Shown here piece by piece: positions 1 to 64,000 of a stretch of DNA of 64,000 bases. The DNA lies in IMG/VR virus record IMGVR_UViG_3300047553_000733, positions 38,185-102,184 of that record; one strand, given 5' to 3'. The stretch comes from a virus. Numbering within the stretch: the first letter of the stretch is position 1; each line of letters starts with the position of its first letter. Position numbers and translations under genes: made by a program. The notes under the pieces were generated by a model that was not told the DNA's origin, searched no databases, and saw nothing but the letters and a program-made list of their open reading frames with translations.

Positions 1-1
1 C

Positions 2-328
2 AGTGATAAACTAAATGTAGTTATTACTGATAATGGCAAAGACATTGAAATGGCCGCACTAAGCGGTGGCGAAAAAGCACGTGTTAATGTCGCCACACTA
101 CTAGCAATACGTAAATTAATGCAAACACTTAGCAGTAGTAGAATTAATTTGCTTATTTTAGATGAAACAGTTGAAGCGCTTGATGTAGATGGCAAAGAAA
201 AACTAGTAGAAGTTTTGCTAAAAGAAGAACATCTTAACACATTTTTAGTATCACATGGATTTACACATCCATTGCTAGAAAAAGTAAATGTTGTAAAGCG
301 TGGAAATATCTCTAGTATAGAGGCATAA
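2..328 (+). CDS. SbcC/Rad50-like recombination exonuclease ATPase subunit (T5 D13-like), C-terminal part; gene starts before the window
   Basis: ABC signature LSGGEKAR, Walker B/D-loop LLILDETVEALD, H-switch LVSH; frame open back to the window start; D13-D14-D15-dut synteny as in T5. Confidence 0.9.
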   Translation, partial: SDKLNVVITDNGKDIEMAALSGGEKARVNVATLLAIRKLMQTLSSSRINLLILDETVEALDVDGKEKLVEVLLKEEHLNTFLVSHGFTHPLLEKVNVVKRGNISSIEA

Positions 329-329
329 T

Positions 330-683
330 ATGATTAAAATAGAACAATTAAAAGATGGTGCTAAAGCCACTTACATTCGTGACGGTAAGCGCAGAGAAGT
401 ATACTTACATCACCTAATTACACATGACGAACTGGCAACTCTCGAAGTTACAGCAGGTACAGTTGTGTACAGTGTAGACGAAATGGAAATCTGTGAACGG
501 AGTGCACTTAGGCACAGTAATAACGAAACCAAGATTACCGAAGCCACAGCAACCACTGAACCCACATATGGCGAATCGGTGGCCCCTACCGCACCGCCTG
601 AGCGAAAGCTAACAGCTAAAGAAAAAGCAAAAGCTTTAAAACTAGCCGCTGAGCAGGCCCAAAACTCAGAACAAGCCGATTAA
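330..683 (+). CDS. hypothetical protein
   Basis: 117-aa ORF tightly coupled to both neighbours (TAATG overlap with the next gene). Confidence 0.7.
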   Translation: MIKIEQLKDGAKATYIRDGKRREVYLHHLITHDELATLEVTAGTVVYSVDEMEICERSALRHSNNETKITEATATTEPTYGESVAPTAPPERKLTAKEKAKALKLAAEQAQNSEQAD

Positions 684-1135
684 TGGTAGATAGCAGAGCA
701 AAAGGTGCTCGCACAGAAACAGTTGCTAGAGATATGTTGCGTAAACATACCAAGCTAAGTTGGGAAAGAGTGCCAGGAAGTGGTGCTCTTGACCCTAAAC
801 ATCAGCTAAAGGGCGACTTGTACGTGCCTGGCATGACAAACTTATTTGCTGTAGAAGTAAAGGGTTATGCCGAGGATCACCTAACATCCCAAGTATTAAC
901 AGCAAAAAACCCACAACTTATTGAGTTTTGGAAACAGACATATAGACAAGCCTGTCAAGTAAATAAACATCCACTGCTAATCTTTAAATTTGACAGATCT
1001 AAGTTATTTGTTGCGTTTGAAGATTTACCTACTAGTAATTATAGATTTTTGTGTGTAAGTTGTGATGGGCATGAATTTTTTGTGGCGCTACTCGAAGATT
1101 GGCTTGAACACGAGAAAACACAATTTGTGTCTTGA
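683..1135 (+). CDS. Holliday junction resolvase-like PD-(D/E)xK nuclease (T5 D14-like)
   Basis: SRAKGARTE, RVPGSGA, KGDL, AVEVK motifs; position before the D15 homologue. Confidence 0.85.
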   Translation: MVDSRAKGARTETVARDMLRKHTKLSWERVPGSGALDPKHQLKGDLYVPGMTNLFAVEVKGYAEDHLTSQVLTAKNPQLIEFWKQTYRQACQVNKHPLLIFKFDRSKLFVAFEDLPTSNYRFLCVSCDGHEFFVALLEDWLEHEKTQFVS

Positions 1136-1160
1136 TTTTCTTAACTACTTGTAGTATAAT
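1132..1160 (+). promoter_or_regulatory. sigma70-type promoter
   Basis: TTGATT-17 nt-TATAAT upstream of the flap endonuclease. Confidence 0.75.
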
Positions 1161-1173
1161 AAAAGATTAAACA

Positions 1174-2022
1174 ATGTCAAAAACTTTTCAAACAATGCAA
1201 CAAACAGAAAATACACTACTAGTGGTTGATGCTTTAAACTTGGCTTTCCGATACAAACACAGCGGAGCAACTGACTTTGCAGAGGACTACCTGCGTACTG
1301 TGCAAAGTCTTAAAAAATCATATAAAGCTAGTAAGGTTATAATTGCCTGCGATCAAGGCAGTAGTCAGTATCGCAAAGAAATATATCCTGAATACAAACA
1401 AAATCGTAAAGATAAATTTGCTGAACAAACTGAGGCCGAAAAAGCACAGTTTGAAATTTTCTTTGAAGATTTTACAAAAACGCTAGAACATATTGAACAA
1501 AATACCGATTATCCTGTTATAAAGTTTCAAGGCGTAGAGGCTGACGATATTGCTGCGTATATTGTAAACAATAAACAAAACTTGCAAGTAGATAATATTT
1601 GGCTAATTAGTAGTGACAAGGATTGGGATTTATTAATTCAACCAAATGTCAGTAGATTTAGCTATGTTACACGCAAAGAAACTACAGTAGATAATTGGAG
1701 CACACACTATGACTTTAGTCCTGAGGACTACATTAGTATTAAGTGTCTTACAGGCGATTCTGGTGACAATGTCATTGGTGTGCCTGGTATTGGGCCTAAA
1801 CGTGCTCAGCAGTTGGTTGCTGAGTATGGTAGTACTTACGACATTATTGCTAGCATTCCTATTGCTAGTCGATACAAATATGTTCAAGCACTCAATGAAT
1901 CAAAAGAGCAACTCTTGCTCAACTATAAATTAATGGATTTAGTTACCTATGCACATGAAGCACTGGGTAGCGATAATTGTAAACAAATAGACGAAATATT
2001 GGAAATTTATGTCAACGATTGA
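1174..2022 (+). CDS. 5'-3' exonuclease / flap endonuclease (T5 D15-like)
   Basis: VDALNLAFR, YKQNR, EADD, SSDKD, LTGDSGDNVIGVPGIGPKRA helix-hairpin-helix. Confidence 0.95.
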   Translation: MSKTFQTMQQTENTLLVVDALNLAFRYKHSGATDFAEDYLRTVQSLKKSYKASKVIIACDQGSSQYRKEIYPEYKQNRKDKFAEQTEAEKAQFEIFFEDFTKTLEHIEQNTDYPVIKFQGVEADDIAAYIVNNKQNLQVDNIWLISSDKDWDLLIQPNVSRFSYVTRKETTVDNWSTHYDFSPEDYISIKCLTGDSGDNVIGVPGIGPKRAQQLVAEYGSTYDIIASIPIASRYKYVQALNESKEQLLLNYKLMDLVTYAHEALGSDNCKQIDEILEIYVND

Positions 2023-2506
2023 TACTGGTACTTATACTATTGCTACCTCAAATCTTAATAATTTTACATTTGGCCCATGTATTAGCTGCTTGGTTAGCCC
2101 AGGTGCTAAACTGCCACAACGAGCACACAGCACTGACGCAGGTGCAGACTTATTTGCTTGGTTTGAAGGCAACACACAGGAATATGAAATTTTTCCTGGT
2201 GAACAAAAAATGATTGATACTGGTATAGCAGTAAAAATTCCTAGAGGCTATGCTGGATTTGTATATAATAGATCGAGTCAAGGTAAAAAGGGAATTCAAA
2301 TCCCTCACAGTGTAGGCATTATTGATAGTGACTATCGTGGAACTATTAAGGTAATTTTGAAAAATTTGGGTGAAGACCCTTACAAAATTACACTAGGCGA
2401 TAGAATTGCACAACTGGTAATCCAAAAAGTAGAACTAGTAACATTTACTGATATTTGGAATGACACACAACGAGGTACTGGCGGTTTCGGCAGTACAGGA
2501 ACTTAA
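2009..2506 (+). CDS. dut: trimeric dUTPase
   Basis: AGADL, RSSQG, GIIDSDYRG, GDRIAQL, RGTGGFGSTG. Confidence 0.96.
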   Translation: MSTIDTGTYTIATSNLNNFTFGPCISCLVSPGAKLPQRAHSTDAGADLFAWFEGNTQEYEIFPGEQKMIDTGIAVKIPRGYAGFVYNRSSQGKKGIQIPHSVGIIDSDYRGTIKVILKNLGEDPYKITLGDRIAQLVIQKVELVTFTDIWNDTQRGTGGFGSTGT

Positions 2507-2518
2507 TTAAAGGATAAT

Positions 2519-4483
2519 ATGGCAGTTTCTACAAGAGCACAAGTCATCACACGTCGAACATATAACAGACCAGTTTCAGACGACGGTAAACAATTTGAAA
2601 CCTGGCAAGAAACTGTTGCCCGAGTTATTGATCATCAGCAGTGGTTGTGGGAACGAGCAGTAGGCCGTGACCTAAATGACAGCGAATATGGCGAACTGTA
2701 CGATCTAGAGCAGCTCATGCTAGACAGAAAAGTTAGCATGAGTGGCAGAACACTGTGGCTGGGCGGTACAGATGTAGCTAAGCATCGTGAAGCTAGCCAA
2801 TTTAATTGTAGCTTTACTGAAGTCGAAACAGTATATGATGTTGTCGACGTGTTATGGCTATTGCTGCAAGGTTGCGGAGTAGGATTTAAGCCAGTAGTTG
2901 GTACATTAAATGGCTTTTCAAAACCAATCAAAAATATAAAAGTAGTTCGTAGTACACGAACTGCAAAGGGCGGCAATGAAGAAAATGTGGAATATTGGGA
3001 GCCTGATACCAAGATTTGGACAATCCAGGTCGGAGATAGTGCAGAGGCTTGGGCAAAGTCTGTGGGCAAGTTGCTTGCGGGTAAGTATCCTGCTGATACT
3101 CTGGTACTTGATTTTTCACAGCTTAGACCTGCTGGGGAAAGGTTAAAGGGCTATGGATGGATTAGTAGCGGCGATGAGGCGATTAGTGTGGCTTATACTG
3201 CTATTGCCACCATTCTTAATGGCAGGGCTGATAGTCTCCTCACACGGATGGACATTCTGGATATTGTTAATCATCTTGGGACAATTCTTAGCAGCCGCAG
3301 AAGTGCTGAAATAGCACTTTTTGATTACGGGCAACCAGAGTGGGAAGAGTTTGCAGTAGCTAAAAAAGACTGGTGGTTATATAATAATAGTCATCGTCAA
3401 CAAAGTAATAATAGTCTAGTTTTCCAAGAAAAACCTACTAAGGGCGACTTAGAAAAGATTTTTAACTTGATGTTAGAGGCGGGCGGTAGTGAGCCGGGCT
3501 TTATCAATGCAGTAGAAGCCCGTCGTCGTGCACCTTGGTATAAAGGCGCTAATCCTTGTGTAGAAATTCTACTCGGAAATAAATCGTTCTGCAATCTTAC
3601 CGAAACTGATATTGCTAAGTTTAGGGGCGATACAGCTGGATTACATGAGGCAATCAGACTTGCAGCTCGTGCTAACTATCGTCAAACTTGTGTTAACCTA
3701 AAGGATGGTATTCTACAAGAAGCGTGGCACTTAAACAACTACTTTTTGCGTTTGTGCGGAGTGGGGTTGACGGGTATTGCTAAGCGTCCTGATATGACTG
3801 GATATGATTACGAATATCTTAAGCGTACAGCTACCGCAGCGGCAGTTGGTATGGCACAAGAACTTGGGCTACCAAGTCCCAAGAATATTACTTGTGTAAA
3901 ACCTAGCGGCACATTGAGTAAAATCATGGATACAACTGAAGGCGTGCACAAGCCGCTTGGCAAGTATATATTCAACAACGTACAATTTAGCAGATTTGAC
4001 CCAATCGTAGAAGTTGTTCGTGAAGCAGGTTATAAAGTTATTAATCATCCAACAGACCCTAGTGGCGTATTGATTACTTTTCCAGTTGAGTGGGCAGATG
4101 TACCATTCCATAAGGTTGCTGGTAAAGAAGTTAACTTAGACAGTGCAATCGAACAGCTAGAGAAGTACAAACTTATTCAAACCAGTTGGACTCAGCAAAA
4201 TACTAGCGTAACTATTAGTTATGATCCTAGCGAAGTGCCACAAATTATTGACTGGCTATTAGACAACTGGGATTGTTATGTCGGCGTTAGTTTTATTTAC
4301 AGAACTGATCCTACTAAAACAGCCAAAGACTTAGGGTATCTATATCTGCCACAAGAAGTTGTTGATGAGCAAACATATAGAGAGTATGTACAAAACTTAC
4401 GCCCAGTAGATCTTGAAATGGCAAATAGCTTTGACGAGATTATGGGTGAAGACTGTGCAACAGGAGCTTGTCCAATAAAATGA
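2519..4483 (+). CDS. nrdJ: class II (adenosylcobalamin-dependent) ribonucleotide reductase, monomeric RTPR type
   Basis: FNCSF, GCGVGF, RRSAEI, NPCVEI, KPSGTLS, C-terminal CATGACPIK; no nrdB nearby. Confidence 0.92.
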   Translation: MAVSTRAQVITRRTYNRPVSDDGKQFETWQETVARVIDHQQWLWERAVGRDLNDSEYGELYDLEQLMLDRKVSMSGRTLWLGGTDVAKHREASQFNCSFTEVETVYDVVDVLWLLLQGCGVGFKPVVGTLNGFSKPIKNIKVVRSTRTAKGGNEENVEYWEPDTKIWTIQVGDSAEAWAKSVGKLLAGKYPADTLVLDFSQLRPAGERLKGYGWISSGDEAISVAYTAIATILNGRADSLLTRMDILDIVNHLGTILSSRRSAEIALFDYGQPEWEEFAVAKKDWWLYNNSHRQQSNNSLVFQEKPTKGDLEKIFNLMLEAGGSEPGFINAVEARRRAPWYKGANPCVEILLGNKSFCNLTETDIAKFRGDTAGLHEAIRLAARANYRQTCVNLKDGILQEAWHLNNYFLRLCGVGLTGIAKRPDMTGYDYEYLKRTATAAAVGMAQELGLPSPKNITCVKPSGTLSKIMDTTEGVHKPLGKYIFNNVQFSRFDPIVEVVREAGYKVINHPTDPSGVLITFPVEWADVPFHKVAGKEVNLDSAIEQLEKYKLIQTSWTQQNTSVTISYDPSEVPQIIDWLLDNWDCYVGVSFIYRTDPTKTAKDLGYLYLPQEVVDEQTYREYVQNLRPVDLEMANSFDEIMGEDCATGACPIK

Positions 4484-4653
4484 CACAAGAAGATCCAAAA
4501 CAGAAAGTACTTAAACTTGAGTTAAATGTTGAGGAAATTAATACTGTACTAAGTGGGCTACAAGAATTACCTGCAAAAGTATGTAATCCATTAACTAACA
4601 AAATAGTTAAACAAGCACAACAACAGCTTCCACAAGAAGAAGTAGACAAATAA
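4480..4653 (+). CDS. small hypothetical protein
   Basis: ATGA overlap with the nrdJ stop; ends at the terminator. Confidence 0.7.
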   Translation: MTQEDPKQKVLKLELNVEEINTVLSGLQELPAKVCNPLTNKIVKQAQQQLPQEEVDK

Positions 4654-4689
4654 AAAAGCCCCGATAACGCAAGTTATCGGGGCTTTTTT
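4652..4689. terminator. bidirectional rho-independent terminator between the convergent arms
   Basis: AAAAAAGCCCCGATAAC-GCAA-GTTATCGGGGCTTTTTT. Confidence 0.92.
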
Positions 4690-5327
4690 CATACTGGTGT
4701 ATCTAAATTACTATCTTCTTCATCCACAGTATCGCTACTGCCTTCTTCACTAATGTCTAGTTCGCTGAACACAGTAATTAATATATCTCTATACTCGGGA
4801 TCTACCATATGTAGATCTAGTAAATATACATCTAAGTGACCATTTCGTAGCAGCTGTGCATGGTACATAAACTGTCCAAATGCATCGTCTGACTCTGGAA
4901 TACTTTGATTGGCATAGTCTTCTAGCATTTGAGCAGCAGCTTGTAGTAACATATCTGGTACAATACTTTTAGTAATTTGTACTAGTTTTAAGGCCTTACC
5001 TTCACGCTCACGCATAATTTGATTACGTTTTGCACTGCTCCAACTATAACCACCATCTCCGCCCCATAAGTCCCAGGCTACACGACCTTTACTTGGAAAA
5101 CCCTCTTCTCCACTGTTAAAGCCAGTTGCACGCTTATCTACTTCATGGCGACTGAAAAAACTATACATTCTGAGTACAGTTGATACCGTTAGTGGATCAC
5201 GATCTTTTAGCTGATTTGCTCTGGCTAAGCCAACAAGTGTGCCGCCAGGTTTGCCTTCGTCTTTCCATTTTAGTGCTCGTTTAGCAGCACTGGCCATGCC
5301 ACTTGTTGGTTTATATGTCTTAGCCAT
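4689..5327 (-). CDS. conserved phage protein of unknown function
   Basis: basic N-terminal domain GGTLVGLARANQL...RMYSFFSRH...AWDLWGGDGG plus acidic tail; SD AGGAG. Confidence 0.75.
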   Translation of the reverse strand: MAKTYKPTSGMASAAKRALKWKDEGKPGGTLVGLARANQLKDRDPLTVSTVLRMYSFFSRHEVDKRATGFNSGEEGFPSKGRVAWDLWGGDGGYSWSSAKRNQIMREREGKALKLVQITKSIVPDMLLQAAAQMLEDYANQSIPESDDAFGQFMYHAQLLRNGHLDVYLLDLHMVDPEYRDILITVFSELDISEEGSSDTVDEEDSNLDTPV

Positions 5328-5335
5328 TTTATCTC

Positions 5336-6016
5336 CTAATTTCTATATGCTAAAATAATTTCTTTGCATAGCTTGCTGCGAACAATATCTTCGTCAACAA
5401 ATCTAACAATATCTACCCCTTGTATAGACCCTAATCTATTAACGGCATCTGTTAAACCGCTGTTGGGTATATCACACTGATCTGTATCACCACTGATAAT
5501 CATTTTGCAATTTTTGCCAATGCGTGATAAAATCATTTTCATCTCTTCTCGTGTAGCATTTTGTGCTTCGTCTAGCAAAACTACGCAATTATCAAAAGTA
5601 GTGCCGCGCATAAACCCTAGTGGTTTAGGCTCTATGTTTTTGTTTTTAAGTGCATACTCGTAAAAACCTTTGCCAAGACTTTTCGTAAAAATATTGTCAA
5701 AAGGTTCTAAATACGGAGCATACTTTTCCTCAAGTGTACCAGGTAAAAATCCTAAACCACGACCTGTTTCTATATTTGGCCTAGTTAGTATAATCTTCTG
5801 TATGCGTCTGTGAAATAATTCACTTGCTGCATAAAGTGCTGCTATATATGTTTTACCGGTACCTGCACTACCTACACCAAATATTATTTGATTTTCATGT
5901 ATTGCACGTAAATATTCGTGCTGAATATAGTTTAAAGGCTTTACTTCTTGAAATCCATATTCAACTGGATTATCTGGTGTATTATTTACTCGTCTTGCTT
6001 TTTTACCACTAGCCAT
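5336..6016 (-). CDS. phoH: PhoH family ATPase
   Basis: GSAGTGKT, LGFLPG, FMRGTTF, LDEAQN, SGDTDQCD, DIVRS; likely start MASGKK at 6016. Confidence 0.95.
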   Translation of the reverse strand: MASGKKARRVNNTPDNPVEYGFQEVKPLNYIQHEYLRAIHENQIIFGVGSAGTGKTYIAALYAASELFHRRIQKIILTRPNIETGRGLGFLPGTLEEKYAPYLEPFDNIFTKSLGKGFYEYALKNKNIEPKPLGFMRGTTFDNCVVLLDEAQNATREEMKMILSRIGKNCKMIISGDTDQCDIPNSGLTDAVNRLGSIQGVDIVRFVDEDIVRSKLCKEIILAYRN

Positions 6017-6059
6017 AGAGTTCCTCAAAGGATTAATGAAAAGTGGTCTGCTAAGCTAT

Positions 6060-6088
6060 ATTATAGCAGACCACCCAGCGTGTGTCAA
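6060..6088 (-). promoter_or_regulatory. sigma70 consensus promoter for phoH
   Basis: TTGACA-17-TATAAT on the minus strand; -10 overlaps an 11-bp inverted repeat (6043-6074). Confidence 0.85.
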
Positions 6089-6095
6089 CTATAAA

Positions 6096-6338
6096 TTATT
6101 TTTTGGCTGGTTCTTTTTTAGCATCTTCTACTTTAGTACCTTCAAGCTTTTTATGTTGCTTGACTTCTTTGCAGTCTTGTTGAGGCTTACCGTCTTTACC
6201 TAACACTGGCTTACCGTCCTTGATTTTATCAATGCAGACTTTTTTAGTTTCTGGTGCACTTGCAGGTTTTGCAGGTTCTGCCGCTGTTGCTGCTGTTACC
6301 ATACCAAAACACAATAAAATTGTGGTTAATAGTTTCAT
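6096..6338 (-). CDS. small secreted Lys-rich protein with one Cys pair
   Basis: signal peptide MKLLTTILLCFGMVTAATA; SD AAGGA. Confidence 0.75.
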   Translation of the reverse strand: MKLLTTILLCFGMVTAATAAEPAKPASAPETKKVCIDKIKDGKPVLGKDGKPQQDCKEVKQHKKLEGTKVEDAKKEPAKK

Positions 6339-6347
6339 AAGTATCCT

Positions 6348-6803
6348 TTAAATTTCAGGAAAATATTGTTGTGGAGCCGGTTTTCCACCAAAACCTGTAG
6401 AAACCTGTGGTTGCATGCTTCTAGGTTCTTGATAAGCCATCGGCTGAGGCTGTTGATATTGTACTTGTTGAGTTGTAGTTGTAATTGTAGCTGGTTGTGG
6501 AGTATTGGCTACACCAGCCATTTTTTCTTGTCCACGGCTCCAAGCAGTAATACCTAATACTGCACCCATTGCCATATGGAATAATCCACCACCTTGCAGT
6601 GTTAATGGTGCCCATTGACGAAATGCATCATTTTGTACTGCTGTTTCCCAAAATTGTACGATGGTAAACATTATAGGAAAAAGAATAAAATCACTGGCAC
6701 ATACGCACATGTACATAACTGCCATCATTGGACGCCACTTCTTCTGAATCCAACTTTCTTCTTCTTTGGTTGGTTTATTATCGTCTTTTGTTTCTTCTGC
6801 CAT
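6348..6803 (-). CDS. membrane protein, 3TM GTA-holin-like family
   Basis: WIQKKWRPMM...DFILFP...PLTLQGGGLFHMAMGAVLGITAWSRGQEK. Confidence 0.7.
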   Translation of the reverse strand: MAEETKDDNKPTKEEESWIQKKWRPMMAVMYMCVCASDFILFPIMFTIVQFWETAVQNDAFRQWAPLTLQGGGLFHMAMGAVLGITAWSRGQEKMAGVANTPQPATITTTTQQVQYQQPQPMAYQEPRSMQPQVSTGFGGKPAPQQYFPEI

Positions 6804-6925
6804 TAGACATCCTTTTTACTAAATAGTCCTAGTGCTTTAGCTTTTATATTCTTTGCCCACTGTGGTTCTGGGAAGTGCCAACCAATAAGTGCACCTACTG
6901 CTAACCAAAAAATTGCTTCAATCAT
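6803..6925 (-). CDS. 40-aa single-TM protein (not in ORF track)
   Basis: MIEAIFWLAVGALIGWHFPEPQWAKNIKAKALGLFSKKDV; SD AAGGA; TAATG coupling to the next gene. Confidence 0.75.
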   Translation of the reverse strand: MIEAIFWLAVGALIGWHFPEPQWAKNIKAKALGLFSKKDV

Positions 6926-6935
6926 TTTAATTTCC

Positions 6936-7484
6936 TTATAATAATAGTGGAAGCCAAAGCCATACACCCTGACTCATTAACAATGCAGCCAATCCTCCTA
7001 CCACTATACTAGCCCAGTAAAGAGGCATACTAACTGCAAGAATACTGGCACTCAGTAGTACAATACTAATTTGAAAAGCACTACCTGCAAAAGTTAACCA
7101 CGGATTCTTTTTACGAATTTCATCGCGCTCTGCTTCTAGGGCTCTAGCCTTAATCATTAATTCCTTTTTGCCCTCGCCAGTTTGTGGGTCGCTCTCATAT
7201 CTATCAATTTTGGCTTGTAGTTTAGCTACTTTTTGAGGTTCTTTGCGAAATTCAGCATCTTCTTTTGCCATCTCTGCTAGTGTTTGCTTAATACTTTTTG
7301 CTTGATAAAAGGCCCAAGTATCGTTTGCTTTTATTGTATTGTTGAGCACCTTACTACTATTGCCACTACTAATATAAGTATTAATGGCCAGCAGAGCAGC
7401 AAGCACAGTGATAACCCATCCGGCTTTATCTTTGATTTTTGCTTCTCGTTCACTTCTACTAAGAGGTTTCTTTTCTTCTATCAT
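6936..7484 (-). CDS. DUF4337-like membrane protein
   Basis: N-terminal TM, WAFYQAKSIKQ motif, coiled region, two C-terminal TMs. Confidence 0.7.
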   Translation of the reverse strand: MIEEKKPLSRSEREAKIKDKAGWVITVLAALLAINTYISSGNSSKVLNNTIKANDTWAFYQAKSIKQTLAEMAKEDAEFRKEPQKVAKLQAKIDRYESDPQTGEGKKELMIKARALEAERDEIRKKNPWLTFAGSAFQISIVLLSASILAVSMPLYWASIVVGGLAALLMSQGVWLWLPLLL

Positions 7485-7494
7485 CTAGTACTCC

Positions 7495-7989
7495 TTAACG
7501 ACTGCAACCAACTTGGGAGCAATATTTAATTAATTCAACTGTGCCCCAAACCGCACCACTAGCCATAACTATAGTAAGAACAAAAATAAGTGCATATTCA
7601 AAATATTCTTGCATTTGCTGTTTTCGCTTTTTGGCTAACAATTGCTGCTTTTTAGCTTCTCTTGCAGCTTCAAGTTCCATTTGTTGAGCACGCAACTTAA
7701 TCTTATTCCAAACATCTACCTTACCAGCTTGCATAAAAAGTAGCTGTAGTTGTTTTTCAAACTGTTGTGCTTGGTCCAGTGCCATTTCTATTTGTATGGC
7801 TGCACCCATTGCACTTTTATTACCGCTGTTTTTAGCTTCTACTACGGCTTTTGTTGCTACACTTTTAGCGTCAAAGTATTTACCAAGTGCAGGACCTAAG
7901 GAGGCTACATCATCTACTGTGTGCTGTACCTTCTTTATAAAACTAACTGCTGCTTGTATACCTGCCAACGCTGTTATTGGATCTATCAT
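7495..7989 (-). CDS. coiled-coil protein with C-terminal TM
   Basis: MIDPITALA start, helical body, hydrophobic C-terminus. Confidence 0.7.
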   Translation of the reverse strand: MIDPITALAGIQAAVSFIKKVQHTVDDVASLGPALGKYFDAKSVATKAVVEAKNSGNKSAMGAAIQIEMALDQAQQFEKQLQLLFMQAGKVDVWNKIKLRAQQMELEAAREAKKQQLLAKKRKQQMQEYFEYALIFVLTIVMASGAVWGTVELIKYCSQVGCSR

Positions 7990-8174
7990 TATACCCCCAA
8001 TCTACAAATACTTTTATATAATCTGTTTGAACAGTTTTTCTCACGTCGCTCTAAACAAATTACTTTTCTATTAAATACATCACCCGTCCAAGCCCACTTA
8101 ATACACTCGTATATAGGTGGTTCTGGTAGTTTTGGAGGTTTTGTTAAGGCTATAAGTAATATAACTTCATACAT
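7989..8174 (-). CDS. small exported Cys-containing protein
   Basis: TAATG coupling at both ends; hydrophobic N-terminus; YECIKWAWTGDVFNRKVIC. Confidence 0.6.
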   Translation of the reverse strand: MYEVILLIALTKPPKLPEPPIYECIKWAWTGDVFNRKVICLERREKNCSNRLYKSICRLGV

Positions 8175-8752
8175 TACTTACCTGCCAGCGGATTGTCTAT
8201 AGCTTTTTGTATTTTACTATCAACTTCTTTTTTAAGCTGGTCCACTTCTTTGCTGATTTCTTTACGAGCATCTGCCATTTCTTTTCTTATGGACACTACC
8301 TCCGCTCTAGCTTTATCCAAATCTTCACGAATATCTTTTCGCGCTTGTCGCATCTCTTGTTCAGTTTCACGTTGCGCTAATTTAACACTACGCTCAACTT
8401 GTTCTGTTACTGATTCATTTCTGCGAATATCATTTTTTAAATCAGTTTTAATATCGCGAGTATAATCTGCCGCCTTAGAACTATTTTGCTCAATAACTGC
8501 TAGTCGTTTATCAAACTCGCTGAGATCAGGTGCTTCATAACTAGCAATTTTCTTTTTCATTCCCACATAGTCTTTGTAGATTTCAAAAGTTCCGTACAAC
8601 CCACCAAGGGCACTGCTAACTATTGTAAATGCAACCATTAATTTAGCTGGTGTAAACTCGTATCCACCTATGCTAATAACAGTATCTTTACTAGCATACT
8701 GTTTGGCAGCTGCCTCTAGTTTATCTACCTGCTTATTTAGATCTTCTGCCAT
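8174..8752 (-). CDS. single-TM coiled-coil protein
   Basis: TM LMVAFTIVSSALGGLYG followed by a long heptad region ending AIDNPLA. Confidence 0.75.
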   Translation of the reverse strand: MAEDLNKQVDKLEAAAKQYASKDTVISIGGYEFTPAKLMVAFTIVSSALGGLYGTFEIYKDYVGMKKKIASYEAPDLSEFDKRLAVIEQNSSKAADYTRDIKTDLKNDIRRNESVTEQVERSVKLAQRETEQEMRQARKDIREDLDKARAEVVSIRKEMADARKEISKEVDQLKKEVDSKIQKAIDNPLAGK

Positions 8753-8753
8753 A

Positions 8754-10538
8754 CTATCTCCTATATTGACTATCTACAAGTTCTTTGTGCCTAGCATCAC
8801 TGGCACCGCTAAGCCCTCGCATAGCTCGTTGATTGTCTACAGTAGTTTGACCACGATAAATTTCTGTAGACTTATAAAAGGGCACGTCTTGTAAAATTGC
8901 CATATAGGTTTCAAAACCTTGCGGCTGTCTAGCAATACTTGCTATACTAACTCCGCCAGCTAATTCGCTATCCTGTGCCTTTTGATTAATTGGTTTCGGT
9001 GGTGATTGATTACTAACATTATCTAAGTTAGGTATTGTGCCCAGAAATTTTTCTAGCGGATTGGTCGGCCCTATTACTTGTTTTTGCTCAGTGTTTATTT
9101 CAGGCAATAGGTCTATTTTTTGCTGCAGCGGTGTTGCAGCATATGTAGATTGAACAACAATACTTGATTGCTGTAATTGTTGTGGCGGGGGTACTAAAGA
9201 ATAAATACTGCTAGTTTGCTGCTGCTGTGATTGATCTACTAAAACAGGTAGTATAACTGTACTAACTACCTGTTGAGGTTCTACACTTTTTATCGTCACA
9301 GGTTGTGGTAAATTCTGAGAAAAACTTTCCACATTACTGCCGCCCGTACTTGCTAAACTAGTATTATTTCGCTGATTTTGATTGCTGGGCTGCAAGGAAA
9401 AATCTTGACGAATTGTATTTACAAAAGTTTGTTGTACACTAGTACTTTGCGAATTTTGTTGAATTTGCTGTTGTTCTTGTTGTTGCTGATTTTGTTTACT
9501 ACTAAAAGATTCTGCATCTTGTGTTGCTTTTTCAGCTTGTTTTGTAGCTTCTTGTATAGCTTGTTGAACTACTGAACGCTCTGTTCTACTAACCTGGGAC
9601 TGTACGCCAGTAATAATACTTAACAATGTACCAATGCTTGGTTGAGAGCTTTGTTTTTGAGTAACTTGTGGTGTAACTACAGCCATTACTGGAGTAGTAG
9701 TAGCTGTAACTGTAGCTGTGGCAGTAGTAGCCGTAGTTGTAGTTACTGGTTGTTGACCTACTGCACTAGTAACCACAGGTTCTGCAACTACTGTAGATTG
9801 TTGCGGGGTCGGGTCCGCTATTGCAATAGTTTTTGGTATTAATTTATTAAAAGCATCTAAATAACCGGGACAAGTTGGGGAGTACAGTGAGTTACTTACA
9901 CATGGATCAACACTGTACTTTAAGCTAAAGTTAATATTGTTTATTTCAGGACCATATGGGCCTGCCCAACCATTACTGTCACGACCAACAAAACCATAAG
10001 TTACATTTTTTAAGTCGTTGGCTATGAAAGGTGTTGTAAAAGTTTCACTAAAATTAAAAGTTGTCCAATTAAACTTATTAGTTAAATTGTAAGTATTATA
10101 GCTAACTACTTGATTATTTTGATTAGTAAAGTGAGTATAAGCATACAAGTAGTCAGTTTGTCCATTATCCCAGCCGTTACCATTTTTAGCAGTAAAACTA
10201 AAATTATAACCATTTACTCTTAAACCTGTGGCTGAAGGCAGGACACTAGCTACAGCTTGACTTTGGTATAGGTCCGTTTGGCCAAAAGAGAAATTTATAT
10301 TATTACCTGGTCGCACAATTGCATTTGGTCCGCAATATCCAGGATCACCCCACGTCCAGCATGTTAGACTGTTCTGATAAACGCCATTTGTCCAAGTACT
10401 TGGTCCACCTTGTTGCGTTTGTTGAACTATATTACCAGTAGTGTACTGTTGTCCAGGTACTAATTCTTGTGAATTAGAATAGCTTGAAGGCAACCATGCC
10501 AAGCAGAGCACCAAGACCCATTTTCTTATAAGTGTCAT
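8754..10538 (-). CDS. secreted protein: N-terminal beta-rich domain plus Q/S/T-rich region
   Basis: signal peptide; two Cys pairs; WAGPYGP motif; low-complexity Q/T/S linker. Confidence 0.75.
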   Translation of the reverse strand: MTLIRKWVLVLCLAWLPSSYSNSQELVPGQQYTTGNIVQQTQQGGPSTWTNGVYQNSLTCWTWGDPGYCGPNAIVRPGNNINFSFGQTDLYQSQAVASVLPSATGLRVNGYNFSFTAKNGNGWDNGQTDYLYAYTHFTNQNNQVVSYNTYNLTNKFNWTTFNFSETFTTPFIANDLKNVTYGFVGRDSNGWAGPYGPEINNINFSLKYSVDPCVSNSLYSPTCPGYLDAFNKLIPKTIAIADPTPQQSTVVAEPVVTSAVGQQPVTTTTATTATATVTATTTPVMAVVTPQVTQKQSSQPSIGTLLSIITGVQSQVSRTERSVVQQAIQEATKQAEKATQDAESFSSKQNQQQQEQQQIQQNSQSTSVQQTFVNTIRQDFSLQPSNQNQRNNTSLASTGGSNVESFSQNLPQPVTIKSVEPQQVVSTVILPVLVDQSQQQQTSSIYSLVPPPQQLQQSSIVVQSTYAATPLQQKIDLLPEINTEQKQVIGPTNPLEKFLGTIPNLDNVSNQSPPKPINQKAQDSELAGGVSIASIARQPQGFETYMAILQDVPFYKSTEIYRGQTTVDNQRAMRGLSGASDARHKELVDSQYRR

Positions 10539-11727
10539 CTAACTTCTCCTTTACTGGGCTAGGAATTTTCTCTGGATTCTGTTCCCATGCTAGCTTAGCT
10601 TGTTCACCGATTTTACCTTCATAAGGACAAGGAGTACCTGCTGCCATCATTGCATCCCAAACACGACGATCTTGACACATAGTAGCAACTGCTGCTACTT
10701 TCATACCCATATCAAATAGGGTTTTACTCAACTTTAGTCGCTCGCAGTTTAAATCACGAACTGTTCCACCACTGCTAACACCAAATATTTGTGTTTGTAC
10801 ACTGCCACTAGTACCTGTACTACATAGATCTTGATTACCACCACTTAACATACTTGGTGCAATTGCTGTTGCTGGTGGTTGTATTACTCGCTGCGTAACC
10901 TCACTAGTATTTTGATTTACATTGGTAACTGTGCCACTGTTAATATTTTGATTAACATTGGTATTTTGGTTTACATTATTATTAGTACTAGTGCTTGTAT
11001 TAATATTACGATTAGTCATATCACCAGTATTAATATTTGTATTAGTATTCTGATTAGTATTAGTACTTGTTGCCGTACTAGTATTAATATTGCGATTAGT
11101 CATATCGCCAGTATTAATATTATTGTTTGTACTAGTAGAATTACTGGTATTAATATTTCTGTATGTCATATCACCAGTATTAATATTGTTGTTTGTGTTT
11201 GTACTTGTACTTACATTATTGTTATTATAAGTCATTGTACCACTATTAACATTATAGTTAGTATTTGTACTAGTACTGGTGCTAGTATTAATATTGCGAT
11301 TAGTCATATCGCCAGTATTAACATTGTTGTTTTGATTAACATTGGTACTTGTACTAGTATTAACATTATTGTTATTGTTGGTCATTGTGCCAGTATTAAC
11401 ATTGTTGTTATTATAAGTCATTGTACCACTATTAACATTGTTGTTGTTAATAGTTTGTGTACCACTATTAATATTATTGTTTGTATTAACATTAGTACTT
11501 GTACTTGTACTCGTGTTATTATTATTGTTTGTGTTTGTACTATTAACAGTACTAGTACTTGTGTTAGTACTAGTACTAGTACTTGTGTTATTACTATTAA
11601 CAGTACTTGTACTAGTGCTAGTACTGTTAGTATCTACCAGTGTTTTGTTATCATAGGTAGTTGTAGTTTGCGCTAAGGCAGAACCTACAGCAAAGGTTAA
11701 TAATATTACCAAATTCTTTACTTGCAT
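10474..11727 (-). CDS. secreted Asn/Thr/Ser repeat protein with a C-terminal 4-Cys domain
   Basis: signal peptide ...GSALA|Q; long N/T/S repeat tract; PPATAIAP...CERLKLSK...GTPCP domain. Confidence 0.8.
   Translation of the reverse strand: MQVKNLVILLTFAVGSALAQTTTTYDNKTLVDTNSTSTSTSTVNSNNTSTSTSTNTSTSTVNSTNTNNNNNTSTSTSTNVNTNNNINSGTQTINNNNVNSGTMTYNNNNVNTGTMTNNNNNVNTSTSTNVNQNNNVNTGDMTNRNINTSTSTSTNTNYNVNSGTMTYNNNNVSTSTNTNNNINTGDMTYRNINTSNSTSTNNNINTGDMTNRNINTSTATSTNTNQNTNTNINTGDMTNRNINTSTSTNNNVNQNTNVNQNINSGTVTNVNQNTSEVTQRVIQPPATAIAPSMLSGGNQDLCSTGTSGSVQTQIFGVSSGGTVRDLNCERLKLSKTLFDMGMKVAAVATMCQDRRVWDAMMAAGTPCPYEGKIGEQAKLAWEQNPEKIPSPVKEKLDDTYKKMGLGALLGMVAFKLF
10900..11630 (-). repeat. intragenic imperfect tandem repeats (N[IV]N[ST]GxMTxxN; NINTSTST)
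   Basis: GDMT[NY]RNINTS four times; NSGTMTYNNNNV twice. Confidence 0.85.
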
Positions 11728-11742
11728 TTCTGCCCCCTTTAT

Positions 11743-12357
11743 TTAAGCACCAAATACGTGTAGCGCGTGCTCGTAGTGTTTTTGTCTATCTTCTAATCCG
11801 ATAGTACCGCCGTTAATTCGTTTTGTTAATGTTACGATGTCACCACGATCTGCCCACTGATTTAGGTTATTTGTTTCCCAGAACCAGCATGCACTCTGTG
11901 CTGCACCCTCAAAAGTTTCCATATACTCACTAGCTTCTTCAGGGCTAATGCCTAAACTGGCTGCAAACCAGCTGTAATTGTCACGACCAGTTACCTGTAT
12001 TAATCCGCGACCACAAAACCTCCAACCATCTCCGCTGGCCTCATCACCATTGCCCATGCGATTAGCATATACTCTGTTAGCAATCCTTTGTGGCTGCTTT
12101 TCGTATTGCTGCGCCAATGCGTCCGTTTGAAAATACTTGGGAAAAGTTTTTCGTAGGGACTGCCACTTATAGTTTAGATTCTCTTTGATAAAAACAAAAT
12201 TACCCGACTCATGAGCACACTGTGCTAAAAAAGCTGCTAATCGTTGCGGAGTGTCAATTTGGTACTGCGGCAGCAATTGTTCCAGTGCATTGAACCAATA
12301 TTGTGTATACTGATTTTTAGGTATAATTTGTTGTAAGTGTTGTAATTCTAATTCCAC
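11743..12357 (-). CDS. endolysin, glycoside hydrolase family 19
   Basis: AAFLAQCAHESG, ENLNY, YANRMGNG, GRGLIQVTGR, TKRING; likely GTG start at 12357 (TAGTG overlap, SD AAGGAG). Confidence 0.92.
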   Translation of the reverse strand: MELELQHLQQIIPKNQYTQYWFNALEQLLPQYQIDTPQRLAAFLAQCAHESGNFVFIKENLNYKWQSLRKTFPKYFQTDALAQQYEKQPQRIANRVYANRMGNGDEASGDGWRFCGRGLIQVTGRDNYSWFAASLGISPEEASEYMETFEGAAQSACWFWETNNLNQWADRGDIVTLTKRINGGTIGLEDRQKHYEHALHVFGA

Positions 12358-12617
12358 TACTTTAACTCCTTGTAAATATTTTGTTGTGTTTTGTACCACT
12401 CTTGCCAGCCATGTACTAACACACTACACTGATAGTGTTTTGTATAATTTTCTACAACTACTTTTGTTAAGTCTACTAAGCTGGCCTCTTTAGCTACTTC
12501 TTTAAGCTGCTCGCATTGTTGCATTAACACATCAGGTGCTTGCGGAAATTTTTGAGTAACTGGCACAGTAGTACTGCAACCAGTTAGTAGTAATAAAATA
12601 AGGACAATATACTTCAT
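12357..12617 (-). CDS. o-spanin (Rz1-like lipoprotein)
   Basis: lipobox LTGC, Pro-rich mature N-terminus, next to the endolysin. Confidence 0.85.
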   Translation of the reverse strand: MKYIVLILLLLTGCSTTVPVTQKFPQAPDVLMQQCEQLKEVAKEASLVDLTKVVVENYTKHYQCSVLVHGWQEWYKTQQNIYKELK

Positions 12618-13045
12618 GGTTTTGCTGCCTTATTTATTGTGGTAACTACCTCATCAGGTAATTTAGGACATTGTTCAATATACTTGACTACTTCTTGATT
12701 TTTTACAACTTCACGGTCTATATACTTTATAATGTCTTCACCACGCTCTTTTACGATTTGTTTTTTAGTGATTACTTTTTCAACTATTTTAACATTTTCC
12801 TCAGCGCTTTTAGCTTCTAAAGTTTTTACTTGTAGTTCTAAGGCGTGTGTACGCTTACGCCATGCATCATCATTGGCCTGCATTCCTAGCATGTACACAC
12901 TTAAAAATACTATGGCTATAGACGCCCACTTAAAAGTGCTACTATATGGTAAAACCTTTAGTGTACTGGACACTAGATATAGTACAATGCCTAAAAAGAA
13001 AGTTAATTGAAATATCCACGAAGGTAAAAAATTAAATATCCACAC
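12614..13045 (-). CDS. i-spanin (Rz-like)
   Basis: N-terminal TMs, periplasmic coiled coil, C-terminal Cys; ATGA overlap with the o-spanin. Confidence 0.8.
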   Translation of the reverse strand: MWIFNFLPSWIFQLTFFLGIVLYLVSSTLKVLPYSSTFKWASIAIVFLSVYMLGMQANDDAWRKRTHALELQVKTLEAKSAEENVKIVEKVITKKQIVKERGEDIIKYIDREVVKNQEVVKYIEQCPKLPDEVVTTINKAAKP

Positions 13046-13084
13046 TAAAATGCCTCCGGTAGTACTGAAAGTATTTCTTCCACG

Positions 13085-13780
13085 TCACTCCACCAATTCT
13101 GGAAATAAGTCTTTATGTATAAAATCATGTACCATTTCCTCTGTAAATCCTAAAGCCTGCAACACTTTAGGTGTGTGCGGGTTTTGTTTTTGTTGCTGAC
13201 AGTAAAAATTTTGGTGCTTGGTGTAGTTATACTCACGCACTAAGTCATCATAACTTTTAGGTGGTCTGCTATACATTATATTATCCAAGTAGTACACCAA
13301 CAACTCTTTACTTAAGTCTAATATTTCTACTAACTCAAACTCAGTATTAATGTTACCAGCTGCAACCATCTTATCACTAAATATCTTTTTAGCCCAGTCT
13401 GGCAGTACTCTAGGTTTTGACCACTCATAGCGGCTAACTTTATCACTAAAGTACTGATTAAACTTGTGCTCGGGATCAACAGGGCTAAAGTCTAAGAAAG
13501 CTCCTGTAACTTTATTTGGGCCAGCAACAAGGTCAAAACCAAATATTGGTGCACCGTCAAAAATATGCGGAAATACACATAGGTGCATCATCCACAGTTT
13601 CTTTGTTTCTGTAGCGTCTATTATGTCTAAGTGCATGCGTCTTGCAAGTGCACTACTATAAACTTGGTTAGTCCAGTTATAGGTGTTTGTTTCAGGCAGT
13701 AAAAAGGCCCGTGAGCTTAAAACTTTTTCAAGTTCTAGCGCATGGGCCTTTAACCTATTAAAGATTATACTCATCTGCAA
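13085..13780 (-). CDS. pcyX: ferredoxin-dependent bilin reductase, PcyA/PcyX type
   Basis: RRMHLD, MMHLCVFP, PIFGFDLVAG, DFSPV, LPDWA..IFS, YCQQQKQNPHT; Asp at the PcyA Glu76 position, as in PcyX. Confidence 0.85.
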   Translation of the reverse strand: MQMSIIFNRLKAHALELEKVLSSRAFLLPETNTYNWTNQVYSSALARRMHLDIIDATETKKLWMMHLCVFPHIFDGAPIFGFDLVAGPNKVTGAFLDFSPVDPEHKFNQYFSDKVSRYEWSKPRVLPDWAKKIFSDKMVAAGNINTEFELVEILDLSKELLVYYLDNIMYSRPPKSYDDLVREYNYTKHQNFYCQQQKQNPHTPKVLQALGFTEEMVHDFIHKDLFPELVE

Positions 13781-14279
13781 TCCTGCTAAACAGGTGCAAG
13801 GTTAACTCAAAGCATTTATTTGCTTCACTAGCCATGCTAACATCCAATTTAGTCCTTAATAGTTGTATTAATTCTTGACGATTTTGAAACTGGTACATTG
13901 CTCCGCTACCAGGTACTTTGCTTTTTATTATCTGACCACCGTATAAATCACCCATATGTTTGGTATATATGTGTGCCCATAAACCGTGATCAGTTAAACA
14001 CTTTACGTGTCTGCAGTATTCTGCGGTACTGTCAAATATAATTACTGGCTCGTCTAATTCCAGTAAGTCTTGCAGTATGTACTCACTGCGTTGTATGCCT
14101 GGCAAATCTTGTAACAAATGGTCTGCACAGTGCTCTAGTACTTGATATTGTAGCAACTGATTTGCTAAGTAAGTGGCGTATATGCCGCTAGTAATTTTTC
14201 CACCAAGTAGTAGTTGTGTAAACTTGTGATTTTCTGCAATTTCGTGGTTGTGATGTGTTAATTCTTTTAATGTTGACAT
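13758..14279 (-). CDS. hemO: heme oxygenase
   Basis: LKELTHHNHEIAE (proximal His), AHIYTKHMGDLYGGQII (distal helix), EANKCF. Confidence 0.92.
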   Translation of the reverse strand: MSTLKELTHHNHEIAENHKFTQLLLGGKITSGIYATYLANQLLQYQVLEHCADHLLQDLPGIQRSEYILQDLLELDEPVIIFDSTAEYCRHVKCLTDHGLWAHIYTKHMGDLYGGQIIKSKVPGSGAMYQFQNRQELIQLLRTKLDVSMASEANKCFELTLHLFSRIADEYNL

Positions 14280-15127
14280 ACATACTCATGTGGTTGTATA
14301 AATTTATAGTCGCCTATAAGATTTGTTCGCAGCTTTGTTAAATCTGCTTTGCTATAGTATTGATACTTTCCGCGCAACTCGTTGGGCATATCAATCCTGT
14401 GCGAGTTATCTGTGTACAGTCTAGCAATTTCTAAAAAGCTTGTAGCTACACCAGACCCTAAATTGTAGATGCCTGGGTGTTTGTTGGTATAATTAACCAT
14501 GACGTTTACTACATCGTCAACGCACACAAAGTCTCGTAGTATTTTTTCACTGCCATGAAACAGTGTAACTATACCTTCCTGCTCAACCTGTTCTTTAAAC
14601 TTGCTGATTGGGCTTTGCTGTGCACCTTTGTGCTGTTCGCCACTGCCGTAGACATTGAATGGTCTGAATACCCAGGTATTTGGCATGCTGGCAACCACCT
14701 CACTCAACTGTTTGGACACTGCATACGGATTGAGTGGATCTAGCTTGTCAGTTTCACAGAATGTTTCGCTATTGCCATATACACTAGCGCTGCTTGTGTA
14801 TACCAGAGGTATTTGCTTCAGCTGACAAAATTCTGACCAGCTAAGGGTATGGGTATAGTTATAGTTAAGCAGTCGTTTGCCATCCGTTTCTGTGGTGCTG
14901 GAAATCCCGCCACAGTGAAATACCTTGCATATGTCCAGCTTTAGCAACTCAGTCCAGTTTATATTGTCTAAATCACGGTAGGCCAAAAACTTTAGTGTTT
15001 TTAGGGTCATCAACTTGCTGGCATCACTACAATCATCAACAATTAATATATTTTCTATGCCTTGCTTATTAAGCAACTTGACCAAGTTACTACCAATAAA
15101 ACCAGCACCGCCTGTTACGACATACAT
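14267..15127 (-). CDS. hldD: ADP-L-glycero-D-manno-heptose 6-epimerase-like SDR
   Basis: VVTGGAGFIGSNLV, ISSTTETD, SSASVYG, PLNPYAVSK, FNVYG.GEQHKG, RDFV.VDD, GKYQYYSKADLTKLR. Confidence 0.88.
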   Translation of the reverse strand: MYVVTGGAGFIGSNLVKLLNKQGIENILIVDDCSDASKLMTLKTLKFLAYRDLDNINWTELLKLDICKVFHCGGISSTTETDGKRLLNYNYTHTLSWSEFCQLKQIPLVYTSSASVYGNSETFCETDKLDPLNPYAVSKQLSEVVASMPNTWVFRPFNVYGSGEQHKGAQQSPISKFKEQVEQEGIVTLFHGSEKILRDFVCVDDVVNVMVNYTNKHPGIYNLGSGVATSFLEIARLYTDNSHRIDMPNELRGKYQYYSKADLTKLRTNLIGDYKFIQPHEYVCQH

Positions 15128-15417
15128 TGAAAATATTCCTTGTCACTGAGCGCTTTATCGTCTATGAATACATCATAGCTAGGCTTTTTCATATGTAATT
15201 TGGTGTATTTGCAACCCCACGCCTCAAGCTGCTGTTGTGTAAGTTTGGTATAGTCTTTGCCACTGTGACCGCCACGCGCAGTCCAGTAGTGAATCTCATG
15301 CCCACTATCAAACAACTGATTTATGTGCTCAATACGATTTGTGTAAGGTCTGGCCAACTTATAGTTGCCGTTTGTGTTTGTGCAAATAGTGCCGTCAATA
15401 TCAATATAGTAAATCAT
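15115..15417 (-). CDS. small HAD-superfamily sugar phosphatase (possible GmhB role)
   Basis: DIDGTI, WTARG, KP..DVFIDDKA. Confidence 0.8.
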   Translation of the reverse strand: MIYYIDIDGTICTNTNGNYKLARPYTNRIEHINQLFDSGHEIHYWTARGGHSGKDYTKLTQQQLEAWGCKYTKLHMKKPSYDVFIDDKALSDKEYFQCMS

Positions 15418-15770
15418 CGCTGACTGTCGCCGGGTTGAACTCTGTAATTATCCTCTACGCTGTCTGGAGTGCTCACCTCTAATACAGTGCCTGCCTCCAA
15501 ACAAATAATTCTGTGTGGTACTAGCTTGGCGTTGTGGTGTACCCCGCCTTCGCCAATGATCTTCTTATGCACTTCTGCTGTGTTGGTGTCAATAGTTTCA
15601 ATTTCGAACCTACCACTTAACACATACCAAGTTTCCACTTTTTTACTATGAAAGTGCATTGAAAACTTAGCACCTTGATTAAAGTTTAAAAACTTACTGC
15701 AGTAGTGATCGTTTGTAGCCCATATCAATTCACTGCCCCAGCCCTTTTTAACTAATCCCTCTAATCTCAT
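15414..15770 (-). CDS. cupin, sugar-phosphate isomerase/epimerase-like
   Basis: KGWGSE, SMHFHSKKVETWYV, PHRI, LEVSTPDSVEDNYRV. Confidence 0.8.
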   Translation of the reverse strand: MRLEGLVKKGWGSELIWATNDHYCSKFLNFNQGAKFSMHFHSKKVETWYVLSGRFEIETIDTNTAEVHKKIIGEGGVHHNAKLVPHRIICLEAGTVLEVSTPDSVEDNYRVQPGDSQR

Positions 15771-16551
15771 CTATTTCTTTCAGTTTAGGCGCGTATACGC
15801 CAACATGTTTTACTGTTATGCCTGCTGCTAAGTTAGCAAACTTAATTGCCTGTTGCATACTGTTTGTATTCAAATACTCAAACACTAGTGCGGATAAAAA
15901 TGTATCGCCTGCTCCGCATACGTCGGCTACTTGCACTGGATCACTGGAAAAGTACTCACCCAGATATGTAGTACCGCGGCCGCCCAGTGTAACAATAATA
16001 TTATTGCCTACAGTGTGTGCTTGATTGCGTTCGTGCTCATTAATTTTAATAAACACATTTGGCTTATCAAACTGTTGCAAGTCTGTTTTCTTGGTATCTA
16101 TGAATACTGGACAAGTGGCTTGATCTATAATTTCGTGTAGTAACTCATAGCTTACACAGCCCTTGTTGTAATCACTAACCACAATTGCGTTATATATGGG
16201 AGGTATTTTAGTTTCCAGCTCCAGCGGCTTGCTGTATGCGTCTTGATCTAGGCGCATTATGTGCTGACCACTTTTACTGTCAATAAATCTAGTTTTAACA
16301 CTGCCTGGCAGTGTAAGCAGCTCAACTGTGCAATCAAGTGCCTGCAAGTTCTCGCGAACATTGGCAGCCATGCCCGGCTTTTCCAGCTCTGTTTGTGGTA
16401 CAAATACTGGCACAGGTGCTTCAGGGCTCAGCCTGTTAATACTTCCAAAAACATACTTATCAACGCAAACGTCGCCGATTAATAAAATGTTCCAAGATTT
16501 GCGTTGTTGAGTCAGTAGTTGTTCTGCTATAAAATTCAAGTCGTTTTGCAT
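15748..16551 (-). CDS. hldA: D-glycero-beta-D-manno-heptose-7-phosphate kinase (HldE domain I, PfkB family)
   Basis: IGDVCVDKY, RLSPEAPVPV, GMAANV, SDYNKG, DVCGAGDTF. Confidence 0.88.
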   Translation of the reverse strand: MQNDLNFIAEQLLTQQRKSWNILLIGDVCVDKYVFGSINRLSPEAPVPVFVPQTELEKPGMAANVRENLQALDCTVELLTLPGSVKTRFIDSKSGQHIMRLDQDAYSKPLELETKIPPIYNAIVVSDYNKGCVSYELLHEIIDQATCPVFIDTKKTDLQQFDKPNVFIKINEHERNQAHTVGNNIIVTLGGRGTTYLGEYFSSDPVQVADVCGAGDTFLSALVFEYLNTNSMQQAIKFANLAAGITVKHVGVYAPKLKEIDEIRGIS

Positions 16552-16867
16552 ATTCTGAACCGATTACAGGCTTGTTGCGATAGTCACTGCCTACAATCAT
16601 TATGTCTGGTCTATATTGTTTTACTAGTTGTGTTAGTTCTACATCACTGTCGAACACAACCACTTCATCAACCCAGCGTAAACTTTCTAATAGTTTTTTT
16701 CTGTTTTGTTGTGGATTTAGTGGTCTGTCCGCACCTTTTAACTTTGCAACCCTGTCATCAGAGTCGATACCTACAAGCAAAAAAGTACCTAAACTTGCCG
16801 CGTGCTGCAACAAGTTCAGGTGACTTGGATGTAAAACGTCAAAAGTGCCGTTTACAAATATTTTCAT
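16460..16867 (-). CDS. hldC: heptose-1-phosphate nucleotidyltransferase (HldE domain II)
   Basis: NGTFDVLHPSH, GIDSD.RV..LKG.DRP, GSDY, STTQI. Confidence 0.85.
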   Translation of the reverse strand: MKIFVNGTFDVLHPSHLNLLQHAASLGTFLLVGIDSDDRVAKLKGADRPLNPQQNRKKLLESLRWVDEVVVFDSDVELTQLVKQYRPDIMIVGSDYRNKPVIGSEYAKRLEFYSRTTTDSTTQILEHFINRRRLR

Positions 16868-18645
16868 TGGTTTGCTATTGTTACCAGTTTACCATACTCT
16901 GGTAGATAAAGATATTCAATTTCGCTTTGTTGCAGTGTCCACAGTGCGTCTTCCAATGTTTCTACCAGCGGCTCTCCACCAAGGTTAAAGCTAGTATTGA
17001 ATATAATTGGTATTCCAGTTTGCTTTTTGAACTCACTAATTAGTGCGTAATAATGAGGATTCTCATTAGTGTTAACTGTCTGAATACGACAAGTTCCATC
17101 TACATGTATAATGCTAGGAATCTTATCCTCAACTCCAGGTTGGCAGTTAACCGCATACATCATATGCGGGCTTGAGTTCATGCCGCGTAAATCAAACCAC
17201 TGGTGCACATCTTCTTCTAAAATGCTACCTGCAAAAGGTCTAAAATATTCACGGTGCTTGATGCGGTTTACGTAATCTTTTCCGTCCACAAAAGTAGGGT
17301 CAAACATTAGTGAGCGGTTGCCCAGTGCTCTGGGGCCGTTTTCACTGCGACCTTGAAACATTGCAACAATATTCTTTTTACGCATTAGTTCTACAACTTT
17401 TGCATTATCGCAAGTTTCTACGGTACCACCATACTGCTCAGCAATAGCCTCTATTTGATCAGTATAATCATACTTTGGACCTAAGTAGATTTCTCGTGGA
17501 TGTGTTTCTGTGGCCTGTGTAAGTTGATGATAACCCCACAGTGCAACACCAATTGCTGTGCCGCCATCATTGCTAACTGGCTCAACATACAGCTCAACGC
17601 CTTCATCACGCAGTGTTTTTAAGTAGTAGTAGTTTGCAACACAGTTTAGGGCATATCCGCCACTAAGTACTACTTGTTTTTTACCTGTTAATTCTACTGC
17701 ACTCTTAATTAGCTGTAGTACCTGTGCTTGAGTTTGTGTTTGACAAGTATATGCTAAATCTCGCCTATTTTGACACTTGGTAACATCCTGATCTGTAATA
17801 GTTTGTAGTTCGGAGTACATTGATGCATTAACTATTGCACCGTTAGGATATCTAGGTATAATAACATTTCTGTCACTGATTGGGGCTACTTGTGAATCTA
17901 TAAATAGCTTGGGTATTTGTTCGTTTGATTTGCCATATGGAAATAATCCCATAGTTTTTCCAGCTTCAATAGAACTAAACCCACAATATTCTGTTACTGC
18001 TTCATATACTTTAGTAATACCAGCATTTCCACTTATAAACTCTATATGTGTGCCTTGCTCACCAAATTTTTCACTATTTTCGCTGTGGTTGTAGTGACCA
18101 ACAATTGGCTCTTTGCAACCCAAGTGTTTGTAAATAGTTTTAAAGTTTGCTGGATAGCTACAATCAAATACTGTTTCTGTTTCCCACAATATAACCTGTT
18201 GATTATCAAACATAGCTGGATACATCGTACCAGCTCCGTCAACAATAACTGCTACAGCATCGTTAAATCCACTGCGATAAAATGCAATTGCTGCATGAAT
18301 TTTATGGTGTGAATGGCTAAGATCAATTACTTGTGGATGATTTCGTAAGTCTGCTTTACGATCTATAAATCCCATTTTTCTGGCTAAACCAGTATAAACG
18401 TCGTCGCCAGTATAGTCTACTTTGCCTGCGGTATCATGCAGTGATTGTGTGTGCGATACAAATATAAAATCAAGCTTATCAGTATACTCTTTTACCTTCA
18501 TCATGGTGGCATAGGGACCACCATCATATTTTTGACGACTTAATCGTTCTTCTTCTAAGCTAAAAACAATTTTTCCGTCTTTTAATAGACAGGCACCAGC
18601 ATTGTGCCCTCTAGCAATTCCTAAAATATATCCTGTTTTATTCAT
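16864..18645 (-). CDS. O-carbamoyltransferase, NodU/CmcH/TobZ family
   Basis: EEERLSRQK, HHKIHAA, VDGAG, GKTMGL, GGYALNCVAN, DGGTAIG, GPRALGNRS, KHREYFRPFA, HVDGTCRIQTV, NTSFN. Confidence 0.93.
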   Translation of the reverse strand: MNKTGYILGIARGHNAGACLLKDGKIVFSLEEERLSRQKYDGGPYATMMKVKEYTDKLDFIFVSHTQSLHDTAGKVDYTGDDVYTGLARKMGFIDRKADLRNHPQVIDLSHSHHKIHAAIAFYRSGFNDAVAVIVDGAGTMYPAMFDNQQVILWETETVFDCSYPANFKTIYKHLGCKEPIVGHYNHSENSEKFGEQGTHIEFISGNAGITKVYEAVTEYCGFSSIEAGKTMGLFPYGKSNEQIPKLFIDSQVAPISDRNVIIPRYPNGAIVNASMYSELQTITDQDVTKCQNRRDLAYTCQTQTQAQVLQLIKSAVELTGKKQVVLSGGYALNCVANYYYLKTLRDEGVELYVEPVSNDGGTAIGVALWGYHQLTQATETHPREIYLGPKYDYTDQIEAIAEQYGGTVETCDNAKVVELMRKKNIVAMFQGRSENGPRALGNRSLMFDPTFVDGKDYVNRIKHREYFRPFAGSILEEDVHQWFDLRGMNSSPHMMYAVNCQPGVEDKIPSIIHVDGTCRIQTVNTNENPHYYALISEFKKQTGIPIIFNTSFNLGGEPLVETLEDALWTLQQSEIEYLYLPEYGKLVTIANQ

Positions 18646-18651
18646 AAATAA

Positions 18652-19680
18652 TTATACTAAACTTGTTTTCTTTGCAAATGGTGGTATGGAGGCGTTGTGC
18701 TGGCAGCTATCAGTATGTACATGATTAGTTGCAACTAGCTCAGGTTTAGAATCTTTTTGTTTAGATTTACCTAGTTTATCAGTAACGCTCTTAATCATTT
18801 TATCAAAAGTTTTATCTTCCAAAACCATTAAGTACTCATTAGTTCTATCACTAACAAAATCCATAGTAATTCGTATTGGACTATAGATGCGCTTGTCTTT
18901 ACCATTATCTATAATAGTAAAATCCTTATTATCTGGATAACTAATGTTTTCAGGATAAGTGGCACCTATAACAACAGTTGCTGGTTTACTTAAGGCATGA
19001 GCATAGTGCTGTCCAACACTATCACAACCTAAAAAATAATCTGCTGCATTAATTATACCCATCCACTGCAGTAAATTCGCATTTGGTATTGCTGCAGCCA
19101 TTTGCTTATCTGTTGGTATTTCTACATTGGACATCATAATTACAGCATAATGTTTTCCGAGCTCTTCTACTGTTCTGTATACATCTCGTAACTCAAAACT
19201 ACGACCACTGGAATCAATTATAAAATTACCGTCTTTTTGTACACCGCTACCAAAAGGTTGAAATACTACAGCTTTTTGTTTACCTAACTGTGACTTTACT
19301 TGTGATACTAGTGTGTGCCCATACGCTTGGTCAACTTTATTTATCTGTAGATTAAATGGTTTGGTTGCTGGAATATCTTTTAAATCATTTATCAATATAT
19401 CAAATGCTTGGATTAAGTTGCACTTTTGATTAAAATATGCATTTAATCTATAAGGTTCAGGACTAATTATTTCTTTATCTTTTAATTTTTCTTCAAAAAG
19501 ACTTTTATGACCCATTGGCCATACATTATTACGCAATACAGGACTAGCTAAAAATATTTCGTTCCAGGCCTCTGCAACAATAACAACGTCTTGATCTATG
19601 TTTTGCTTATACCACTCTAATGCTGGAATAGCACAGAGTACTCTGCCTATTCCACCATTAATAAAAAATGCTTTTTTCAT
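18652..19680 (-). CDS. GT-B glycosyltransferase, GT9 (heptosyltransferase)-like
   Basis: N-terminal GGIGRVLCAIPAL; C-terminal ADYFLGCDSVGQHYAHALSKPATVVIGAT, compare the GT9 DSG..H.AAA..P....G.T motif. Confidence 0.8.
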   Translation of the reverse strand: MKKAFFINGGIGRVLCAIPALEWYKQNIDQDVVIVAEAWNEIFLASPVLRNNVWPMGHKSLFEEKLKDKEIISPEPYRLNAYFNQKCNLIQAFDILINDLKDIPATKPFNLQINKVDQAYGHTLVSQVKSQLGKQKAVVFQPFGSGVQKDGNFIIDSSGRSFELRDVYRTVEELGKHYAVIMMSNVEIPTDKQMAAAIPNANLLQWMGIINAADYFLGCDSVGQHYAHALSKPATVVIGATYPENISYPDNKDFTIIDNGKDKRIYSPIRITMDFVSDRTNEYLMVLEDKTFDKMIKSVTDKLGKSKQKDSKPELVATNHVHTDSCQHNASIPPFAKKTSLV

Positions 19681-19718
19681 ATAGTTTCTGATGGTTTATT
19701 TTGGTAGTTAAAGATAAA

Positions 19719-19747
19719 ATTATACCACAAGTTACTAAAAAAGTAAA
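19719..19747 (-). promoter_or_regulatory. promoter for the enzyme operon
   Basis: TTTACT-17-TATAAT with extended -10 (TGG TATAAT). Confidence 0.7.
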
Positions 19748-19781
19748 ATGTATTTTTAACTACGCTTAACCATATAATACC

Positions 19782-20222
19782 TTATTCTGCTGGTACTTCC
19801 GCTGGTGGCGGTGGCGTTGGTTCAGGCTCTGGAGGTATATTTGGTGGTACATAGTCTGGTGCAACTACTTTTGGTGGTTGAACTATATACTCTGTGTCAA
19901 ATACAAACTTTGCCTGCTCCTCGCTGTACTCTGAAGTTAGGTCGTTATAAGTTATAACTTCGTCAAATATTGCATCCATAGTGTCCGTAATAGGCAATAA
20001 ATCTTGTTGATAGAGTGCAATAAAAGCAAATAGTGGACTATCAGCAACTGTTAGCTCCTGATAGTAGTACATATTTTTAGGATCATTAACAAAATCTTCT
20101 GCATCAATTGCAATTTGATCAAACTTATTATCCAGGTTCATTCTGCAATAAAGCGTATCTGGTAAGTCTATATCAAAAGTTTTTGTTTGCTTGTCTGCAA
20201 TTAAATAAGTAATTGTTGTCAT
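19782..20222 (-). CDS. acidic hypothetical protein, possible fibre assembly chaperone
   Basis: follows the fibre genes; Pro-rich C-terminus; SD AGGA. Confidence 0.6.
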   Translation of the reverse strand: MTTITYLIADKQTKTFDIDLPDTLYCRMNLDNKFDQIAIDAEDFVNDPKNMYYYQELTVADSPLFAFIALYQQDLLPITDTMDAIFDEVITYNDLTSEYSEEQAKFVFDTEYIVQPPKVVAPDYVPPNIPPEPEPTPPPPAEVPAE

Positions 20223-20231
20223 TATATTTCC

Positions 20232-21281
20232 TTATTTAAATGTTACTATTACTAGTCCAGCGCTACCACAAGCGCCATAGTTAGGGCCTTCATAACAACT
20301 AGACACATTACCTGGGCCGCCCAGTCCTGGTTTGCGGAATACATTATAGGCATTAGCACAGCATCCGCTATATTCATATCCACTAAATCCGCAACTGATT
20401 GCGCAAACTGTATGATTTGGCATTACAGTATAGTTCCACTGACACATATAACAAATGCTATTACCACACTGCGCTACTGCCCATACCAACGAAGGAATTT
20501 TTGCTTCTACAGCTATAGCATTACCGGAAGTAACTCCACCCACACATAAGCCATCATATCTGTATGTAGGCTTACTAAAGTAATTACTACACTGAAAATA
20601 ACCAGTACACGCCATTAAATTAGATTGACTAGTTGCGTAGTGATGGCCGTTGCTTGGGTAGTAGCATCTTGCACCAACACCACATAAATTACCATATCCA
20701 GTTAAACCACCACAGCTTAGTATACAAGTATCGTTACTGCCACACACAAAGCTATTACAACCATCATAGGCACAATAACTATAACAATTGTTTTGTGTGG
20801 TGGCTATACCGCCACCAGCACATAGCGTATACTGCTGGCCAGCCTGTACATTCATTAATACATAAGTATACTCGCCATTTCCACCACTTTGTGCAAAAGA
20901 GCAACAAGCGCCCCAGCTACACGCACTACCATTGCCGCCAGCACCCCAAATTTGAAACTGTGCCTGTGTAACGCCAGCTGGCACTGTCCATAAACAGCAG
21001 CAACCACCAGCGGTACTGTAATTCGTAGTTTCTCCAACAGTTATAACTCCAGCGGCACCAGTCATCAACTGATTTGGGCTAGGCAGATTGTACCCACCAT
21101 AAAAAGTAGTCCAGTTACGACGCACACCATTAGCAGCAGACAATGCTGCTGCTGCGTTGGTAGTTGCACTGTCTACTTGAGTTTTTAGCGTATTTAGGTC
21201 AGCATCTCCAAAGTCATTAGAATTATTAATTCTAATATTTTTCTTTACGGCCAACTCTAAAATATCATTAATTTTTGACAT
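20232..21281 (-). CDS. Cys-rich tail/adhesin-type protein with glycine-rich domain
   Basis: WTVPAGVTQAQFQIWGAGGNG ... GSAGLVIVTF; 27 Cys in 349 aa by hand count. Confidence 0.7.
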   Translation of the reverse strand: MSKINDILELAVKKNIRINNSNDFGDADLNTLKTQVDSATTNAAAALSAANGVRRNWTTFYGGYNLPSPNQLMTGAAGVITVGETTNYSTAGGCCCLWTVPAGVTQAQFQIWGAGGNGSACSWGACCSFAQSGGNGEYTYVLMNVQAGQQYTLCAGGGIATTQNNCYSYCAYDGCNSFVCGSNDTCILSCGGLTGYGNLCGVGARCYYPSNGHHYATSQSNLMACTGYFQCSNYFSKPTYRYDGLCVGGVTSGNAIAVEAKIPSLVWAVAQCGNSICYMCQWNYTVMPNHTVCAISCGFSGYEYSGCCANAYNVFRKPGLGGPGNVSSCYEGPNYGACGSAGLVIVTFK

Positions 21282-21313
21282 TTTGTCTCCAAATTATATA
21301 TTTATATCTTAGA

Positions 21314-22354
21314 TTAGCACCAGCTAACCTTAACCATGCCCATACGGCCCCAATCACCACATAGTGAAGTACAGCCGCCAAATGCTACACTAGCCGTGCC
21401 ACCCATACCAGGGAATGTCCAAATTGGCGTACCATTTTGTGAATTTGTAGCTCCACAGCAAGCAGCTTGATAAAACGGGTTACAAGTTTGGCCATTATTA
21501 AACACAAGACAGCAGCAAGCTACTTGCGACTTACCGTCCACAGGACTTACTAGTGGAGGGTGAATATGGAACCCATAGATATTGGTATCCATGCAGGTTG
21601 CTCCATGTATACTATTATGACCAAAAGGTGTACCATAAAAAGTTACTTCTGTATCATTAAATACTGGAATACAGCCACAAGTTGCGCAACTATTATCATT
21701 ACAATAATAACTAGTACCACAAATACATCCACCACTGCTAGTGCAAGTAGGATTTTGCCAGCGGCAGCACATACTAGTACCGCAAAGCTGTGTTCTTTGT
21801 TGACACATTCTGCGAATAAGATTGTGACAACCACCATTTGCACAGAAATTGGTTAGCCCATATCCTGTTACTGATGATGGGCTACCTTGATATGTAGCAT
21901 TTAGTGTGCAGCACAGTCTGTTTGCATCTGCACAACCGGCTGTTAATACATACTGACAGCCAGGGGTTACGGGAATTATTGTGGTAGCATATGCGCCTGT
22001 TGCACCAAATGGTGCACCGCCACAACACATACCAGCACCACCTTGTGCCCCTGGGCCCCAGATTTCAAACTTTGCAAAGCTAACTCCGCTTGGAACAGTC
22101 CAAGTGCAGCTAGCTCCACATCGCTTAAAACTACTAGTATCACATACTTGCAGTGTACCAGTACACTGTGTTAAGTGCGGAAAAATACATTTCCAACACT
22201 CTGGATTACAGGCATGACAAGCCAGCACGTTTTTAATTGAAGTAAAAGTACCAGCTGCTGTAAAAGTAGCCTCGGCCATTGCACTAGTTGCAACGGCCTT
22301 GGCTTTTGTTCCGACAGCTAACAAACTGCCATTTAAATCTACTATATTAAACAT
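21314..22354 (-). CDS. Cys-rich tail/adhesin-type protein with glycine-rich domain (paralogue)
   Basis: WTVPSGVSFAKFEIWGPGAQG ... GRMGMVKVSW; 37 Cys in 346 aa by hand count. Confidence 0.7.
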   Translation of the reverse strand: MFNIVDLNGSLLAVGTKAKAVATSAMAEATFTAAGTFTSIKNVLACHACNPECWKCIFPHLTQCTGTLQVCDTSSFKRCGASCTWTVPSGVSFAKFEIWGPGAQGGAGMCCGGAPFGATGAYATTIIPVTPGCQYVLTAGCADANRLCCTLNATYQGSPSSVTGYGLTNFCANGGCHNLIRRMCQQRTQLCGTSMCCRWQNPTCTSSGGCICGTSYYCNDNSCATCGCIPVFNDTEVTFYGTPFGHNSIHGATCMDTNIYGFHIHPPLVSPVDGKSQVACCCLVFNNGQTCNPFYQAACCGATNSQNGTPIWTFPGMGGTASVAFGGCTSLCGDWGRMGMVKVSWC

Positions 22355-22368
22355 TTATTGCAGCCTCC

Positions 22369-25300
22369 TTAAGATAGTACTACTGAAGTAATCTGTAAAT
22401 TATTATTGTAATTTACAGTATATGTGCCATTTTTGTATCCTTGCGCATGAGTTTCAGTAATCTTATCTATTACCTTTATCGGTGCACTTACATATGTTGC
22501 AATTTGGCCTGAGGTTAGTGTTGGTGAAGTAGTAGGTATTGTTATACTGTTACTTGTTAACCAAGCACTAAATCCTGGTATAAACTGACTGTACGGTATT
22601 CCGTCAGCATTTGCTGGTAGTGTTACATTTTTATATGTAACTGCGTAAGTATAAGCATCCCATGTTGCGGCAGTTAAATAACCATTTGCATCATAAGTTG
22701 TACTTGCTCCACTTATGCCATTAGTATTAGTTAGTGTATTAACATAAGTTCTTACAGCATACTCAGTAGGTACAGCAGTATTACTGTTACCACTCATACT
22801 TGCATCACTACTAAATTCGTTAATAGTTTCACCAAGTTGAGCACCAATACTACCAAGTTTCAAGCTAGTCAAACCAGCCAAGTCGAAAGCGTTAGCGTTC
22901 AGTGTAGCACGTCCAGTTGCCTGGTCAATACGGAAATATTCACCTACACGGAAGTTACCGTCTTGGTCAGTACTTACATAGAATACGCGACCTGGGTATG
23001 CTTCGTCTGTTTCATTGCCCTGCGCAGCTGCTTGTGTTGGAGTACCTGGATAGTTAGTAGTACTAATACCACCTGTACCAATACTCAAGAAGTCATGACC
23101 AGTTAAACGAATCTGTGAATACTTACTGCGTAGCGTAACTGCTGTGCCACTTGCACTGCCAGTTGGTTTTTCTTGTGCTAGCACAACTACCAATTGACTT
23201 GTAGCATCTACATAGGTACCGGTTACACTTTGTACCACATAAGCAACTGCATCGCCAGCTAGTTGAATACTTTGACCAGGTTTCGGTGCCGCTGTTAGAT
23301 TGTTTAATACAAGTACAAAACCTTTTTGGCCTTCCAATGCACCCGCACTTACAGTACCTGTTCCACCACTAGTAAATGTCAGCGTATTACCAAGTGCAAA
23401 AGTACCAGTTGTAGCTTTCAAGTACACCTTATTGGCACTGTACTGTACATTAGTAACTATACCAGTAGCACCACTGCTGCTTGTACAAGTATCACCAACG
23501 TTAATAGTACCGCCCTGATAAACAAAGTTTAGTTGCTGACCAATTAGCGCACCTGTTACTGCTGTTTCGTTAACATCGAATCCTCTACTTACAGCACCCC
23601 AAGTACCATAACTATTGTTACCATTTAGTGCACGAATATGTCCACCACCAGTACTTGCGTATCCAAAGTAACAGTAGTAGGTAAAGCAACTTACAATCTC
23701 AGCCTTGCCACCATCCTTCATCCAGTAACCAATACCATTATCACTGATAACAGTAAAGCCGTGGAAGATCATGGTTTTTGCACCGGTTGCGTGTACAGTA
23801 CCGTCAACTAGCGCACCAATTAATCCACTACCAATTGCACTGCACTCCAGTACATAAGGAGATTTTGTAGTAATTGGGCTTGCAGGATTCAATCTTGCTA
23901 CAACACCACGAATAGTACTAGTTGTAATATCGCCAGGTGTTGCACCAGGAACCCAGCCAGTCATGCCAACAAACGTCATTTTATTAAGAATGCTGCCATT
24001 GCTCAATAACCACATTGTTGATTGATTGTTTGGCGTTACGCCATCGTCACTGTTACCGCTTGCAGGCTGTACAATTGTAGTACGCTGATTGTCGCCAACA
24101 ATGGCTACATTGGCTGGTACCGTTATTGGTAGTTGCTCACTGTATGTACCAGTTTTTACAAAAATTGTACTACCTGGTTCAGCTTGTTGGCAAGCATACT
24201 TGATACTTGCAAATGGTGTAGCTAAGTTGCTACCATTAACTGCTGTGTCCACACCGTGTGGGGCAACATAGTAAACTTTACTAGACTCTGTAGCACCAAG
24301 CCACAGTGCTGCTGTACCTGCCGAAGATATAGTAGGGGATCTACCAACCTTTGTGCCACCAGCATTTAGTGGTGCAGCATTTACCTGATTAGCTAGTAGG
24401 TCATAATAAAGGATATTATTACCCTGATTTGTACTTGGTACTGCTACAACTTCACCAGTGTTATTTAGCACCGAGAAGCCTACAAATTCATAGCTGTTAT
24501 ATGGTAGTCCGTAATCTTTTAGTTCTTTTATTTCCTGTGTAGCATACTGGAAAGCTTCGCGTATACTGTTGAATACGTAGCTGCTAGGTATTTTAATAAC
24601 ACGATCTGTGCTATTTGTTGCCACAAAATAAGTATTTGTAAACTTATTAGCAGGAATATTGTTTAAGTCAAATCCAGTTCCGGCGTTAACATAGTTATTA
24701 TATTGTGGAACTGGTGTTAGTGTTGTTGTAGCCGCAAAGCCAGTTGCACCGCCAGTATCTGTTGCAATAATATTTGCATAGCTGTAATGCTTGCCAGGGT
24801 CAACAATTGTAACGCCTAAAATACCGCTTGGTGTAGCTTGTATAGTAAATTGGGCTCCAGTACCTGGGGTACTGCTGTTAATTGTGGCTGTTGCGTATGT
24901 GTAGTTTGTACCAGGATTAGTAATTGACACGCTGCCAATACTATTACCCTCAGCAAGTGTAAGTGCAATTGCACCGTTTTGTGCATATTGATTAGCAGTT
25001 AGCTGAACAGTTGGTGTACTTGTGTAGTTTTTACCTGGATTGGTAACTGTTACACTGCCAATTGGGTAACCACTCAGTATAGGGTTAACTGTTGCTCCAG
25101 TACCACCACCACCACTAAATGTCATGGTTGCGTATGTGTAGCCATGTCCACCATTGGTGATTACCACATCAGTAACACCACCAGCAGTTACTTGCGCAGT
25201 TGCAGTAGCACCATGTCCGTCACCAGTAATGGTAACTGTTGGTGCACTGGTATAGCCACTACCCACATTGGTGATCTCATAGCCCTGAATAAAACTCTTT

Positions 25301-28300
25301 AGAGTATACGCAGTTGCTGTAGCACCAGTACCGTTACCAGTAATTGTTACGTTTGCGTAAGTATAGCCGCTACCGCCATTAGTAATGTCAATGTCAGTAA
25401 CTGCTCCGGCAACTATGGTTACTGTTGCTGTTGCACCAGTACCGTCACCAGTAATTGTTGCAGTTGCATTTGTATAGCCGCTGCCCAATGTATCCATGTG
25501 CACGTGTGCAACCGGTGTACCTGTGTTTAGCGTAATTGCAACTGTGGCACCTGTGCCACCTCCACCTACCACTGTACCAGTTACACTAGTATAACGGCTA
25601 CCTGCATTAGTAATTGCTGCGCTTGCAACGTTTTTACCTGGTGCTACTACTAGTGCCGCTGTTGCTCCAGTACCGTCACCACTTAGGGTAATGGTAGAGT
25701 CATTGGCATAGTTATAACCAGCATTAGTTAGTGTAATGCTTTGTAGTGGTGCACCTGCTAGTACAGGTGTAACTACTGCTCCAGTACCATCACCCTGCAC
25801 GCTTAATGTGGTAGATAAACCGCTATATCCGCTACCCTGGCTGGTAACTGTTACGCCACCAAGAACGCCAAGCTTATAGCTGAACTGTGCGTCGTCAAAG
25901 TCTGCAAGTTTCCAGGTAGAGCCTATTCTTGTTAAGAACTTGTTACCGGTTTTTACTGGTGCTGTAAATGTTAAGTCAGCATCACGTAATTCACCAGTTT
26001 TTGTGTTTGTGTATGTTGCTACGGCTGCACTGATCGGTGTTAAACCATAACCACTAATTACTTTAGCCTTTTCAGCACGCTTTAGTCTGACCAGTGTAGC
26101 ACCGTCCATACTAATGCCGTGGCGCTGATCTTCAACGCTTAGCGCACGACTATTGTTGCTGCTGCCATTTACTGCAGCTACATTTGCCGTTGTGGTCAGT
26201 ATAGCATCTGTGCGATTTGCTGAGCTGGTTAGTGTGCCGCCTTCAAAATAGAAGTAGTTGTATCCAGCAATGGTAGCGCTTTGTCTAGAGACTAGCGCAG
26301 TCTTTTCATAGCGTACACCGTTAATCCAGTAAACAAACTTTGTTTGTCCAGGAGCTGGGAATACTACTAAGGTTCTTGCGGCTGCGTTTGTTGAGTAGGC
26401 TGTTCCGCTGGCAAATATGCCATTTTCGCGAACAGTTACTGCACCTGTTTTGTCGATGCTATAAACGCGTGTACCGTTGTCGCTGTACTCAACAACACCG
26501 CGAGTATCTGGGTGCTCGTTGTCGAATCCAGTTGGATCCATTGTTGTATTAGTAACAGTAGAACCACTAATAACATCAAGTACACCGTCAACAGTTACAT
26601 TGCTCTTTACAGTTGTAAGAGCACCTGTTTTACCCAGTGTTAAGTTATTAGCTGCGCCAAATGCAGTTACTGTGGTAGCATTCTCATTAGCCAGGTTTAG
26701 TGTTGCAGCACTAACTGTAACATCGCCGCCATCAATGTTAACGTCACCGTCAACATCTAAGTTATTTTTAATGCGTGTTGTACCGGTTGTTGCACCGATA
26801 TTAACACTTGTAGCTGCACCAAATGCGTTAACTGTAGTTACTGTGGTGTTAGCAAGATTAAGGTTGTTACCGCTAACAGTAACATCGCCACCATCAATAT
26901 TCAAGTCACCGTCTACATCCAAGTTACCGCTGACACGAGTATTACCAAGTGTAGAAGTACCGTCTGTGTTAAGTGTAGAGCCGTTGGTAAGATTTAAGCT
27001 ACCACCACTAATATTAATAGTTGCACCATTTTGTGCTGTATAGCTAGCATTTACGCCGCTTGCAACTAGTGGACCACTGATGGTTCCGCCTGCTGCTGCA
27101 TTAATAAACTGGTCTACATAAGCTTTTGTAGCTGCGTGTAGTGGATCTGTTGGTGCTGCATACAGTGTAAGCATACCAAGCATAGCATCACCATCTTTAG
27201 ACAGGAAGCCTTCGGCACCAGTAGCAAAACTGGCCCAATTTGCATTTGTTCCACCAGCTGGGTTACTGCCACCAATTGTATCAACTGCAGCAATAAAAGA
27301 ACTAGCACCAGCCTTTACTACATCATCTTTGTAGTATTGTGTTGTACTGTTCCAAGTACCCATCCAACGAATACCACTGTTAAATTTCTGCCACTTGTTG
27401 GCAGCTAAGTCAGTGTTAAAGTCTACGGAAGCGTGTGGTAAAATGGAAATATAAGTATTGCCGCCATAGGTTACAACTTCATCAGTTGCATACTGTGTAG
27501 CAGTTGCCCATGTACCACGTAATTTGAATCCTGCAACAACCTTGTCCCAGGTAGCTGTAGTTGTTGGGTTAACACCCTGATTGTCAGCCTTTGAGCGATA
27601 TAGTGAACCGCCATAACCAACAATCTCATTGATTTTATATTCAGTACCGCTAGACCATACGCCTTGGTATGAAAAACCGCTACTGTATACTTGCCACTTA
27701 GTAGCATCAGTAGGTAAATTACCTGTTGTTACGCCAAGTGCAATATAAACATTGCCGCCGTAGCTAACAATATCGCCTTGGTAGTAGTTGGTAGCATTTA
27801 CGTATGTACCCTTGTAGCTATTACCAGCAGTTAACAGTTCCCAATTAGCTGCAACTGTAGGCAGTGTATTGGACTGTGTTAACTTTGAACGATAGATATT
27901 GTTACCGTACACAACAATATCATTTACATAATATTCTGTTACAGCACTGTAGTTACCAGTAAACTTAATACCACCAACATATAGTTCCCAGTAAGTTGTA
28001 TTACTAGGAGCATTGCCGGTAGTTTCTGTCTTGGCACGATAAATGTTAGCACCGTAGGCTACTAAGTCATTTGGTACATAGGCTGTAGCTTCGTTATAAA
28101 CGCTACGAGGGCTAACGCCCTCAACAAACCTATCCCAATATGCTGTAACTGTTGGTAAGTTATTTGTTCCGTCTTGTTTTGCAACATAGATAGATCCACC
28201 ATACTTAACAACGTCATTTTTCTGATAAGACGTTGTAGGAGAGTATGTACCTTCGTACTGAATACCATCCAAGAAACGTGACCAGTATGTGGCATTAGGA

Positions 28301-28596
28301 GGTGTAATATTAACAGAGTCTTTTATAGCGACATACACAACGCCGCCGTGTGCAACACCGTCACCAACTTTATAGTTGCCGGTTGTGCTAAAAGTACCCA
28401 AGAAGTTAAAACCTTCTACCATCAGGGCCCAATAAGCCGTGTCAGTAGGTAAGATTCCTGCTGTTTTTAATGCGTATGTATATACGTATACGTTACCACC
28501 ATACTTAACGATATCATTTGATTCGTATGTAGTGCTGGAACTCCACTGACCAGCGAAGTGGAAGCGTAATTTGCCTAGATCAATTAATTGACTCAT
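22369..28596 (-). CDS. large modular tail fibre / virion structural protein
   Basis: 9 N-terminal Y..NDIV.YGG..Y repeats (CBM5/12-like), about 10 GSGYT...GDGTGATA repeats, beta-helix-like region YYVAPHG.D...PFASIKYA...GTYSE..VGD. Confidence 0.85.
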   Translation of the reverse strand: MSQLIDLGKLRFHFAGQWSSSTTYESNDIVKYGGNVYVYTYALKTAGILPTDTAYWALMVEGFNFLGTFSTTGNYKVGDGVAHGGVVYVAIKDSVNITPPNATYWSRFLDGIQYEGTYSPTTSYQKNDVVKYGGSIYVAKQDGTNNLPTVTAYWDRFVEGVSPRSVYNEATAYVPNDLVAYGANIYRAKTETTGNAPSNTTYWELYVGGIKFTGNYSAVTEYYVNDIVVYGNNIYRSKLTQSNTLPTVAANWELLTAGNSYKGTYVNATNYYQGDIVSYGGNVYIALGVTTGNLPTDATKWQVYSSGFSYQGVWSSGTEYKINEIVGYGGSLYRSKADNQGVNPTTTATWDKVVAGFKLRGTWATATQYATDEVVTYGGNTYISILPHASVDFNTDLAANKWQKFNSGIRWMGTWNSTTQYYKDDVVKAGASSFIAAVDTIGGSNPAGGTNANWASFATGAEGFLSKDGDAMLGMLTLYAAPTDPLHAATKAYVDQFINAAAGGTISGPLVASGVNASYTAQNGATINISGGSLNLTNGSTLNTDGTSTLGNTRVSGNLDVDGDLNIDGGDVTVSGNNLNLANTTVTTVNAFGAATSVNIGATTGTTRIKNNLDVDGDVNIDGGDVTVSAATLNLANENATTVTAFGAANNLTLGKTGALTTVKSNVTVDGVLDVISGSTVTNTTMDPTGFDNEHPDTRGVVEYSDNGTRVYSIDKTGAVTVRENGIFASGTAYSTNAAARTLVVFPAPGQTKFVYWINGVRYEKTALVSRQSATIAGYNYFYFEGGTLTSSANRTDAILTTTANVAAVNGSSNNSRALSVEDQRHGISMDGATLVRLKRAEKAKVISGYGLTPISAAVATYTNTKTGELRDADLTFTAPVKTGNKFLTRIGSTWKLADFDDAQFSYKLGVLGGVTVTSQGSGYSGLSTTLSVQGDGTGAVVTPVLAGAPLQSITLTNAGYNYANDSTITLSGDGTGATAALVVAPGKNVASAAITNAGSRYTSVTGTVVGGGGTGATVAITLNTGTPVAHVHMDTLGSGYTNATATITGDGTGATATVTIVAGAVTDIDITNGGSGYTYANVTITGNGTGATATAYTLKSFIQGYEITNVGSGYTSAPTVTITGDGHGATATAQVTAGGVTDVVITNGGHGYTYATMTFSGGGGTGATVNPILSGYPIGSVTVTNPGKNYTSTPTVQLTANQYAQNGAIALTLAEGNSIGSVSITNPGTNYTYATATINSSTPGTGAQFTIQATPSGILGVTIVDPGKHYSYANIIATDTGGATGFAATTTLTPVPQYNNYVNAGTGFDLNNIPANKFTNTYFVATNSTDRVIKIPSSYVFNSIREAFQYATQEIKELKDYGLPYNSYEFVGFSVLNNTGEVVAVPSTNQGNNILYYDLLANQVNAAPLNAGGTKVGRSPTISSAGTAALWLGATESSKVYYVAPHGVDTAVNGSNLATPFASIKYACQQAEPGSTIFVKTGTYSEQLPITVPANVAIVGDNQRTTIVQPASGNSDDGVTPNNQSTMWLLSNGSILNKMTFVGMTGWVPGATPGDITTSTIRGVVARLNPASPITTKSPYVLECSAIGSGLIGALVDGTVHATGAKTMIFHGFTVISDNGIGYWMKDGGKAEIVSCFTYYCYFGYASTGGGHIRALNGNNSYGTWGAVSRGFDVNETAVTGALIGQQLNFVYQGGTINVGDTCTSSSGATGIVTNVQYSANKVYLKATTGTFALGNTLTFTSGGTGTVSAGALEGQKGFVLVLNNLTAAPKPGQSIQLAGDAVAYVVQSVTGTYVDATSQLVVVLAQEKPTGSASGTAVTLRSKYSQIRLTGHDFLSIGTGGISTTNYPGTPTQAAAQGNETDEAYPGRVFYVSTDQDGNFRVGEYFRIDQATGRATLNANAFDLAGLTSLKLGSIGAQLGETINEFSSDASMSGNSNTAVPTEYAVRTYVNTLTNTNGISGASTTYDANGYLTAATWDAYTYAVTYKNVTLPANADGIPYSQFIPGFSAWLTSNSITIPTTSPTLTSGQIATYVSAPIKVIDKITETHAQGYKNGTYTVNYNNNLQITSVVLS

Positions 28597-28597
28597 A

Positions 28598-28828
28598 TTA
28601 TATTAGCCTCATCAATAAGTGTCCTTTATTGCCCCACTCGAACCTTACGGTATCCTTTGTCCAAAACCACTGTTTGTAGTCGTACTTGTCGATTACACCA
28701 TCTTGTGGTAGTGAAACTGGGGTGTCCCCGTCTAAAATCTCTATATCTAAATTGCCAGTGTCAGGATTTAGACGAAATCCATAAAACACTTTGTCGACTA
28801 AATCTGTTCCGCTGTATAAGCCACTCAT
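28598..28828 (-). CDS. small virion-associated protein
   Basis: coupled ORF within the fibre operon. Confidence 0.65.
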   Translation of the reverse strand: MSGLYSGTDLVDKVFYGFRLNPDTGNLDIEILDGDTPVSLPQDGVIDKYDYKQWFWTKDTVRFEWGNKGHLLMRLI

Positions 28829-29148
28829 TATGCTACTCCTTGCAGTATTGAAAACACTGCATCAACACTACTGTCAACCGCAGCACTTACTACTAACTTA
28901 TCGCCAGCATCGAGTACTAACTTATTGCCCTTCATCAACTCAAAAGGCTCACCAGCATCTACTCGCCTATTCTTCTGTACATAAGTATCTGTTACACCTC
29001 GTCTAAGTACTAAGGTAATTGGAACTGTTGTACTTGTAAGGTTGGTTAGATTACAACCTATAACAATAGACTTTTCGGGCGCTGTAAAACTTATAACTTC
29101 TGTGGTACCAACGGCACGTGATATTGCATTTACAAATACTGTTGCCAT
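28828..29148 (-). CDS. small beta-rich virion protein
   Basis: coupled ORF; KLVLDAGDKL motif common in fibre clusters. Confidence 0.7.
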   Translation of the reverse strand: MATVFVNAISRAVGTTEVISFTAPEKSIVIGCNLTNLTSTTVPITLVLRRGVTDTYVQKNRRVDAGEPFELMKGNKLVLDAGDKLVVSAAVDSSVDAVFSILQGVA

Positions 29149-29151
29149 ATT

Positions 29152-29382
29152 TTACCCCAGTGCTATTGCCATTACAATCGCCTTTTCTGTAGCAATTGTA
29201 TTGATTAGTGAATCAATACCACCACCACCAGCTGTAATGTTATTAACGGTGCCGTCATGCTTTTTATAGTATAGCGCACCGTCTTTATAGTTAATTGCTA
29301 GTTCGCCAAACTCTAAGTCTTGTGGTTGAGGGACCTTGCCAGCCACATCACTACGTTTTAATTTAAGTACTGGTTCTGCCAT
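29152..29382 (-). CDS. small tail protein with Mtd N-terminal-like domain
   Basis: LKLKRS...P...LEFGELAINYKDGALY; C-terminal IVMAIALG. Confidence 0.7.
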   Translation of the reverse strand: MAEPVLKLKRSDVAGKVPQPQDLEFGELAINYKDGALYYKKHDGTVNNITAGGGGIDSLINTIATEKAIVMAIALG

Positions 29383-29397
29383 AAGGCCCTCCTAATA

Positions 29398-30729
29398 TTA
29401 ATAAGTGCCACAGTCTACTTGGGTTAGCTCAACACTACCATTTGTAACTGTAAATTGTGTAGCTACAAAACTAGCTAGGCCTTTAATTAGTGTGGTGGCT
29501 GTTGGAATTACTGTTTGTGTTACCGCAGTAACCAAACCCTTGCCATTAACTGTTAGGGTAGGTACTGTTATGCTATCACCAAAACTGCCAACATTGCTGT
29601 TTACAGTTGCCAGTGTAATTGCTGCGCTAACATTTGCACTACCATCAACTGCTGTTAGTGTTGCTGTTGCATCACCAGTTAAGCTTAAGTTACGGGCTGT
29701 TTGCCACTTTGTAGCAGTATCTGCATTTCCACGCAAGTTACCAAATACTTGTGCAACTGTTAGGTCTTTGTTCATTGACCAACGATCATCACCACTGTTA
29801 TAGGTAAAAGTAGCTGGCGTTGCTGGTCCCATAATTGTCAAACCACCACCATCAGCCATTGCTGCACTAGTAGCGTCCTTGGCCAGCTCAATATTCTTAT
29901 CACCAATCGCAACTGTTGTACTATTTACAGTGGTTACTGTGCCAAGTACTGTTAGGTTACCTGTGATACTAGCATTACCATCAATATTGATGTTAGCTGC
30001 TGTAATGTCATTACTGTACAGTGCACCGTTAACAGTTACGTCGTTAAATGTAACGTTGCTGGTTGGTGCAAGTGCTTGTGGTAAGTTAATTGTAATTGTG
30101 TTGTTAGTTACTGTGGTTAGTACGCCTACGCCACCAGCGACTGTTAGTGTATCTGTTAATAAACTGACTGTATCAGTACCAGTATTACCTGCTACACTTA
30201 AATTTGTTGCAACGTTTACTGTGCCAGCAGCTGTTAATCTACCTTTAGCATCCACAGTAAAAGTAGGAATTTCTGTTGCGCTGCCGTAATTGCCGGCCGT
30301 TACTCCACTGTTGGCCAAAGTTAATGCTGCGCTTACATTCTGACTACCATCTACACTGCTCAGAGTAGCTGTAGCATCGCCAGTTAACTGCAAATTTCGT
30401 GGATTGAGCCACTTTGTAGCAGTATCGGCATTGCCGATTAGTGCAGCAGTAATATTGCGTGCTGTAAAATCGCCGTTTGTATCACGCTTTACTAGTGTGC
30501 CGACTACATTTAAATTAGTGGCAGCATCTACCATATCTGTGTAACGCTTACCACCAATAATAATGTGATTTACTGCGTTACCAGCAGTTTCAGTACCCAT
30601 ACCAATGTATAGTCTGTCACCGCCATTCGAACCATTATCGGAGAGAGCACTATAAGCTAGTTCACCTGCAGCTAATACCGCTGGATTACCGCTTAACTCA
30701 CTGCGTTTAATTCTTAATAATGAACCCAT
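29398..30729 (-). CDS. tail fibre protein with Mtd N-terminal-like domain
   Basis: LRIKRS...LAAGELAY...LYIG; internal duplication [33 protein letters not shown]. Confidence 0.8.
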
Positions 30730-30741
30730 ATCGTGTCCCCT

Positions 30742-31008
30742 TTAAAACTGACCTGCTTCAAAAATTTGTTTTTCAAGCAAGTTAGTTGCTATCCATTTCT
30801 GAGTACTGACATTATATACCAGTATCCCGCCATCTTGTAGTTGTGTTAAGTCAACATCAGCACTATTAGTTATGCTAGCAACGCTTGGTGGAGGCATCAT
30901 GCCTGTTACTACCACTGTCGCTTTTTTATCATCAACTACAACATTTTGAACTTCTTGCCGTTGTACAACGGTGCTATTATTTGACTCTACTACAACTACA
31001 TCTGTCAT
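30742..31008 (-). CDS. small virion structural protein
   Basis: DVD...LQDGGILVYN....KW motif of fibre-associated proteins. Confidence 0.65.
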   Translation of the reverse strand: MTDVVVVESNNSTVVQRQEVQNVVVDDKKATVVVTGMMPPPSVASITNSADVDLTQLQDGGILVYNVSTQKWIATNLLEKQIFEAGQF

Positions 31009-31595
31009 CTTGTAATCTCCGGCACTAGTGTTAAGTTGCCAACAAGAAATGGTACTACATTGTTGCCATTATATAACTCTAGACTGTATACTGCAGTGGT
31101 AAAGTTAAACTGACTGGTAACATTTCCTAAGATGGTAATTGTGATTGTTTTGTAAGTATTGTCTAAAATAATTTGTCCTGCTGCACTAGTTGCTTCGTAT
31201 ATAGTGGTTGGACTATCCACAGTTTCGCGAATCTGCATTCTGGCGCTGTAGGTGCTCAAATCTACTGCATCATTATACTCTACTACACCACCACTAGTAT
31301 ACTGAGTATACTGTAAGCTATTTACTTGATTCAGTGTAATTGTATTTGCAGTGGTTGCTGTAGCTACGTGGTAGTTATCGCCTAGAGTATTGATTTCCTT
31401 CATGCCACCGGCACCAACCACTTTAAATCGCCATAAATTTGGCATAACATGATTTTGACTGGTAGTGATTACGCAAGGTGCTGCTTTAGAAATATTCTGT
31501 ATGGGTACATAAACTTTTGTTTGTGTTTCCCATCTATAGACTTCTTGAAATGTGCTACCCTGGTAAATTTTGTAATTAATCTTAGCTGGTTGCAT
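31005..31595 (-). CDS. fibre adaptor / upper-baseplate-like protein
   Basis: IYQGSTF, DLSTYSARMQIR, AVYSLEL...G.LTLVPEITR. Confidence 0.65.
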   Translation of the reverse strand: MQPAKINYKIYQGSTFQEVYRWETQTKVYVPIQNISKAAPCVITTSQNHVMPNLWRFKVVGAGGMKEINTLGDNYHVATATTANTITLNQVNSLQYTQYTSGGVVEYNDAVDLSTYSARMQIRETVDSPTTIYEATSAAGQIILDNTYKTITITILGNVTSQFNFTTAVYSLELYNGNNVVPFLVGNLTLVPEITR

Positions 31596-31941
31596 TCTGA
31601 GTTACCTTTATCTTTCTAACAGCAGCAACTTTTTTAAATGCATTTAACTCATTAGTTAGTGCTACAACTTCAGTTTGTAGCTTATCATTTTCTATACATA
31701 ACTGACGAAGTTGAGCATTTAATTGAATTATTTCTTGCTGCAGTTTGTTTAATTCAGTGCTCAGCACAGTATTCTGCGCACTCATGCGTTCCAACTCTTG
31801 GTGCATTAGTTTCATAATGCCGTCGCCTGTTTCAGACAGGCGCCAATCTTGTGTTAGCTTTTTAATACTAAATGCTAGTACTATTACTGCTAATGCAATC
31901 ATTAAAATAGCGTCATAGGCCATAGTGCTATTTACCTCCAT
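31582..31941 (-). CDS. single-TM coiled-coil protein (possible holin/antiholin)
   Basis: N-terminal TM plus heptad repeat; first gene after a consensus promoter. Confidence 0.55.
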   Translation of the reverse strand: MEVNSTMAYDAILMIALAVIVLAFSIKKLTQDWRLSETGDGIMKLMHQELERMSAQNTVLSTELNKLQQEIIQLNAQLRQLCIENDKLQTEVVALTNELNAFKKVAAVRKIKVTQNATS

Positions 31942-32065
31942 AGTTCATATCTACTCTATTAGCAGTAATACGAATACTTTTCAAAGTTATATTCGGCTTT
32001 TATATGCTTTCTGCGGCTTCCAGACTTGTTCATAATTTTTGCTGACCGCCAGTACAATTTGATAT

Positions 32066-32094
32066 ATTATACCATAAGGGCAGAGTGTTGTCAA
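32066..32094 (-). promoter_or_regulatory. sigma70 consensus promoter for the side-fibre operon
   Basis: TTGACA-17-TATAAT. Confidence 0.88.
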
Positions 32095-32097
32095 TGC

Positions 32098-32137
32098 AAA
32101 AAAATACCCTGCCCACCAATTTGGACAGGGTATTTTT
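32098..32137 (-). terminator. rho-independent terminator
   Basis: AAAAATACCCTG...CAGGGTATTTTT stem followed by a U tract. Confidence 0.8.
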
Positions 32138-32153
32138 AAAGCATAATATTCAA

Positions 32154-35100
32154 CTATGCACCACCACCGTAGTCTGTAAACTTATAGTAATAGAATGTAA
32201 GAGTTCTATAACTAGCAGGATAACTGGCATCTTGACCCGGAAATGTTGCTGTTAAAGTATAATAACCTTCTGGAACATATGGTCTAATGTTTGTTCCAAA
32301 GTTAAAACTAGCTATTCCTGATGCATCAATAGTACCATTTGCTGAAGCACCTACTGCGGCAGGGCCCGCAGTAATAGTCCAAGTTATATTAGAATTTGGT
32401 TTTGCATCGTAAACATAAAAATTACTATCATATGGTAAGGCTGCTTGATTATCATAGTAAACTGATGGGGATACATAAGGATAATACTGTTGTACATAAC
32501 CGCAGCTAAGACTATTACTTTGCACTGTTTGGCTGTAGGTGCCGCCGCGACCATTCCAGTAGTTTTGCATTAGGTTAACACCACTGCAATACTGTCCACC
32601 ACTTGCTGTGCCATAATCCCAAAATACTTGTACTGTAGTACTTCTTATGTGATTATTATGTGGAAATCTAATCCACAATCGTTTAGTACGTTGGTCACTA
32701 CTAAACGAGCTGCCAGTAACTCCAGGATTAATAAAGCTGCCGTTCTCGTCCGTACTTACTCCAGTACCTGGCCATGTTGTTGGTTGAGGGTCACCATCAT
32801 TTAAAATTGAATATTCAAATGGTTCATTAGGTTTAGCGTTACTAATTATAACATATGCTGCTTCTGACAAGGATACTCGATTGTCTACAAAACCATTATT
32901 ATACGAATCTTGGTTGGTTATAATAACAGTCTCATTATAATCAACATATCCGCAATATGTACTATTATACTCTAGTACGCTAGTATATGTACCGCCAGTA
33001 CCATTATGGTAGTTCTGGTACTTAGTATACTGGTTAGCACCAGTACCACAGTATGGTCCACCACTAGGAGTTCCTGCTGCGGGATATTGACTAGTATCAT
33101 TAATTGTAATATCTACATAAGCTTTTACCGGGCCGCTAGTACTGCCACTTTTTAAGTAGAAGCCTATTACTTCTGTACCTTCAGTAATTTGATCGTTCTT
33201 AAAAAATATTTGAAAATATACTGTAGTAGTGTTTGTTTCATCACCATAGTTAGTAAAGCTGCCAGAAGCTATTTGCCCTTGATACTGAAAACCGTTGCCA
33301 TCATTGTAGTCAATATTAATGTACTCTATATCGTTTAAAGTTATGTTAGTGCCACCAACTATCCAGTAAACTACAGTTCCATATGGTACTCCAGCTACAG
33401 TTGCTGTAAGTGTAGTTCCGCTACCCTCATTAACTGTAAGTGGTGATGCAGTCACATTATAACTTGCTTGAAGTTGCGAAGTGTCATTAATAGTAATTGT
33501 AGCGCTGGTAGCTTTTACAGTACCGCCAGTACCATTTATTCTAACCTGTGCTTGAAAAGTTTCTGCACCCTCATTAATACTGTTATCAGCAGTAGGAGTT
33601 ACGCTAAAACTTCCGGCATTATTATTGATAGTAAAACTACCACTACTGGTGCCAAAATCCCCAGCATTACTAACTGTCCAGTATAGGGTAGTGCCGTTTG
33701 GTACATTGGTAGTTGCAACATTAAAAATTAGTGCACTACCTTCGTTTACACTGGTAGCACTGCCTGCAGCTGCAACACTGTACGTTGCAGCTTGTGTAAC
33801 AGTTATAGTATTAGTAGTTCGCCAATGTTTGCTTGTACCAAACCTAACCCACATCTTCCAATTTCCTGCGCCGCCGAAATCAGCACCTGTAGGACTAGGG
33901 TTATAGTACTCACCATTTTCATCTAAGTAAACTGTTCCTGGTGACAGTGTTGACTTAAAATCGTTTGTAAAATAATCAATTATATCATTGTTTGTATAAG
34001 TAGCAGGTGCTATTACATATCGAACAGTATCATATGGCTGACCACCATAAAAATGAACTGCAGTTGTTTCATCTGTGGCAATGTTGGCAGGATTTATACT
34101 TACTACTTCATTATATGGTGTAGATATTTCTACTATAGGTATTTGTATAGAGGCCAGATCTCCTTCATCGTCATAAACTCTGAATGTTATTGTATCATTT
34201 TCATTATAAACATAATCTTGCAGTGTTTTAATATCTGTGGAGGCAACGCCGTTACTTATTATGAAAGTACCGAACGGAGAACTTTCTAAATCGCCGCCCT
34301 GCAATCCATCTATAATCCAGGGTACTTGTGAACCATTTTGCAAACCAACTGTGGTAAGAGTAACACGTACTGCTTGCCCCTCTTCAATACTATTGGCACT
34401 TTTTGTAAGTGAATAACTAACATAATCATTTATCTGAAAACTTATGCTTGCAGCTTGGTTATTTAGCGTTAAACTTGCTGACTCTGTGCCTTCCATGCTG
34501 CCATCATTTACTGCATAAAAAGTATAAGTTGCCTGATTAGTATTAATTATAAAGTTACCGGTTAGTGTATTAGTACTAAAATCACTAGCCGTAATTCCTG
34601 TACCAGTTATGGTAAATGGAACTACAGTACCGTTATCTAAACCTGAAGTTGTAAGCGTAAACGTTATGGGAAATCCGCTCTCACCTTCATTTATACTAGT
34701 TCTGTCAGCTGTTAAAACATATCCAACAGGCAGTCCAGGAAAGTTATAGCCTTGGTATAGCGGCGTTTTATCAACAACTATTAAGTTTTGAATACCCACT
34801 GTACCAGCATTAAGTATTTTTGGTGGTGGATTACCTAATCCAGCATTCGTATAAATAGCGGGCGGATTACTAGTGTATACTGTATTTCCAACTCTGGAAA
34901 AAACTGTTGGTGATACTATTGCATTACTGCCAAGGAAACCACCGTTAGTATAGCCCAACACTACATTTGGAAAAACAAAGGCTGGGTTTGCTGGTAAAAA
35001 TCCACTTATATCATTTGGATACGCATCTACCCCAGGACCTACAAAATTTATGTTATCAGGTATTTGTATTTGTGGATATTGATATATCTGCAAGTGACGT

Positions 35101-35585
35101 TTGGTTGAGTCAAACATACACTCACCCTGACTATTAAATAATTGAGCCCCGTATCCGCTACCAGGAATTATTGGATCTATAGCAAATGCATATACTTCAG
35201 GGAAGTCTGCCGCAACTGGTACTGCGTCAATAGGCACATAGGCAACTATATCTATGTAGCCATATCCTGGGCTAGGTGCTGCTAGTGAATAAGGTTTTTC
35301 CAAATAGTACCAAATATTCTTATTACTGCTTGGTAAGGTAATAGCTGGAAACGTAGTTTTATCTGTAGGCATACTATAGCGTAGTCGGTAGACTTTCCAG
35401 GTTCCTACACGACTTGCAGTATATGCTCCATAACCCCAAAAGACACTTATATTTAGTCTAGGGTATTCTGCGGTAATATTAGTTACACCTAATACTTGTG
35501 ACTGGCTATGAAACCATGGTTTCAAATTATTATCGTCAATAATAGTTTGGTTGTTGTCGTTATAAAATTTAAATCCAAAAGTCAT
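32154..35585 (-). CDS. tail-tip receptor-binding/fibre protein with Calx-beta/Ig-like repeats
   Basis: FGFKFYND start, YGAQLFNSQGECMFDS, four S[IV][NE]EG...T..VPNGT.[VL].[WF] Ig-like repeats. Confidence 0.75.
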   Translation of the reverse strand: MTFGFKFYNDNNQTIIDDNNLKPWFHSQSQVLGVTNITAEYPRLNISVFWGYGAYTASRVGTWKVYRLRYSMPTDKTTFPAITLPSSNKNIWYYLEKPYSLAAPSPGYGYIDIVAYVPIDAVPVAADFPEVYAFAIDPIIPGSGYGAQLFNSQGECMFDSTKRHLQIYQYPQIQIPDNINFVGPGVDAYPNDISGFLPANPAFVFPNVVLGYTNGGFLGSNAIVSPTVFSRVGNTVYTSNPPAIYTNAGLGNPPPKILNAGTVGIQNLIVVDKTPLYQGYNFPGLPVGYVLTADRTSINEGESGFPITFTLTTSGLDNGTVVPFTITGTGITASDFSTNTLTGNFIINTNQATYTFYAVNDGSMEGTESASLTLNNQAASISFQINDYVSYSLTKSANSIEEGQAVRVTLTTVGLQNGSQVPWIIDGLQGGDLESSPFGTFIISNGVASTDIKTLQDYVYNENDTITFRVYDDEGDLASIQIPIVEISTPYNEVVSINPANIATDETTAVHFYGGQPYDTVRYVIAPATYTNNDIIDYFTNDFKSTLSPGTVYLDENGEYYNPSPTGADFGGAGNWKMWVRFGTSKHWRTTNTITVTQAATYSVAAAGSATSVNEGSALIFNVATTNVPNGTTLYWTVSNAGDFGTSSGSFTINNNAGSFSVTPTADNSINEGAETFQAQVRINGTGGTVKATSATITINDTSQLQASYNVTASPLTVNEGSGTTLTATVAGVPYGTVVYWIVGGTNITLNDIEYINIDYNDGNGFQYQGQIASGSFTNYGDETNTTTVYFQIFFKNDQITEGTEVIGFYLKSGSTSGPVKAYVDITINDTSQYPAAGTPSGGPYCGTGANQYTKYQNYHNGTGGTYTSVLEYNSTYCGYVDYNETVIITNQDSYNNGFVDNRVSLSEAAYVIISNAKPNEPFEYSILNDGDPQPTTWPGTGVSTDENGSFINPGVTGSSFSSDQRTKRLWIRFPHNNHIRSTTVQVFWDYGTASGGQYCSGVNLMQNYWNGRGGTYSQTVQSNSLSCGYVQQYYPYVSPSVYYDNQAALPYDSNFYVYDAKPNSNITWTITAGPAAVGASANGTIDASGIASFNFGTNIRPYVPEGYYTLTATFPGQDASYPASYRTLTFYYYKFTDYGGGA

Positions 35586-35902
35586 TTTGCCAACACCATT
35601 AAAACTGTAGGATTATTAAGACTGCCTGGTAAGGTTGCTCCCACGCTTTCCCACTCTGAATAAACTACACGATTATAAACAATTCTTTTAAAAGTACTAT
35701 TATCTGTAACAACCTCATAAGTATGGTTTCCACTCTGTAGTGGTACAAATGTTAAAGTCATTGGCACAACATAACTTGGTAAATAAATTATACCGCTTGT
35801 ATTTGGTGGAAATACCGCAAATTGCACAAATACACCACCCTGACTAGTACTGTCAAAGGCGGTGTTACCATACTCATCTGCTATTTTCATTCCATATGCC
35901 AT
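35582..35902 (-). CDS. small tail-tip protein
   Basis: MAYGMKIADEYGNTAFDST, typical of small genes following gpJ. Confidence 0.7.
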   Translation of the reverse strand: MAYGMKIADEYGNTAFDSTSQGGVFVQFAVFPPNTSGIIYLPSYVVPMTLTFVPLQSGNHTYEVVTDNSTFKRIVYNRVVYSEWESVGATLPGSLNNPTVLMVLAK

Positions 35903-38900
35903 TATGCTTGTCCTGCTGGTGAGCTTAAGTTACCAATTACCACACGGCGTACTCCAGTGTCGTACACTTCAATCTTATTCTCGAATAGTTTCATGTAGGT
36001 ACTACCACTAGTATTACCTAGTCTTAATTGATTTGCATATATTGAGTTTGTGGTTATTTTTCCACCATCTATTGTTGTAACATTACTAAGTGTATTAGTA
36101 GCATAATTACCTGCAGCATTATTTACTGCCGTACTTGCGGCAGTAGTTGCGATACTAGTAGCTGTAGTGGAGGTTACATACTGATTATTTGTAAAGGTAA
36201 CCAATCCGTCAAAATTTTGGTGTGTAAATGGTGAGCTAATGGTGACTGTTTGGGCACCACCATACTCTGTTTCTTGTACACTATACCTTACAGCCCACAA
36301 GCTTACGCCATTATTAGGAGATGGTGCTGTAAATGTTGTATCCCAACCACTAGTAACACTACTAAAATTTCCTGTACTAAAATTATATCCGCTGGCACTG
36401 ACTGGGCCGGGTGCGCTGCCTTGGGCTGTGCCGTAGTATAAGAATCCGGTTGCATTTCTTAGTGGTAATCCAGCCTCACCGCTTACGCGCACAGGCTGCT
36501 GCCAAGTCCAAGTACTACTACCAGCGGCTTTAGTACCAAAAGTAGTCCACACAGGCCCAGTGCCAGGAGTACCAGCAATAGTATCATACCAACCAATAGG
36601 TGGATTCGCAGTACCGGCACCAGGAGGATTTGGCAAATCGCTGCTACGAATATACGCCTGTGCTGTACTACTTCCGCTAGTACCATCAATGCCTTCTACA
36701 CGATAAGGCACATTCCAAGTATAAACTTTTGATCCATTTATTGCAGTTACTACTGTAGCATCAGAAGCCCATAGTGGATAGTTGGGATTAGCAGTAGTAG
36801 CTTCTGCAACAGTTGCATACCAAAATTGCGGTGGACTAGTAGTAGTACTAGTTGCTATACCTGGTTGCGTAGCCCATCGTTGATATACTGTGGTTACACC
36901 ATTGCCTGGCGCACCAGGCTGTCCTGTTGCACCGTCTTTAGTTTTAGTTATGGTTAGGGTTTTATCTACAGTTACTGTAGTAGTTCCAGGCACGCTTATG
37001 GTAGCTCTATAAGTGCAGCTTCCTGAGGAAGTACCTGTAAAAGCGCTTACAGTTATTGTTCCAGCAGCATCAATAGTACTAGTTATACCAGTTTCTGTAC
37101 CGGCGACTTTACTAAAAGATATATTGCTGGTTACTTGTTGTGCACCCCTAAAGACTAAAAAGTTAGTAGTAATAGGAAGTTGTCCACTGTAAATTACTCC
37201 GTCTTTATCTGCTTGCAGAGTTTGATTTTCATTTACTAGTCCAGCACTAATGCTGTCATCACCTTCTTGTACACTGTATACAGTAAATATATCCTGTGCA
37301 GTTATTCCACCACTGCCACTTACCACACACTTGATTAGCTTTGATGCAGTAGGTGCAAAAGCACTCACTATAAATTCACTGCCAACTTGTCCAGACTGTA
37401 GGACATTATCCACATACCAAGCGTACTGTGCTCCAGGAATATTTAAAACCTGTGCACTTAGCTCTATGCTTGGTGTGTTATAAGCAGTGCTGTTTTTCAA
37501 TCTAACAAAAGCTAGTCCAGGGTCTGCGGTTATGTTTACCACAGGCGCACTTGAGCCATCTATTACTTTATTAAATCTAATTATTCTGTAAACTGTTTCG
37601 GTGCCAATTGTAAAATTAATTTTAAAGCTGGCGTAGCTGGTAGTTATACCAGTAACAGTTATTTTACCTGTGGTAGTATTAACAGCAGGATTGGCAAAAG
37701 TTACACCAACCACTTCCACAATATTATAAGTTATTTGGTTGCTTGGTATAATTTCGGAACCGCGTACAACTGTGGTATTAATTTCTAGTGGAAACTGTGA
37801 GGGGTCGGGTACGTTATTACTATCACAAGAAATTGGTGTATTTTCAGGAGTTGCAGCAGCAGCTAGCACACTACTACCTTCTTGTAGGTAGTATAGTGTA
37901 TGCTCATCAAATAGAGTTATTGGTTCCTGCTGAGCGTTTTGACCAGTTACGTCTACTCTTATCTCTTTACTTGCTACATTTGTGAATTTATTAATACGCA
38001 GTGTATTAGTAGTTTGGCCAGTTTGTACCAGGCCCTCTATGCGCCAAACGTACTGTGGATTGAGCACATTAGATGTACTTGCGACTACATCTATATAGGC
38101 AGGGCTAGTAGCAGTTTCTGGCTGGTTTGCTGGTCGTACAAATGCTAGTGCGGCAGAGCGTAATGTTACCTGTGGCGCACTTGCTCCAGTTATACCCTGT
38201 TTACTTTTCGAAAATTTTTGTTTTACTACTCTGGAACCAATTGCTCCAGACTTTGTTCTCCACTCCACGGTGTAGGCAATTTCTGCAGTATCTGCAGTCA
38301 TGTTTGCATGTTGTGGGAATGCTATACTATAACTAGTATAAACAGGCTGATCTTCGGCAACTATTCCAGTTGCGTCAATATTTGTAATTCTCCACGTACC
38401 GCTAGAGTATGGACTATTTATATCAACAGCAAGTTTATCTCCGCCTTCATAAACTTCTATAACGGTGCCTGTTTCTAGGTACTCGGTTGGATCTACTAAA
38501 CCATCCTCGTCTGCTTGTAGTTGCACAACAGGATTATCAACGTCAATGGTAATGCTATCAGTACCATTATCCAGCCTCAGTATAGTATCTTCGTCATATA
38601 CATTACCAATTTGTGCTCTAACAACGGCATACTTGACTTCATTGCTTACATGAAACTGTTGCCTAGATATGGTAATTGTGTTATTATTTTGAGTAAATAG
38701 TGGATTGGATGAGGTAATTTCTGTACCATCAGCTCTATAAGCTTTAACTGTAAAGGTAGCAGTACCAGTTAAATTAGTTAGATTAGCAGTTGCAACTACT
38801 TGAGCAGTTTCTGCTAGTGTAGCACCAGCATCTCTATACAAGAAATTATCAGGAACCATTACTAAGCGAATTTGTGGTGCGTCCTGACCAATACCGTTTA

Positions 38901-39507
38901 TAATGTTCCAATCGCGTAGAACTTCTATACCGTCATAAACTGCTTTAAATGTAATTTTACCAGCAGTAGCAGTGCCTGTCCAACCAGTGGCTGTAAATAC
39001 GCCAGTAGTAGGATTTATAGTTGCCTGTATACCATTACTCGCACTATTTGCTACTACGCTGTACACTGGGCCGTTTCCAGTTACTTCTTGACTAACGTTC
39101 CATACTCTAAAAGTGCCTGTTGCATATTGCCAATCTGGAGCCCCAGTTGTTGCGCTACGGGCTAAATAGTGTGGATCATTGGTTAGTTCGCCATAAACCC
39201 TTGTGAATTCATCATAGGTCTTTATCGCTACCTGATTAGAAATTGTGTATACGCTTGGATCTATCCTACTTATAAAAGCATATCTAATATAGTATTGTGT
39301 ATTGGTTTCTAAATTATCAATACTAATAGACGAGCCAACCCCAAACTCAATTGGGGTGACTGTTTGCGGATTAAAATTTACAGTAGTACTATACCAAACT
39401 TTTATACCCAGTAAGTCGTCGCGTACATCACTGGTACGTATAGTATCGTATCTTGTAGTGTATAATAAATGTATGCGTCTAATACCTGGGTATATAGTTA
39501 CTGACAT
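35902..39507 (-). CDS. central straight fibre (T5 pb4 / gpJ C-terminal-like) with FnIII/Ig domains
   Basis: LETNTQYYIRY FnIII motif; TTIDGGKITT..I.A; IEVYD.GVRRVVIGNL ending. Confidence 0.78.
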   Translation of the reverse strand: MSVTIYPGIRRIHLLYTTRYDTIRTSDVRDDLLGIKVWYSTTVNFNPQTVTPIEFGVGSSISIDNLETNTQYYIRYAFISRIDPSVYTISNQVAIKTYDEFTRVYGELTNDPHYLARSATTGAPDWQYATGTFRVWNVSQEVTGNGPVYSVVANSASNGIQATINPTTGVFTATGWTGTATAGKITFKAVYDGIEVLRDWNIINGIGQDAPQIRLVMVPDNFLYRDAGATLAETAQVVATANLTNLTGTATFTVKAYRADGTEITSSNPLFTQNNNTITISRQQFHVSNEVKYAVVRAQIGNVYDEDTILRLDNGTDSITIDVDNPVVQLQADEDGLVDPTEYLETGTVIEVYEGGDKLAVDINSPYSSGTWRITNIDATGIVAEDQPVYTSYSIAFPQHANMTADTAEIAYTVEWRTKSGAIGSRVVKQKFSKSKQGITGASAPQVTLRSAALAFVRPANQPETATSPAYIDVVASTSNVLNPQYVWRIEGLVQTGQTTNTLRINKFTNVASKEIRVDVTGQNAQQEPITLFDEHTLYYLQEGSSVLAAAATPENTPISCDSNNVPDPSQFPLEINTTVVRGSEIIPSNQITYNIVEVVGVTFANPAVNTTTGKITVTGITTSYASFKINFTIGTETVYRIIRFNKVIDGSSAPVVNITADPGLAFVRLKNSTAYNTPSIELSAQVLNIPGAQYAWYVDNVLQSGQVGSEFIVSAFAPTASKLIKCVVSGSGGITAQDIFTVYSVQEGDDSISAGLVNENQTLQADKDGVIYSGQLPITTNFLVFRGAQQVTSNISFSKVAGTETGITSTIDAAGTITVSAFTGTSSGSCTYRATISVPGTTTVTVDKTLTITKTKDGATGQPGAPGNGVTTVYQRWATQPGIATSTTTSPPQFWYATVAEATTANPNYPLWASDATVVTAINGSKVYTWNVPYRVEGIDGTSGSSTAQAYIRSSDLPNPPGAGTANPPIGWYDTIAGTPGTGPVWTTFGTKAAGSSTWTWQQPVRVSGEAGLPLRNATGFLYYGTAQGSAPGPVSASGYNFSTGNFSSVTSGWDTTFTAPSPNNGVSLWAVRYSVQETEYGGAQTVTISSPFTHQNFDGLVTFTNNQYVTSTTATSIATTAASTAVNNAAGNYATNTLSNVTTIDGGKITTNSIYANQLRLGNTSGSTYMKLFENKIEVYDTGVRRVVIGNLSSPAGQA

Positions 39508-39516
39508 AGTTATCCC

Positions 39517-42500
39517 TTACGTAATTGTTGTAACTACTAAAGTGCCCAATACGCTTTCGGCACTATATTCGTTATTTCTGTTCATAGTTCTGCAGGCTAC
39601 CCTATAAGTAACGCCTGCCTGAGAAATTCTGGGAGCAGGTAAATCTAACAAGTTAAACCTTGCTTCCGCCGCACTTTTAATAACTTTGATATTATTAGTA
39701 GTGTTTGGCTCAATTTCCCAGAAATCTTCTACGCCTGTATCTTTGTATAGTCTGTATTCAAAAGTTTGGAAATCTTGTGGTCGCACATATGTTTGTGGTA
39801 CTTTGGCAACTATATACGTATTTTCTAAATCCATTTCTAGTAGTGGTGTTGTTGGATCTAATCCGGCTGAGCCAGCAACAAATGCCTTGCTGACACTCCA
39901 GCTACCAAAAATAGTATTGTCATTATTTGTATATCTTGCTCTAACCTTGTACATTCTACCAGTTTCTAGTCCAGTAAATGTTATACTGCTAGACTGTTTG
40001 TCTGCATATAGAAGTGTACCTGGACTAGTATCACTAAAAGTTTGATCACTACGTATCATTTCAAACTGTACTCGCTGAGCATGCACACTTAATCCGGTGG
40101 CATTCGTAAAGTTTAGCAGGGCAGTTGTTTGATATGTGCCAGTAGATATTTGCTGACTAGTGTCTCTGGTACTGGTAATTTTTCCAATCAGTGGTACGCC
40201 AACAATAGTATTCTGCACAACTCCAGAACTAGCTATTCCAGTGTTTGATCTGTGACCTAATTCATTATCCAAATCTGCAGTATATATTTCAGGGCTATAG
40301 TCTGTTAAGGTAAGTCTTGCTGTTAAGTTATTTCCCGGTTCAACTGATAAAACTATGAGTTCTTGTGACTCTAAGTTTTCAGCTCCCAGCATAACCAAAT
40401 TATCTACTGCTACATTGCTAGGTATACTTTCTACTACAGTAATTGTAGAGTAATATCCGGCAGTAGTTATTCTTGCAAGTGTAAGATAAACACTACCACT
40501 TCCAGCAGTTGTAGTAATATCGTTAGTTCTTATTCTTATCTTATAATTAGCTGCAGGACTAGGGTTTGCATCTAATAATATATCTTCTGTTAGTGTAATT
40601 GTTTTAGTGGTTGTATTGGCTGCTTTAATACGTGCACTTCCAAGACCCCACATAGGTATATCGTGTGTAACCTTTACTAAGTCGCCGCGATTACACACTA
40701 AATATTCAAAATCAGTATTTAGTGTATAAGTTTCTGGTCTTAGCTTTAACTGTGCAAGGTGCCACTTTGCTAGATGTTCTGCCTGTGCAATATTTGTAAC
40801 GCCAGGTAAATTCAGTTCTTCAAATATTTCTGCACCAAGTTTACCATTTCCAGCAGTAGCAGCATATCCATAGTTATAAACATATACTTCTTCTGCCTGA
40901 TAAGCATTGTGCTCATTTTGTATAGTCATACGAAATGCGTGCGGAAGTCTTGGTAATGTTTTTGTAGCTTCAAATCCCCAACTATTATGTGGTGTAAAGT
41001 GTTGAACACTGTGTGCTCTAGGTTTATCTATTATTACACTCCACTTGCCATCTACGAATATAGGGCTTGCTTTTCCGGCAGCACATATGTCTCGTAATGT
41101 ATCCATAATACTTTGAGTACTTGTTATTACAGCATTATAACTTAGTATAGGCATATTTTTTGTTGGCGTTATGGGATTACAAAAATTATGCCACTCAATC
41201 ATTTTATTAACATCTACATGTTGGCTAATTTGTTGATATACACTAGTACTCTCTATATCAGCTAGTCTATATGCATTTGCTGGATGCATTAGTACATACA
41301 AGAATAAACTTGCTGGATTATTAGTGGCGCGGAATTTCCAAGAATTAGTTGACCTATCCCAATCCCAGGCAACTGTTTGCACCAGTGCATTTATTCCATC
41401 TACATTACCATTTGCCTTACTAGTACTTTGTACTTTTATGGCTGTTCTTGCTAATCTGCCACGAGGTAGTTCTCGTATTGGCGGCGAAGTACTATCATAA
41501 CATACTGCATTACTAAGAGTTACAGTATCATAGTATCTATATTCGCTGGTAGATAGCTCCTCTACTTCTGGTGTTACTCTACGTGCACGTAGCTTATATC
41601 TTCCTCTTGGTAATCCACTTATTTTATATACATAGTTAAATGGATCTTTTCTTTTATGAAAACTACCAACTCCACCTATAGTAAATATAGTTTGTGGGCT
41701 AGAAGGGGTGTTTAATCCGGCATTTGGTGTATAAGTAATACGTACCGCAACACCTGCTTTTCCGCCCTTAGTATCCTGAGCTTTTATTCTTAGTGGATAA
41801 GTGCCTGCAACAAAATACTCACTATTAACCATTACATTGCTATAGCTTTCTTCTACTAAATCAGAAACTAATGGTCTATTATCTAGAGTTATTTGTGCTG
41901 TATCATCAACACTTGCTTCAAAATCATAGAATCCTGTATAGGGTAAAGTTACTTGTACAGTTACATCCATGCTAGTGCCGGCACCATTAGCACCAATCCA
42001 TACACCGTTGGATTTTAATAGATCCGACCATTTATAGTATGGTGGGGCTTCAATAGCGTTTGGTACTGTAAGCGGACTTGTTTCCCAAATAGTTTGTTTT
42101 CCGGTATTAGTACCTGTTGGAGCAGTGGTTGGGTAATAGGTACCGCCAGTTACTTTTACTCGAACTTCTCCACTTTTTTGTGGAGAATTATCTTCTCCAA
42201 AATATCCTACTACTATGTCTTCGTAGCTTGCCTGTAAACCATAATATCCTGATTGGCCAGATAAATAATTTACAGTATAAGAGGGTAGTATACCTTCATT
42301 AGAGCTAATGCATATACGATATAATTTTATATAGCCGGCCGGTATTTCAGGTAATCTTTTATAAGTATTATTAATACCTAATAAACTATTATAATTGCCA
42401 CTTCTAAATGTTTCTTGTAGTGTGGCATTTGGCTCATCAAGCGGTGACAGAGTAGAAGCACCACTAAAAGATCGTATAATTCCGCCAGGACCTAAACAAA

Positions 42501-44079
42501 TTTCAAACCATTTATATCCTGGAGCAGTTATTGTGCTGTATCCCTCAGCAGTATCACCATAATAAGTAATTGCAGGACTCTTTAATACTTCGCTATATGC
42601 GGTTACTGATACACTCCCTCCACCAGGATTAAGTGCTGGGGTTGCTTGCCAGTCATTAGTACTTGTAGAGTACGGAGCTACTTGTAACTCTACACTGCAA
42701 GTTGTTTCGCTAACATCTCCCGCTCCATCACCCTTGGACTTGATTCTGCGCATTCCAGCTGGAAAACTAAAAGCTACATCTATGGAAGTGCCTTGCTGTA
42801 CAAACGATATTTCTGACCAAGGGTTTTCTTGTGTAACCCCCGGCTCAGTAAATCCCAAAGTATTTTTAAGTTCAATATTTTTATATACTTGTTCTATGTC
42901 TGTTGGATAGTATTCATTGAATAGCTTTATTTGTGTGGCATCTTCAGCAGGACTGCCCTTCAATGTAATTGGATATGTTGGGGTTGCAGCCAAATCACTG
43001 TAGTAGCTATCCTTTAAATTACTTGCACCAACACAAATATCTTCAACCTCTAGTGGGCCAAATCCCCAAATAATTAACATATTTAAAATGTTGGTGGTAG
43101 TATTGGTCTCAATGTATGGTACTGCTCCTAATAGTCCTACATATCTTACTCTGCCAAGTACAATAGGTATTGCTCCCAGTCTATTTGACTGATTGCTTGA
43201 ACCATTAAATAAATTTAATTGATTTGGCTGCCCAGGATCTTTGCCAGCATCTGGTGGTCTAACTGGCGCAATAGCATTTACTAAAGCCATGCCAGCCATA
43301 GTAATCGCCATTTGTGCAGCTGCAGTATATGCTGCTATTGTGGCCGCACTTGCTCCTGAAGGGGCGAGCGCAGCCCCGATTTGTGGTCCAAAATATACAG
43401 AAGCAACTACTACTGCGAATATAAGTAGTAATCTAGTAGTACTGCGACCTTGTGCAATTGTTCTATAACTAACTTGCTGGCCCTCACGCAGTACTGTTGT
43501 ACTCCACTCTGATTCTTTAATAGGCACACCATCAACCATTAATACTAATCGCTTAGATAGTTTTTCACTGATTTGATATTTGTGGTGTAAAAACTTTACC
43601 AAATCTGTTAGTGTAGTACCTGCTGCCGTCCAATCAGTTAACTTTTGAATACGTAGTGGGTGTGGAGCACCAGTAACATTTACTTCGCCAGAAGTGTGTC
43701 TGTATGTAAAATACCCAGACAGTCTACGCTTCCATAGTGGATTGTTAAGAGACTCAATAACGCTGTCTTGTCCATCACGTGCATGTAGAAATTTGCTATC
43801 GCCTGCATATATACCTATATGTGCAGGCTCATTGTATATATTAAATAGACAAAGATCGCCAATTTCTGGCTTTCGTACTTCGCTCCAGCTATCCTTATGA
43901 TACTGTATAAGTTTAGTAACTTGCTCATCCCAACTACCAGTATACAGATCACTATAGTCTGGCAATTCGATATTGAGTTCTTGTTTATAAAATAAACGAG
44001 CTAATCCCCAGCAATCTACGCCGCTGGTAGTACGACCATTTTCCTGGTATGGTAAACCAATGTACTTATCAAAATTCAT
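39517..44079 (-). CDS. tail tip hub protein (gpJ/Tal-like) with N-terminal NlpC/P60 and gpI-like regions
   Basis: YIGLPY...GVDCWGL...HIGIY...FLHA; IPIVLGRVR, TNNPA, FnIII LETGRMYKVRAR. Confidence 0.88.
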   Translation of the reverse strand: MNFDKYIGLPYQENGRTTSGVDCWGLARLFYKQELNIELPDYSDLYTGSWDEQVTKLIQYHKDSWSEVRKPEIGDLCLFNIYNEPAHIGIYAGDSKFLHARDGQDSVIESLNNPLWKRRLSGYFTYRHTSGEVNVTGAPHPLRIQKLTDWTAAGTTLTDLVKFLHHKYQISEKLSKRLVLMVDGVPIKESEWSTTVLREGQQVSYRTIAQGRSTTRLLLIFAVVVASVYFGPQIGAALAPSGASAATIAAYTAAAQMAITMAGMALVNAIAPVRPPDAGKDPGQPNQLNLFNGSSNQSNRLGAIPIVLGRVRYVGLLGAVPYIETNTTTNILNMLIIWGFGPLEVEDICVGASNLKDSYYSDLAATPTYPITLKGSPAEDATQIKLFNEYYPTDIEQVYKNIELKNTLGFTEPGVTQENPWSEISFVQQGTSIDVAFSFPAGMRRIKSKGDGAGDVSETTCSVELQVAPYSTSTNDWQATPALNPGGGSVSVTAYSEVLKSPAITYYGDTAEGYSTITAPGYKWFEICLGPGGIIRSFSGASTLSPLDEPNATLQETFRSGNYNSLLGINNTYKRLPEIPAGYIKLYRICISSNEGILPSYTVNYLSGQSGYYGLQASYEDIVVGYFGEDNSPQKSGEVRVKVTGGTYYPTTAPTGTNTGKQTIWETSPLTVPNAIEAPPYYKWSDLLKSNGVWIGANGAGTSMDVTVQVTLPYTGFYDFEASVDDTAQITLDNRPLVSDLVEESYSNVMVNSEYFVAGTYPLRIKAQDTKGGKAGVAVRITYTPNAGLNTPSSPQTIFTIGGVGSFHKRKDPFNYVYKISGLPRGRYKLRARRVTPEVEELSTSEYRYYDTVTLSNAVCYDSTSPPIRELPRGRLARTAIKVQSTSKANGNVDGINALVQTVAWDWDRSTNSWKFRATNNPASLFLYVLMHPANAYRLADIESTSVYQQISQHVDVNKMIEWHNFCNPITPTKNMPILSYNAVITSTQSIMDTLRDICAAGKASPIFVDGKWSVIIDKPRAHSVQHFTPHNSWGFEATKTLPRLPHAFRMTIQNEHNAYQAEEVYVYNYGYAATAGNGKLGAEIFEELNLPGVTNIAQAEHLAKWHLAQLKLRPETYTLNTDFEYLVCNRGDLVKVTHDIPMWGLGSARIKAANTTTKTITLTEDILLDANPSPAANYKIRIRTNDITTTAGSGSVYLTLARITTAGYYSTITVVESIPSNVAVDNLVMLGAENLESQELIVLSVEPGNNLTARLTLTDYSPEIYTADLDNELGHRSNTGIASSGVVQNTIVGVPLIGKITSTRDTSQQISTGTYQTTALLNFTNATGLSVHAQRVQFEMIRSDQTFSDTSPGTLLYADKQSSSITFTGLETGRMYKVRARYTNNDNTIFGSWSVSKAFVAGSAGLDPTTPLLEMDLENTYIVAKVPQTYVRPQDFQTFEYRLYKDTGVEDFWEIEPNTTNNIKVIKSAAEARFNLLDLPAPRISQAGVTYRVACRTMNRNNEYSAESVLGTLVVTTIT

Positions 44080-44606
44080 CAGAATAGTCCTGGAAAATAG
44101 TTTGGAGTAAAATTATAGCACGGAAAAGGTTCGCGCGTATAATCAATCATGTCTAGAGTCAGGGTAATTTGGCTAGAGGTATAAGTAGCATTAGTTATAA
44201 AAAATCCTGGAAAGCTGGCTTCTACATATTCCGGATTACTTGCTAAAATTAACTCTAAGTTTACTTGTGTAGGATTTGTTAAGTGATCGCGTATTAACTG
44301 TATAGCTTCCGTTGTAACATAGTTTAAAACTATGTTACAACGCCCTACACCGGCATCCTCTTCGCTTGGAAGCGTAATCTCCAGTGGCAAAAAAACATAA
44401 TTATTGCCTCGACTAGTTACACCATATACAACCTCATCATCTGTAGTTAGCGAATTTAGTCTCTGAATATAGCTATCAGCCAGCCTAATTGGTGCATTAG
44501 GCTGGCTAGGATTTTGTATAGTTAATAGTGTGATAAGTTGTTCATCTGTTTCACTAGAGAACATAGCCTTAATAGCTGCAGGACTAAGTTTCGTTAATCT
44601 ACTCAT
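44079..44606 (-). CDS. minor tail protein (DUF1833 / gpL-like)
   Basis: YVFLPLEITLP, EPFP..NFTPNYFPGLF. Confidence 0.8.
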   Translation of the reverse strand: MSRLTKLSPAAIKAMFSSETDEQLITLLTIQNPSQPNAPIRLADSYIQRLNSLTTDDEVVYGVTSRGNNYVFLPLEITLPSEEDAGVGRCNIVLNYVTTEAIQLIRDHLTNPTQVNLELILASNPEYVEASFPGFFITNATYTSSQITLTLDMIDYTREPFPCYNFTPNYFPGLF

Positions 44607-44971
44607 GGTAATATTTCAAAAGTAATTTGTGTTTGCCAATAACCAGGTGCAAGATACTGCAGTTTAAAAAACTCACCATCTTGCTGTGGAACTATACGCA
44701 CCTCAACGGTGCTGTATAGTCTTGGATGCGTAAATGTAAATCGTTTTGTTCCGCGAAGAGTTTGTGTTACAAAAGTTTCCAGATCTTGCGTATTCTGCGT
44801 AGTCATAATAAAACTCAACTGCATTGTGCTAGGCCTACGGCTGCGAACCCGTTGTTTTGCTGGGCCCGCATCAGTTTGAGTTCTAAGTATATTTACACCT
44901 ACTGATTCGCTAAATCCTTTTTGTGGAGTTTGTGGAAATCCGTTTACTGTAGGCCAACTAGGAATTGCCAT
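44603..44971 (-). CDS. distal tail protein (gpM/Dit-like)
   Basis: WP...PQ, ILRTQTDAGPAKQR, FTFTHP; directly after the tape measure. Confidence 0.8.
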   Translation of the reverse strand: MAIPSWPTVNGFPQTPQKGFSESVGVNILRTQTDAGPAKQRVRSRRPSTMQLSFIMTTQNTQDLETFVTQTLRGTKRFTFTHPRLYSTVEVRIVPQQDGEFFKLQYLAPGYWQTQITFEILP

Positions 44972-44974
44972 GTA

Positions 44975-47900
44975 TTATCTCCTTGTTACTGATGGTTTAG
45001 TCATAAAGTTTCCGCTAATAGCTTGTTGCATAGGACTATTTTTACGACCTACTTCTCCTGCTACCATCTCGCCCACTATAATTTCAATCTTGCGATCACC
45101 GCGACTATCCACTGTTTCACGGGCTTCAGCTTTTTCACCACTGAAGTTATTTACAATAACTTCTACTTTATTACCTTGTGGCTTTGCCATTACACCGAGG
45201 TTACCCTCACTGTCCCTGCGTAGCGGCATAATAGCTTCTGGACCTGCTTCGCCCATTAAACCAGTTCCACGAGCAAATTTAAACAGTGTAGGATTTGTTA
45301 CTACGCTATTAGTAAACATTCCACCTTTAGCAAACTTTTCTACACCATATTCAAATGCTCCGCCTGTTGCACCTGTATATACTATACCAGCAGCATTACC
45401 ACTAGGTCCAGTTACCTTAGTAATATTTGCATTTGGTCCTGCTCCGGCCCCTACCATGCTAGTTAAAAATCCTATTATACCTTTAGCCCCACCTGCGGCA
45501 CTATAGGCTAATAGGGCCTGCTGTTGCAGCTCATATCGTATTAACCCTTCGATCATACTATCAATCATACTCTTAAAGCTAAGTTTACCAGTTTTGGCAA
45601 AGTCTACAATAGCATCAGCCATACCACTAAAAGCATTGCGGAATACTTGGTCATATGCTTGAACTCTACTGGTTAGTTGCGATTGTATTTGAAGTACTTC
45701 TAATCTTCCTTGTTTGGCTTGATCGATAGTTTGTAGATTTAGCTGCAGTACTTCATATAATGCCTGCGCTTCTTTTTGGTAGTCTGCTATTGCATCTTCT
45801 GTAAAGTTAGCTGCTGAAAGTTTTTGGGCAATTGCAAGTATTTGTAAATCATACTGTTTCTTTGCATCAAAGTTTGCTTTTTCTGCTTCTTTTACTGCCG
45901 CTATGCCCTCTAATTTAAGTTGCTGAGTTCTTAACTCATCTTCTGTATATGCAAATAATTGAGCGCGTACACCAAGAATGTCTTGTTGATTTTTTAGAAC
46001 TTGTTGGTCTTTTGCAGACTGTGCTTCTTGAATAGCATACTGCATCTCCATATTTTTTCTAACTCTACTGTAGTAGTTAGCTACCTCAGCTTGACGCTGT
46101 TGTTCTTTTAATATTTCTTGCTCAAGTTTTTGTTGCGCTTGTAGTGCTTTTATTATATCTTCTTTTGCTGCTTTATTCTTAAGTAAAGCATACCAAGTAT
46201 CCAGCGTTGCGGAAGTTATTCCATCTTTTTCAATCTGTGCTATTCTATCTGTAATACCGGATATTTCATCACGTATTACTTTGGTTGCCGCAGTTTGATT
46301 ACGCTCTTGCTGTTCAGTTTGTAACAACTGACGCTGTTTAATCTCTGTATCGCTCAGTATATCTCTGGCACCTAACTTAATTTCTGTTAGTTGTAATTCG
46401 AGATCTTTTTGTTTATTTAAGTCTGCTATACGTTGATTATCGCGGATACGAATCTGTTCTTGTTTTTGTATAAACTCATTCTGATCTACGGCCCTACTTT
46501 GCATATCCAGCTGCACGTTTTTGGCTGCAGTACCTCTACGAGCACTCTGCAGTTGCAGTAGGGCTGCTTCTGTTTGTGGCTCAATATTAGCAGTAGTCAT
46601 TGCACTGCCATCACTGCGAAGTCCTAGTTTACCTAATCCGCCTACTGCACCAAGCTCTTCGGCACGCTTAAGTAGCTGATTAATAAACTTACCTTCAGAT
46701 TCGGTTGAACCACCACGCGCATCCGCTTCTTTCTGTAATTGAGTAGCTTGATCAAATGCTAATCTAGCTTCAGCTAGAGTATTATTTTTAATCATTGTCT
46801 CAATTAACTTAGCTGTTTCGTTTAGCTCTTCGCGTCTTAGTTTAATACTTTCGCGCTCTAAACTAGCTTGTGCAGTTACTATCTCAGGACCACTTAATCC
46901 CTGTAGCAGATTCTTCTGTAAATCAATTATACCTTGTCTAAATGCACGATCTGCAGCACCTTGGATTAACTTATAGCCTGCCCTGATGCTATCATTACCA
47001 ATTTTGATAATCGCATTTTGCATATCCTGCATTTTATTTCTAACGCTGGCCATATCTTCTCTGGCTTGGCGCTCTACTTCTTTTGCGGCATTTAGCTGCT
47101 GTGTATATTGAGTTGTGTCCACGCCTCTAGCGCGAACATTTATTTTATCTTGTAAGGCTTGCAGACGGTCCACTTCCAGTTTTGCGTCCATCAGCTTTTG
47201 TTCGCCACGAACTAAAACTTTTTCTACTTCTGGCAACTGTTGAGCCATTTGTTTTAATTGGACTACCGCTTCGGGGCTTACTAATGCTAAAGATTTTGGA
47301 TCTTTTATTGCTTCTTTAATTGCTGCAATACTGGTTTTTGCATCTTGGGCAGCCAGTTTGAAGTCTATACCTAGCTTTATTAAGCTTTCGCCAAATTTAA
47401 CCATTGGATCAGTAACTGCTAAGCTTTGAATTAGCTTCTCGGCTTCGGTATTAGCACCCTTCATACTTTCGGCAAATTTTTGAGCATCCTCTCCGGCCTT
47501 AACTACGGCATTACGCTGTTCTAAAAATACTGTTGCTGCATTTTCTGCTAATTTAACAGCACCTTTTCTTCCAGATTTTTTAAGAGCTTTTTCAATACCA
47601 GCTTCTGTTAAATCTTCTGTAGAGAGTATACTTGTTAATTTTTCTTTAATAGCTTCTCGTGCAGGGCCTTCAGGTATTTGTGCTAGTTGTTGTGTTAAGT
47701 TGCCGCTAATTGTAGATGTTAAATCTTGAAATGCGCTTTTAACGCCAGGGGTTATTTCCAATATTCCCTCAAAAAGTGTATCCACCCAACCTGCTTTTTT
47801 CTCAGCAGCTGTAAAAGCACTGGTTACTTCATCAATATTTGATGCAAGCTCTCTAAATACATTTGCTCTAGCTGCTAGAGACGCTGTGGTAATTGCGTCG

Positions 47901-49693
47901 CCATAGTTATTTAAAGTACGAATACTAGTTTTAACAGTATCGTTACTAGCTTTTACAGCAGTATTAAAAATATCCATTTCTTTAGCATTTTTGCTAAATT
48001 GTGCTCGCATAACTGCGGCTATGCCTACTACTATTCCTATTGCTGCACCTACATTTCCAAGAGCACTTAATACCATGCCTACCGAAGTTGCAGCTGCAGC
48101 CATTGTACCTACAAATCTAGTTCTAAACTTATTAATACCGCCCATCTCTGTAGATTTTCTAACTTCCTCATTTAGCTTTGACATTGCATAAATAAATCCG
48201 CCAGTTTCTGTGTTGGCTCCTACTTGAGACAGTATATTTAGTCTTTCTGCACGAGCACCAGCATTTGCACTGATTCTGTTTCGTATCATTTCGCCAAAAC
48301 TTGCACGTTTAGCTTGATTTTCTTGTTGTTCATAAGCTTTTGTTAGCAAATTTTGTTCTTTTGTTAGATTACTAGTTGCATCTTTTAGTGCCTTTAATTT
48401 TTCTGCATAAGCTATAGAATCTACAGTTGCTTGTTTCTGTAAACCGCGAATTTGAGATTGAGCACGTTCCATATCTTTTGGATCCTGTCCAAAAGTTCCG
48501 GCAGCAGTTGCAGCTATTGTTTTAGTAGTGCGTAAGTTGTTATCTTTTTGATATTTTAACAAGTCTTGTGTGGCTTGTTTTACACGATTCTTAGCTTCGC
48601 CTAAATTCTTTTCTAATTCTGGAATGTTTAACTTTATTGCGCTCTGCTGCGTAAATTTGGCACCAAAAGCCTCGTTAATTTCTTTGGCTTTTTCTTTTGC
48701 CAATGTTGCAGATTTTACAAGCTCACTACGCCAGCTAACTAATGCCGGTATTGCCATAGTGGTTAGCTTAGAGGCAACTAGCCCGAGAGCTACAGTTAAT
48801 AATCCAGTATTATTTGATAGTAAATCGACAAGAGGTGTCAAAAACTTATTTATTAGCTCTAATCCAGCAGTAGCCAAATTCCTAATACTAGCTTCTAGTT
48901 TTTGATATGGGTTTGCATCTAATTGCAGTTTGCCGAACTTGTCTCTGGCTTCTGCAAGTACCGCATTAGCAAAAGCCTGACGACGTTCAAAATCTGTTAG
49001 TGTGGCTGCGCTCTTGCCAAGCTTTAGTGCATACTGTTCTGTAGCCGGTCCAATTTTAGTAAATAAACCAAGTTCATCTAATAGTTCAGGCTCTAGCTTA
49101 GTAATACCGCGTGTTAAACGACTAATAGCGTCGGTCATGTCTAGGCCAAGTGCCTGTGAAGCAGTTTTTGCATACTGACCGATTTCAATAATTTGCTTAC
49201 TCGTTAAGCCGGCTGCACTTGCTTTTGCTACTGTAGTCATTGCTTCACGCAGACTAATTGCATTATCAGTAGCTGCTACTAGTCTTTGGCTTAGTGAACC
49301 AAGAGCAACACCACTTGCAGCACCTAGCTGATCTAGTCCTTTAATCATATTTGTAGTATTGGCGGCCTCTTTTAGAGCATTAAAAGCAGCGCTTACCGCA
49401 AATAAGTTAGCAGCAACAGTTGCGTATACGCGTACTAATCCGCCCAAGCCTTGAGCTTGGTTTGCAAAGTCTCTGGCGCCTGCACCAGTTGTACCCATGC
49501 TGCCACGAGCACGGCCGTACTCAGTACCCTCACCGCGAGGTTGCATACGCGCAGCTGGGCGTAGTGCTTTCTCTGCACTGCGGGCGGCTGCGCTAAGATT
49601 TTGATTTAATTCTTTGGCTTCTTGATTTCTTTGCTTCAAGCTACCACTACTGTCGCTGACTGTTAAGTCTACATTAACTGTATTTCCTGCCAT
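44975..49693 (-). CDS. tape measure protein (T5 pb2-like)
   Basis: GLVRVYATVAANLFA, KLEPELLDELG, long helical body, FAKGG and MGEAGPEAIMPL C-terminus. Confidence 0.93.
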   Translation of the reverse strand: MAGNTVNVDLTVSDSSGSLKQRNQEAKELNQNLSAAARSAEKALRPAARMQPRGEGTEYGRARGSMGTTGAGARDFANQAQGLGGLVRVYATVAANLFAVSAAFNALKEAANTTNMIKGLDQLGAASGVALGSLSQRLVAATDNAISLREAMTTVAKASAAGLTSKQIIEIGQYAKTASQALGLDMTDAISRLTRGITKLEPELLDELGLFTKIGPATEQYALKLGKSAATLTDFERRQAFANAVLAEARDKFGKLQLDANPYQKLEASIRNLATAGLELINKFLTPLVDLLSNNTGLLTVALGLVASKLTTMAIPALVSWRSELVKSATLAKEKAKEINEAFGAKFTQQSAIKLNIPELEKNLGEAKNRVKQATQDLLKYQKDNNLRTTKTIAATAAGTFGQDPKDMERAQSQIRGLQKQATVDSIAYAEKLKALKDATSNLTKEQNLLTKAYEQQENQAKRASFGEMIRNRISANAGARAERLNILSQVGANTETGGFIYAMSKLNEEVRKSTEMGGINKFRTRFVGTMAAAATSVGMVLSALGNVGAAIGIVVGIAAVMRAQFSKNAKEMDIFNTAVKASNDTVKTSIRTLNNYGDAITTASLAARANVFRELASNIDEVTSAFTAAEKKAGWVDTLFEGILEITPGVKSAFQDLTSTISGNLTQQLAQIPEGPAREAIKEKLTSILSTEDLTEAGIEKALKKSGRKGAVKLAENAATVFLEQRNAVVKAGEDAQKFAESMKGANTEAEKLIQSLAVTDPMVKFGESLIKLGIDFKLAAQDAKTSIAAIKEAIKDPKSLALVSPEAVVQLKQMAQQLPEVEKVLVRGEQKLMDAKLEVDRLQALQDKINVRARGVDTTQYTQQLNAAKEVERQAREDMASVRNKMQDMQNAIIKIGNDSIRAGYKLIQGAADRAFRQGIIDLQKNLLQGLSGPEIVTAQASLERESIKLRREELNETAKLIETMIKNNTLAEARLAFDQATQLQKEADARGGSTESEGKFINQLLKRAEELGAVGGLGKLGLRSDGSAMTTANIEPQTEAALLQLQSARRGTAAKNVQLDMQSRAVDQNEFIQKQEQIRIRDNQRIADLNKQKDLELQLTEIKLGARDILSDTEIKQRQLLQTEQQERNQTAATKVIRDEISGITDRIAQIEKDGITSATLDTWYALLKNKAAKEDIIKALQAQQKLEQEILKEQQRQAEVANYYSRVRKNMEMQYAIQEAQSAKDQQVLKNQQDILGVRAQLFAYTEDELRTQQLKLEGIAAVKEAEKANFDAKKQYDLQILAIAQKLSAANFTEDAIADYQKEAQALYEVLQLNLQTIDQAKQGRLEVLQIQSQLTSRVQAYDQVFRNAFSGMADAIVDFAKTGKLSFKSMIDSMIEGLIRYELQQQALLAYSAAGGAKGIIGFLTSMVGAGAGPNANITKVTGPSGNAAGIVYTGATGGAFEYGVEKFAKGGMFTNSVVTNPTLFKFARGTGLMGEAGPEAIMPLRRDSEGNLGVMAKPQGNKVEVIVNNFSGEKAEARETVDSRGDRKIEIIVGEMVAGEVGRKNSPMQQAISGNFMTKPSVTRR

Positions 49694-49738
49694 AGATGCT
49701 CCTTGGCCTCTCTAAACTGAGATAATTTGTTTGCTACC

Positions 49739-49767
49739 ATTATATCACTGTGGCCTATAATTGTCAA
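49739..49767 (-). promoter_or_regulatory. sigma70 consensus promoter for the tape measure operon
   Basis: TTGACA-17-TATAAT. Confidence 0.88.
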
Positions 49768-49785
49768 ACCAAAAAATTTTTAGCA

Positions 49786-49821
49786 ATAAAAAACCCGCTA
49801 GTTTTTACTTAGCGGGTTTTT
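49786..49821 (-). terminator. rho-independent terminator
   Basis: AAAAACCCGCTA...TAGCGGGTTTTT. Confidence 0.8.
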
Positions 49822-50197
49822 CTTGTTGTTTTTGCTTTCTAATCTCGTCAATTCTAACTTGGTCAATAACATGTATTAATTCCAAGTAAAACCTTCTGTC
49901 ACAACGAGCAATATCATAAGCATCAAATAATTCAAAGATACCATTGATATTCTTGCCTAGATAATTTCCTCCCACAAACTCCCACTCGTCTCTCAGTATT
50001 CTGTAAATACTTAGTGCGGTTTGTGCTTCCAGTGGAAAATCATCAAATTCTACAGGTATTTCACTGTCGACTGGTTCCGAGCCCAACTGCTCGCACATAT
50101 CAAAATATTGCTCCTTGGTCATACCCACAGAAGCATTTTGCATATAGCTAACTAGTTGATCTTTAACTAGAATCAGTTGTTCTTCGAGAAGTTTCCC
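49805..50197 (-). CDS. tail assembly chaperone, frameshift extension (gpT-like)
   Basis: -1 frame is open from the slippery site through MQNASVGMTKEQY... Confidence 0.8.
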   Translation of the reverse strand, partial: GKLLEEQLILVKDQLVSYMQNASVGMTKEQYFDMCEQLGSEPVDSEIPVEFDDFPLEAQTALSIYRILRDEWEFVGGNYLGKNINGIFELFDAYDIARCDRRFYLELIHVIDQVRIDEIRKQKQQEKPAK

Positions 50198-50586
50198 AGG
50201 TCATTTACCTTTTCACTAACAAAACTATCAAAGTCGCTGCTGTTTTTCATCAGCATTAGTGCGTTTTCTTTGCTGTATGCAAGCTCATCTTCAGGATCAA
50301 ACTGAGATACATCAACAGGTACTAACAAGTTGATATATTTGAATTTTAAACCTTTCCAGCCTTTAATAGCTGCGTCAACGTATAGTTCCAAGAAAAGATC
50401 TTCATTGAATTCTTCTTGTGTTTGACGGCCTTTGAAGGTAGTTTTAGTAGATTTCTTTCGCAAGTTAATTAAGCCATCACGACTTAGGTAATTAATTTCC
50501 AGTTTAAATTCTGGAAATCCTGGAAATTCTACTTCAATTGTTTTGCTTGGTACTAGTAATGTTTTTAGGCTAATCTCTTGTGCCAT
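50173..50586 (-). CDS. tail assembly chaperone (gpG-like)
   Basis: lies between tail tube and tape measure; IKGWKGL, YSKENALMLMKNS..FD.FV. Confidence 0.85.
   Translation of the reverse strand: MAQEISLKTLLVPSKTIEVEFPGFPEFKLEINYLSRDGLINLRKKSTKTTFKGRQTQEEFNEDLFLELYVDAAIKGWKGLKFKYINLLVPVDVSQFDPEDELAYSKENALMLMKNSSDFDSFVSEKVNDLGNFSKNN
50191..50197 (-). other. programmed -1 ribosomal frameshift site G GGA AAC
   Basis: XXXYYYZ heptamer in the correct phase near the end of the gpG-like gene. Confidence 0.85.
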
Positions 50587-50605
50587 TTTTGTCCTTGATT
50601 TAACT

Positions 50606-50637
50606 AAAAAGTGGTGCCGGAGATCAGCCCGGCACCT
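50606..50637 (-). terminator. terminator after the major tail gene
   Basis: GGTGCCGG-loop-CCGGCACC followed by ACTTTTT. Confidence 0.7.
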
Positions 50638-50653
50638 GCTGTAAGTTCACAGC

Positions 50654-51820
50654 TTAAACTGTTGCGTGATATTCGATACTGATTTCATTAGCTGCATCAA
50701 TATCGAAGTCTGAACCAGTAAAGCCCTGTCCGTTGAATGTAATTGTTGTACTAATAACTTGTTCAGTATTAACTGTAGGAATCTGCAACATAGCTGCTGG
50801 AATCTTTAAGTCAACGTGTGTGCCACTAGCGCCGCCCATTTGAATATTGATAGCATAGTCTGGATCAATTTCATTTGCTGCATTTGCAATCAAGCCACTT
50901 AACAATCCACCAGTAGCTGTAGCACCACTACGTAGATAAGCTGTTAGCGTACCTGTAACACTACGTGTACCTGTGAAATAGGTAATTGGTAGGTTAACAA
51001 CGCCCAAGTTTGCTGGTGTTAAGTACGTTAAGTTGTTACTAAGCGTAATATTGCCGCCGGTGATAGGTACTGTAAAATCACTGCCTGTAAAGTCATTAAT
51101 TGTATTATTGACTTGTAGTACTGTTAACTTGTTAGTAATATACTTGGCTACAGTATTCTTCTCTTTGGCATCGTTTGTGCCAGTTGCTAGGTCACCGCTT
51201 GCGCTTGTAAGTGGTACTTGTGCGCTAGCTGGAGTACCTGCTTTAATATCTAGCTGGCGAATAGTACTACCCTTACCTGCCCACTGAATTGCTGCGATTG
51301 CATCAATTCCGAAGTCGATAGTGGCTGTATCTAGTGCACAGTTATCTAGCACGTATGCTAAGTCATCAAATATGATGATTAGGCCAAATGCTTGTAGCTG
51401 GTGCTTGTTACTCTGTGCAACACTTAGTGTAGCAGGAGTACCATTGGTCCATGCAGCATTTGCTGTACCAATTGCAATACTACCAGCAAAAGCATTCCAT
51501 AAATATGCTTCTTCAGCAGTAACATTACTGCCGTTATTATATGGACGTAAGTAAGTACTGAAACTAAAGTCTAGCGGCTCTAGTGCTGTGTTGAAACTGC
51601 GTTGACCACGAGCGGGTGCTTCTCCAGCTTCGTTTAGTGTAACAGTGTCAATTGTTGTGTTTTGACTAAAGGTCATGCCTTCCAATACCTGGATTTCAAA
51701 AGTATTGGTTTCGCTGAATAAGTGGTTGGTGTCTTTTAGTGCACCAGCTCTTACACGACCTTGGCTATCTACGTTGGTAGTAAAGAAAACTCTACTATTA
51801 CGAATTAAATTAACTGCCAT
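50654..51820 (-). CDS. major tail tube protein (T5 pb6-like)
   Basis: LIRNSRVF, FSQ, EAG..P.RGQ..FNTALEP.DFSFSTYLRP, YITNKLT, YLTPANLG. Confidence 0.92.
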   Translation of the reverse strand: MAVNLIRNSRVFFTTNVDSQGRVRAGALKDTNHLFSETNTFEIQVLEGMTFSQNTTIDTVTLNEAGEAPARGQRSFNTALEPLDFSFSTYLRPYNNGSNVTAEEAYLWNAFAGSIAIGTANAAWTNGTPATLSVAQSNKHQLQAFGLIIIFDDLAYVLDNCALDTATIDFGIDAIAAIQWAGKGSTIRQLDIKAGTPASAQVPLTSASGDLATGTNDAKEKNTVAKYITNKLTVLQVNNTINDFTGSDFTVPITGGNITLSNNLTYLTPANLGVVNLPITYFTGTRSVTGTLTAYLRSGATATGGLLSGLIANAANEIDPDYAINIQMGGASGTHVDLKIPAAMLQIPTVNTEQVISTTITFNGQGFTGSDFDIDAANEISIEYHATV

Positions 51821-51892
51821 AGTTATTCCTTTTTAATTTATAACTTTGAGCACCTTTACTAGACTATTATCTGCGCTAGTGCACTTGAGTTA

Positions 51893-52330
51893 TTAAAGTG
51901 CGTAGCGCACTTCTAAGTTAATTTCGCCAACGCCATATGGAGCCAGCAAACCTTCGTCAGTAGTAATACTCTGGATTAAAATTTCAGTTGTTTCCAGGCT
52001 ATTGACCACATCATATTGTAGTACGCGATTCTGATCTATGCACAGCTCTAAGTCGTCCAATAAGTCCTCTAGCTGTTCTTGTGCACTATCTTCGCTTTGT
52101 ACATAAACTTTTACACATACTTGCAACACGCCCCAGGTAAATTGGCTGGGCAGGTAGTCGCGTGTTTCACTACCTGGATGGATATAAACACACGGGAAAT
52201 CCTGTACTTCATCCCAAAATTTTAGTTTAGCAAAACTGTTTTGGAATATGTTAGTTTTATATTGTCCCGTGCCGTCTATTTCTTTGAATTTTTCACTCAA
52301 TGCTTTGACTATACTAGTTCGTCTGCTCAT
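51893..52330 (-). CDS. tail terminator (T5 p142-like)
   Basis: RTSIVKAL, FWDEVQDFP, ITTDEGLLAPYGVGEI. Confidence 0.85.
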   Translation of the reverse strand: MSRRTSIVKALSEKFKEIDGTGQYKTNIFQNSFAKLKFWDEVQDFPCVYIHPGSETRDYLPSQFTWGVLQVCVKVYVQSEDSAQEQLEDLLDDLELCIDQNRVLQYDVVNSLETTEILIQSITTDEGLLAPYGVGEINLEVRYAL

Positions 52331-53910
52331 ACTAATACTGCCCTCATCCTGTTAGCAACTTGCGGCTGCATAATTTCTCTGATAGATTTACTGATTAGCA
52401 GTTTAGGATCTCGACTTCTAGGTATCTCCTGTCTACCACCTTGACTAAAAGTTGCATATGGATTTTTCATGTAAGTATAAAAGGCAGTTATCATGCCTTG
52501 TCTGCTTTCACTAAGTCGTTCTACTCTTACGCTTTCAGCAAACCTGCCGGTACGTAGATTGAGTATATCACGACGATTACCGGTACCCATATTACGCTTG
52601 ACTTGCTCTACTAGACTTCCATCTAAAATCTTCTGTAAGCTAGTAATATTAGAAACTTGCTTAATTGCGGCTGATTTAACTGCAACAGTTTTTGCCACCT
52701 TATTCTTTTTAACAGACTGTTTTACTTTGTCAACTGCCTGTTTAAAATCTTTTGCAACCTTACTTATATTAATAATTTCTTTGTGCTTAGTAATAATAGG
52801 TCTAGGTTTGACTTTAGTTTTTGTTTCTTTTGCTGCCGCGCCTGTTTTTATAATACTGGCTATAGATTTACCTATGCCATCTTTTATAGTAACAGAACCT
52901 GGTGCATTTATTAAATTGTTAGCTAAAAAATTTGCATTTTTAACTATTTGATCGTATATTCCTTGCTGCTTTAGCGGCTCTTTTAATTCTTGCGCTTTTT
53001 GCAGTATAACATCTACTACAGGCTGTAAGGATTGTATTAGCTTTTTAATAGCTTCTTGCGTAACTCCAGTTTCGCCTTTTCCGGCAGCTTGTATTAAATT
53101 ATTTAAATACTTACCTGTTTGCTGAAGTAATCTTCCTGCGGCCTCGTTATCGGCTGTAAACTGTAGTTCAGTTATTAACCTAGGATTCTCTCCCAATGCA
53201 TACTTAGTAGCATCTATAAATACTTGAGATTCAGTTACCAGATTACTGGTTAAGTAGTCTGCATCTAATACAGCTTTTAAAATAGAGTCCAGTGCTTGTA
53301 GTGCTTGCGGATCTTCTAGTCCTGGCATGCTGACTGTGAAGTCTCTGTATGTGGCCTCTACACTCGTACTGGTTTTTGCAGTTACGCCCAGGGCCACTTT
53401 TAGCTTTAGAAAGAATATACCGGCAAGGTGTCCTGACTGTACATTTTCTCTGATGTTATCTATTACAGATTTAGGTACTTGTTTTAAATTACTACTAATA
53501 TAATCTATGAAGTAGTTTTTTAATGTATCTTGTGGTACATTCTCTAATCTTATATCCGTTACAGAGTATTCAGATACTTTGGCTCTTTTTTCGTTTTCTA
53601 TGTAACTAACGAAATCAAAGAAAAACTCAGGACTATTTAAGAAGTTGGCAACTATTTGTTTAACATTACTTTCTTCCATAGTTTCCACTATTCTTTTAGA
53701 TAGTGCTGACATGCCGTCTATAGTTAAACTGGAAGTATGGTAATCTGATGCTTCAAACTTTTTTCTTAAATCTTTTGTGCCAGGTACTTCTTTAAATATT
53801 TGTTTTCTAGTCTTGCCTTTGAAACTGGCTAAGTCTATTTTATTAGAGCCGTCACCATAAATGTCCAGAATACGCTGACGAAGTATTGGTGAAAATTGTG
53901 CTACACTCAT
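52327..53910 (-). CDS. tail completion protein (T5 p143-like C-terminus) with long N-terminal region
   Basis: LNLRTGRFAES, YTYMKNPYATF, RDPKLLISKSIREI; synteny. Confidence 0.72.
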   Translation of the reverse strand: MSVAQFSPILRQRILDIYGDGSNKIDLASFKGKTRKQIFKEVPGTKDLRKKFEASDYHTSSLTIDGMSALSKRIVETMEESNVKQIVANFLNSPEFFFDFVSYIENEKRAKVSEYSVTDIRLENVPQDTLKNYFIDYISSNLKQVPKSVIDNIRENVQSGHLAGIFFLKLKVALGVTAKTSTSVEATYRDFTVSMPGLEDPQALQALDSILKAVLDADYLTSNLVTESQVFIDATKYALGENPRLITELQFTADNEAAGRLLQQTGKYLNNLIQAAGKGETGVTQEAIKKLIQSLQPVVDVILQKAQELKEPLKQQGIYDQIVKNANFLANNLINAPGSVTIKDGIGKSIASIIKTGAAAKETKTKVKPRPIITKHKEIINISKVAKDFKQAVDKVKQSVKKNKVAKTVAVKSAAIKQVSNITSLQKILDGSLVEQVKRNMGTGNRRDILNLRTGRFAESVRVERLSESRQGMITAFYTYMKNPYATFSQGGRQEIPRSRDPKLLISKSIREIMQPQVANRMRAVLV

Positions 53911-54473
53911 GTATAATCCGCAACATACTGGTCAAATATACGCTTAATATGTGCTGGTAAGTTTGTAGTGCTTACATATTCAATTTGTACACTATTTGTA
54001 CCAGGTGCCTTACTACTGTGTATTGCACCATCATTTTTTCTGTAGTAGGTGAGCAAATCTAACACTGCTAACTTTAGATCTGGTGGTACTACTTCGTAAC
54101 CTGCAAAGTAAGTAACTTTGTATCCGTTAATCAGTTCTGGCCAAACTCCTGTCGCGTGTAGTGATACTATATTATCACCATCCTGAACCCAGTCGCTAAA
54201 CTTAGTTAGCTTGCTGTAGGTTTGCCCGTAATTTGTACTGCGTTCAACACTAATCACTTGTGTAACTGGTGTTTCTTTTAGTATTAGGTTTTGATGACCG
54301 CCCTTGAATAGCTCAATCTTTGCTTCATCAAAGTAGTCTACAAAAGTTCGCTTGCAATATGTTTTTACTAATTGCGAAACTTTTGGTATTAAAAAATCAA
54401 TCTCTGCATCATGGTTAGTGCTATTGATGCCAGCATATGTTTTATATTCTTGTTTAGTAACTAAATCTGCCAT
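53907..54473 (-). CDS. head completion / head-tail adaptor (T5 p144-like)
   Basis: VKTYCKRTF, YFAGY..VP.DLKLAVLDL..YY, LPAHIKRI. Confidence 0.85.
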   Translation of the reverse strand: MADLVTKQEYKTYAGINSTNHDAEIDFLIPKVSQLVKTYCKRTFVDYFDEAKIELFKGGHQNLILKETPVTQVISVERSTNYGQTYSKLTKFSDWVQDGDNIVSLHATGVWPELINGYKVTYFAGYEVVPPDLKLAVLDLLTYYRKNDGAIHSSKAPGTNSVQIEYVSTTNLPAHIKRIFDQYVADYT

Positions 54474-54517
54474 CGACTAGCCCTCCTGTCTTTTAACTGG
54501 ACTCAAAGAATCCAGTT

Positions 54518-54545
54518 AAAAGACAGGGATCATGAGATCCCTGTC
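54518..54545 (-). terminator. terminator after the capsid gene
   Basis: GACAGGGATC-TCAT-GATCCCTGTC-TTTT. Confidence 0.75.
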
Positions 54546-54554
54546 CAAATAACA

Positions 54555-56477
54555 TTAAGCTACGTAACGAATAGCGCTGACGCCAGCACCGTTGTTAGTT
54601 GTAACTTGTGTTAGACCTGTGCGTAGGCTTGCAACCATTACACGGCGTTGTGTTTCAACTAGGTCGTCTGTGTCAACACGTAGACCACGCTGATTACCAA
54701 CTAAGAAGTTGGCTGGGTTGAAAGCAATACATGCTACTTCACCAGCGGCCTTGCTAGCAAACTCAGCACTTACTAGTACTGGGCTGTTTGCAACTGTACC
54801 GATTTGTCCGGTCAAGAATGTAGCTTGTGTGCCAACCTTGTCCATTGTCTGGAAGTTAGCGTCGTCTAGTAGGTCGTAGTAACCTTCTGTAGAAACAACG
54901 TAGATAACTTCGCTTGGATCAAGACCCCATGCACCTAGATCACGGCGAGCTGCACGTAGTGAGTTAACTGTTAGCTTGTCAGCATTGCTGATATCAAGTG
55001 TAACTGCGCTTGTTGCGTCATAAGAAGCTAGACCCTTAACAGGATCGGCACCTGCACCAGCACCTAGGCTGAATGCCTTATCAACTGCGCGAGCAACACG
55101 GCGAACCATGGCGTCACGAACAACAGGCATAATTGCTAACAAAGCGTCTTCTTCCTCTTCGAAAGCGACATACTCGTTTGTAGCAACCTTGTATGCGTTC
55201 AAGGTGATTTCCTTTAGGGCGTGTGTAGCATTGCCACCTGTGCTACCACTTGTACCGAACTGGTTGTTCTGTACCCAAGTTGCCATGCCAGCCTCTGGAT
55301 TTACAGGGATAGTCATAACATTGGTTTGCATGTTAATTGCACGTAGTGTTGGAGCAATCACTAAACGACGGCGAACTTCATTTTCCATTTGCAGGCTAAC
55401 TTCTAGTTCCCATGTGGCGCTAGGTACGTGTGCACCATACTTTTGAACCATTTGATTACCAAACTTGGTGCTCTCTAGGCTCTTGCCACTCATCTTAGCT
55501 AGCAGAACTGCCTTTTCTTTGTCGGCATATTGCATTTCGGTCTTGTTGTCACCAAATTGCATGCGGCTCTTTTGAATAGCTTCTAGTTCAGTAGCTTTTT
55601 CCTTAAGAGCAGCTTCAAGACCTTCTAGGGCCTTCTTGCTGTCAGCACGTTCTGCTTCTAGACGCTTCTCGACTTCGGCCAGTAGCTTGTCAGCACCAGT
55701 TTCTGTAGGAGTAACGGCAGCAACAGCGGCCTTAATACGAGCTTGTAGCTCGGCTTCTGCTTTTTCTTGAGCAGCCTTTTCTTGAGCGGCTTTTTCTTGA
55801 GCTTCAATCAAAGCCTTGGCTGTTTGTTCAGCAGCCTTAGCAGCAGCATCAGCTAGCAGCTTCTCTAAATCTTTTGGATCCATATCCCATTCCTTTTTAA
55901 TGTCGCTCTTTGCTTCCGTTGAGGATTCTAGCCCTTTAGCTGACTCGCTGCCGGGTGCAAATTGCTGTTTATACAAACTATATTCCTCGTCAGTATCAAA
56001 TGACTTGGCTAAATTAAACAATGTGTTTTGATTTGCTGGCACTGACACGACAGAAATTTCATGTAGTTCCAAATCTTTAACTAAGAAAACCTCGGCTGCT
56101 GTATTGTATTCCGCATCTTTGATCCGGAACCCAATACTAAAGGCACTCAACACGCCCTTTTTAATCAGCTTGTACACATCGCCTGCAGCATCAGTAATAT
56201 TGGCTTTAATCCACAAACCTTTGCTATCGACTTTATGTTCTACCATTTTGCCTACCGGCATCGTATGATTATGATAGGCGAGAATAACAGGATTCTTTAA
56301 ATAATCTGTTAGTCCCTTTTCCCAAACGCCAGTTGGGACTACGTCTCCGTGTCTGTCTTTGTCGTTGGTACTAGCATAACCTTCAATCATTATGCTCTGA
56401 TCTTCATCATCTTCTTTGGGTAGTGCTTTGGCAGTAAATTTACTGTTAAAGTAAAGTATTTTATCTTTTTCTACCAT
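54555..56477 (-). CDS. HK97-type prohead protease fused in frame to the major capsid protein (T5 pb11+pb8-like)
   Basis: IEGYAST..DRHGD, LAYHNH, FSIGF, LHEISVVSVPANQ, then coiled-coil delta domain and HK97 fold (EEEEDALLAIMP). Confidence 0.93.
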   Translation of the reverse strand: MVEKDKILYFNSKFTAKALPKEDDEDQSIMIEGYASTNDKDRHGDVVPTGVWEKGLTDYLKNPVILAYHNHTMPVGKMVEHKVDSKGLWIKANITDAAGDVYKLIKKGVLSAFSIGFRIKDAEYNTAAEVFLVKDLELHEISVVSVPANQNTLFNLAKSFDTDEEYSLYKQQFAPGSESAKGLESSTEAKSDIKKEWDMDPKDLEKLLADAAAKAAEQTAKALIEAQEKAAQEKAAQEKAEAELQARIKAAVAAVTPTETGADKLLAEVEKRLEAERADSKKALEGLEAALKEKATELEAIQKSRMQFGDNKTEMQYADKEKAVLLAKMSGKSLESTKFGNQMVQKYGAHVPSATWELEVSLQMENEVRRRLVIAPTLRAINMQTNVMTIPVNPEAGMATWVQNNQFGTSGSTGGNATHALKEITLNAYKVATNEYVAFEEEEDALLAIMPVVRDAMVRRVARAVDKAFSLGAGAGADPVKGLASYDATSAVTLDISNADKLTVNSLRAARRDLGAWGLDPSEVIYVVSTEGYYDLLDDANFQTMDKVGTQATFLTGQIGTVANSPVLVSAEFASKAAGEVACIAFNPANFLVGNQRGLRVDTDDLVETQRRVMVASLRTGLTQVTTNNGAGVSAIRYVA

Positions 56478-56486
56478 AATACTCCT

Positions 56487-57665
56487 TTATTGCTGTGGTC
56501 TCCCACCTTGCGATGGATCAGCAGCGCTACCAGCAATATTGGCTGGTATTCTTAAATCGTCATGACCATCAATTGCATCATAACGTAACTCTTTTCTGGC
56601 TTCGTTTGGAGTGATAACGCCACCATTAACTAGCGAAGCATGGTACTGCGCTATGTCTTTAAGTTCTGGCTGTAATGCACTAACATTGCTTGTAATTGGT
56701 TCCACATCATATCCGAAGTATCGTTCGATACTAGACACGTACTTGCGTACAGCTGGAATAATTGTTTCCAAGTAAAATAAACGCAAATTAGGGGAAATGT
56801 TAGCATTGTTACCACCCATTAATAGAATAGGCGGTACGCCCACTGCAGTCATAATCTTTTCGCTATGGGTTTTAATCGACTGATCAAAATCCATTTCTTT
56901 AAAGCTTGCGTCAGTAATATTGTGAGGTTTTAAGCCACTATCCAAAATAATTGGACGCTTACCACCATTTTTAGTTGAATATTTTTGTAGCCAGTAGTTG
57001 ATTGTTTTTTCTTTTGCTATTTGTGATAGAGTGTTGTCCGATGTTAACACTAAACCAAATACAGCACCGTTATCAAAGAATTGCTCTTGAAACTGCTGCA
57101 TGCTGTATAAAATTTTTACGCTGCGCTCGGCTGCTTCCAGGCGCGAAGCTCCGCGATAGATACTCTCGCTGCTAGTATCACGGAAGTAAAATACTTCAGA
57201 TTCTTTAAAGTCTACTATACCATTGTACTTAAAACCTTTGATAAAAGTTTTAGTATCGGTAATAATTTCTACGCTTTCTGCTGGTAAGTGGTACAGGAAT
57301 GTACCGTCAAAATGCACAAATGCATTGCCTTCCAACAACAAGTCAGTAAAAATGCACTGACGAAATTCCAGTGCACTTTGATAAGGATTAGGGCGAAAGT
57401 TAAGTAGAGTGTTTAAGGTTTTTTGACGTAAACCACCAACTACTCCATCGTGTACCTTATCCTTGATATCGTAGTCTAGCGAAGCAGCTGCGTTTACAAC
57501 CATGCTGACACTACGATTTACAGATTCTAATTTTTTAAATGCCTGACGATAAGTAATCAACTTGGCTTCGCTGCCTAAGTTACTACCCTCGCCTTGTGCA
57601 ATACGTTCTTGTGCTGGATTCAATTTCTCGACCAGCCAATGACGCATATTTGTTACCATGCCCAT
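56487..57665 (-). CDS. portal protein (HK97 family, T5 pb7-like)
   Basis: EKLNPAQ, LLNFRPNPYQ, LLEGNAF, FFDNGA, GVPPILL, ITPNEAR. Confidence 0.95.
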   Translation of the reverse strand: MGMVTNMRHWLVEKLNPAQERIAQGEGSNLGSEAKLITYRQAFKKLESVNRSVSMVVNAAASLDYDIKDKVHDGVVGGLRQKTLNTLLNFRPNPYQSALEFRQCIFTDLLLEGNAFVHFDGTFLYHLPAESVEIITDTKTFIKGFKYNGIVDFKESEVFYFRDTSSESIYRGASRLEAAERSVKILYSMQQFQEQFFDNGAVFGLVLTSDNTLSQIAKEKTINYWLQKYSTKNGGKRPIILDSGLKPHNITDASFKEMDFDQSIKTHSEKIMTAVGVPPILLMGGNNANISPNLRLFYLETIIPAVRKYVSSIERYFGYDVEPITSNVSALQPELKDIAQYHASLVNGGVITPNEARKELRYDAIDGHDDLRIPANIAGSAADPSQGGRPQQ

Positions 57666-57675
57666 GTGCTACCCC

Positions 57676-58104
57676 TTAGCAAAATTCGCTGAAGTGGCTG
57701 CCATAGCTTGGGGTTTTGATTACTTCACCACTAACGTGTTTTTCGCGCTGTAGTTGGATCCAGCGAGCCTGCTTTGGTTCGCTACCAGGTTGCGGCGTTT
57801 TACCGTAAACTCCGTGTAGTTGTACATGATGCCGGTTGCATAGGGTATACACCTGATCATATATTTCCACGCGATGTTGTTCAATAAACTCATCACGAAC
57901 AGCTAAAATACCCTCGTCAGTGCTAATGTCATAGCCTTGAGCCTGTGCCCACCGTTCCAGCAGTACAGTTATTGAATGTAGGTGATGCAGTTCTAAATCT
58001 TGTTGGCTGCCACAAATAAAACAAGTTGTTTGTTTTTCATAGGCCGATTTAGCCCTATCACGCACCCACTTTACAGGTATGCGTTTATTTGTATTTTTTG
58101 CCAC
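57676..58104 (-). CDS. HNH nicking endonuclease (T5-like, between terminase and portal)
   Basis: CFICG...LELHH, TLCNRHH..LH..YG. Confidence 0.88.
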   Translation of the reverse strand: MAKNTNKRIPVKWVRDRAKSAYEKQTTCFICGSQQDLELHHLHSITVLLERWAQAQGYDISTDEGILAVRDEFIEQHRVEIYDQVYTLCNRHHVQLHGVYGKTPQPGSEPKQARWIQLQREKHVSGEVIKTPSYGSHFSEFC

Positions 58105-58136
58105 AGCTGCCCTTACCTACATAAACGGATACATGT

Positions 58137-58165
58137 ATTATACACCAACAGCACTACTATGTCAA
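58137..58165 (-). promoter_or_regulatory. sigma70 consensus promoter for the head operon
   Basis: TTGACA-17-TATAAT. Confidence 0.88.
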
Positions 58166-58183
58166 TACTAATTTTTGTGGTAC

Positions 58184-59485
58184 CTATACAACATAGGTGT
58201 AAAGGGCGTATCGCAACGCATCAGCCATGTGCGAATAATCGTCGTGTTTTGGTCGTTCACGCTGCAGACCTTCACGATCATCCCAGCGATACTGGTCCAA
58301 CATAGCTAGCACATGCTTGCAGTCACTGTGTATAACTAGTCTGCCTTGCTGGATTAACGTTTGCAGGTAGGCAATACCGGGCAGCACATCTTTTTTAGCT
58401 TTTGTTGTTGCTAAATCATACTGGTAGGCAAGGTCGCTTGAAAACTGTGCGGCTGCCGAGTCAATAAATATGGTCTCTACACCCCACTCTTGACACATCG
58501 CCTGAAAATCTTTGGCGTGCTCGGCGGTGGTCCGCTCCGACTCCTGATAGTCACGAACAACGTAGAACTTGTCACTCTCAAAGTGGTAGCCAACTACCAC
58601 AAAAGCAGTATGATCGCGATATCCAGGGTCACAACCAGCAATAAACTCGCAACGACGATGCTCCAACACATCACTGGGTAGCTCCTCAACGACATTATCC
58701 TCGCGCAGTTCGTAGATTTGACCAGCATAGCTGGTAAAGCTAGCCAAGTACTCTTGCTCAAACTCTGCTTTTGACATACTGCGGCGCGCTTCCTGCACGT
58801 CCGACTCGGCCATCCTGGTATTTTCACTGTAGTCCGCCTGTAGCGATACCCACTCCGGAAACGCTTCGTCAAAGCCGCGATTCCAAAATTGACTAAACCA
58901 GTTCAACTTACCGCGAGGTGTACTAATAAAGATAGCTTTTGCAGTGGGCTTGTCCAGGGTAGGACGTAGTGCTACATTGAAAGCAGCCTCGCCTCCCTCT
59001 CCAAGAGCGGCCTCGTCGAATATGATGAGATCATAGCTGCGTCCAACAGTACTGTCAACGGTACTGAGCGAACCCATGCGTATAGTGCTGCCGTTAGATA
59101 ATTCAATAATCTTGTCTTTAAGGTTGTCACGCGTAACTTCCAAGTCAAAGTGTTTTATTAACCGTCTTTGCAGTTCAAATGAAATTGAACTCAAGTTGTA
59201 GTTTGGCGAAATGATAAGCACATTCGAGTTGGGTACAAGTGTTACTAGTTGACCAATCACGTTAGCAATGTAAGTTTTGCCTAGGCGACGGGCAAGTGCG
59301 GCGCAAATAAAACGGTACTTGGGGTCATTAACTGCATTGATTAAGGCAATTTGCGGACGATTAATGGTGTCGTAAATGCCTAAGAGTTTTAAGTAGTTGT
59401 CGATCGGCAGTTTGATAAATCGTTTGTCACTGGGAAAGTCTACTATGTGGTCGCGCTCAACATCCGGTCTTGAAATGGTTAACAT
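58184..59485 (-). CDS. terL: terminase large subunit
   Basis: Walker A ARRLGKT, Walker B IIFDEAA, ISTPRG, FEQEYLASF, GCDPG, HMADALRY. Confidence 0.97.
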   Translation of the reverse strand: MLTISRPDVERDHIVDFPSDKRFIKLPIDNYLKLLGIYDTINRPQIALINAVNDPKYRFICAALARRLGKTYIANVIGQLVTLVPNSNVLIISPNYNLSSISFELQRRLIKHFDLEVTRDNLKDKIIELSNGSTIRMGSLSTVDSTVGRSYDLIIFDEAALGEGGEAAFNVALRPTLDKPTAKAIFISTPRGKLNWFSQFWNRGFDEAFPEWVSLQADYSENTRMAESDVQEARRSMSKAEFEQEYLASFTSYAGQIYELREDNVVEELPSDVLEHRRCEFIAGCDPGYRDHTAFVVVGYHFESDKFYVVRDYQESERTTAEHAKDFQAMCQEWGVETIFIDSAAAQFSSDLAYQYDLATTKAKKDVLPGIAYLQTLIQQGRLVIHSDCKHVLAMLDQYRWDDREGLQRERPKHDDYSHMADALRYALYTYVV

Positions 59486-59961
59486 TAAATACCTTCACCT
59501 GTCATTAAGCGCTGCACAAGCTGTGCGTACTTGCTACCCTCCAAGCCCTCATTGATCTGCACATTTACCTGCTTTTGTGGTCCCGACACCTGATTACGTG
59601 CTTTTTCCAGTTGAATCTCGCGGTCCAACATGTCCATTGACATTTTGTGTGACATTTGTAGTAGGTCGGCAATGTCCTTGCTGGATCCAACGCCAGACTC
59701 CTCCAGCTCCTGAAACTTTTGCTTGATAAGTGCGTCCATTGCACGACGCATAAGGAATCGGTTGTTGTAGCCCATGTCGTGAAACACCATGTCAATATAC
59801 TGCTTGACCTCACGGCGATCCAGGTAGTTGGTTACCAGTTCAGGGTCAATGTCCAGTTCGTGTGCAACTTTGCGGGCGTCTTGAAGTTGCAAGTATGCAT
59901 TGGCTACCTCAAGTGCCTCAGGGCTGATCTTTAGGGTCTCGGCCGGTAGGTGTGTTGTCAT
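59485..59961 (-). CDS. terS: terminase small subunit (T5-like)
   Basis: ISPEALEVANAYL, EVKQYID.VF.D.GYNNR, SSKDIADLL; TAATG coupling to terL. Confidence 0.88.
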   Translation of the reverse strand: MTTHLPAETLKISPEALEVANAYLQLQDARKVAHELDIDPELVTNYLDRREVKQYIDMVFHDMGYNNRFLMRRAMDALIKQKFQELEESGVGSSKDIADLLQMSHKMSMDMLDREIQLEKARNQVSGPQKQVNVQINEGLEGSKYAQLVQRLMTGEGI

Positions 59962-60208
59962 CTGTATCCTCTACATACTGATAAAATTTTTGTTCTTGGT
60001 AGGTGAGTGTATGTTTGTGGCTGCGTCTGGGATTACCGCAGATAACACACTTTGGATTGCCACAGTCTAGGGCATGGTGCTTGTTGTAGTAATGCTTGCT
60101 TGTGTCCTCTATGCCATGCAGTTTAGCTATTTTTTGTTGTTCTAATTGTTTGCACTGGCTTTTATGTATACGGGAACTATGCTTGGTTTTGTGATCTTGA
60201 GCACTCAT
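59918..60208 (-). CDS. small basic His/Cys protein
   Basis: HALDCGNPKCVICGNPRR; SD AGGAG; first gene after a promoter. Confidence 0.7.
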   Translation of the reverse strand: MSAQDHKTKHSSRIHKSQCKQLEQQKIAKLHGIEDTSKHYYNKHHALDCGNPKCVICGNPRRSHKHTLTYQEQKFYQYVEDTDDNTPTGRDPKDQP

Positions 60209-60231
60209 TTTTTACACTCCTGTTTTGTACG

Positions 60232-60260
60232 ATTATAGCAGTTTGGGTATTTTTTAGCAA
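60232..60260 (-). promoter_or_regulatory. promoter for the terminase operon
   Basis: TTGCTA-17-TATAAT. Confidence 0.78.
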
Positions 60261-60447
60261 GTGCTAATTTTGGCACCTTAGTGGTTTTAGAAAAATCCCA
60301 TACAGGCCGCGTGTGAGGGGGTTGTGTGAGTATTCAACTTTTGATAGTCTTATAACCCCCCTATATTGTACCATATCTTTTTATTTTGTCAAGTAGTTCA
60401 TCATTGATTTTTTCTATTATATTTATGTATGCGATAGAAAAATACTA

Positions 60448-60476
60448 TTGGCAATTGTTATTTGTTGTGCTATACT
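60448..60476 (+). promoter_or_regulatory. pre-early promoter
   Basis: TTGGCA-17-TATACT with TG extension. Confidence 0.75.
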
Positions 60477-60506
60477 AGAGGTTCACTGTTAGGAAAGGAA
60501 ATCGAA

Positions 60507-60830
60507 ATGACTGCAAAGACTGTAAACTATACCCCTGAGCAAACTCTTAGCATGATCGCTGATTATCAGGCTGGCGTTAGCGTTGAGAAAATTGCTAGCG
60601 ATATGGGTAAGACTGTGCGTAGCGTGGTAGCTAAACTCTCACGGGAGAAAGTATATCAGGCTAAGGCTTATGTTAGCAAAACTGGAGAGAAGCCTATTAA
60701 GAAGGATGTTCACGCTGACTTCATTGGCTCTGCCCTAGGCTTGTCTGAGAATGATGTAGATTCTCTGACTAAGGCAAATAAAACTGCACTCGCTAAGATT
60801 GCGGATTTTATCAGGGCTGAGAAATCCTGA
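60507..60830 (+). CDS. A2: T5 A2-like pre-early DNA-binding protein
   Basis: HTH-like EKIASDMGKTVRSVVAKLSREKVY, SLTKANKTAL; SD AAGGA; near a dmp homologue. Confidence 0.75.
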   Translation: MTAKTVNYTPEQTLSMIADYQAGVSVEKIASDMGKTVRSVVAKLSREKVYQAKAYVSKTGEKPIKKDVHADFIGSALGLSENDVDSLTKANKTALAKIADFIRAEKS

Positions 60831-60835
60831 TACAA

Positions 60836-60887
60836 TGTAGGGGCTTATGCCCCTACACTTGACAGGGCTATTGCACTGTGATATAAT
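60836..60887 (+). promoter_or_regulatory. hairpin followed by a consensus promoter
   Basis: TGTAGGGGC-TTAT-GCCCCTACA then TTGACA-17-TATAAT (60859-60887). Confidence 0.85.
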
Positions 60888-60912
60888 ATAGGCATACTTT
60901 AAGGAAATCAAA

Positions 60913-61011
60913 ATGAACAAATATGACATCGAATTTTGGGCTTATATAATTGGCCTTAAAGCAATTCTTATAGGATTGTTCTTTTTGTATGCTTACTATG
61001 TTACAATGTGA
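60913..61011 (+). CDS. 32-aa single-TM peptide (not in ORF track)
   Basis: MNKYDIEFWAYIIGLKAILIGLFFLYAYYVTM; SD AAGGA. Confidence 0.65.
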   Translation: MNKYDIEFWAYIIGLKAILIGLFFLYAYYVTM

Positions 61012-61013
61012 CT

Positions 61014-61346
61014 ATGAACAATCTATATAGCTACATTAAGTATCTTGGGCTAAAGAAGCCAGTTAACCTACGCATTATTACTCGTAAGAATAAATATGCT
61101 GAGGCAGAATATGAACCTGAGTATTCTGACAAAACAGGTAGGCTCAAAGAACATAAGATTACTATTTTCTATAAAGAAATTACTAGGGGTTTAGATACTC
61201 TGATTGCACATGAGCTAATCCATGCATGGCAAGAGGAGAATAAGAAACAAGAAACCCACGGCAAATATTTTAAGAAATATGCCCGTAAAATGGAAAAGGA
61301 CTTTAATCTTACTGAGATTTATATAGAAGGGGTTGACGAAGAATAA
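61014..61346 (+). CDS. SprT-like zinc metalloprotein
   Basis: TLIAHELIHAWQ ... HGKYF. Confidence 0.78.
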   Translation: MNNLYSYIKYLGLKKPVNLRIITRKNKYAEAEYEPEYSDKTGRLKEHKITIFYKEITRGLDTLIAHELIHAWQEENKKQETHGKYFKKYARKMEKDFNLTEIYIEGVDEE

Positions 61347-61354
61347 TCCCCGCA

Positions 61355-61475
61355 CTGTTGCTTTTTTGCAACAGGGCGCCATTTTACTATAGTAAAATGG
61401 GAGGTGTCAATAGGGATAAACCCCTATGTTGTATTTTAGCACAAGCTATTGCATGGTCGGTTTTTTGTGTATAAT
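61355..61475. repeat. intergenic palindromic divergent-promoter module, copy 1
   Basis: hairpin, GGCGCC, 22-bp palindrome CCATTTTACTATAGTAAAATGG, GTGTCAATAGG, CCCCTATGTTGTATTTT, forward TATAAT. Confidence 0.85.
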
Positions 61476-61499
61476 GGACACATAGACAGGAGAACAGAA

Positions 61500-61643
61500 A
61501 TGTGGCTTAGACTTCAAATAGCAATTGCAGTTGCTCGCAAACTGATGCAAGTTACGGGCATGGGTATGCATGATGCTTCCCGAATTGTAGGAAACAGATA
61601 TAATGTAGACTCCGCGCAAGTTTATCGCGCACTAACTCACTGA
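61500..61643 (+). CDS. 47-aa hypothetical protein
   Basis: SD AGGAG, ATG at 61500 just after a promoter. Confidence 0.65.
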   Translation: MWLRLQIAIAVARKLMQVTGMGMHDASRIVGNRYNVDSAQVYRALTH

Positions 61644-61650
61644 GGAAATT

Positions 61651-61911
61651 ATGGAATACACTTTTGTCGAACGCGAAGTTTCTGATTTGCACAAGGATGC
61701 ATATGGATTCCGTCCAAGCTATGACTTTTGGCGTGAATGGGAATTGTCGGATAATGATGGCAAGCAAGCCATTTGGGATGGCATGATTGATTCGCTTGAA
61801 TCTGATGAGGCTGATCCTGGGGATATGGATGGCGATCACGCTAGCGCATTGGCTAGCGCAGGTTGGGGTACTGATGAGGATTATGGATACGATAGCATAG
61901 ACTCATGGTAA
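61651..61911 (+). CDS. small acidic hypothetical protein
   Basis: SDLHKDAYGFRP; DMDGDHASALASAGWGTDEDYG; SD GAGG. Confidence 0.78.
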   Translation: MEYTFVEREVSDLHKDAYGFRPSYDFWREWELSDNDGKQAIWDGMIDSLESDEADPGDMDGDHASALASAGWGTDEDYGYDSIDSW

Positions 61912-61914
61912 CCA

Positions 61915-62059
61915 CAATAACCCCACAATCTGTGGGGTTATTGGCGCCAAAATTATAACATATAATTTTGGCCCGTGTCAATAGGTACTTTCCCCTATGT
62001 TGTATTTTTGCATATTAGGGTTTGTCCTAGGTTGACAGGTTCGCGCATACCGCTATAAT
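61915..62059. repeat. intergenic palindromic divergent-promoter module, copy 2
   Basis: 13-bp hairpin, GGCGCC, GCCAAAATTATA-ACA-TATAATTTTGGC, GTGTCAATAGG, CCCCTATGTTGTATTTT, forward TTGACA-16-TATAAT. Confidence 0.85.
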
Positions 62060-62065
62060 TGAGGC

Positions 62066-62191
62066 ATGAAAACAGAAAACTACACACAAAAACAGATTGC
62101 AGAATTTGCAGAATTTTGCAAGCGTCACGGCTTGACATTTGCAAATATGATCGAGTATAATTCGGCATTGGCTCAATATTTTTCGGAGTAA
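62066..62191 (+). CDS. 41-aa hypothetical protein, probably leaderless (not in ORF track)
   Basis: MKTENYTQKQIAEFAEFCKRHG...; ATG 7 nt after TATAAT. Confidence 0.6.
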   Translation: MKTENYTQKQIAEFAEFCKRHGLTFANMIEYNSALAQYFSE

Positions 62192-62195
62192 TTAC

Positions 62196-62669
62196 ATGAT
62201 TTCAAGGATTGCAATATATGACATGGATGGCACAATCGTTTGTTCTCTGCATCGGTATCGCACAATTGCTGATGCCAATGGTGAGCGTATTGACCTCAAT
62301 TATTGGCGCGAAAATGAATATCGCGCGGGTTCTGATTCTCTGCTACCCCTTGCCGAAAATTACAAGCGAGACTTGGCAGATGCTAGCTGTTTTGTCGTTA
62401 TCGCTACTGCCCGCGTTATGCGTGCCCCTGATTATGCATTTGTTACTGAGAAACTAGGCGATCCTGATTATATTATTTCCCGTCCTGATGGTGAAACTAT
62501 TTCAGGCGGTACATTAAAAATTAATGGTTTGCGTAAGGTTTTCGAGATGTTGCCTAATGTAAATCGTGATAATTGCGTGTTTTACGAAGATAATGTAAGC
62601 TATCTAAAATCAGTTTGCGATTATTTCAATATTCGCGGTGTTTATATTCCAAGCAAACAGGGGCATTAA
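62196..62669 (+). CDS. dmp: deoxynucleoside-5'-monophosphatase (T5 Dmp-like HAD phosphatase)
   Basis: ISRIAIYDMDGTIVCSLHR, DSLLPL, IATARVM...DY, FYEDN. Confidence 0.85.
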   Translation: MISRIAIYDMDGTIVCSLHRYRTIADANGERIDLNYWRENEYRAGSDSLLPLAENYKRDLADASCFVVIATARVMRAPDYAFVTEKLGDPDYIISRPDGETISGGTLKINGLRKVFEMLPNVNRDNCVFYEDNVSYLKSVCDYFNIRGVYIPSKQGH

Positions 62670-62671
62670 TT

Positions 62672-62761
62672 ATGACTGAGGTTATTATGTGGTTTTTGGG
62701 TTTTATTATATTTTTTGCGGTTTACTTTATATTGGAATCGTGGTATATAAGCCGCGACTAA
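62672..62761 (+). CDS. 29-aa single-TM peptide (not in ORF track)
   Basis: MTEVIMWFLGFIIFFAVYFILESWYISRD. Confidence 0.55.
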   Translation: MTEVIMWFLGFIIFFAVYFILESWYISRD

Positions 62762-62777
62762 TGTTTCACGTGAAACA
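62762..62777. promoter_or_regulatory. parS: parS consensus palindrome (ParB/Spo0J binding site)
   Basis: TGTTTCACGTGAAACA, exact match to the widespread chromosomal parS; intergenic. Confidence 0.8.
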
Positions 62778-62783
62778 AGCCCA

Positions 62784-62906
62784 CTGTTGTTTTAAAACAA
62801 CAGGGGCGCCAATTATACTAGTATAATTGGGCGCGTGTCAATAGGTGTTTTCCCCTATGTTGTATTTTTGCACTGGGCTTGTCATGGTCGATTTTTTGTG
62901 TATAAT
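62784..62906. repeat. intergenic palindromic divergent-promoter module, copy 3
   Basis: 20-bp palindrome CTGTTGTTTTAAAACAACAG, GGCGCC, 22-bp palindrome CCAATTATACTAGTATAATTGG, GTGTCAATAGG, CCCCTATGTTGTATTTT, forward TATAAT. Confidence 0.85.
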
Positions 62907-62937
62907 ACAAACTGTTTTCAACTTACGGACTTAATAA

Positions 62938-63636
62938 ATGTCACGCAAACAATATTTTGCCATTCTCGATACTGAAACAACCATTAATGATACTGTTGCA
63001 GATTTTGCAATTGTTATTTGTGATCGCAATGGTAATATTTATAACCAATGCGCGGTTTTGGTTCACGGGCATTATGATGCAATGGAATTATTCCACGATA
63101 AACAATCTAATGACATTTGGGGTTATGCTGGTTTGCAAAAACGCAAAGCGCAATATTCTGCTATGCTAGAATCTGGCGTCCGTATGCTTGCTTCAGTTAA
63201 TGCAATTAATAAATGGATTAATCAAGCCATTGGCAAATATAATCCTACACTTACTGCATATAATCTCGCGTTCGATGTTGCAAAATGTGCCAATACTGGT
63301 ATTGATTTGACTGGTTTTAATAATCGTTTTTGTTTGTGGCAAGCCTCTGTAGGTAATATTTGCAATACTAAAAAGTATCGTCAATTTGCCCTCGATAATC
63401 ACCTATTTAATAATGTGAGCAAGCATGGCAATATGACATTCAAAACCAATGCCGAAACTGTTTGCGGGTTTATTAATAATAATCTTATTGATGAGCCGCA
63501 TACTGCCCTTGAAGATGCGCGAGATTTTGAATTGCCGATTTTGACTAATATTATCAAAAAACGCGATTGGCAATCTAAGATTATGGCTTATGACTGGCAA
63601 AAATTTCAGGTAAAAAATCATTATGTCGCACGTTAA
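62938..63636 (+). CDS. DEDDh (DnaQ-like) 3'-5' exonuclease
   Basis: ExoI ILDTET, ExoII AYNLAFD, ExoIII HTALEDA. Confidence 0.88.
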   Translation: MSRKQYFAILDTETTINDTVADFAIVICDRNGNIYNQCAVLVHGHYDAMELFHDKQSNDIWGYAGLQKRKAQYSAMLESGVRMLASVNAINKWINQAIGKYNPTLTAYNLAFDVAKCANTGIDLTGFNNRFCLWQASVGNICNTKKYRQFALDNHLFNNVSKHGNMTFKTNAETVCGFINNNLIDEPHTALEDARDFELPILTNIIKKRDWQSKIMAYDWQKFQVKNHYVAR

Positions 63637-63763
63637 TATTAATCGGATTATGTGGATTATTCTCTTGCTATTGTTTTTTTACAACGGCAAGAGATATGAT
63701 ATTGACGATCATTATGAAATGCCGTATAATATCCATATTACGGCAGATTTAATTGTTAGGTGA
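63623..63763 (+). CDS. 46-aa single-TM protein (not in ORF track)
   Basis: MSHVNINRIMWIILLLLFFYNGKRY... Confidence 0.5.
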   Translation: MSHVNINRIMWIILLLLFFYNGKRYDIDDHYEMPYNIHITADLIVR

Positions 63764-63768
63764 TTATC

Positions 63769-64000
63769 ATGGAAATGTTAGGTTGGCTGGGTTCTATATT
63801 ATTGGCATTTTGCGGATTACCGCAAGCCATAGAATCCTACAAAACAAAATCCAGCGATGGATTAACTTGGGGTTTTATTGCAATGTGGTTTATTGGCGAA
63901 ATATTTACATTTATTTATATTTTGCCTAAAATGGATTTGCCCCTAATGTTTAATTACACTGCAAATATTATTTTTCTTTCCATTATTATTTATTTTAAAC
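63769..64000 (+). CDS. PQ-loop (SemiSWEET-like) membrane protein, runs off the window
   Basis: MEMLGWLGSILLAFCGLPQAIESYKTKSSDGLTWGF...LMFNYTANI; SD AGGTGA. Confidence 0.78.
   Translation, partial: MEMLGWLGSILLAFCGLPQAIESYKTKSSDGLTWGFIAMWFIGEIFTFIYILPKMDLPLMFNYTANIIFLSIIIYFK

Follow-up and report, generated by a model that had tools for sequence, protein, structure and literature searches.

A block of genes among the tail-fibre genes of T4-like cyanomyoviruses has been reported as 'LPS genes' (T4-GC 296-308) with function unknown (Sullivan et al. 2010, PMC3037559). In bacteria, TibC and AAH use ADP-heptose to decorate the cytoplasmic precursor of an adhesin encoded next door, TibC heptosylating its adjacent adhesin (PMC4358343), and in Pseudomonas the HepII carbamoyltransferase WapO gives rise to carbamoyl-heptose in the core LPS, making heptose addition followed by O-carbamoylation a known chemical pairing (PMC8005017). 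Among phage fibre proteins, gp24 of cyanophage Pam3 binds the receptor and is served by a Tfa-like chaperone (PMC9608196). The first-pass annotation of the locus studied here had known of no characterised T5-like phage with such genes, a suggestion of uniqueness that has to be corrected, given that T4-like cyanophages carry the same cassette as 'LPS genes' (PMC3037559). The same block is present in P-SSM2 (PSSM2_301-313) and S-CAM1 (SXBG_229-216), with which ours is syntenic; the T5-like backbone is new, the cassette itself not being unique.

The source is an uncultured marine phage, a 102-kb T5-like siphovirus (96%-complete), of which we analyzed a window, that is, the whole stretch of DNA under study, of 64,000 nucleotides. 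Its virion module is of the siphovirus type, and in the protease and major-capsid region the phage shares 35-37% identity with T5 and T5-like Vibrio phages; on these sequence comparisons the earlier T5-like label is reasonable. The block comprises a fibre, two Cys-rich paralogues, p146, a GT9-fold glycosyltransferase-like protein (GT), a carbamoyltransferase (CT), HldC, HldA, a cupin, a HAD phosphatase, HldD, and hemO-pcyX, in that order (Table 1). The genes are all on the minus strand, where the annotation had placed them, and its reading frames, families, and gene order were borne out; HldC and HldA are split into separate genes. From GT to pcyX, neighboring genes are separated by 6 nt or share 4-92 nt, so that the run of abutting or overlapping genes extends into hemO-pcyX as described, but with nine genes in the operon, not eight. 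None of the reading frames is broken and their coupling is tight, no cassette protein has a TM segment or signal peptide, and a search of the phage genome for a second GT family returned none besides the GT9-like protein. The hemO and pcyX-type reductase genes are translationally coupled to the operon end and border the cassette in 8/21 long loci; they are neighboring cargo that the sugar chemistry does not need.

Table 1. Features of the fibre-tip and heptose block, in positions of the window.
Feature	Position	Strand	Matches and basis
pcyX-type bilin reductase	13085-13780	minus	PF05996
hemO, heme oxygenase	13758-14279	minus	PF01126
HldD-like ADP-glycero-manno-heptose 6-epimerase, 286 aa	14267..15127	minus	TIGR02197
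Small HAD phosphatase, 100 aa	15115..15417	minus	PDB 9iqw, 1xpj
Metal-site cupin, 118 aa	15414..15770	minus	Cupin_2, weak MannoseP_isomer match
HldA-like heptose-7-phosphate kinase, PfkB family	15748..16551	minus	TIGR02198 best model, PF00294
HldC-like heptose-1-phosphate adenylyltransferase, 135 aa	16460..16867	minus	TIGR02199 best model, PF01467
TobZ/NodU-type O-carbamoyltransferase (CT), 593 aa	16864..18645	minus	PF02543 and PF16861, both strong
GT9-fold glycosyltransferase-like protein (GT), 342 aa	18652..19680	minus	Pfam GT9, fold model, motifs GGxGR and GCDSVGQH
Sigma70-like promoter, extended -10	19719..19747	minus	TTTACT-17-TGTGGTATAAT, in 101-nt gap before GT
p146, acidic, Pro-tailed partner protein	19782..20222	minus	homologues behind CysB-type genes
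CysB, Cys/Gly-rich paralogue, 349 aa, 7.7% Cys	20232..21281	minus	phrog_35878, phrog_4205
CysA, Cys/Gly-rich fibre-tip protein, 346 aa, 10.7% Cys	21314..22354	minus	phrog_35878, phrog_4205
Long tail fibre, 2075 aa, CBM5/12 modules	22369..28596	minus	phrog_9851 (E 7.5e-243), PF02839

The ADP-heptose reading proposed at first pass holds, with family matches for HldC (TIGR02199, 110 bits, cut-off 181), HldA (TIGR02198, 144 bits, cut-off 345), and HldD (TIGR02197, E 1.4e-70, 238 bits, cut-off 274.6) that all score under the NCBIfam curated cut-offs. The listed HldA start overlaps HldC by 92 nt, and the true start is therefore probably further downstream. The cupin has an HxHx4E motif, and its Atlas neighbors include mannose-6-P and lyxose isomerase Pfams. 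It was found in 18/18 loci with heptose genes and 0/3 without them, while a SIS-type GmhA was found in none of six carrier genomes, and we infer that the cupin replaces GmhA as sedoheptulose-7-P isomerase. The small HAD, which matched a 'capsule biosynthesis protein' (PDB 9iqw, E 1.8e-9), 1xpj and, weakly, TIGR01689 and NF046079, is likely a functional stand-in for GmhB and occurs in only 7 of the 18 heptose-bearing loci. CT, composed of a Kae1-like N-domain and a YrdC-like C-domain, matched 7xb6, TobZ, NovN, and GdmN in the PDB and lies directly 3′ of GT at all loci whose sequence extends that far.

A nucleotide sugar of this kind could also glycosylate modified bases of the phage DNA, an alternative that the first-pass annotation had raised. 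Arabinosyl-hydroxycytosine pathways use an isomerase, a kinase, a HAD phosphatase, and a nucleotidyltransferase, the same pathway logic as here. Moreover, the small-HAD family (1xpj) is also part of a phage DNA arabinosylation pathway (PMC13326640). However, HldD indicates heptose, the GT fold is GT9 and not that of a DNA glycosyltransferase, the linkage is with fibre genes instead of replication genes, and a search of the 96%-complete genome found no thymidylate-synthase-family hydroxymethylase or hydroxylase, all of which makes DNA hypermodification very unlikely.

The GT protein scored only 17 bits with Pfam GT9 (cut-off 22), and its model (pLDDT 81.5) matched GT9 structures at Z 17-21, with WaaF and WaaC among the best matches, and other GT-B folds at ≤12. 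Its donor motif, GCDSVGQH, aligns with WaaC and WaaF. R13 aligns with the catalytic base D13 of WaaC, equivalent to D110 in TibC, and Arg occupies the position of the catalytic Asp in 118/120 close homologues and 74/75 diverse representatives. Since a catalytic Asp is, to our knowledge, a feature of all characterised GT9 enzymes, the protein may have another mechanism, another acceptor, or be no transferase at all. Were it not the fibre sugar transferase, it could be a maturation or assembly factor, for example one handling the many tip cysteines while CT works on thiols in the manner of HypF on HypE, or the GT-CT pair could make a soluble carbamoyl-heptose metabolite that has some other role. 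Consistent with this, alongside the conserved Arg, are the presence of plant NDH subunits (structural proteins with a GT9-like fold) among the top matches, weak matches of CT to HypF and Kae1, GT-CT pairs that have no heptose genes within reach (loci L008, L018, and L007), and the lack of CT beside GT in Aeromonas and Vibrio phages. Nevertheless, even deeply diverged members keep the nucleotide-sugar binding motif unchanged, a complete donor pathway accompanies GT in 18/21 long loci, and the closest CT relatives O-carbamoylate sugars and macrolactams, such that we consider a role other than sugar transfer to the fibre quite improbable.

Turning to the proposed acceptors, CysA and CysB are 28% identical and belong to one alignment family with the motifs C.WTVPAGV, WGAG.G, GCCCGG, and G.V.VSY; the remaining tail proteins in the window have 0.2-0.7% Cys. 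The best fold matches of the CysA model were the Pam3 fibre gp24 (7ypx), the Bxb1 tail tip, and the ALK glycine-rich domain. The adjacent 2075-aa fibre is, in its C-terminal part, 61-62% identical to tail fibres of P-SSM2 and S-CAM1. Family and PHROG searches gave no match for p146, a candidate fibre chaperone. In L018 and L019, every CysB-type gene is followed by a p146 homologue; in L022, the equivalent slot between the Cys gene and GT is taken by a PF16778 tail assembly chaperone.

Linkage of GT-CT with the Cys-rich genes, which the first-pass annotation had predicted, was 100% in both directions, with a Cys-family gene at 32/32 GT loci (those with >1.7 kb of upstream DNA) and GT at 70/70 Cys-family loci (those with enough downstream DNA, CT being present too where the DNA reaches), although these counts are not independent events, given that the loci share ancestry. 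Further afield, Aeromonas phage HJ05 and the N4-like Vibrio phage SBP1 encode GT homologues (28-29% identity) next to tail proteins that contain 23 and 41 Cys, and in a clade at 30% identity GT and CT remain paired, close to small proteins of 5-10% Cys. The GT family is restricted to phage DNA: it comprises 3349 clusters at 90% identity, and among the genomes of 185,579 species there were only 11 matches, all of which were the same phage module on MAG contigs. The idea that these are host-captured passenger 'LPS genes' with a function not tied to the fibres goes back to the 'stuffer DNA' option left open by Sullivan et al. 2010 (PMC3037559). We disfavor it and regard it as highly improbable in view of the phage-only GT family, the intact and coupled reading frames, and an order and linkage strictly kept in >100 loci that span 30-99% identity and several backbones.

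Comparison with the nearest relative, L003, showed 97% identity along the long tail fibre gene down to position 22740 of the window, where identity is lost, with no DNA similarity from 19757 to 22740. GT and the CT N-domain are 70-81% identical between the two; past the CT domain boundary, at about 17400, identity is 97-100%, and the donor-supply genes are 95-100% identical. The fibre tip (including the final ~125 codons of the 2075-aa fibre, 22369-22740), the Cys genes, GT, and the CT acceptor domain are one jointly diverged, exchangeable tract. The CT C-domain is more conserved generally, and the clean recombination break is seen only in the window/L003 pair.

The promoter annotated at first pass does exist, in the only sizeable gap of the block, and its extended -10 and -35 are kept at the same place in five relatives (L003, L004, L005, L006, and L008) with differing flanks; promoter-like matches in the region as a whole were not above chance (51 found, 49 expected). 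With a sigma70-like promoter of its own, transcription of the GT operon is not just a continuation of that of the fibre genes. The promoter of P-SSM2-like loci is close to consensus (TTGACT-17-TATAAT), and only 2/19 of these loci have the T4 late motif TATAAATA. Taken together, these promoters make early expression possible, and the cassette may be expressed out of step with the fibres.

A promoter of possibly early type in both lineages would suit a serious rival, in which GT and CT, acting in the cytoplasm, put carbamoyl-heptose on a lipid-linked glycan precursor of the host (LPS core or surface polysaccharide) and thereby alter the receptor of the adjacent fibre tips, blocking superinfection or keeping progeny from sticking to debris. 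The same logic applies to llp of T5, encoded beside the receptor-binding gene, and to seroconverting phages. GT9 enzymes with known function are mostly LPS heptosyltransferases, as are the top fold matches WaaF and WaaC, carbamoyl-heptose is a known LPS-core feature (PMC8005017), and the P-SSM2 genes were published as 'LPS genes' (PMC3037559). Moreover, linkage and co-variation with receptor-binding genes are expected equally under such receptor masking. It is nonetheless somewhat unlikely in our view, because the cassette encodes neither a flippase nor a lipid-carrier transferase, membrane GT, or TM protein of any kind, an infected cell that no longer grows would offer only freshly synthesized LPS for alteration, and the GT family was not found in cellular LPS loci of 185,579 genomes. 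Additionally, the GT N-domain does not have the basic surface of WaaC and WaaF (charge -6 to +3 in the GT family, +7 in WaaC, and +6 in WaaF), and the Cys-richness of neighboring tail proteins in four phage backbones would be left unexplained.

The best reading, with a probability of roughly 0.45, is that the GT-CT-heptose block decorates the phage's own host-recognition fibre proteins. As a self-contained fibre-tip tailoring cassette, it would make ADP-heptose via the cupin isomerase (for GmhA), HldA, the small HAD, HldC, and HldD, as their family matches suggest. The soluble GT9-fold enzyme would then transfer heptose to CysA and CysB, putative Pam3-gp24-like receptor binders assembled in the cytoplasm, and the TobZ-type CT would O-carbamoylate it, by analogy to WapO acting on HepII of Pseudomonas LPS. 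Such decoration would serve to adjust or shield the surface with which the phage recognizes its host.

How far do known systems resemble such fibre-tip tailoring? In work on mycobacteriophages attributed to Freeman et al. 2023 (cited in PMC12801897), phage glycosyltransferases reportedly decorate the phages' own virion proteins (capsid and tail tube), and are said to do so with no phage-encoded donor pathway, heptose, or carbamoylation; the GT families and targets differ from those here. WaaC and WaaF (CAZy GT9) share the GT fold and donor-binding motif, whereas our GT lacks the catalytic Asp and a basic N-domain, belongs to a phage-only family, and falls short of the Pfam GT9 threshold. TibC/AAH, the partners of the adhesins TibA/AIDA-I, have a GT9-like GT-B catalytic domain (TibC, Z 19), yet sequence similarity between GT and TibC was not detectable, the model aligns only from TibC residue 97, there being no N-terminal extension, and Arg replaces Asp110. 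Further, the proposed acceptor is a Gly/Cys-rich fibre tip in place of a Ser-rich beta-helix, and a carbamoyltransferase is added. Pam3 gp24 (7YPX) has the TNF-like plus glycine-rich receptor-binding architecture that best matches CysA and, through gp25, a dedicated chaperone gene, as seen in relatives. Unlike gp24, CysA/CysB contain 8-11% cysteine, located inside Gly-rich motifs (GCCCGG), and such proteins occur in paralogous sets of 1-3 behind a separate fibre shaft. Finally, the P-SSM2/S-CAM1 block has homologues of the fibre, Cys-rich pair, HldC, kinase, HAD, cupin, and epimerase, together with GT (45-58% identity) and CT (47-49%), likewise among tail-fibre genes. In contrast, the block here is in a siphovirus, has the epimerase co-oriented and the cupin and HAD in reversed order, includes a p146-type partner instead of the ~225-aa chaperone type, and continues into hemO-pcyX and lysis genes.

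The source record, 102,184 bp long and an estimated 96% complete, contributes its right-hand 64 kb as the window, the minus strand of which encodes a virion module of siphovirus type (large terminase, portal, protease and capsid, major tail protein, tape measure, and J-like tip protein). The label "T5-like" is fair, since the protease and capsid region shared 35–37% identity with T5 and with T5-like Vibrio phages. The gene content and order described for the locus in the first-pass annotation proved correct by ORFs, family matches, and spacing, with the nine genes from the GT9-like transferase (GT) to the pcyX-type reductase being 6 nt apart or overlapping. Membrane segments and signal peptides were found in no protein of this block. 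The true start of HldA is probably an internal codon, judging from its listed overlap and the extent of its similarity to relatives, and the DNA repeats inside the fibre gene are consistent with repeated shaft modules. The genome lacked psbA, neither psbA nor tRNAs were found in the window, and the phage collection contained no DNA near-identical to it.

Features of the locus in the window, in order from the fibre gene to the lysis cassette
Feature	Window position	Strand	Length	Remarks
Fibre		minus	2075 aa	upstream of CysA
Fibre gene, internal DNA repeats	25090–25490 and 26650–26930			68–76% identity between copies
CysA	21314–22354	minus	346 aa	first gene downstream of fibre
CysB	20232–21281	minus	349 aa	after CysA
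p146	19782–20222	minus		after CysB; followed by a 101-nt gap
Promoter-like site	19747–19719	minus		TTTACT-17-TGTGGTATAAT
GT9-like (GT)	18652–19680	minus		first of nine genes after the gap
Carbamoyltransferase (CT)	16864–18645	minus		second
HldC		minus		third
HldA	15748–16867 region	minus		fourth; 92-nt overlap with HldC as listed; similarity to relatives from ~residue 17
Cupin	15414–15770	minus		fifth
HAD	15115–15417	minus		sixth
HldD		minus		seventh
hemO, pcyX-type reductase	13085–14279			eighth and ninth
Lysis cassette	11743–13045			directly after pcyX
p143				lysis cassette; TM protein
p86				lysis cassette; lipoprotein, LLLLTGC signal; matches Rz1-like LysC family (spanin)
p218				lysis cassette; endolysin, weak GH19-like match

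The transferase and the Cys-rich genes behind the fibre were linked across related phages. Among 39 IMG/VR loci recovered with GT as query, CT came directly after GT wherever the DNA extended. The predicted co-occurrence of GT and CT with Cys-rich tail genes was borne out in both directions, with at least one Cys-family member upstream of GT in 32 of 32 loci having more than 1.7 kb of upstream DNA, and GT present in 70 of the 70 loci with enough downstream DNA out of 77 recovered using the Cys family, although the loci share ancestry, so these counts represent conservation and not independent events. In the seven Cys-family loci without GT, no more than 1.6 kb of DNA remained beyond the Cys gene. 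The T4-like cyanophages P-SSM2 and S-CAM1 had the whole block in synteny, flanked by tail-fibre genes; the Cys-rich proteins of P-SSM2 include PSSM2_304 and 306. More distant GT homologues (28–29% identity) retained the GGxGR motif. In Aeromonas phage HJ05 the adjoining protein has 559 aa, 23 of them Cys, and in the N4-like Vibrio phage SBP1 it is a tail protein of 925 aa, 41 of them Cys; neither phage had CT or the Hld genes. In a clade at ~30% identity, the GT–CT pair lay amid GT2 and GT4 enzymes, a sulfotransferase, and several 2OG oxygenases, with small proteins of 5–10% Cys nearby. Of the scans with distant GT representatives, P0183 returned five loci, and P0243 and P0205 none. In a distant clade (L134, 1941–11868, and also L137), the GT–CT pair was part of a larger cluster that comprised a sulfotransferase, GT2, GT4, and four 2OG oxygenases and followed a small protein of 6% Cys, which suggests that an oligosaccharide is assembled there.

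The comparison with the nearest relative of the window, L003, resolved the locus into two parts. DNA identity was 97% through the fibre gene down to 22740, absent over 19757–22740 (the fibre C-tip, CysA, CysB, and p146), 70–81% over GT and the N-domain of CT, and 88–100% through the Hld genes, with a step to 97–100% at ~17400, where the Kae1-like acceptor domain of CT meets its YrdC-like domain. Hence the acceptor-side parts diverge jointly with the fibre tip, whereas the donor-supply parts do not. Nine pairs stepped up in identity at this CT boundary; recurrent recombination there was considered and rejected, as the C-domain was simply more conserved in most of the nine, and thus only the window/L003 pair was counted as a clean break. 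Masking of the receptor by the phage, in the manner of T5 Llp, is a serious rival at this point, as it would yield the same linkage and the same co-variation with fibre-tip genes as would modification of the fibre tips themselves.

CysA and CysB shared a common frame (C.WTVPAGV, WGAG.G, GCCCGG, and G.V.VSY), and the best matches of the CysA model were the Pam3 fibre gp24, the Bxb1 tail tip, and the ALK glycine-rich domain. The Foldseek match to 7ypx had an E-value of 1.6e-5 and probability 1.0, yet a TM of only 0.29–0.38, from a model of pLDDT 70. The Pam3 fibre gp24 binds the receptor, its distal tip is hypervariable, and it has a Tfa-like chaperone (PMC9608196). Relatives had a protein of ~225–240 aa either between the Cys genes or behind them, which in one relative (L022) matched the tail assembly chaperone family PF16778; in another (L018), a p146-type protein followed each CysB-type gene. 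The window's own p146 had no chaperone Pfam match. Taken together, the fold matches of CysA and the chaperone-type neighbors in relatives argue that CysA and CysB are probably virion fibre-tip proteins, in keeping with their initial prediction as virion tail proteins.

The GT model (AlphaFold, pLDDT 81.5) adopted a GT-B fold, for which VIA-align gave Z-scores of 21.0 to 3tov, 20.6 to WaaF, 19.0 to TibC, and 18.0 to WaaC, against 11.9 for the best GT-B match outside GT9; the top 11 Foldseek matches were all GT9. Its score to Pfam PF01075 was 17 bits, below the gathering score of 22, a few of 120 close homologues had a precomputed match to this family, and the GT profile found no solved GT9 structure among PDB sequences. 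At the sequence level, the tie to GT9 structures was one hhalign segment of 45–49 columns and otherwise came from fold only. The C-terminal donor-binding motif D-[ST]-G-x-x-H was present, GCDSVGQH pairing by hhalign with VDTGLSH of WaaC and NDSGLMH of WaaF, and residues D220, S221, G223, Q224, and H225 were invariant. The catalytic Asp of this fold follows the first strand (D13 in WaaC, D110 in TibC; PMC4358343). At this place, the window's GT had G12-R13...P19 where WaaC has G12-D13...P19. Of 120 close homologues, 118 had Arg at this position, as did 74 of 75 diverse representatives; Lys occurred once and Asp never. This invariant Arg points to a chemistry undescribed for GT9 enzymes. The charge of the N-domain ranged from −6 to +3, versus +6 in WaaF and +7 in WaaC. 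GT was the sole glycosyltransferase found in the window's genome, other GT families being undetectable there.

The GT family is large, confined to phage DNA, and wholly unannotated: each of its 3349 clusters at 90% identity was labelled "hypothetical", and the genomes of 185,579 species yielded 11 MAG contigs only, all with the same phage module. These 11 "cellular" matches (L122–L132) were phage contigs in MAGs of Methanobacteriota, Actinomycetota, Neomarinimicrobiota, and Flavobacteriales, a spread over unrelated phyla that likely reflects binning contamination.

The three Hld proteins scored below the curated cut-offs, as expected of diverged viral copies. HldD matched TIGR02197 (ADP-glyceromanno-heptose 6-epimerase) by far the best (E 1.4e-70; 238 bits, cut-off 274.6), while the best models for the PfkB kinase HldA (TIGR02198; 144 bits, cut-off 345) and the small nucleotidyltransferase HldC (TIGR02199; 110 bits, cut-off 181) were the two halves of HldE. 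The 100-aa HAD was of the small EcbF/BcbF type, outside the GmhB family, and matched two PDB entries, 9iqw ("capsule biosynthesis protein"; E 1.8e-9) and 1xpj. Hld genes were present in 18 of the 21 non-redundant loci in which the DNA continued for at least 5 kb past CT, and it is this co-location that suggests ADP-heptose as the GT donor. The cupin was in all 18 of these and in none of the three loci lacking Hld genes; the HAD was in only 7 of the 18. A SIS-type GmhA (PF13580) had no match in the window's genome, P-SSM2, S-CAM1, or three IMG/VR carriers. The cupin has an HxHx4E metal-binding motif, and its nearest Atlas clusters were viral cupins, members of which in part match mannose-6-phosphate and lyxose isomerase families. 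Given the missing GmhA, these isomerase-like kin, and the tracking of Hld genes, we propose that the cupin may supply the isomerase step. The hemO/pcyX-type pair also neighbored the heptose cassette in 8 of the 21 long loci, and in some loci was on the opposite strand. In P-SSM2, the deposited names of PSSM2_311 and 312 (L002, 11903–12584) look wrong, the "phosphoheptose isomerase" being a homologue of the small HAD phosphatase and the "cysteine dioxygenase" being the cupin.

CT exceeded the thresholds of both PF02543 (Kae1-like; 95.5 bits) and PF16861 (YrdC-like; 196.7 bits). Its closest solved proteins, 7xb6 (E 9e-61), TobZ (2e-44), NovN, and GdmN, were O-carbamoyltransferases acting on sugars or macrolactams. 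WapO is credited with the carbamoyl group that L,D-heptose carries in the Pseudomonas LPS core (PMC8005017). In several relatives, P4H-like 2OG-Fe(II) oxygenases and MTS-type methyltransferases were directly behind CT (L008, 12862–14101; L009, 12745–13978; L013, 12786–13313; L022, 12875–13501) and may carry out further tailoring steps; neither type occurred in the window's genome.

The promoter-like site proposed before GT was present as sequence. Such sites were not enriched, with 51 in the region versus 49 expected, but the element was kept at the same position in five relatives with differing flanks. Additionally, ~60 nt before the start of GT, the P-SSM2-like cyanomyoviruses (L002, L016, L017, and L076–L089) had a conserved near-consensus sigma70 promoter, GGTTGACTATATAAGTCAACAATGATATAAT; the T4 late motif was rare at P-SSM2-like GT loci (2 of 19). 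A sigma70-type promoter in a T4-like cyanophage suggests that expression is early, not late. Our literature searches did not find the expression class of the P-SSM2 orthologues.

The best reading of the locus is decoration of the phage's own fibre tips with carbamoyl-heptose. The phage enzymes would make ADP-L,D-heptose, and the GT–CT pair would put carbamoyl-heptose on the tips during cytoplasmic assembly. A fibre target is preferred over host LPS because the block encodes neither membrane nor lipid-carrier machinery, the GT family is confined to phage DNA, and the N-domain is not basic, and it is favored further by the recurrence of Cys-rich neighbors in several backbones. It is weakened by the missing catalytic Asp of GT and by the operon's own sigma70-type promoter. 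That the cassette modifies DNA is unlikely, with no ThyA-family enzyme in the genome and with HldD and the GT9 fold indicating otherwise. A more far-reaching version of fibre-tip decoration, which we rate as a long shot, is that the Arg-for-Asp family constitutes a new class of protein glycosyltransferase placing heptose on Cys thiols (S-linked) of phage receptor-binding tips, or on another acidic nucleophile there, with O-carbamoylation following and the cupin replacing GmhA as a metal-dependent sedoheptulose-7-phosphate isomerase. If true, host-recognition proteins in the ocean would be subject to a post-translational chemistry that is abundant, specific to viruses, and not seen before.

Published work lists the block as "LPS genes" of unknown function, with "stuffer DNA" also considered, and virion proteomics in the same study covered S-SM1, S-PM2, and Syn9 only, none of which carries it (Sullivan et al. 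2010, PMC3037559). We found no paper assigning it a target. New with the window are the T5-like backbone, the mosaic evidence, the reach into Aeromonas and Vibrio phages, the cupin/GmhA argument, and the promoter caveat. If phages do decorate receptor-binding tips with self-made activated heptose, host range in abundant marine phages would be a matter of sugar modification plus protein sequence, with bearing on genome-based host-range prediction and on the counting of cyanophage "LPS genes" as auxiliary metabolic genes. Cultured carriers exist (P-SSM2, S-SSM7, and S-CAM1, as well as S-CAM3), so the question is directly testable.

Among known systems, TibC and TibA provide the precedent, the adjacent adhesin being heptosylated. 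The GT model aligned to TibC residues 97–393 only; the phage protein begins at the first strand and lacks the N-terminal extension/iron-finger region that builds the dodecamer in TibC/AAH. TibC and AAH are encoded beside their own protein substrates, and the phage GT is found strictly beside the Cys-rich fibre genes, the products of which are its candidate substrates.
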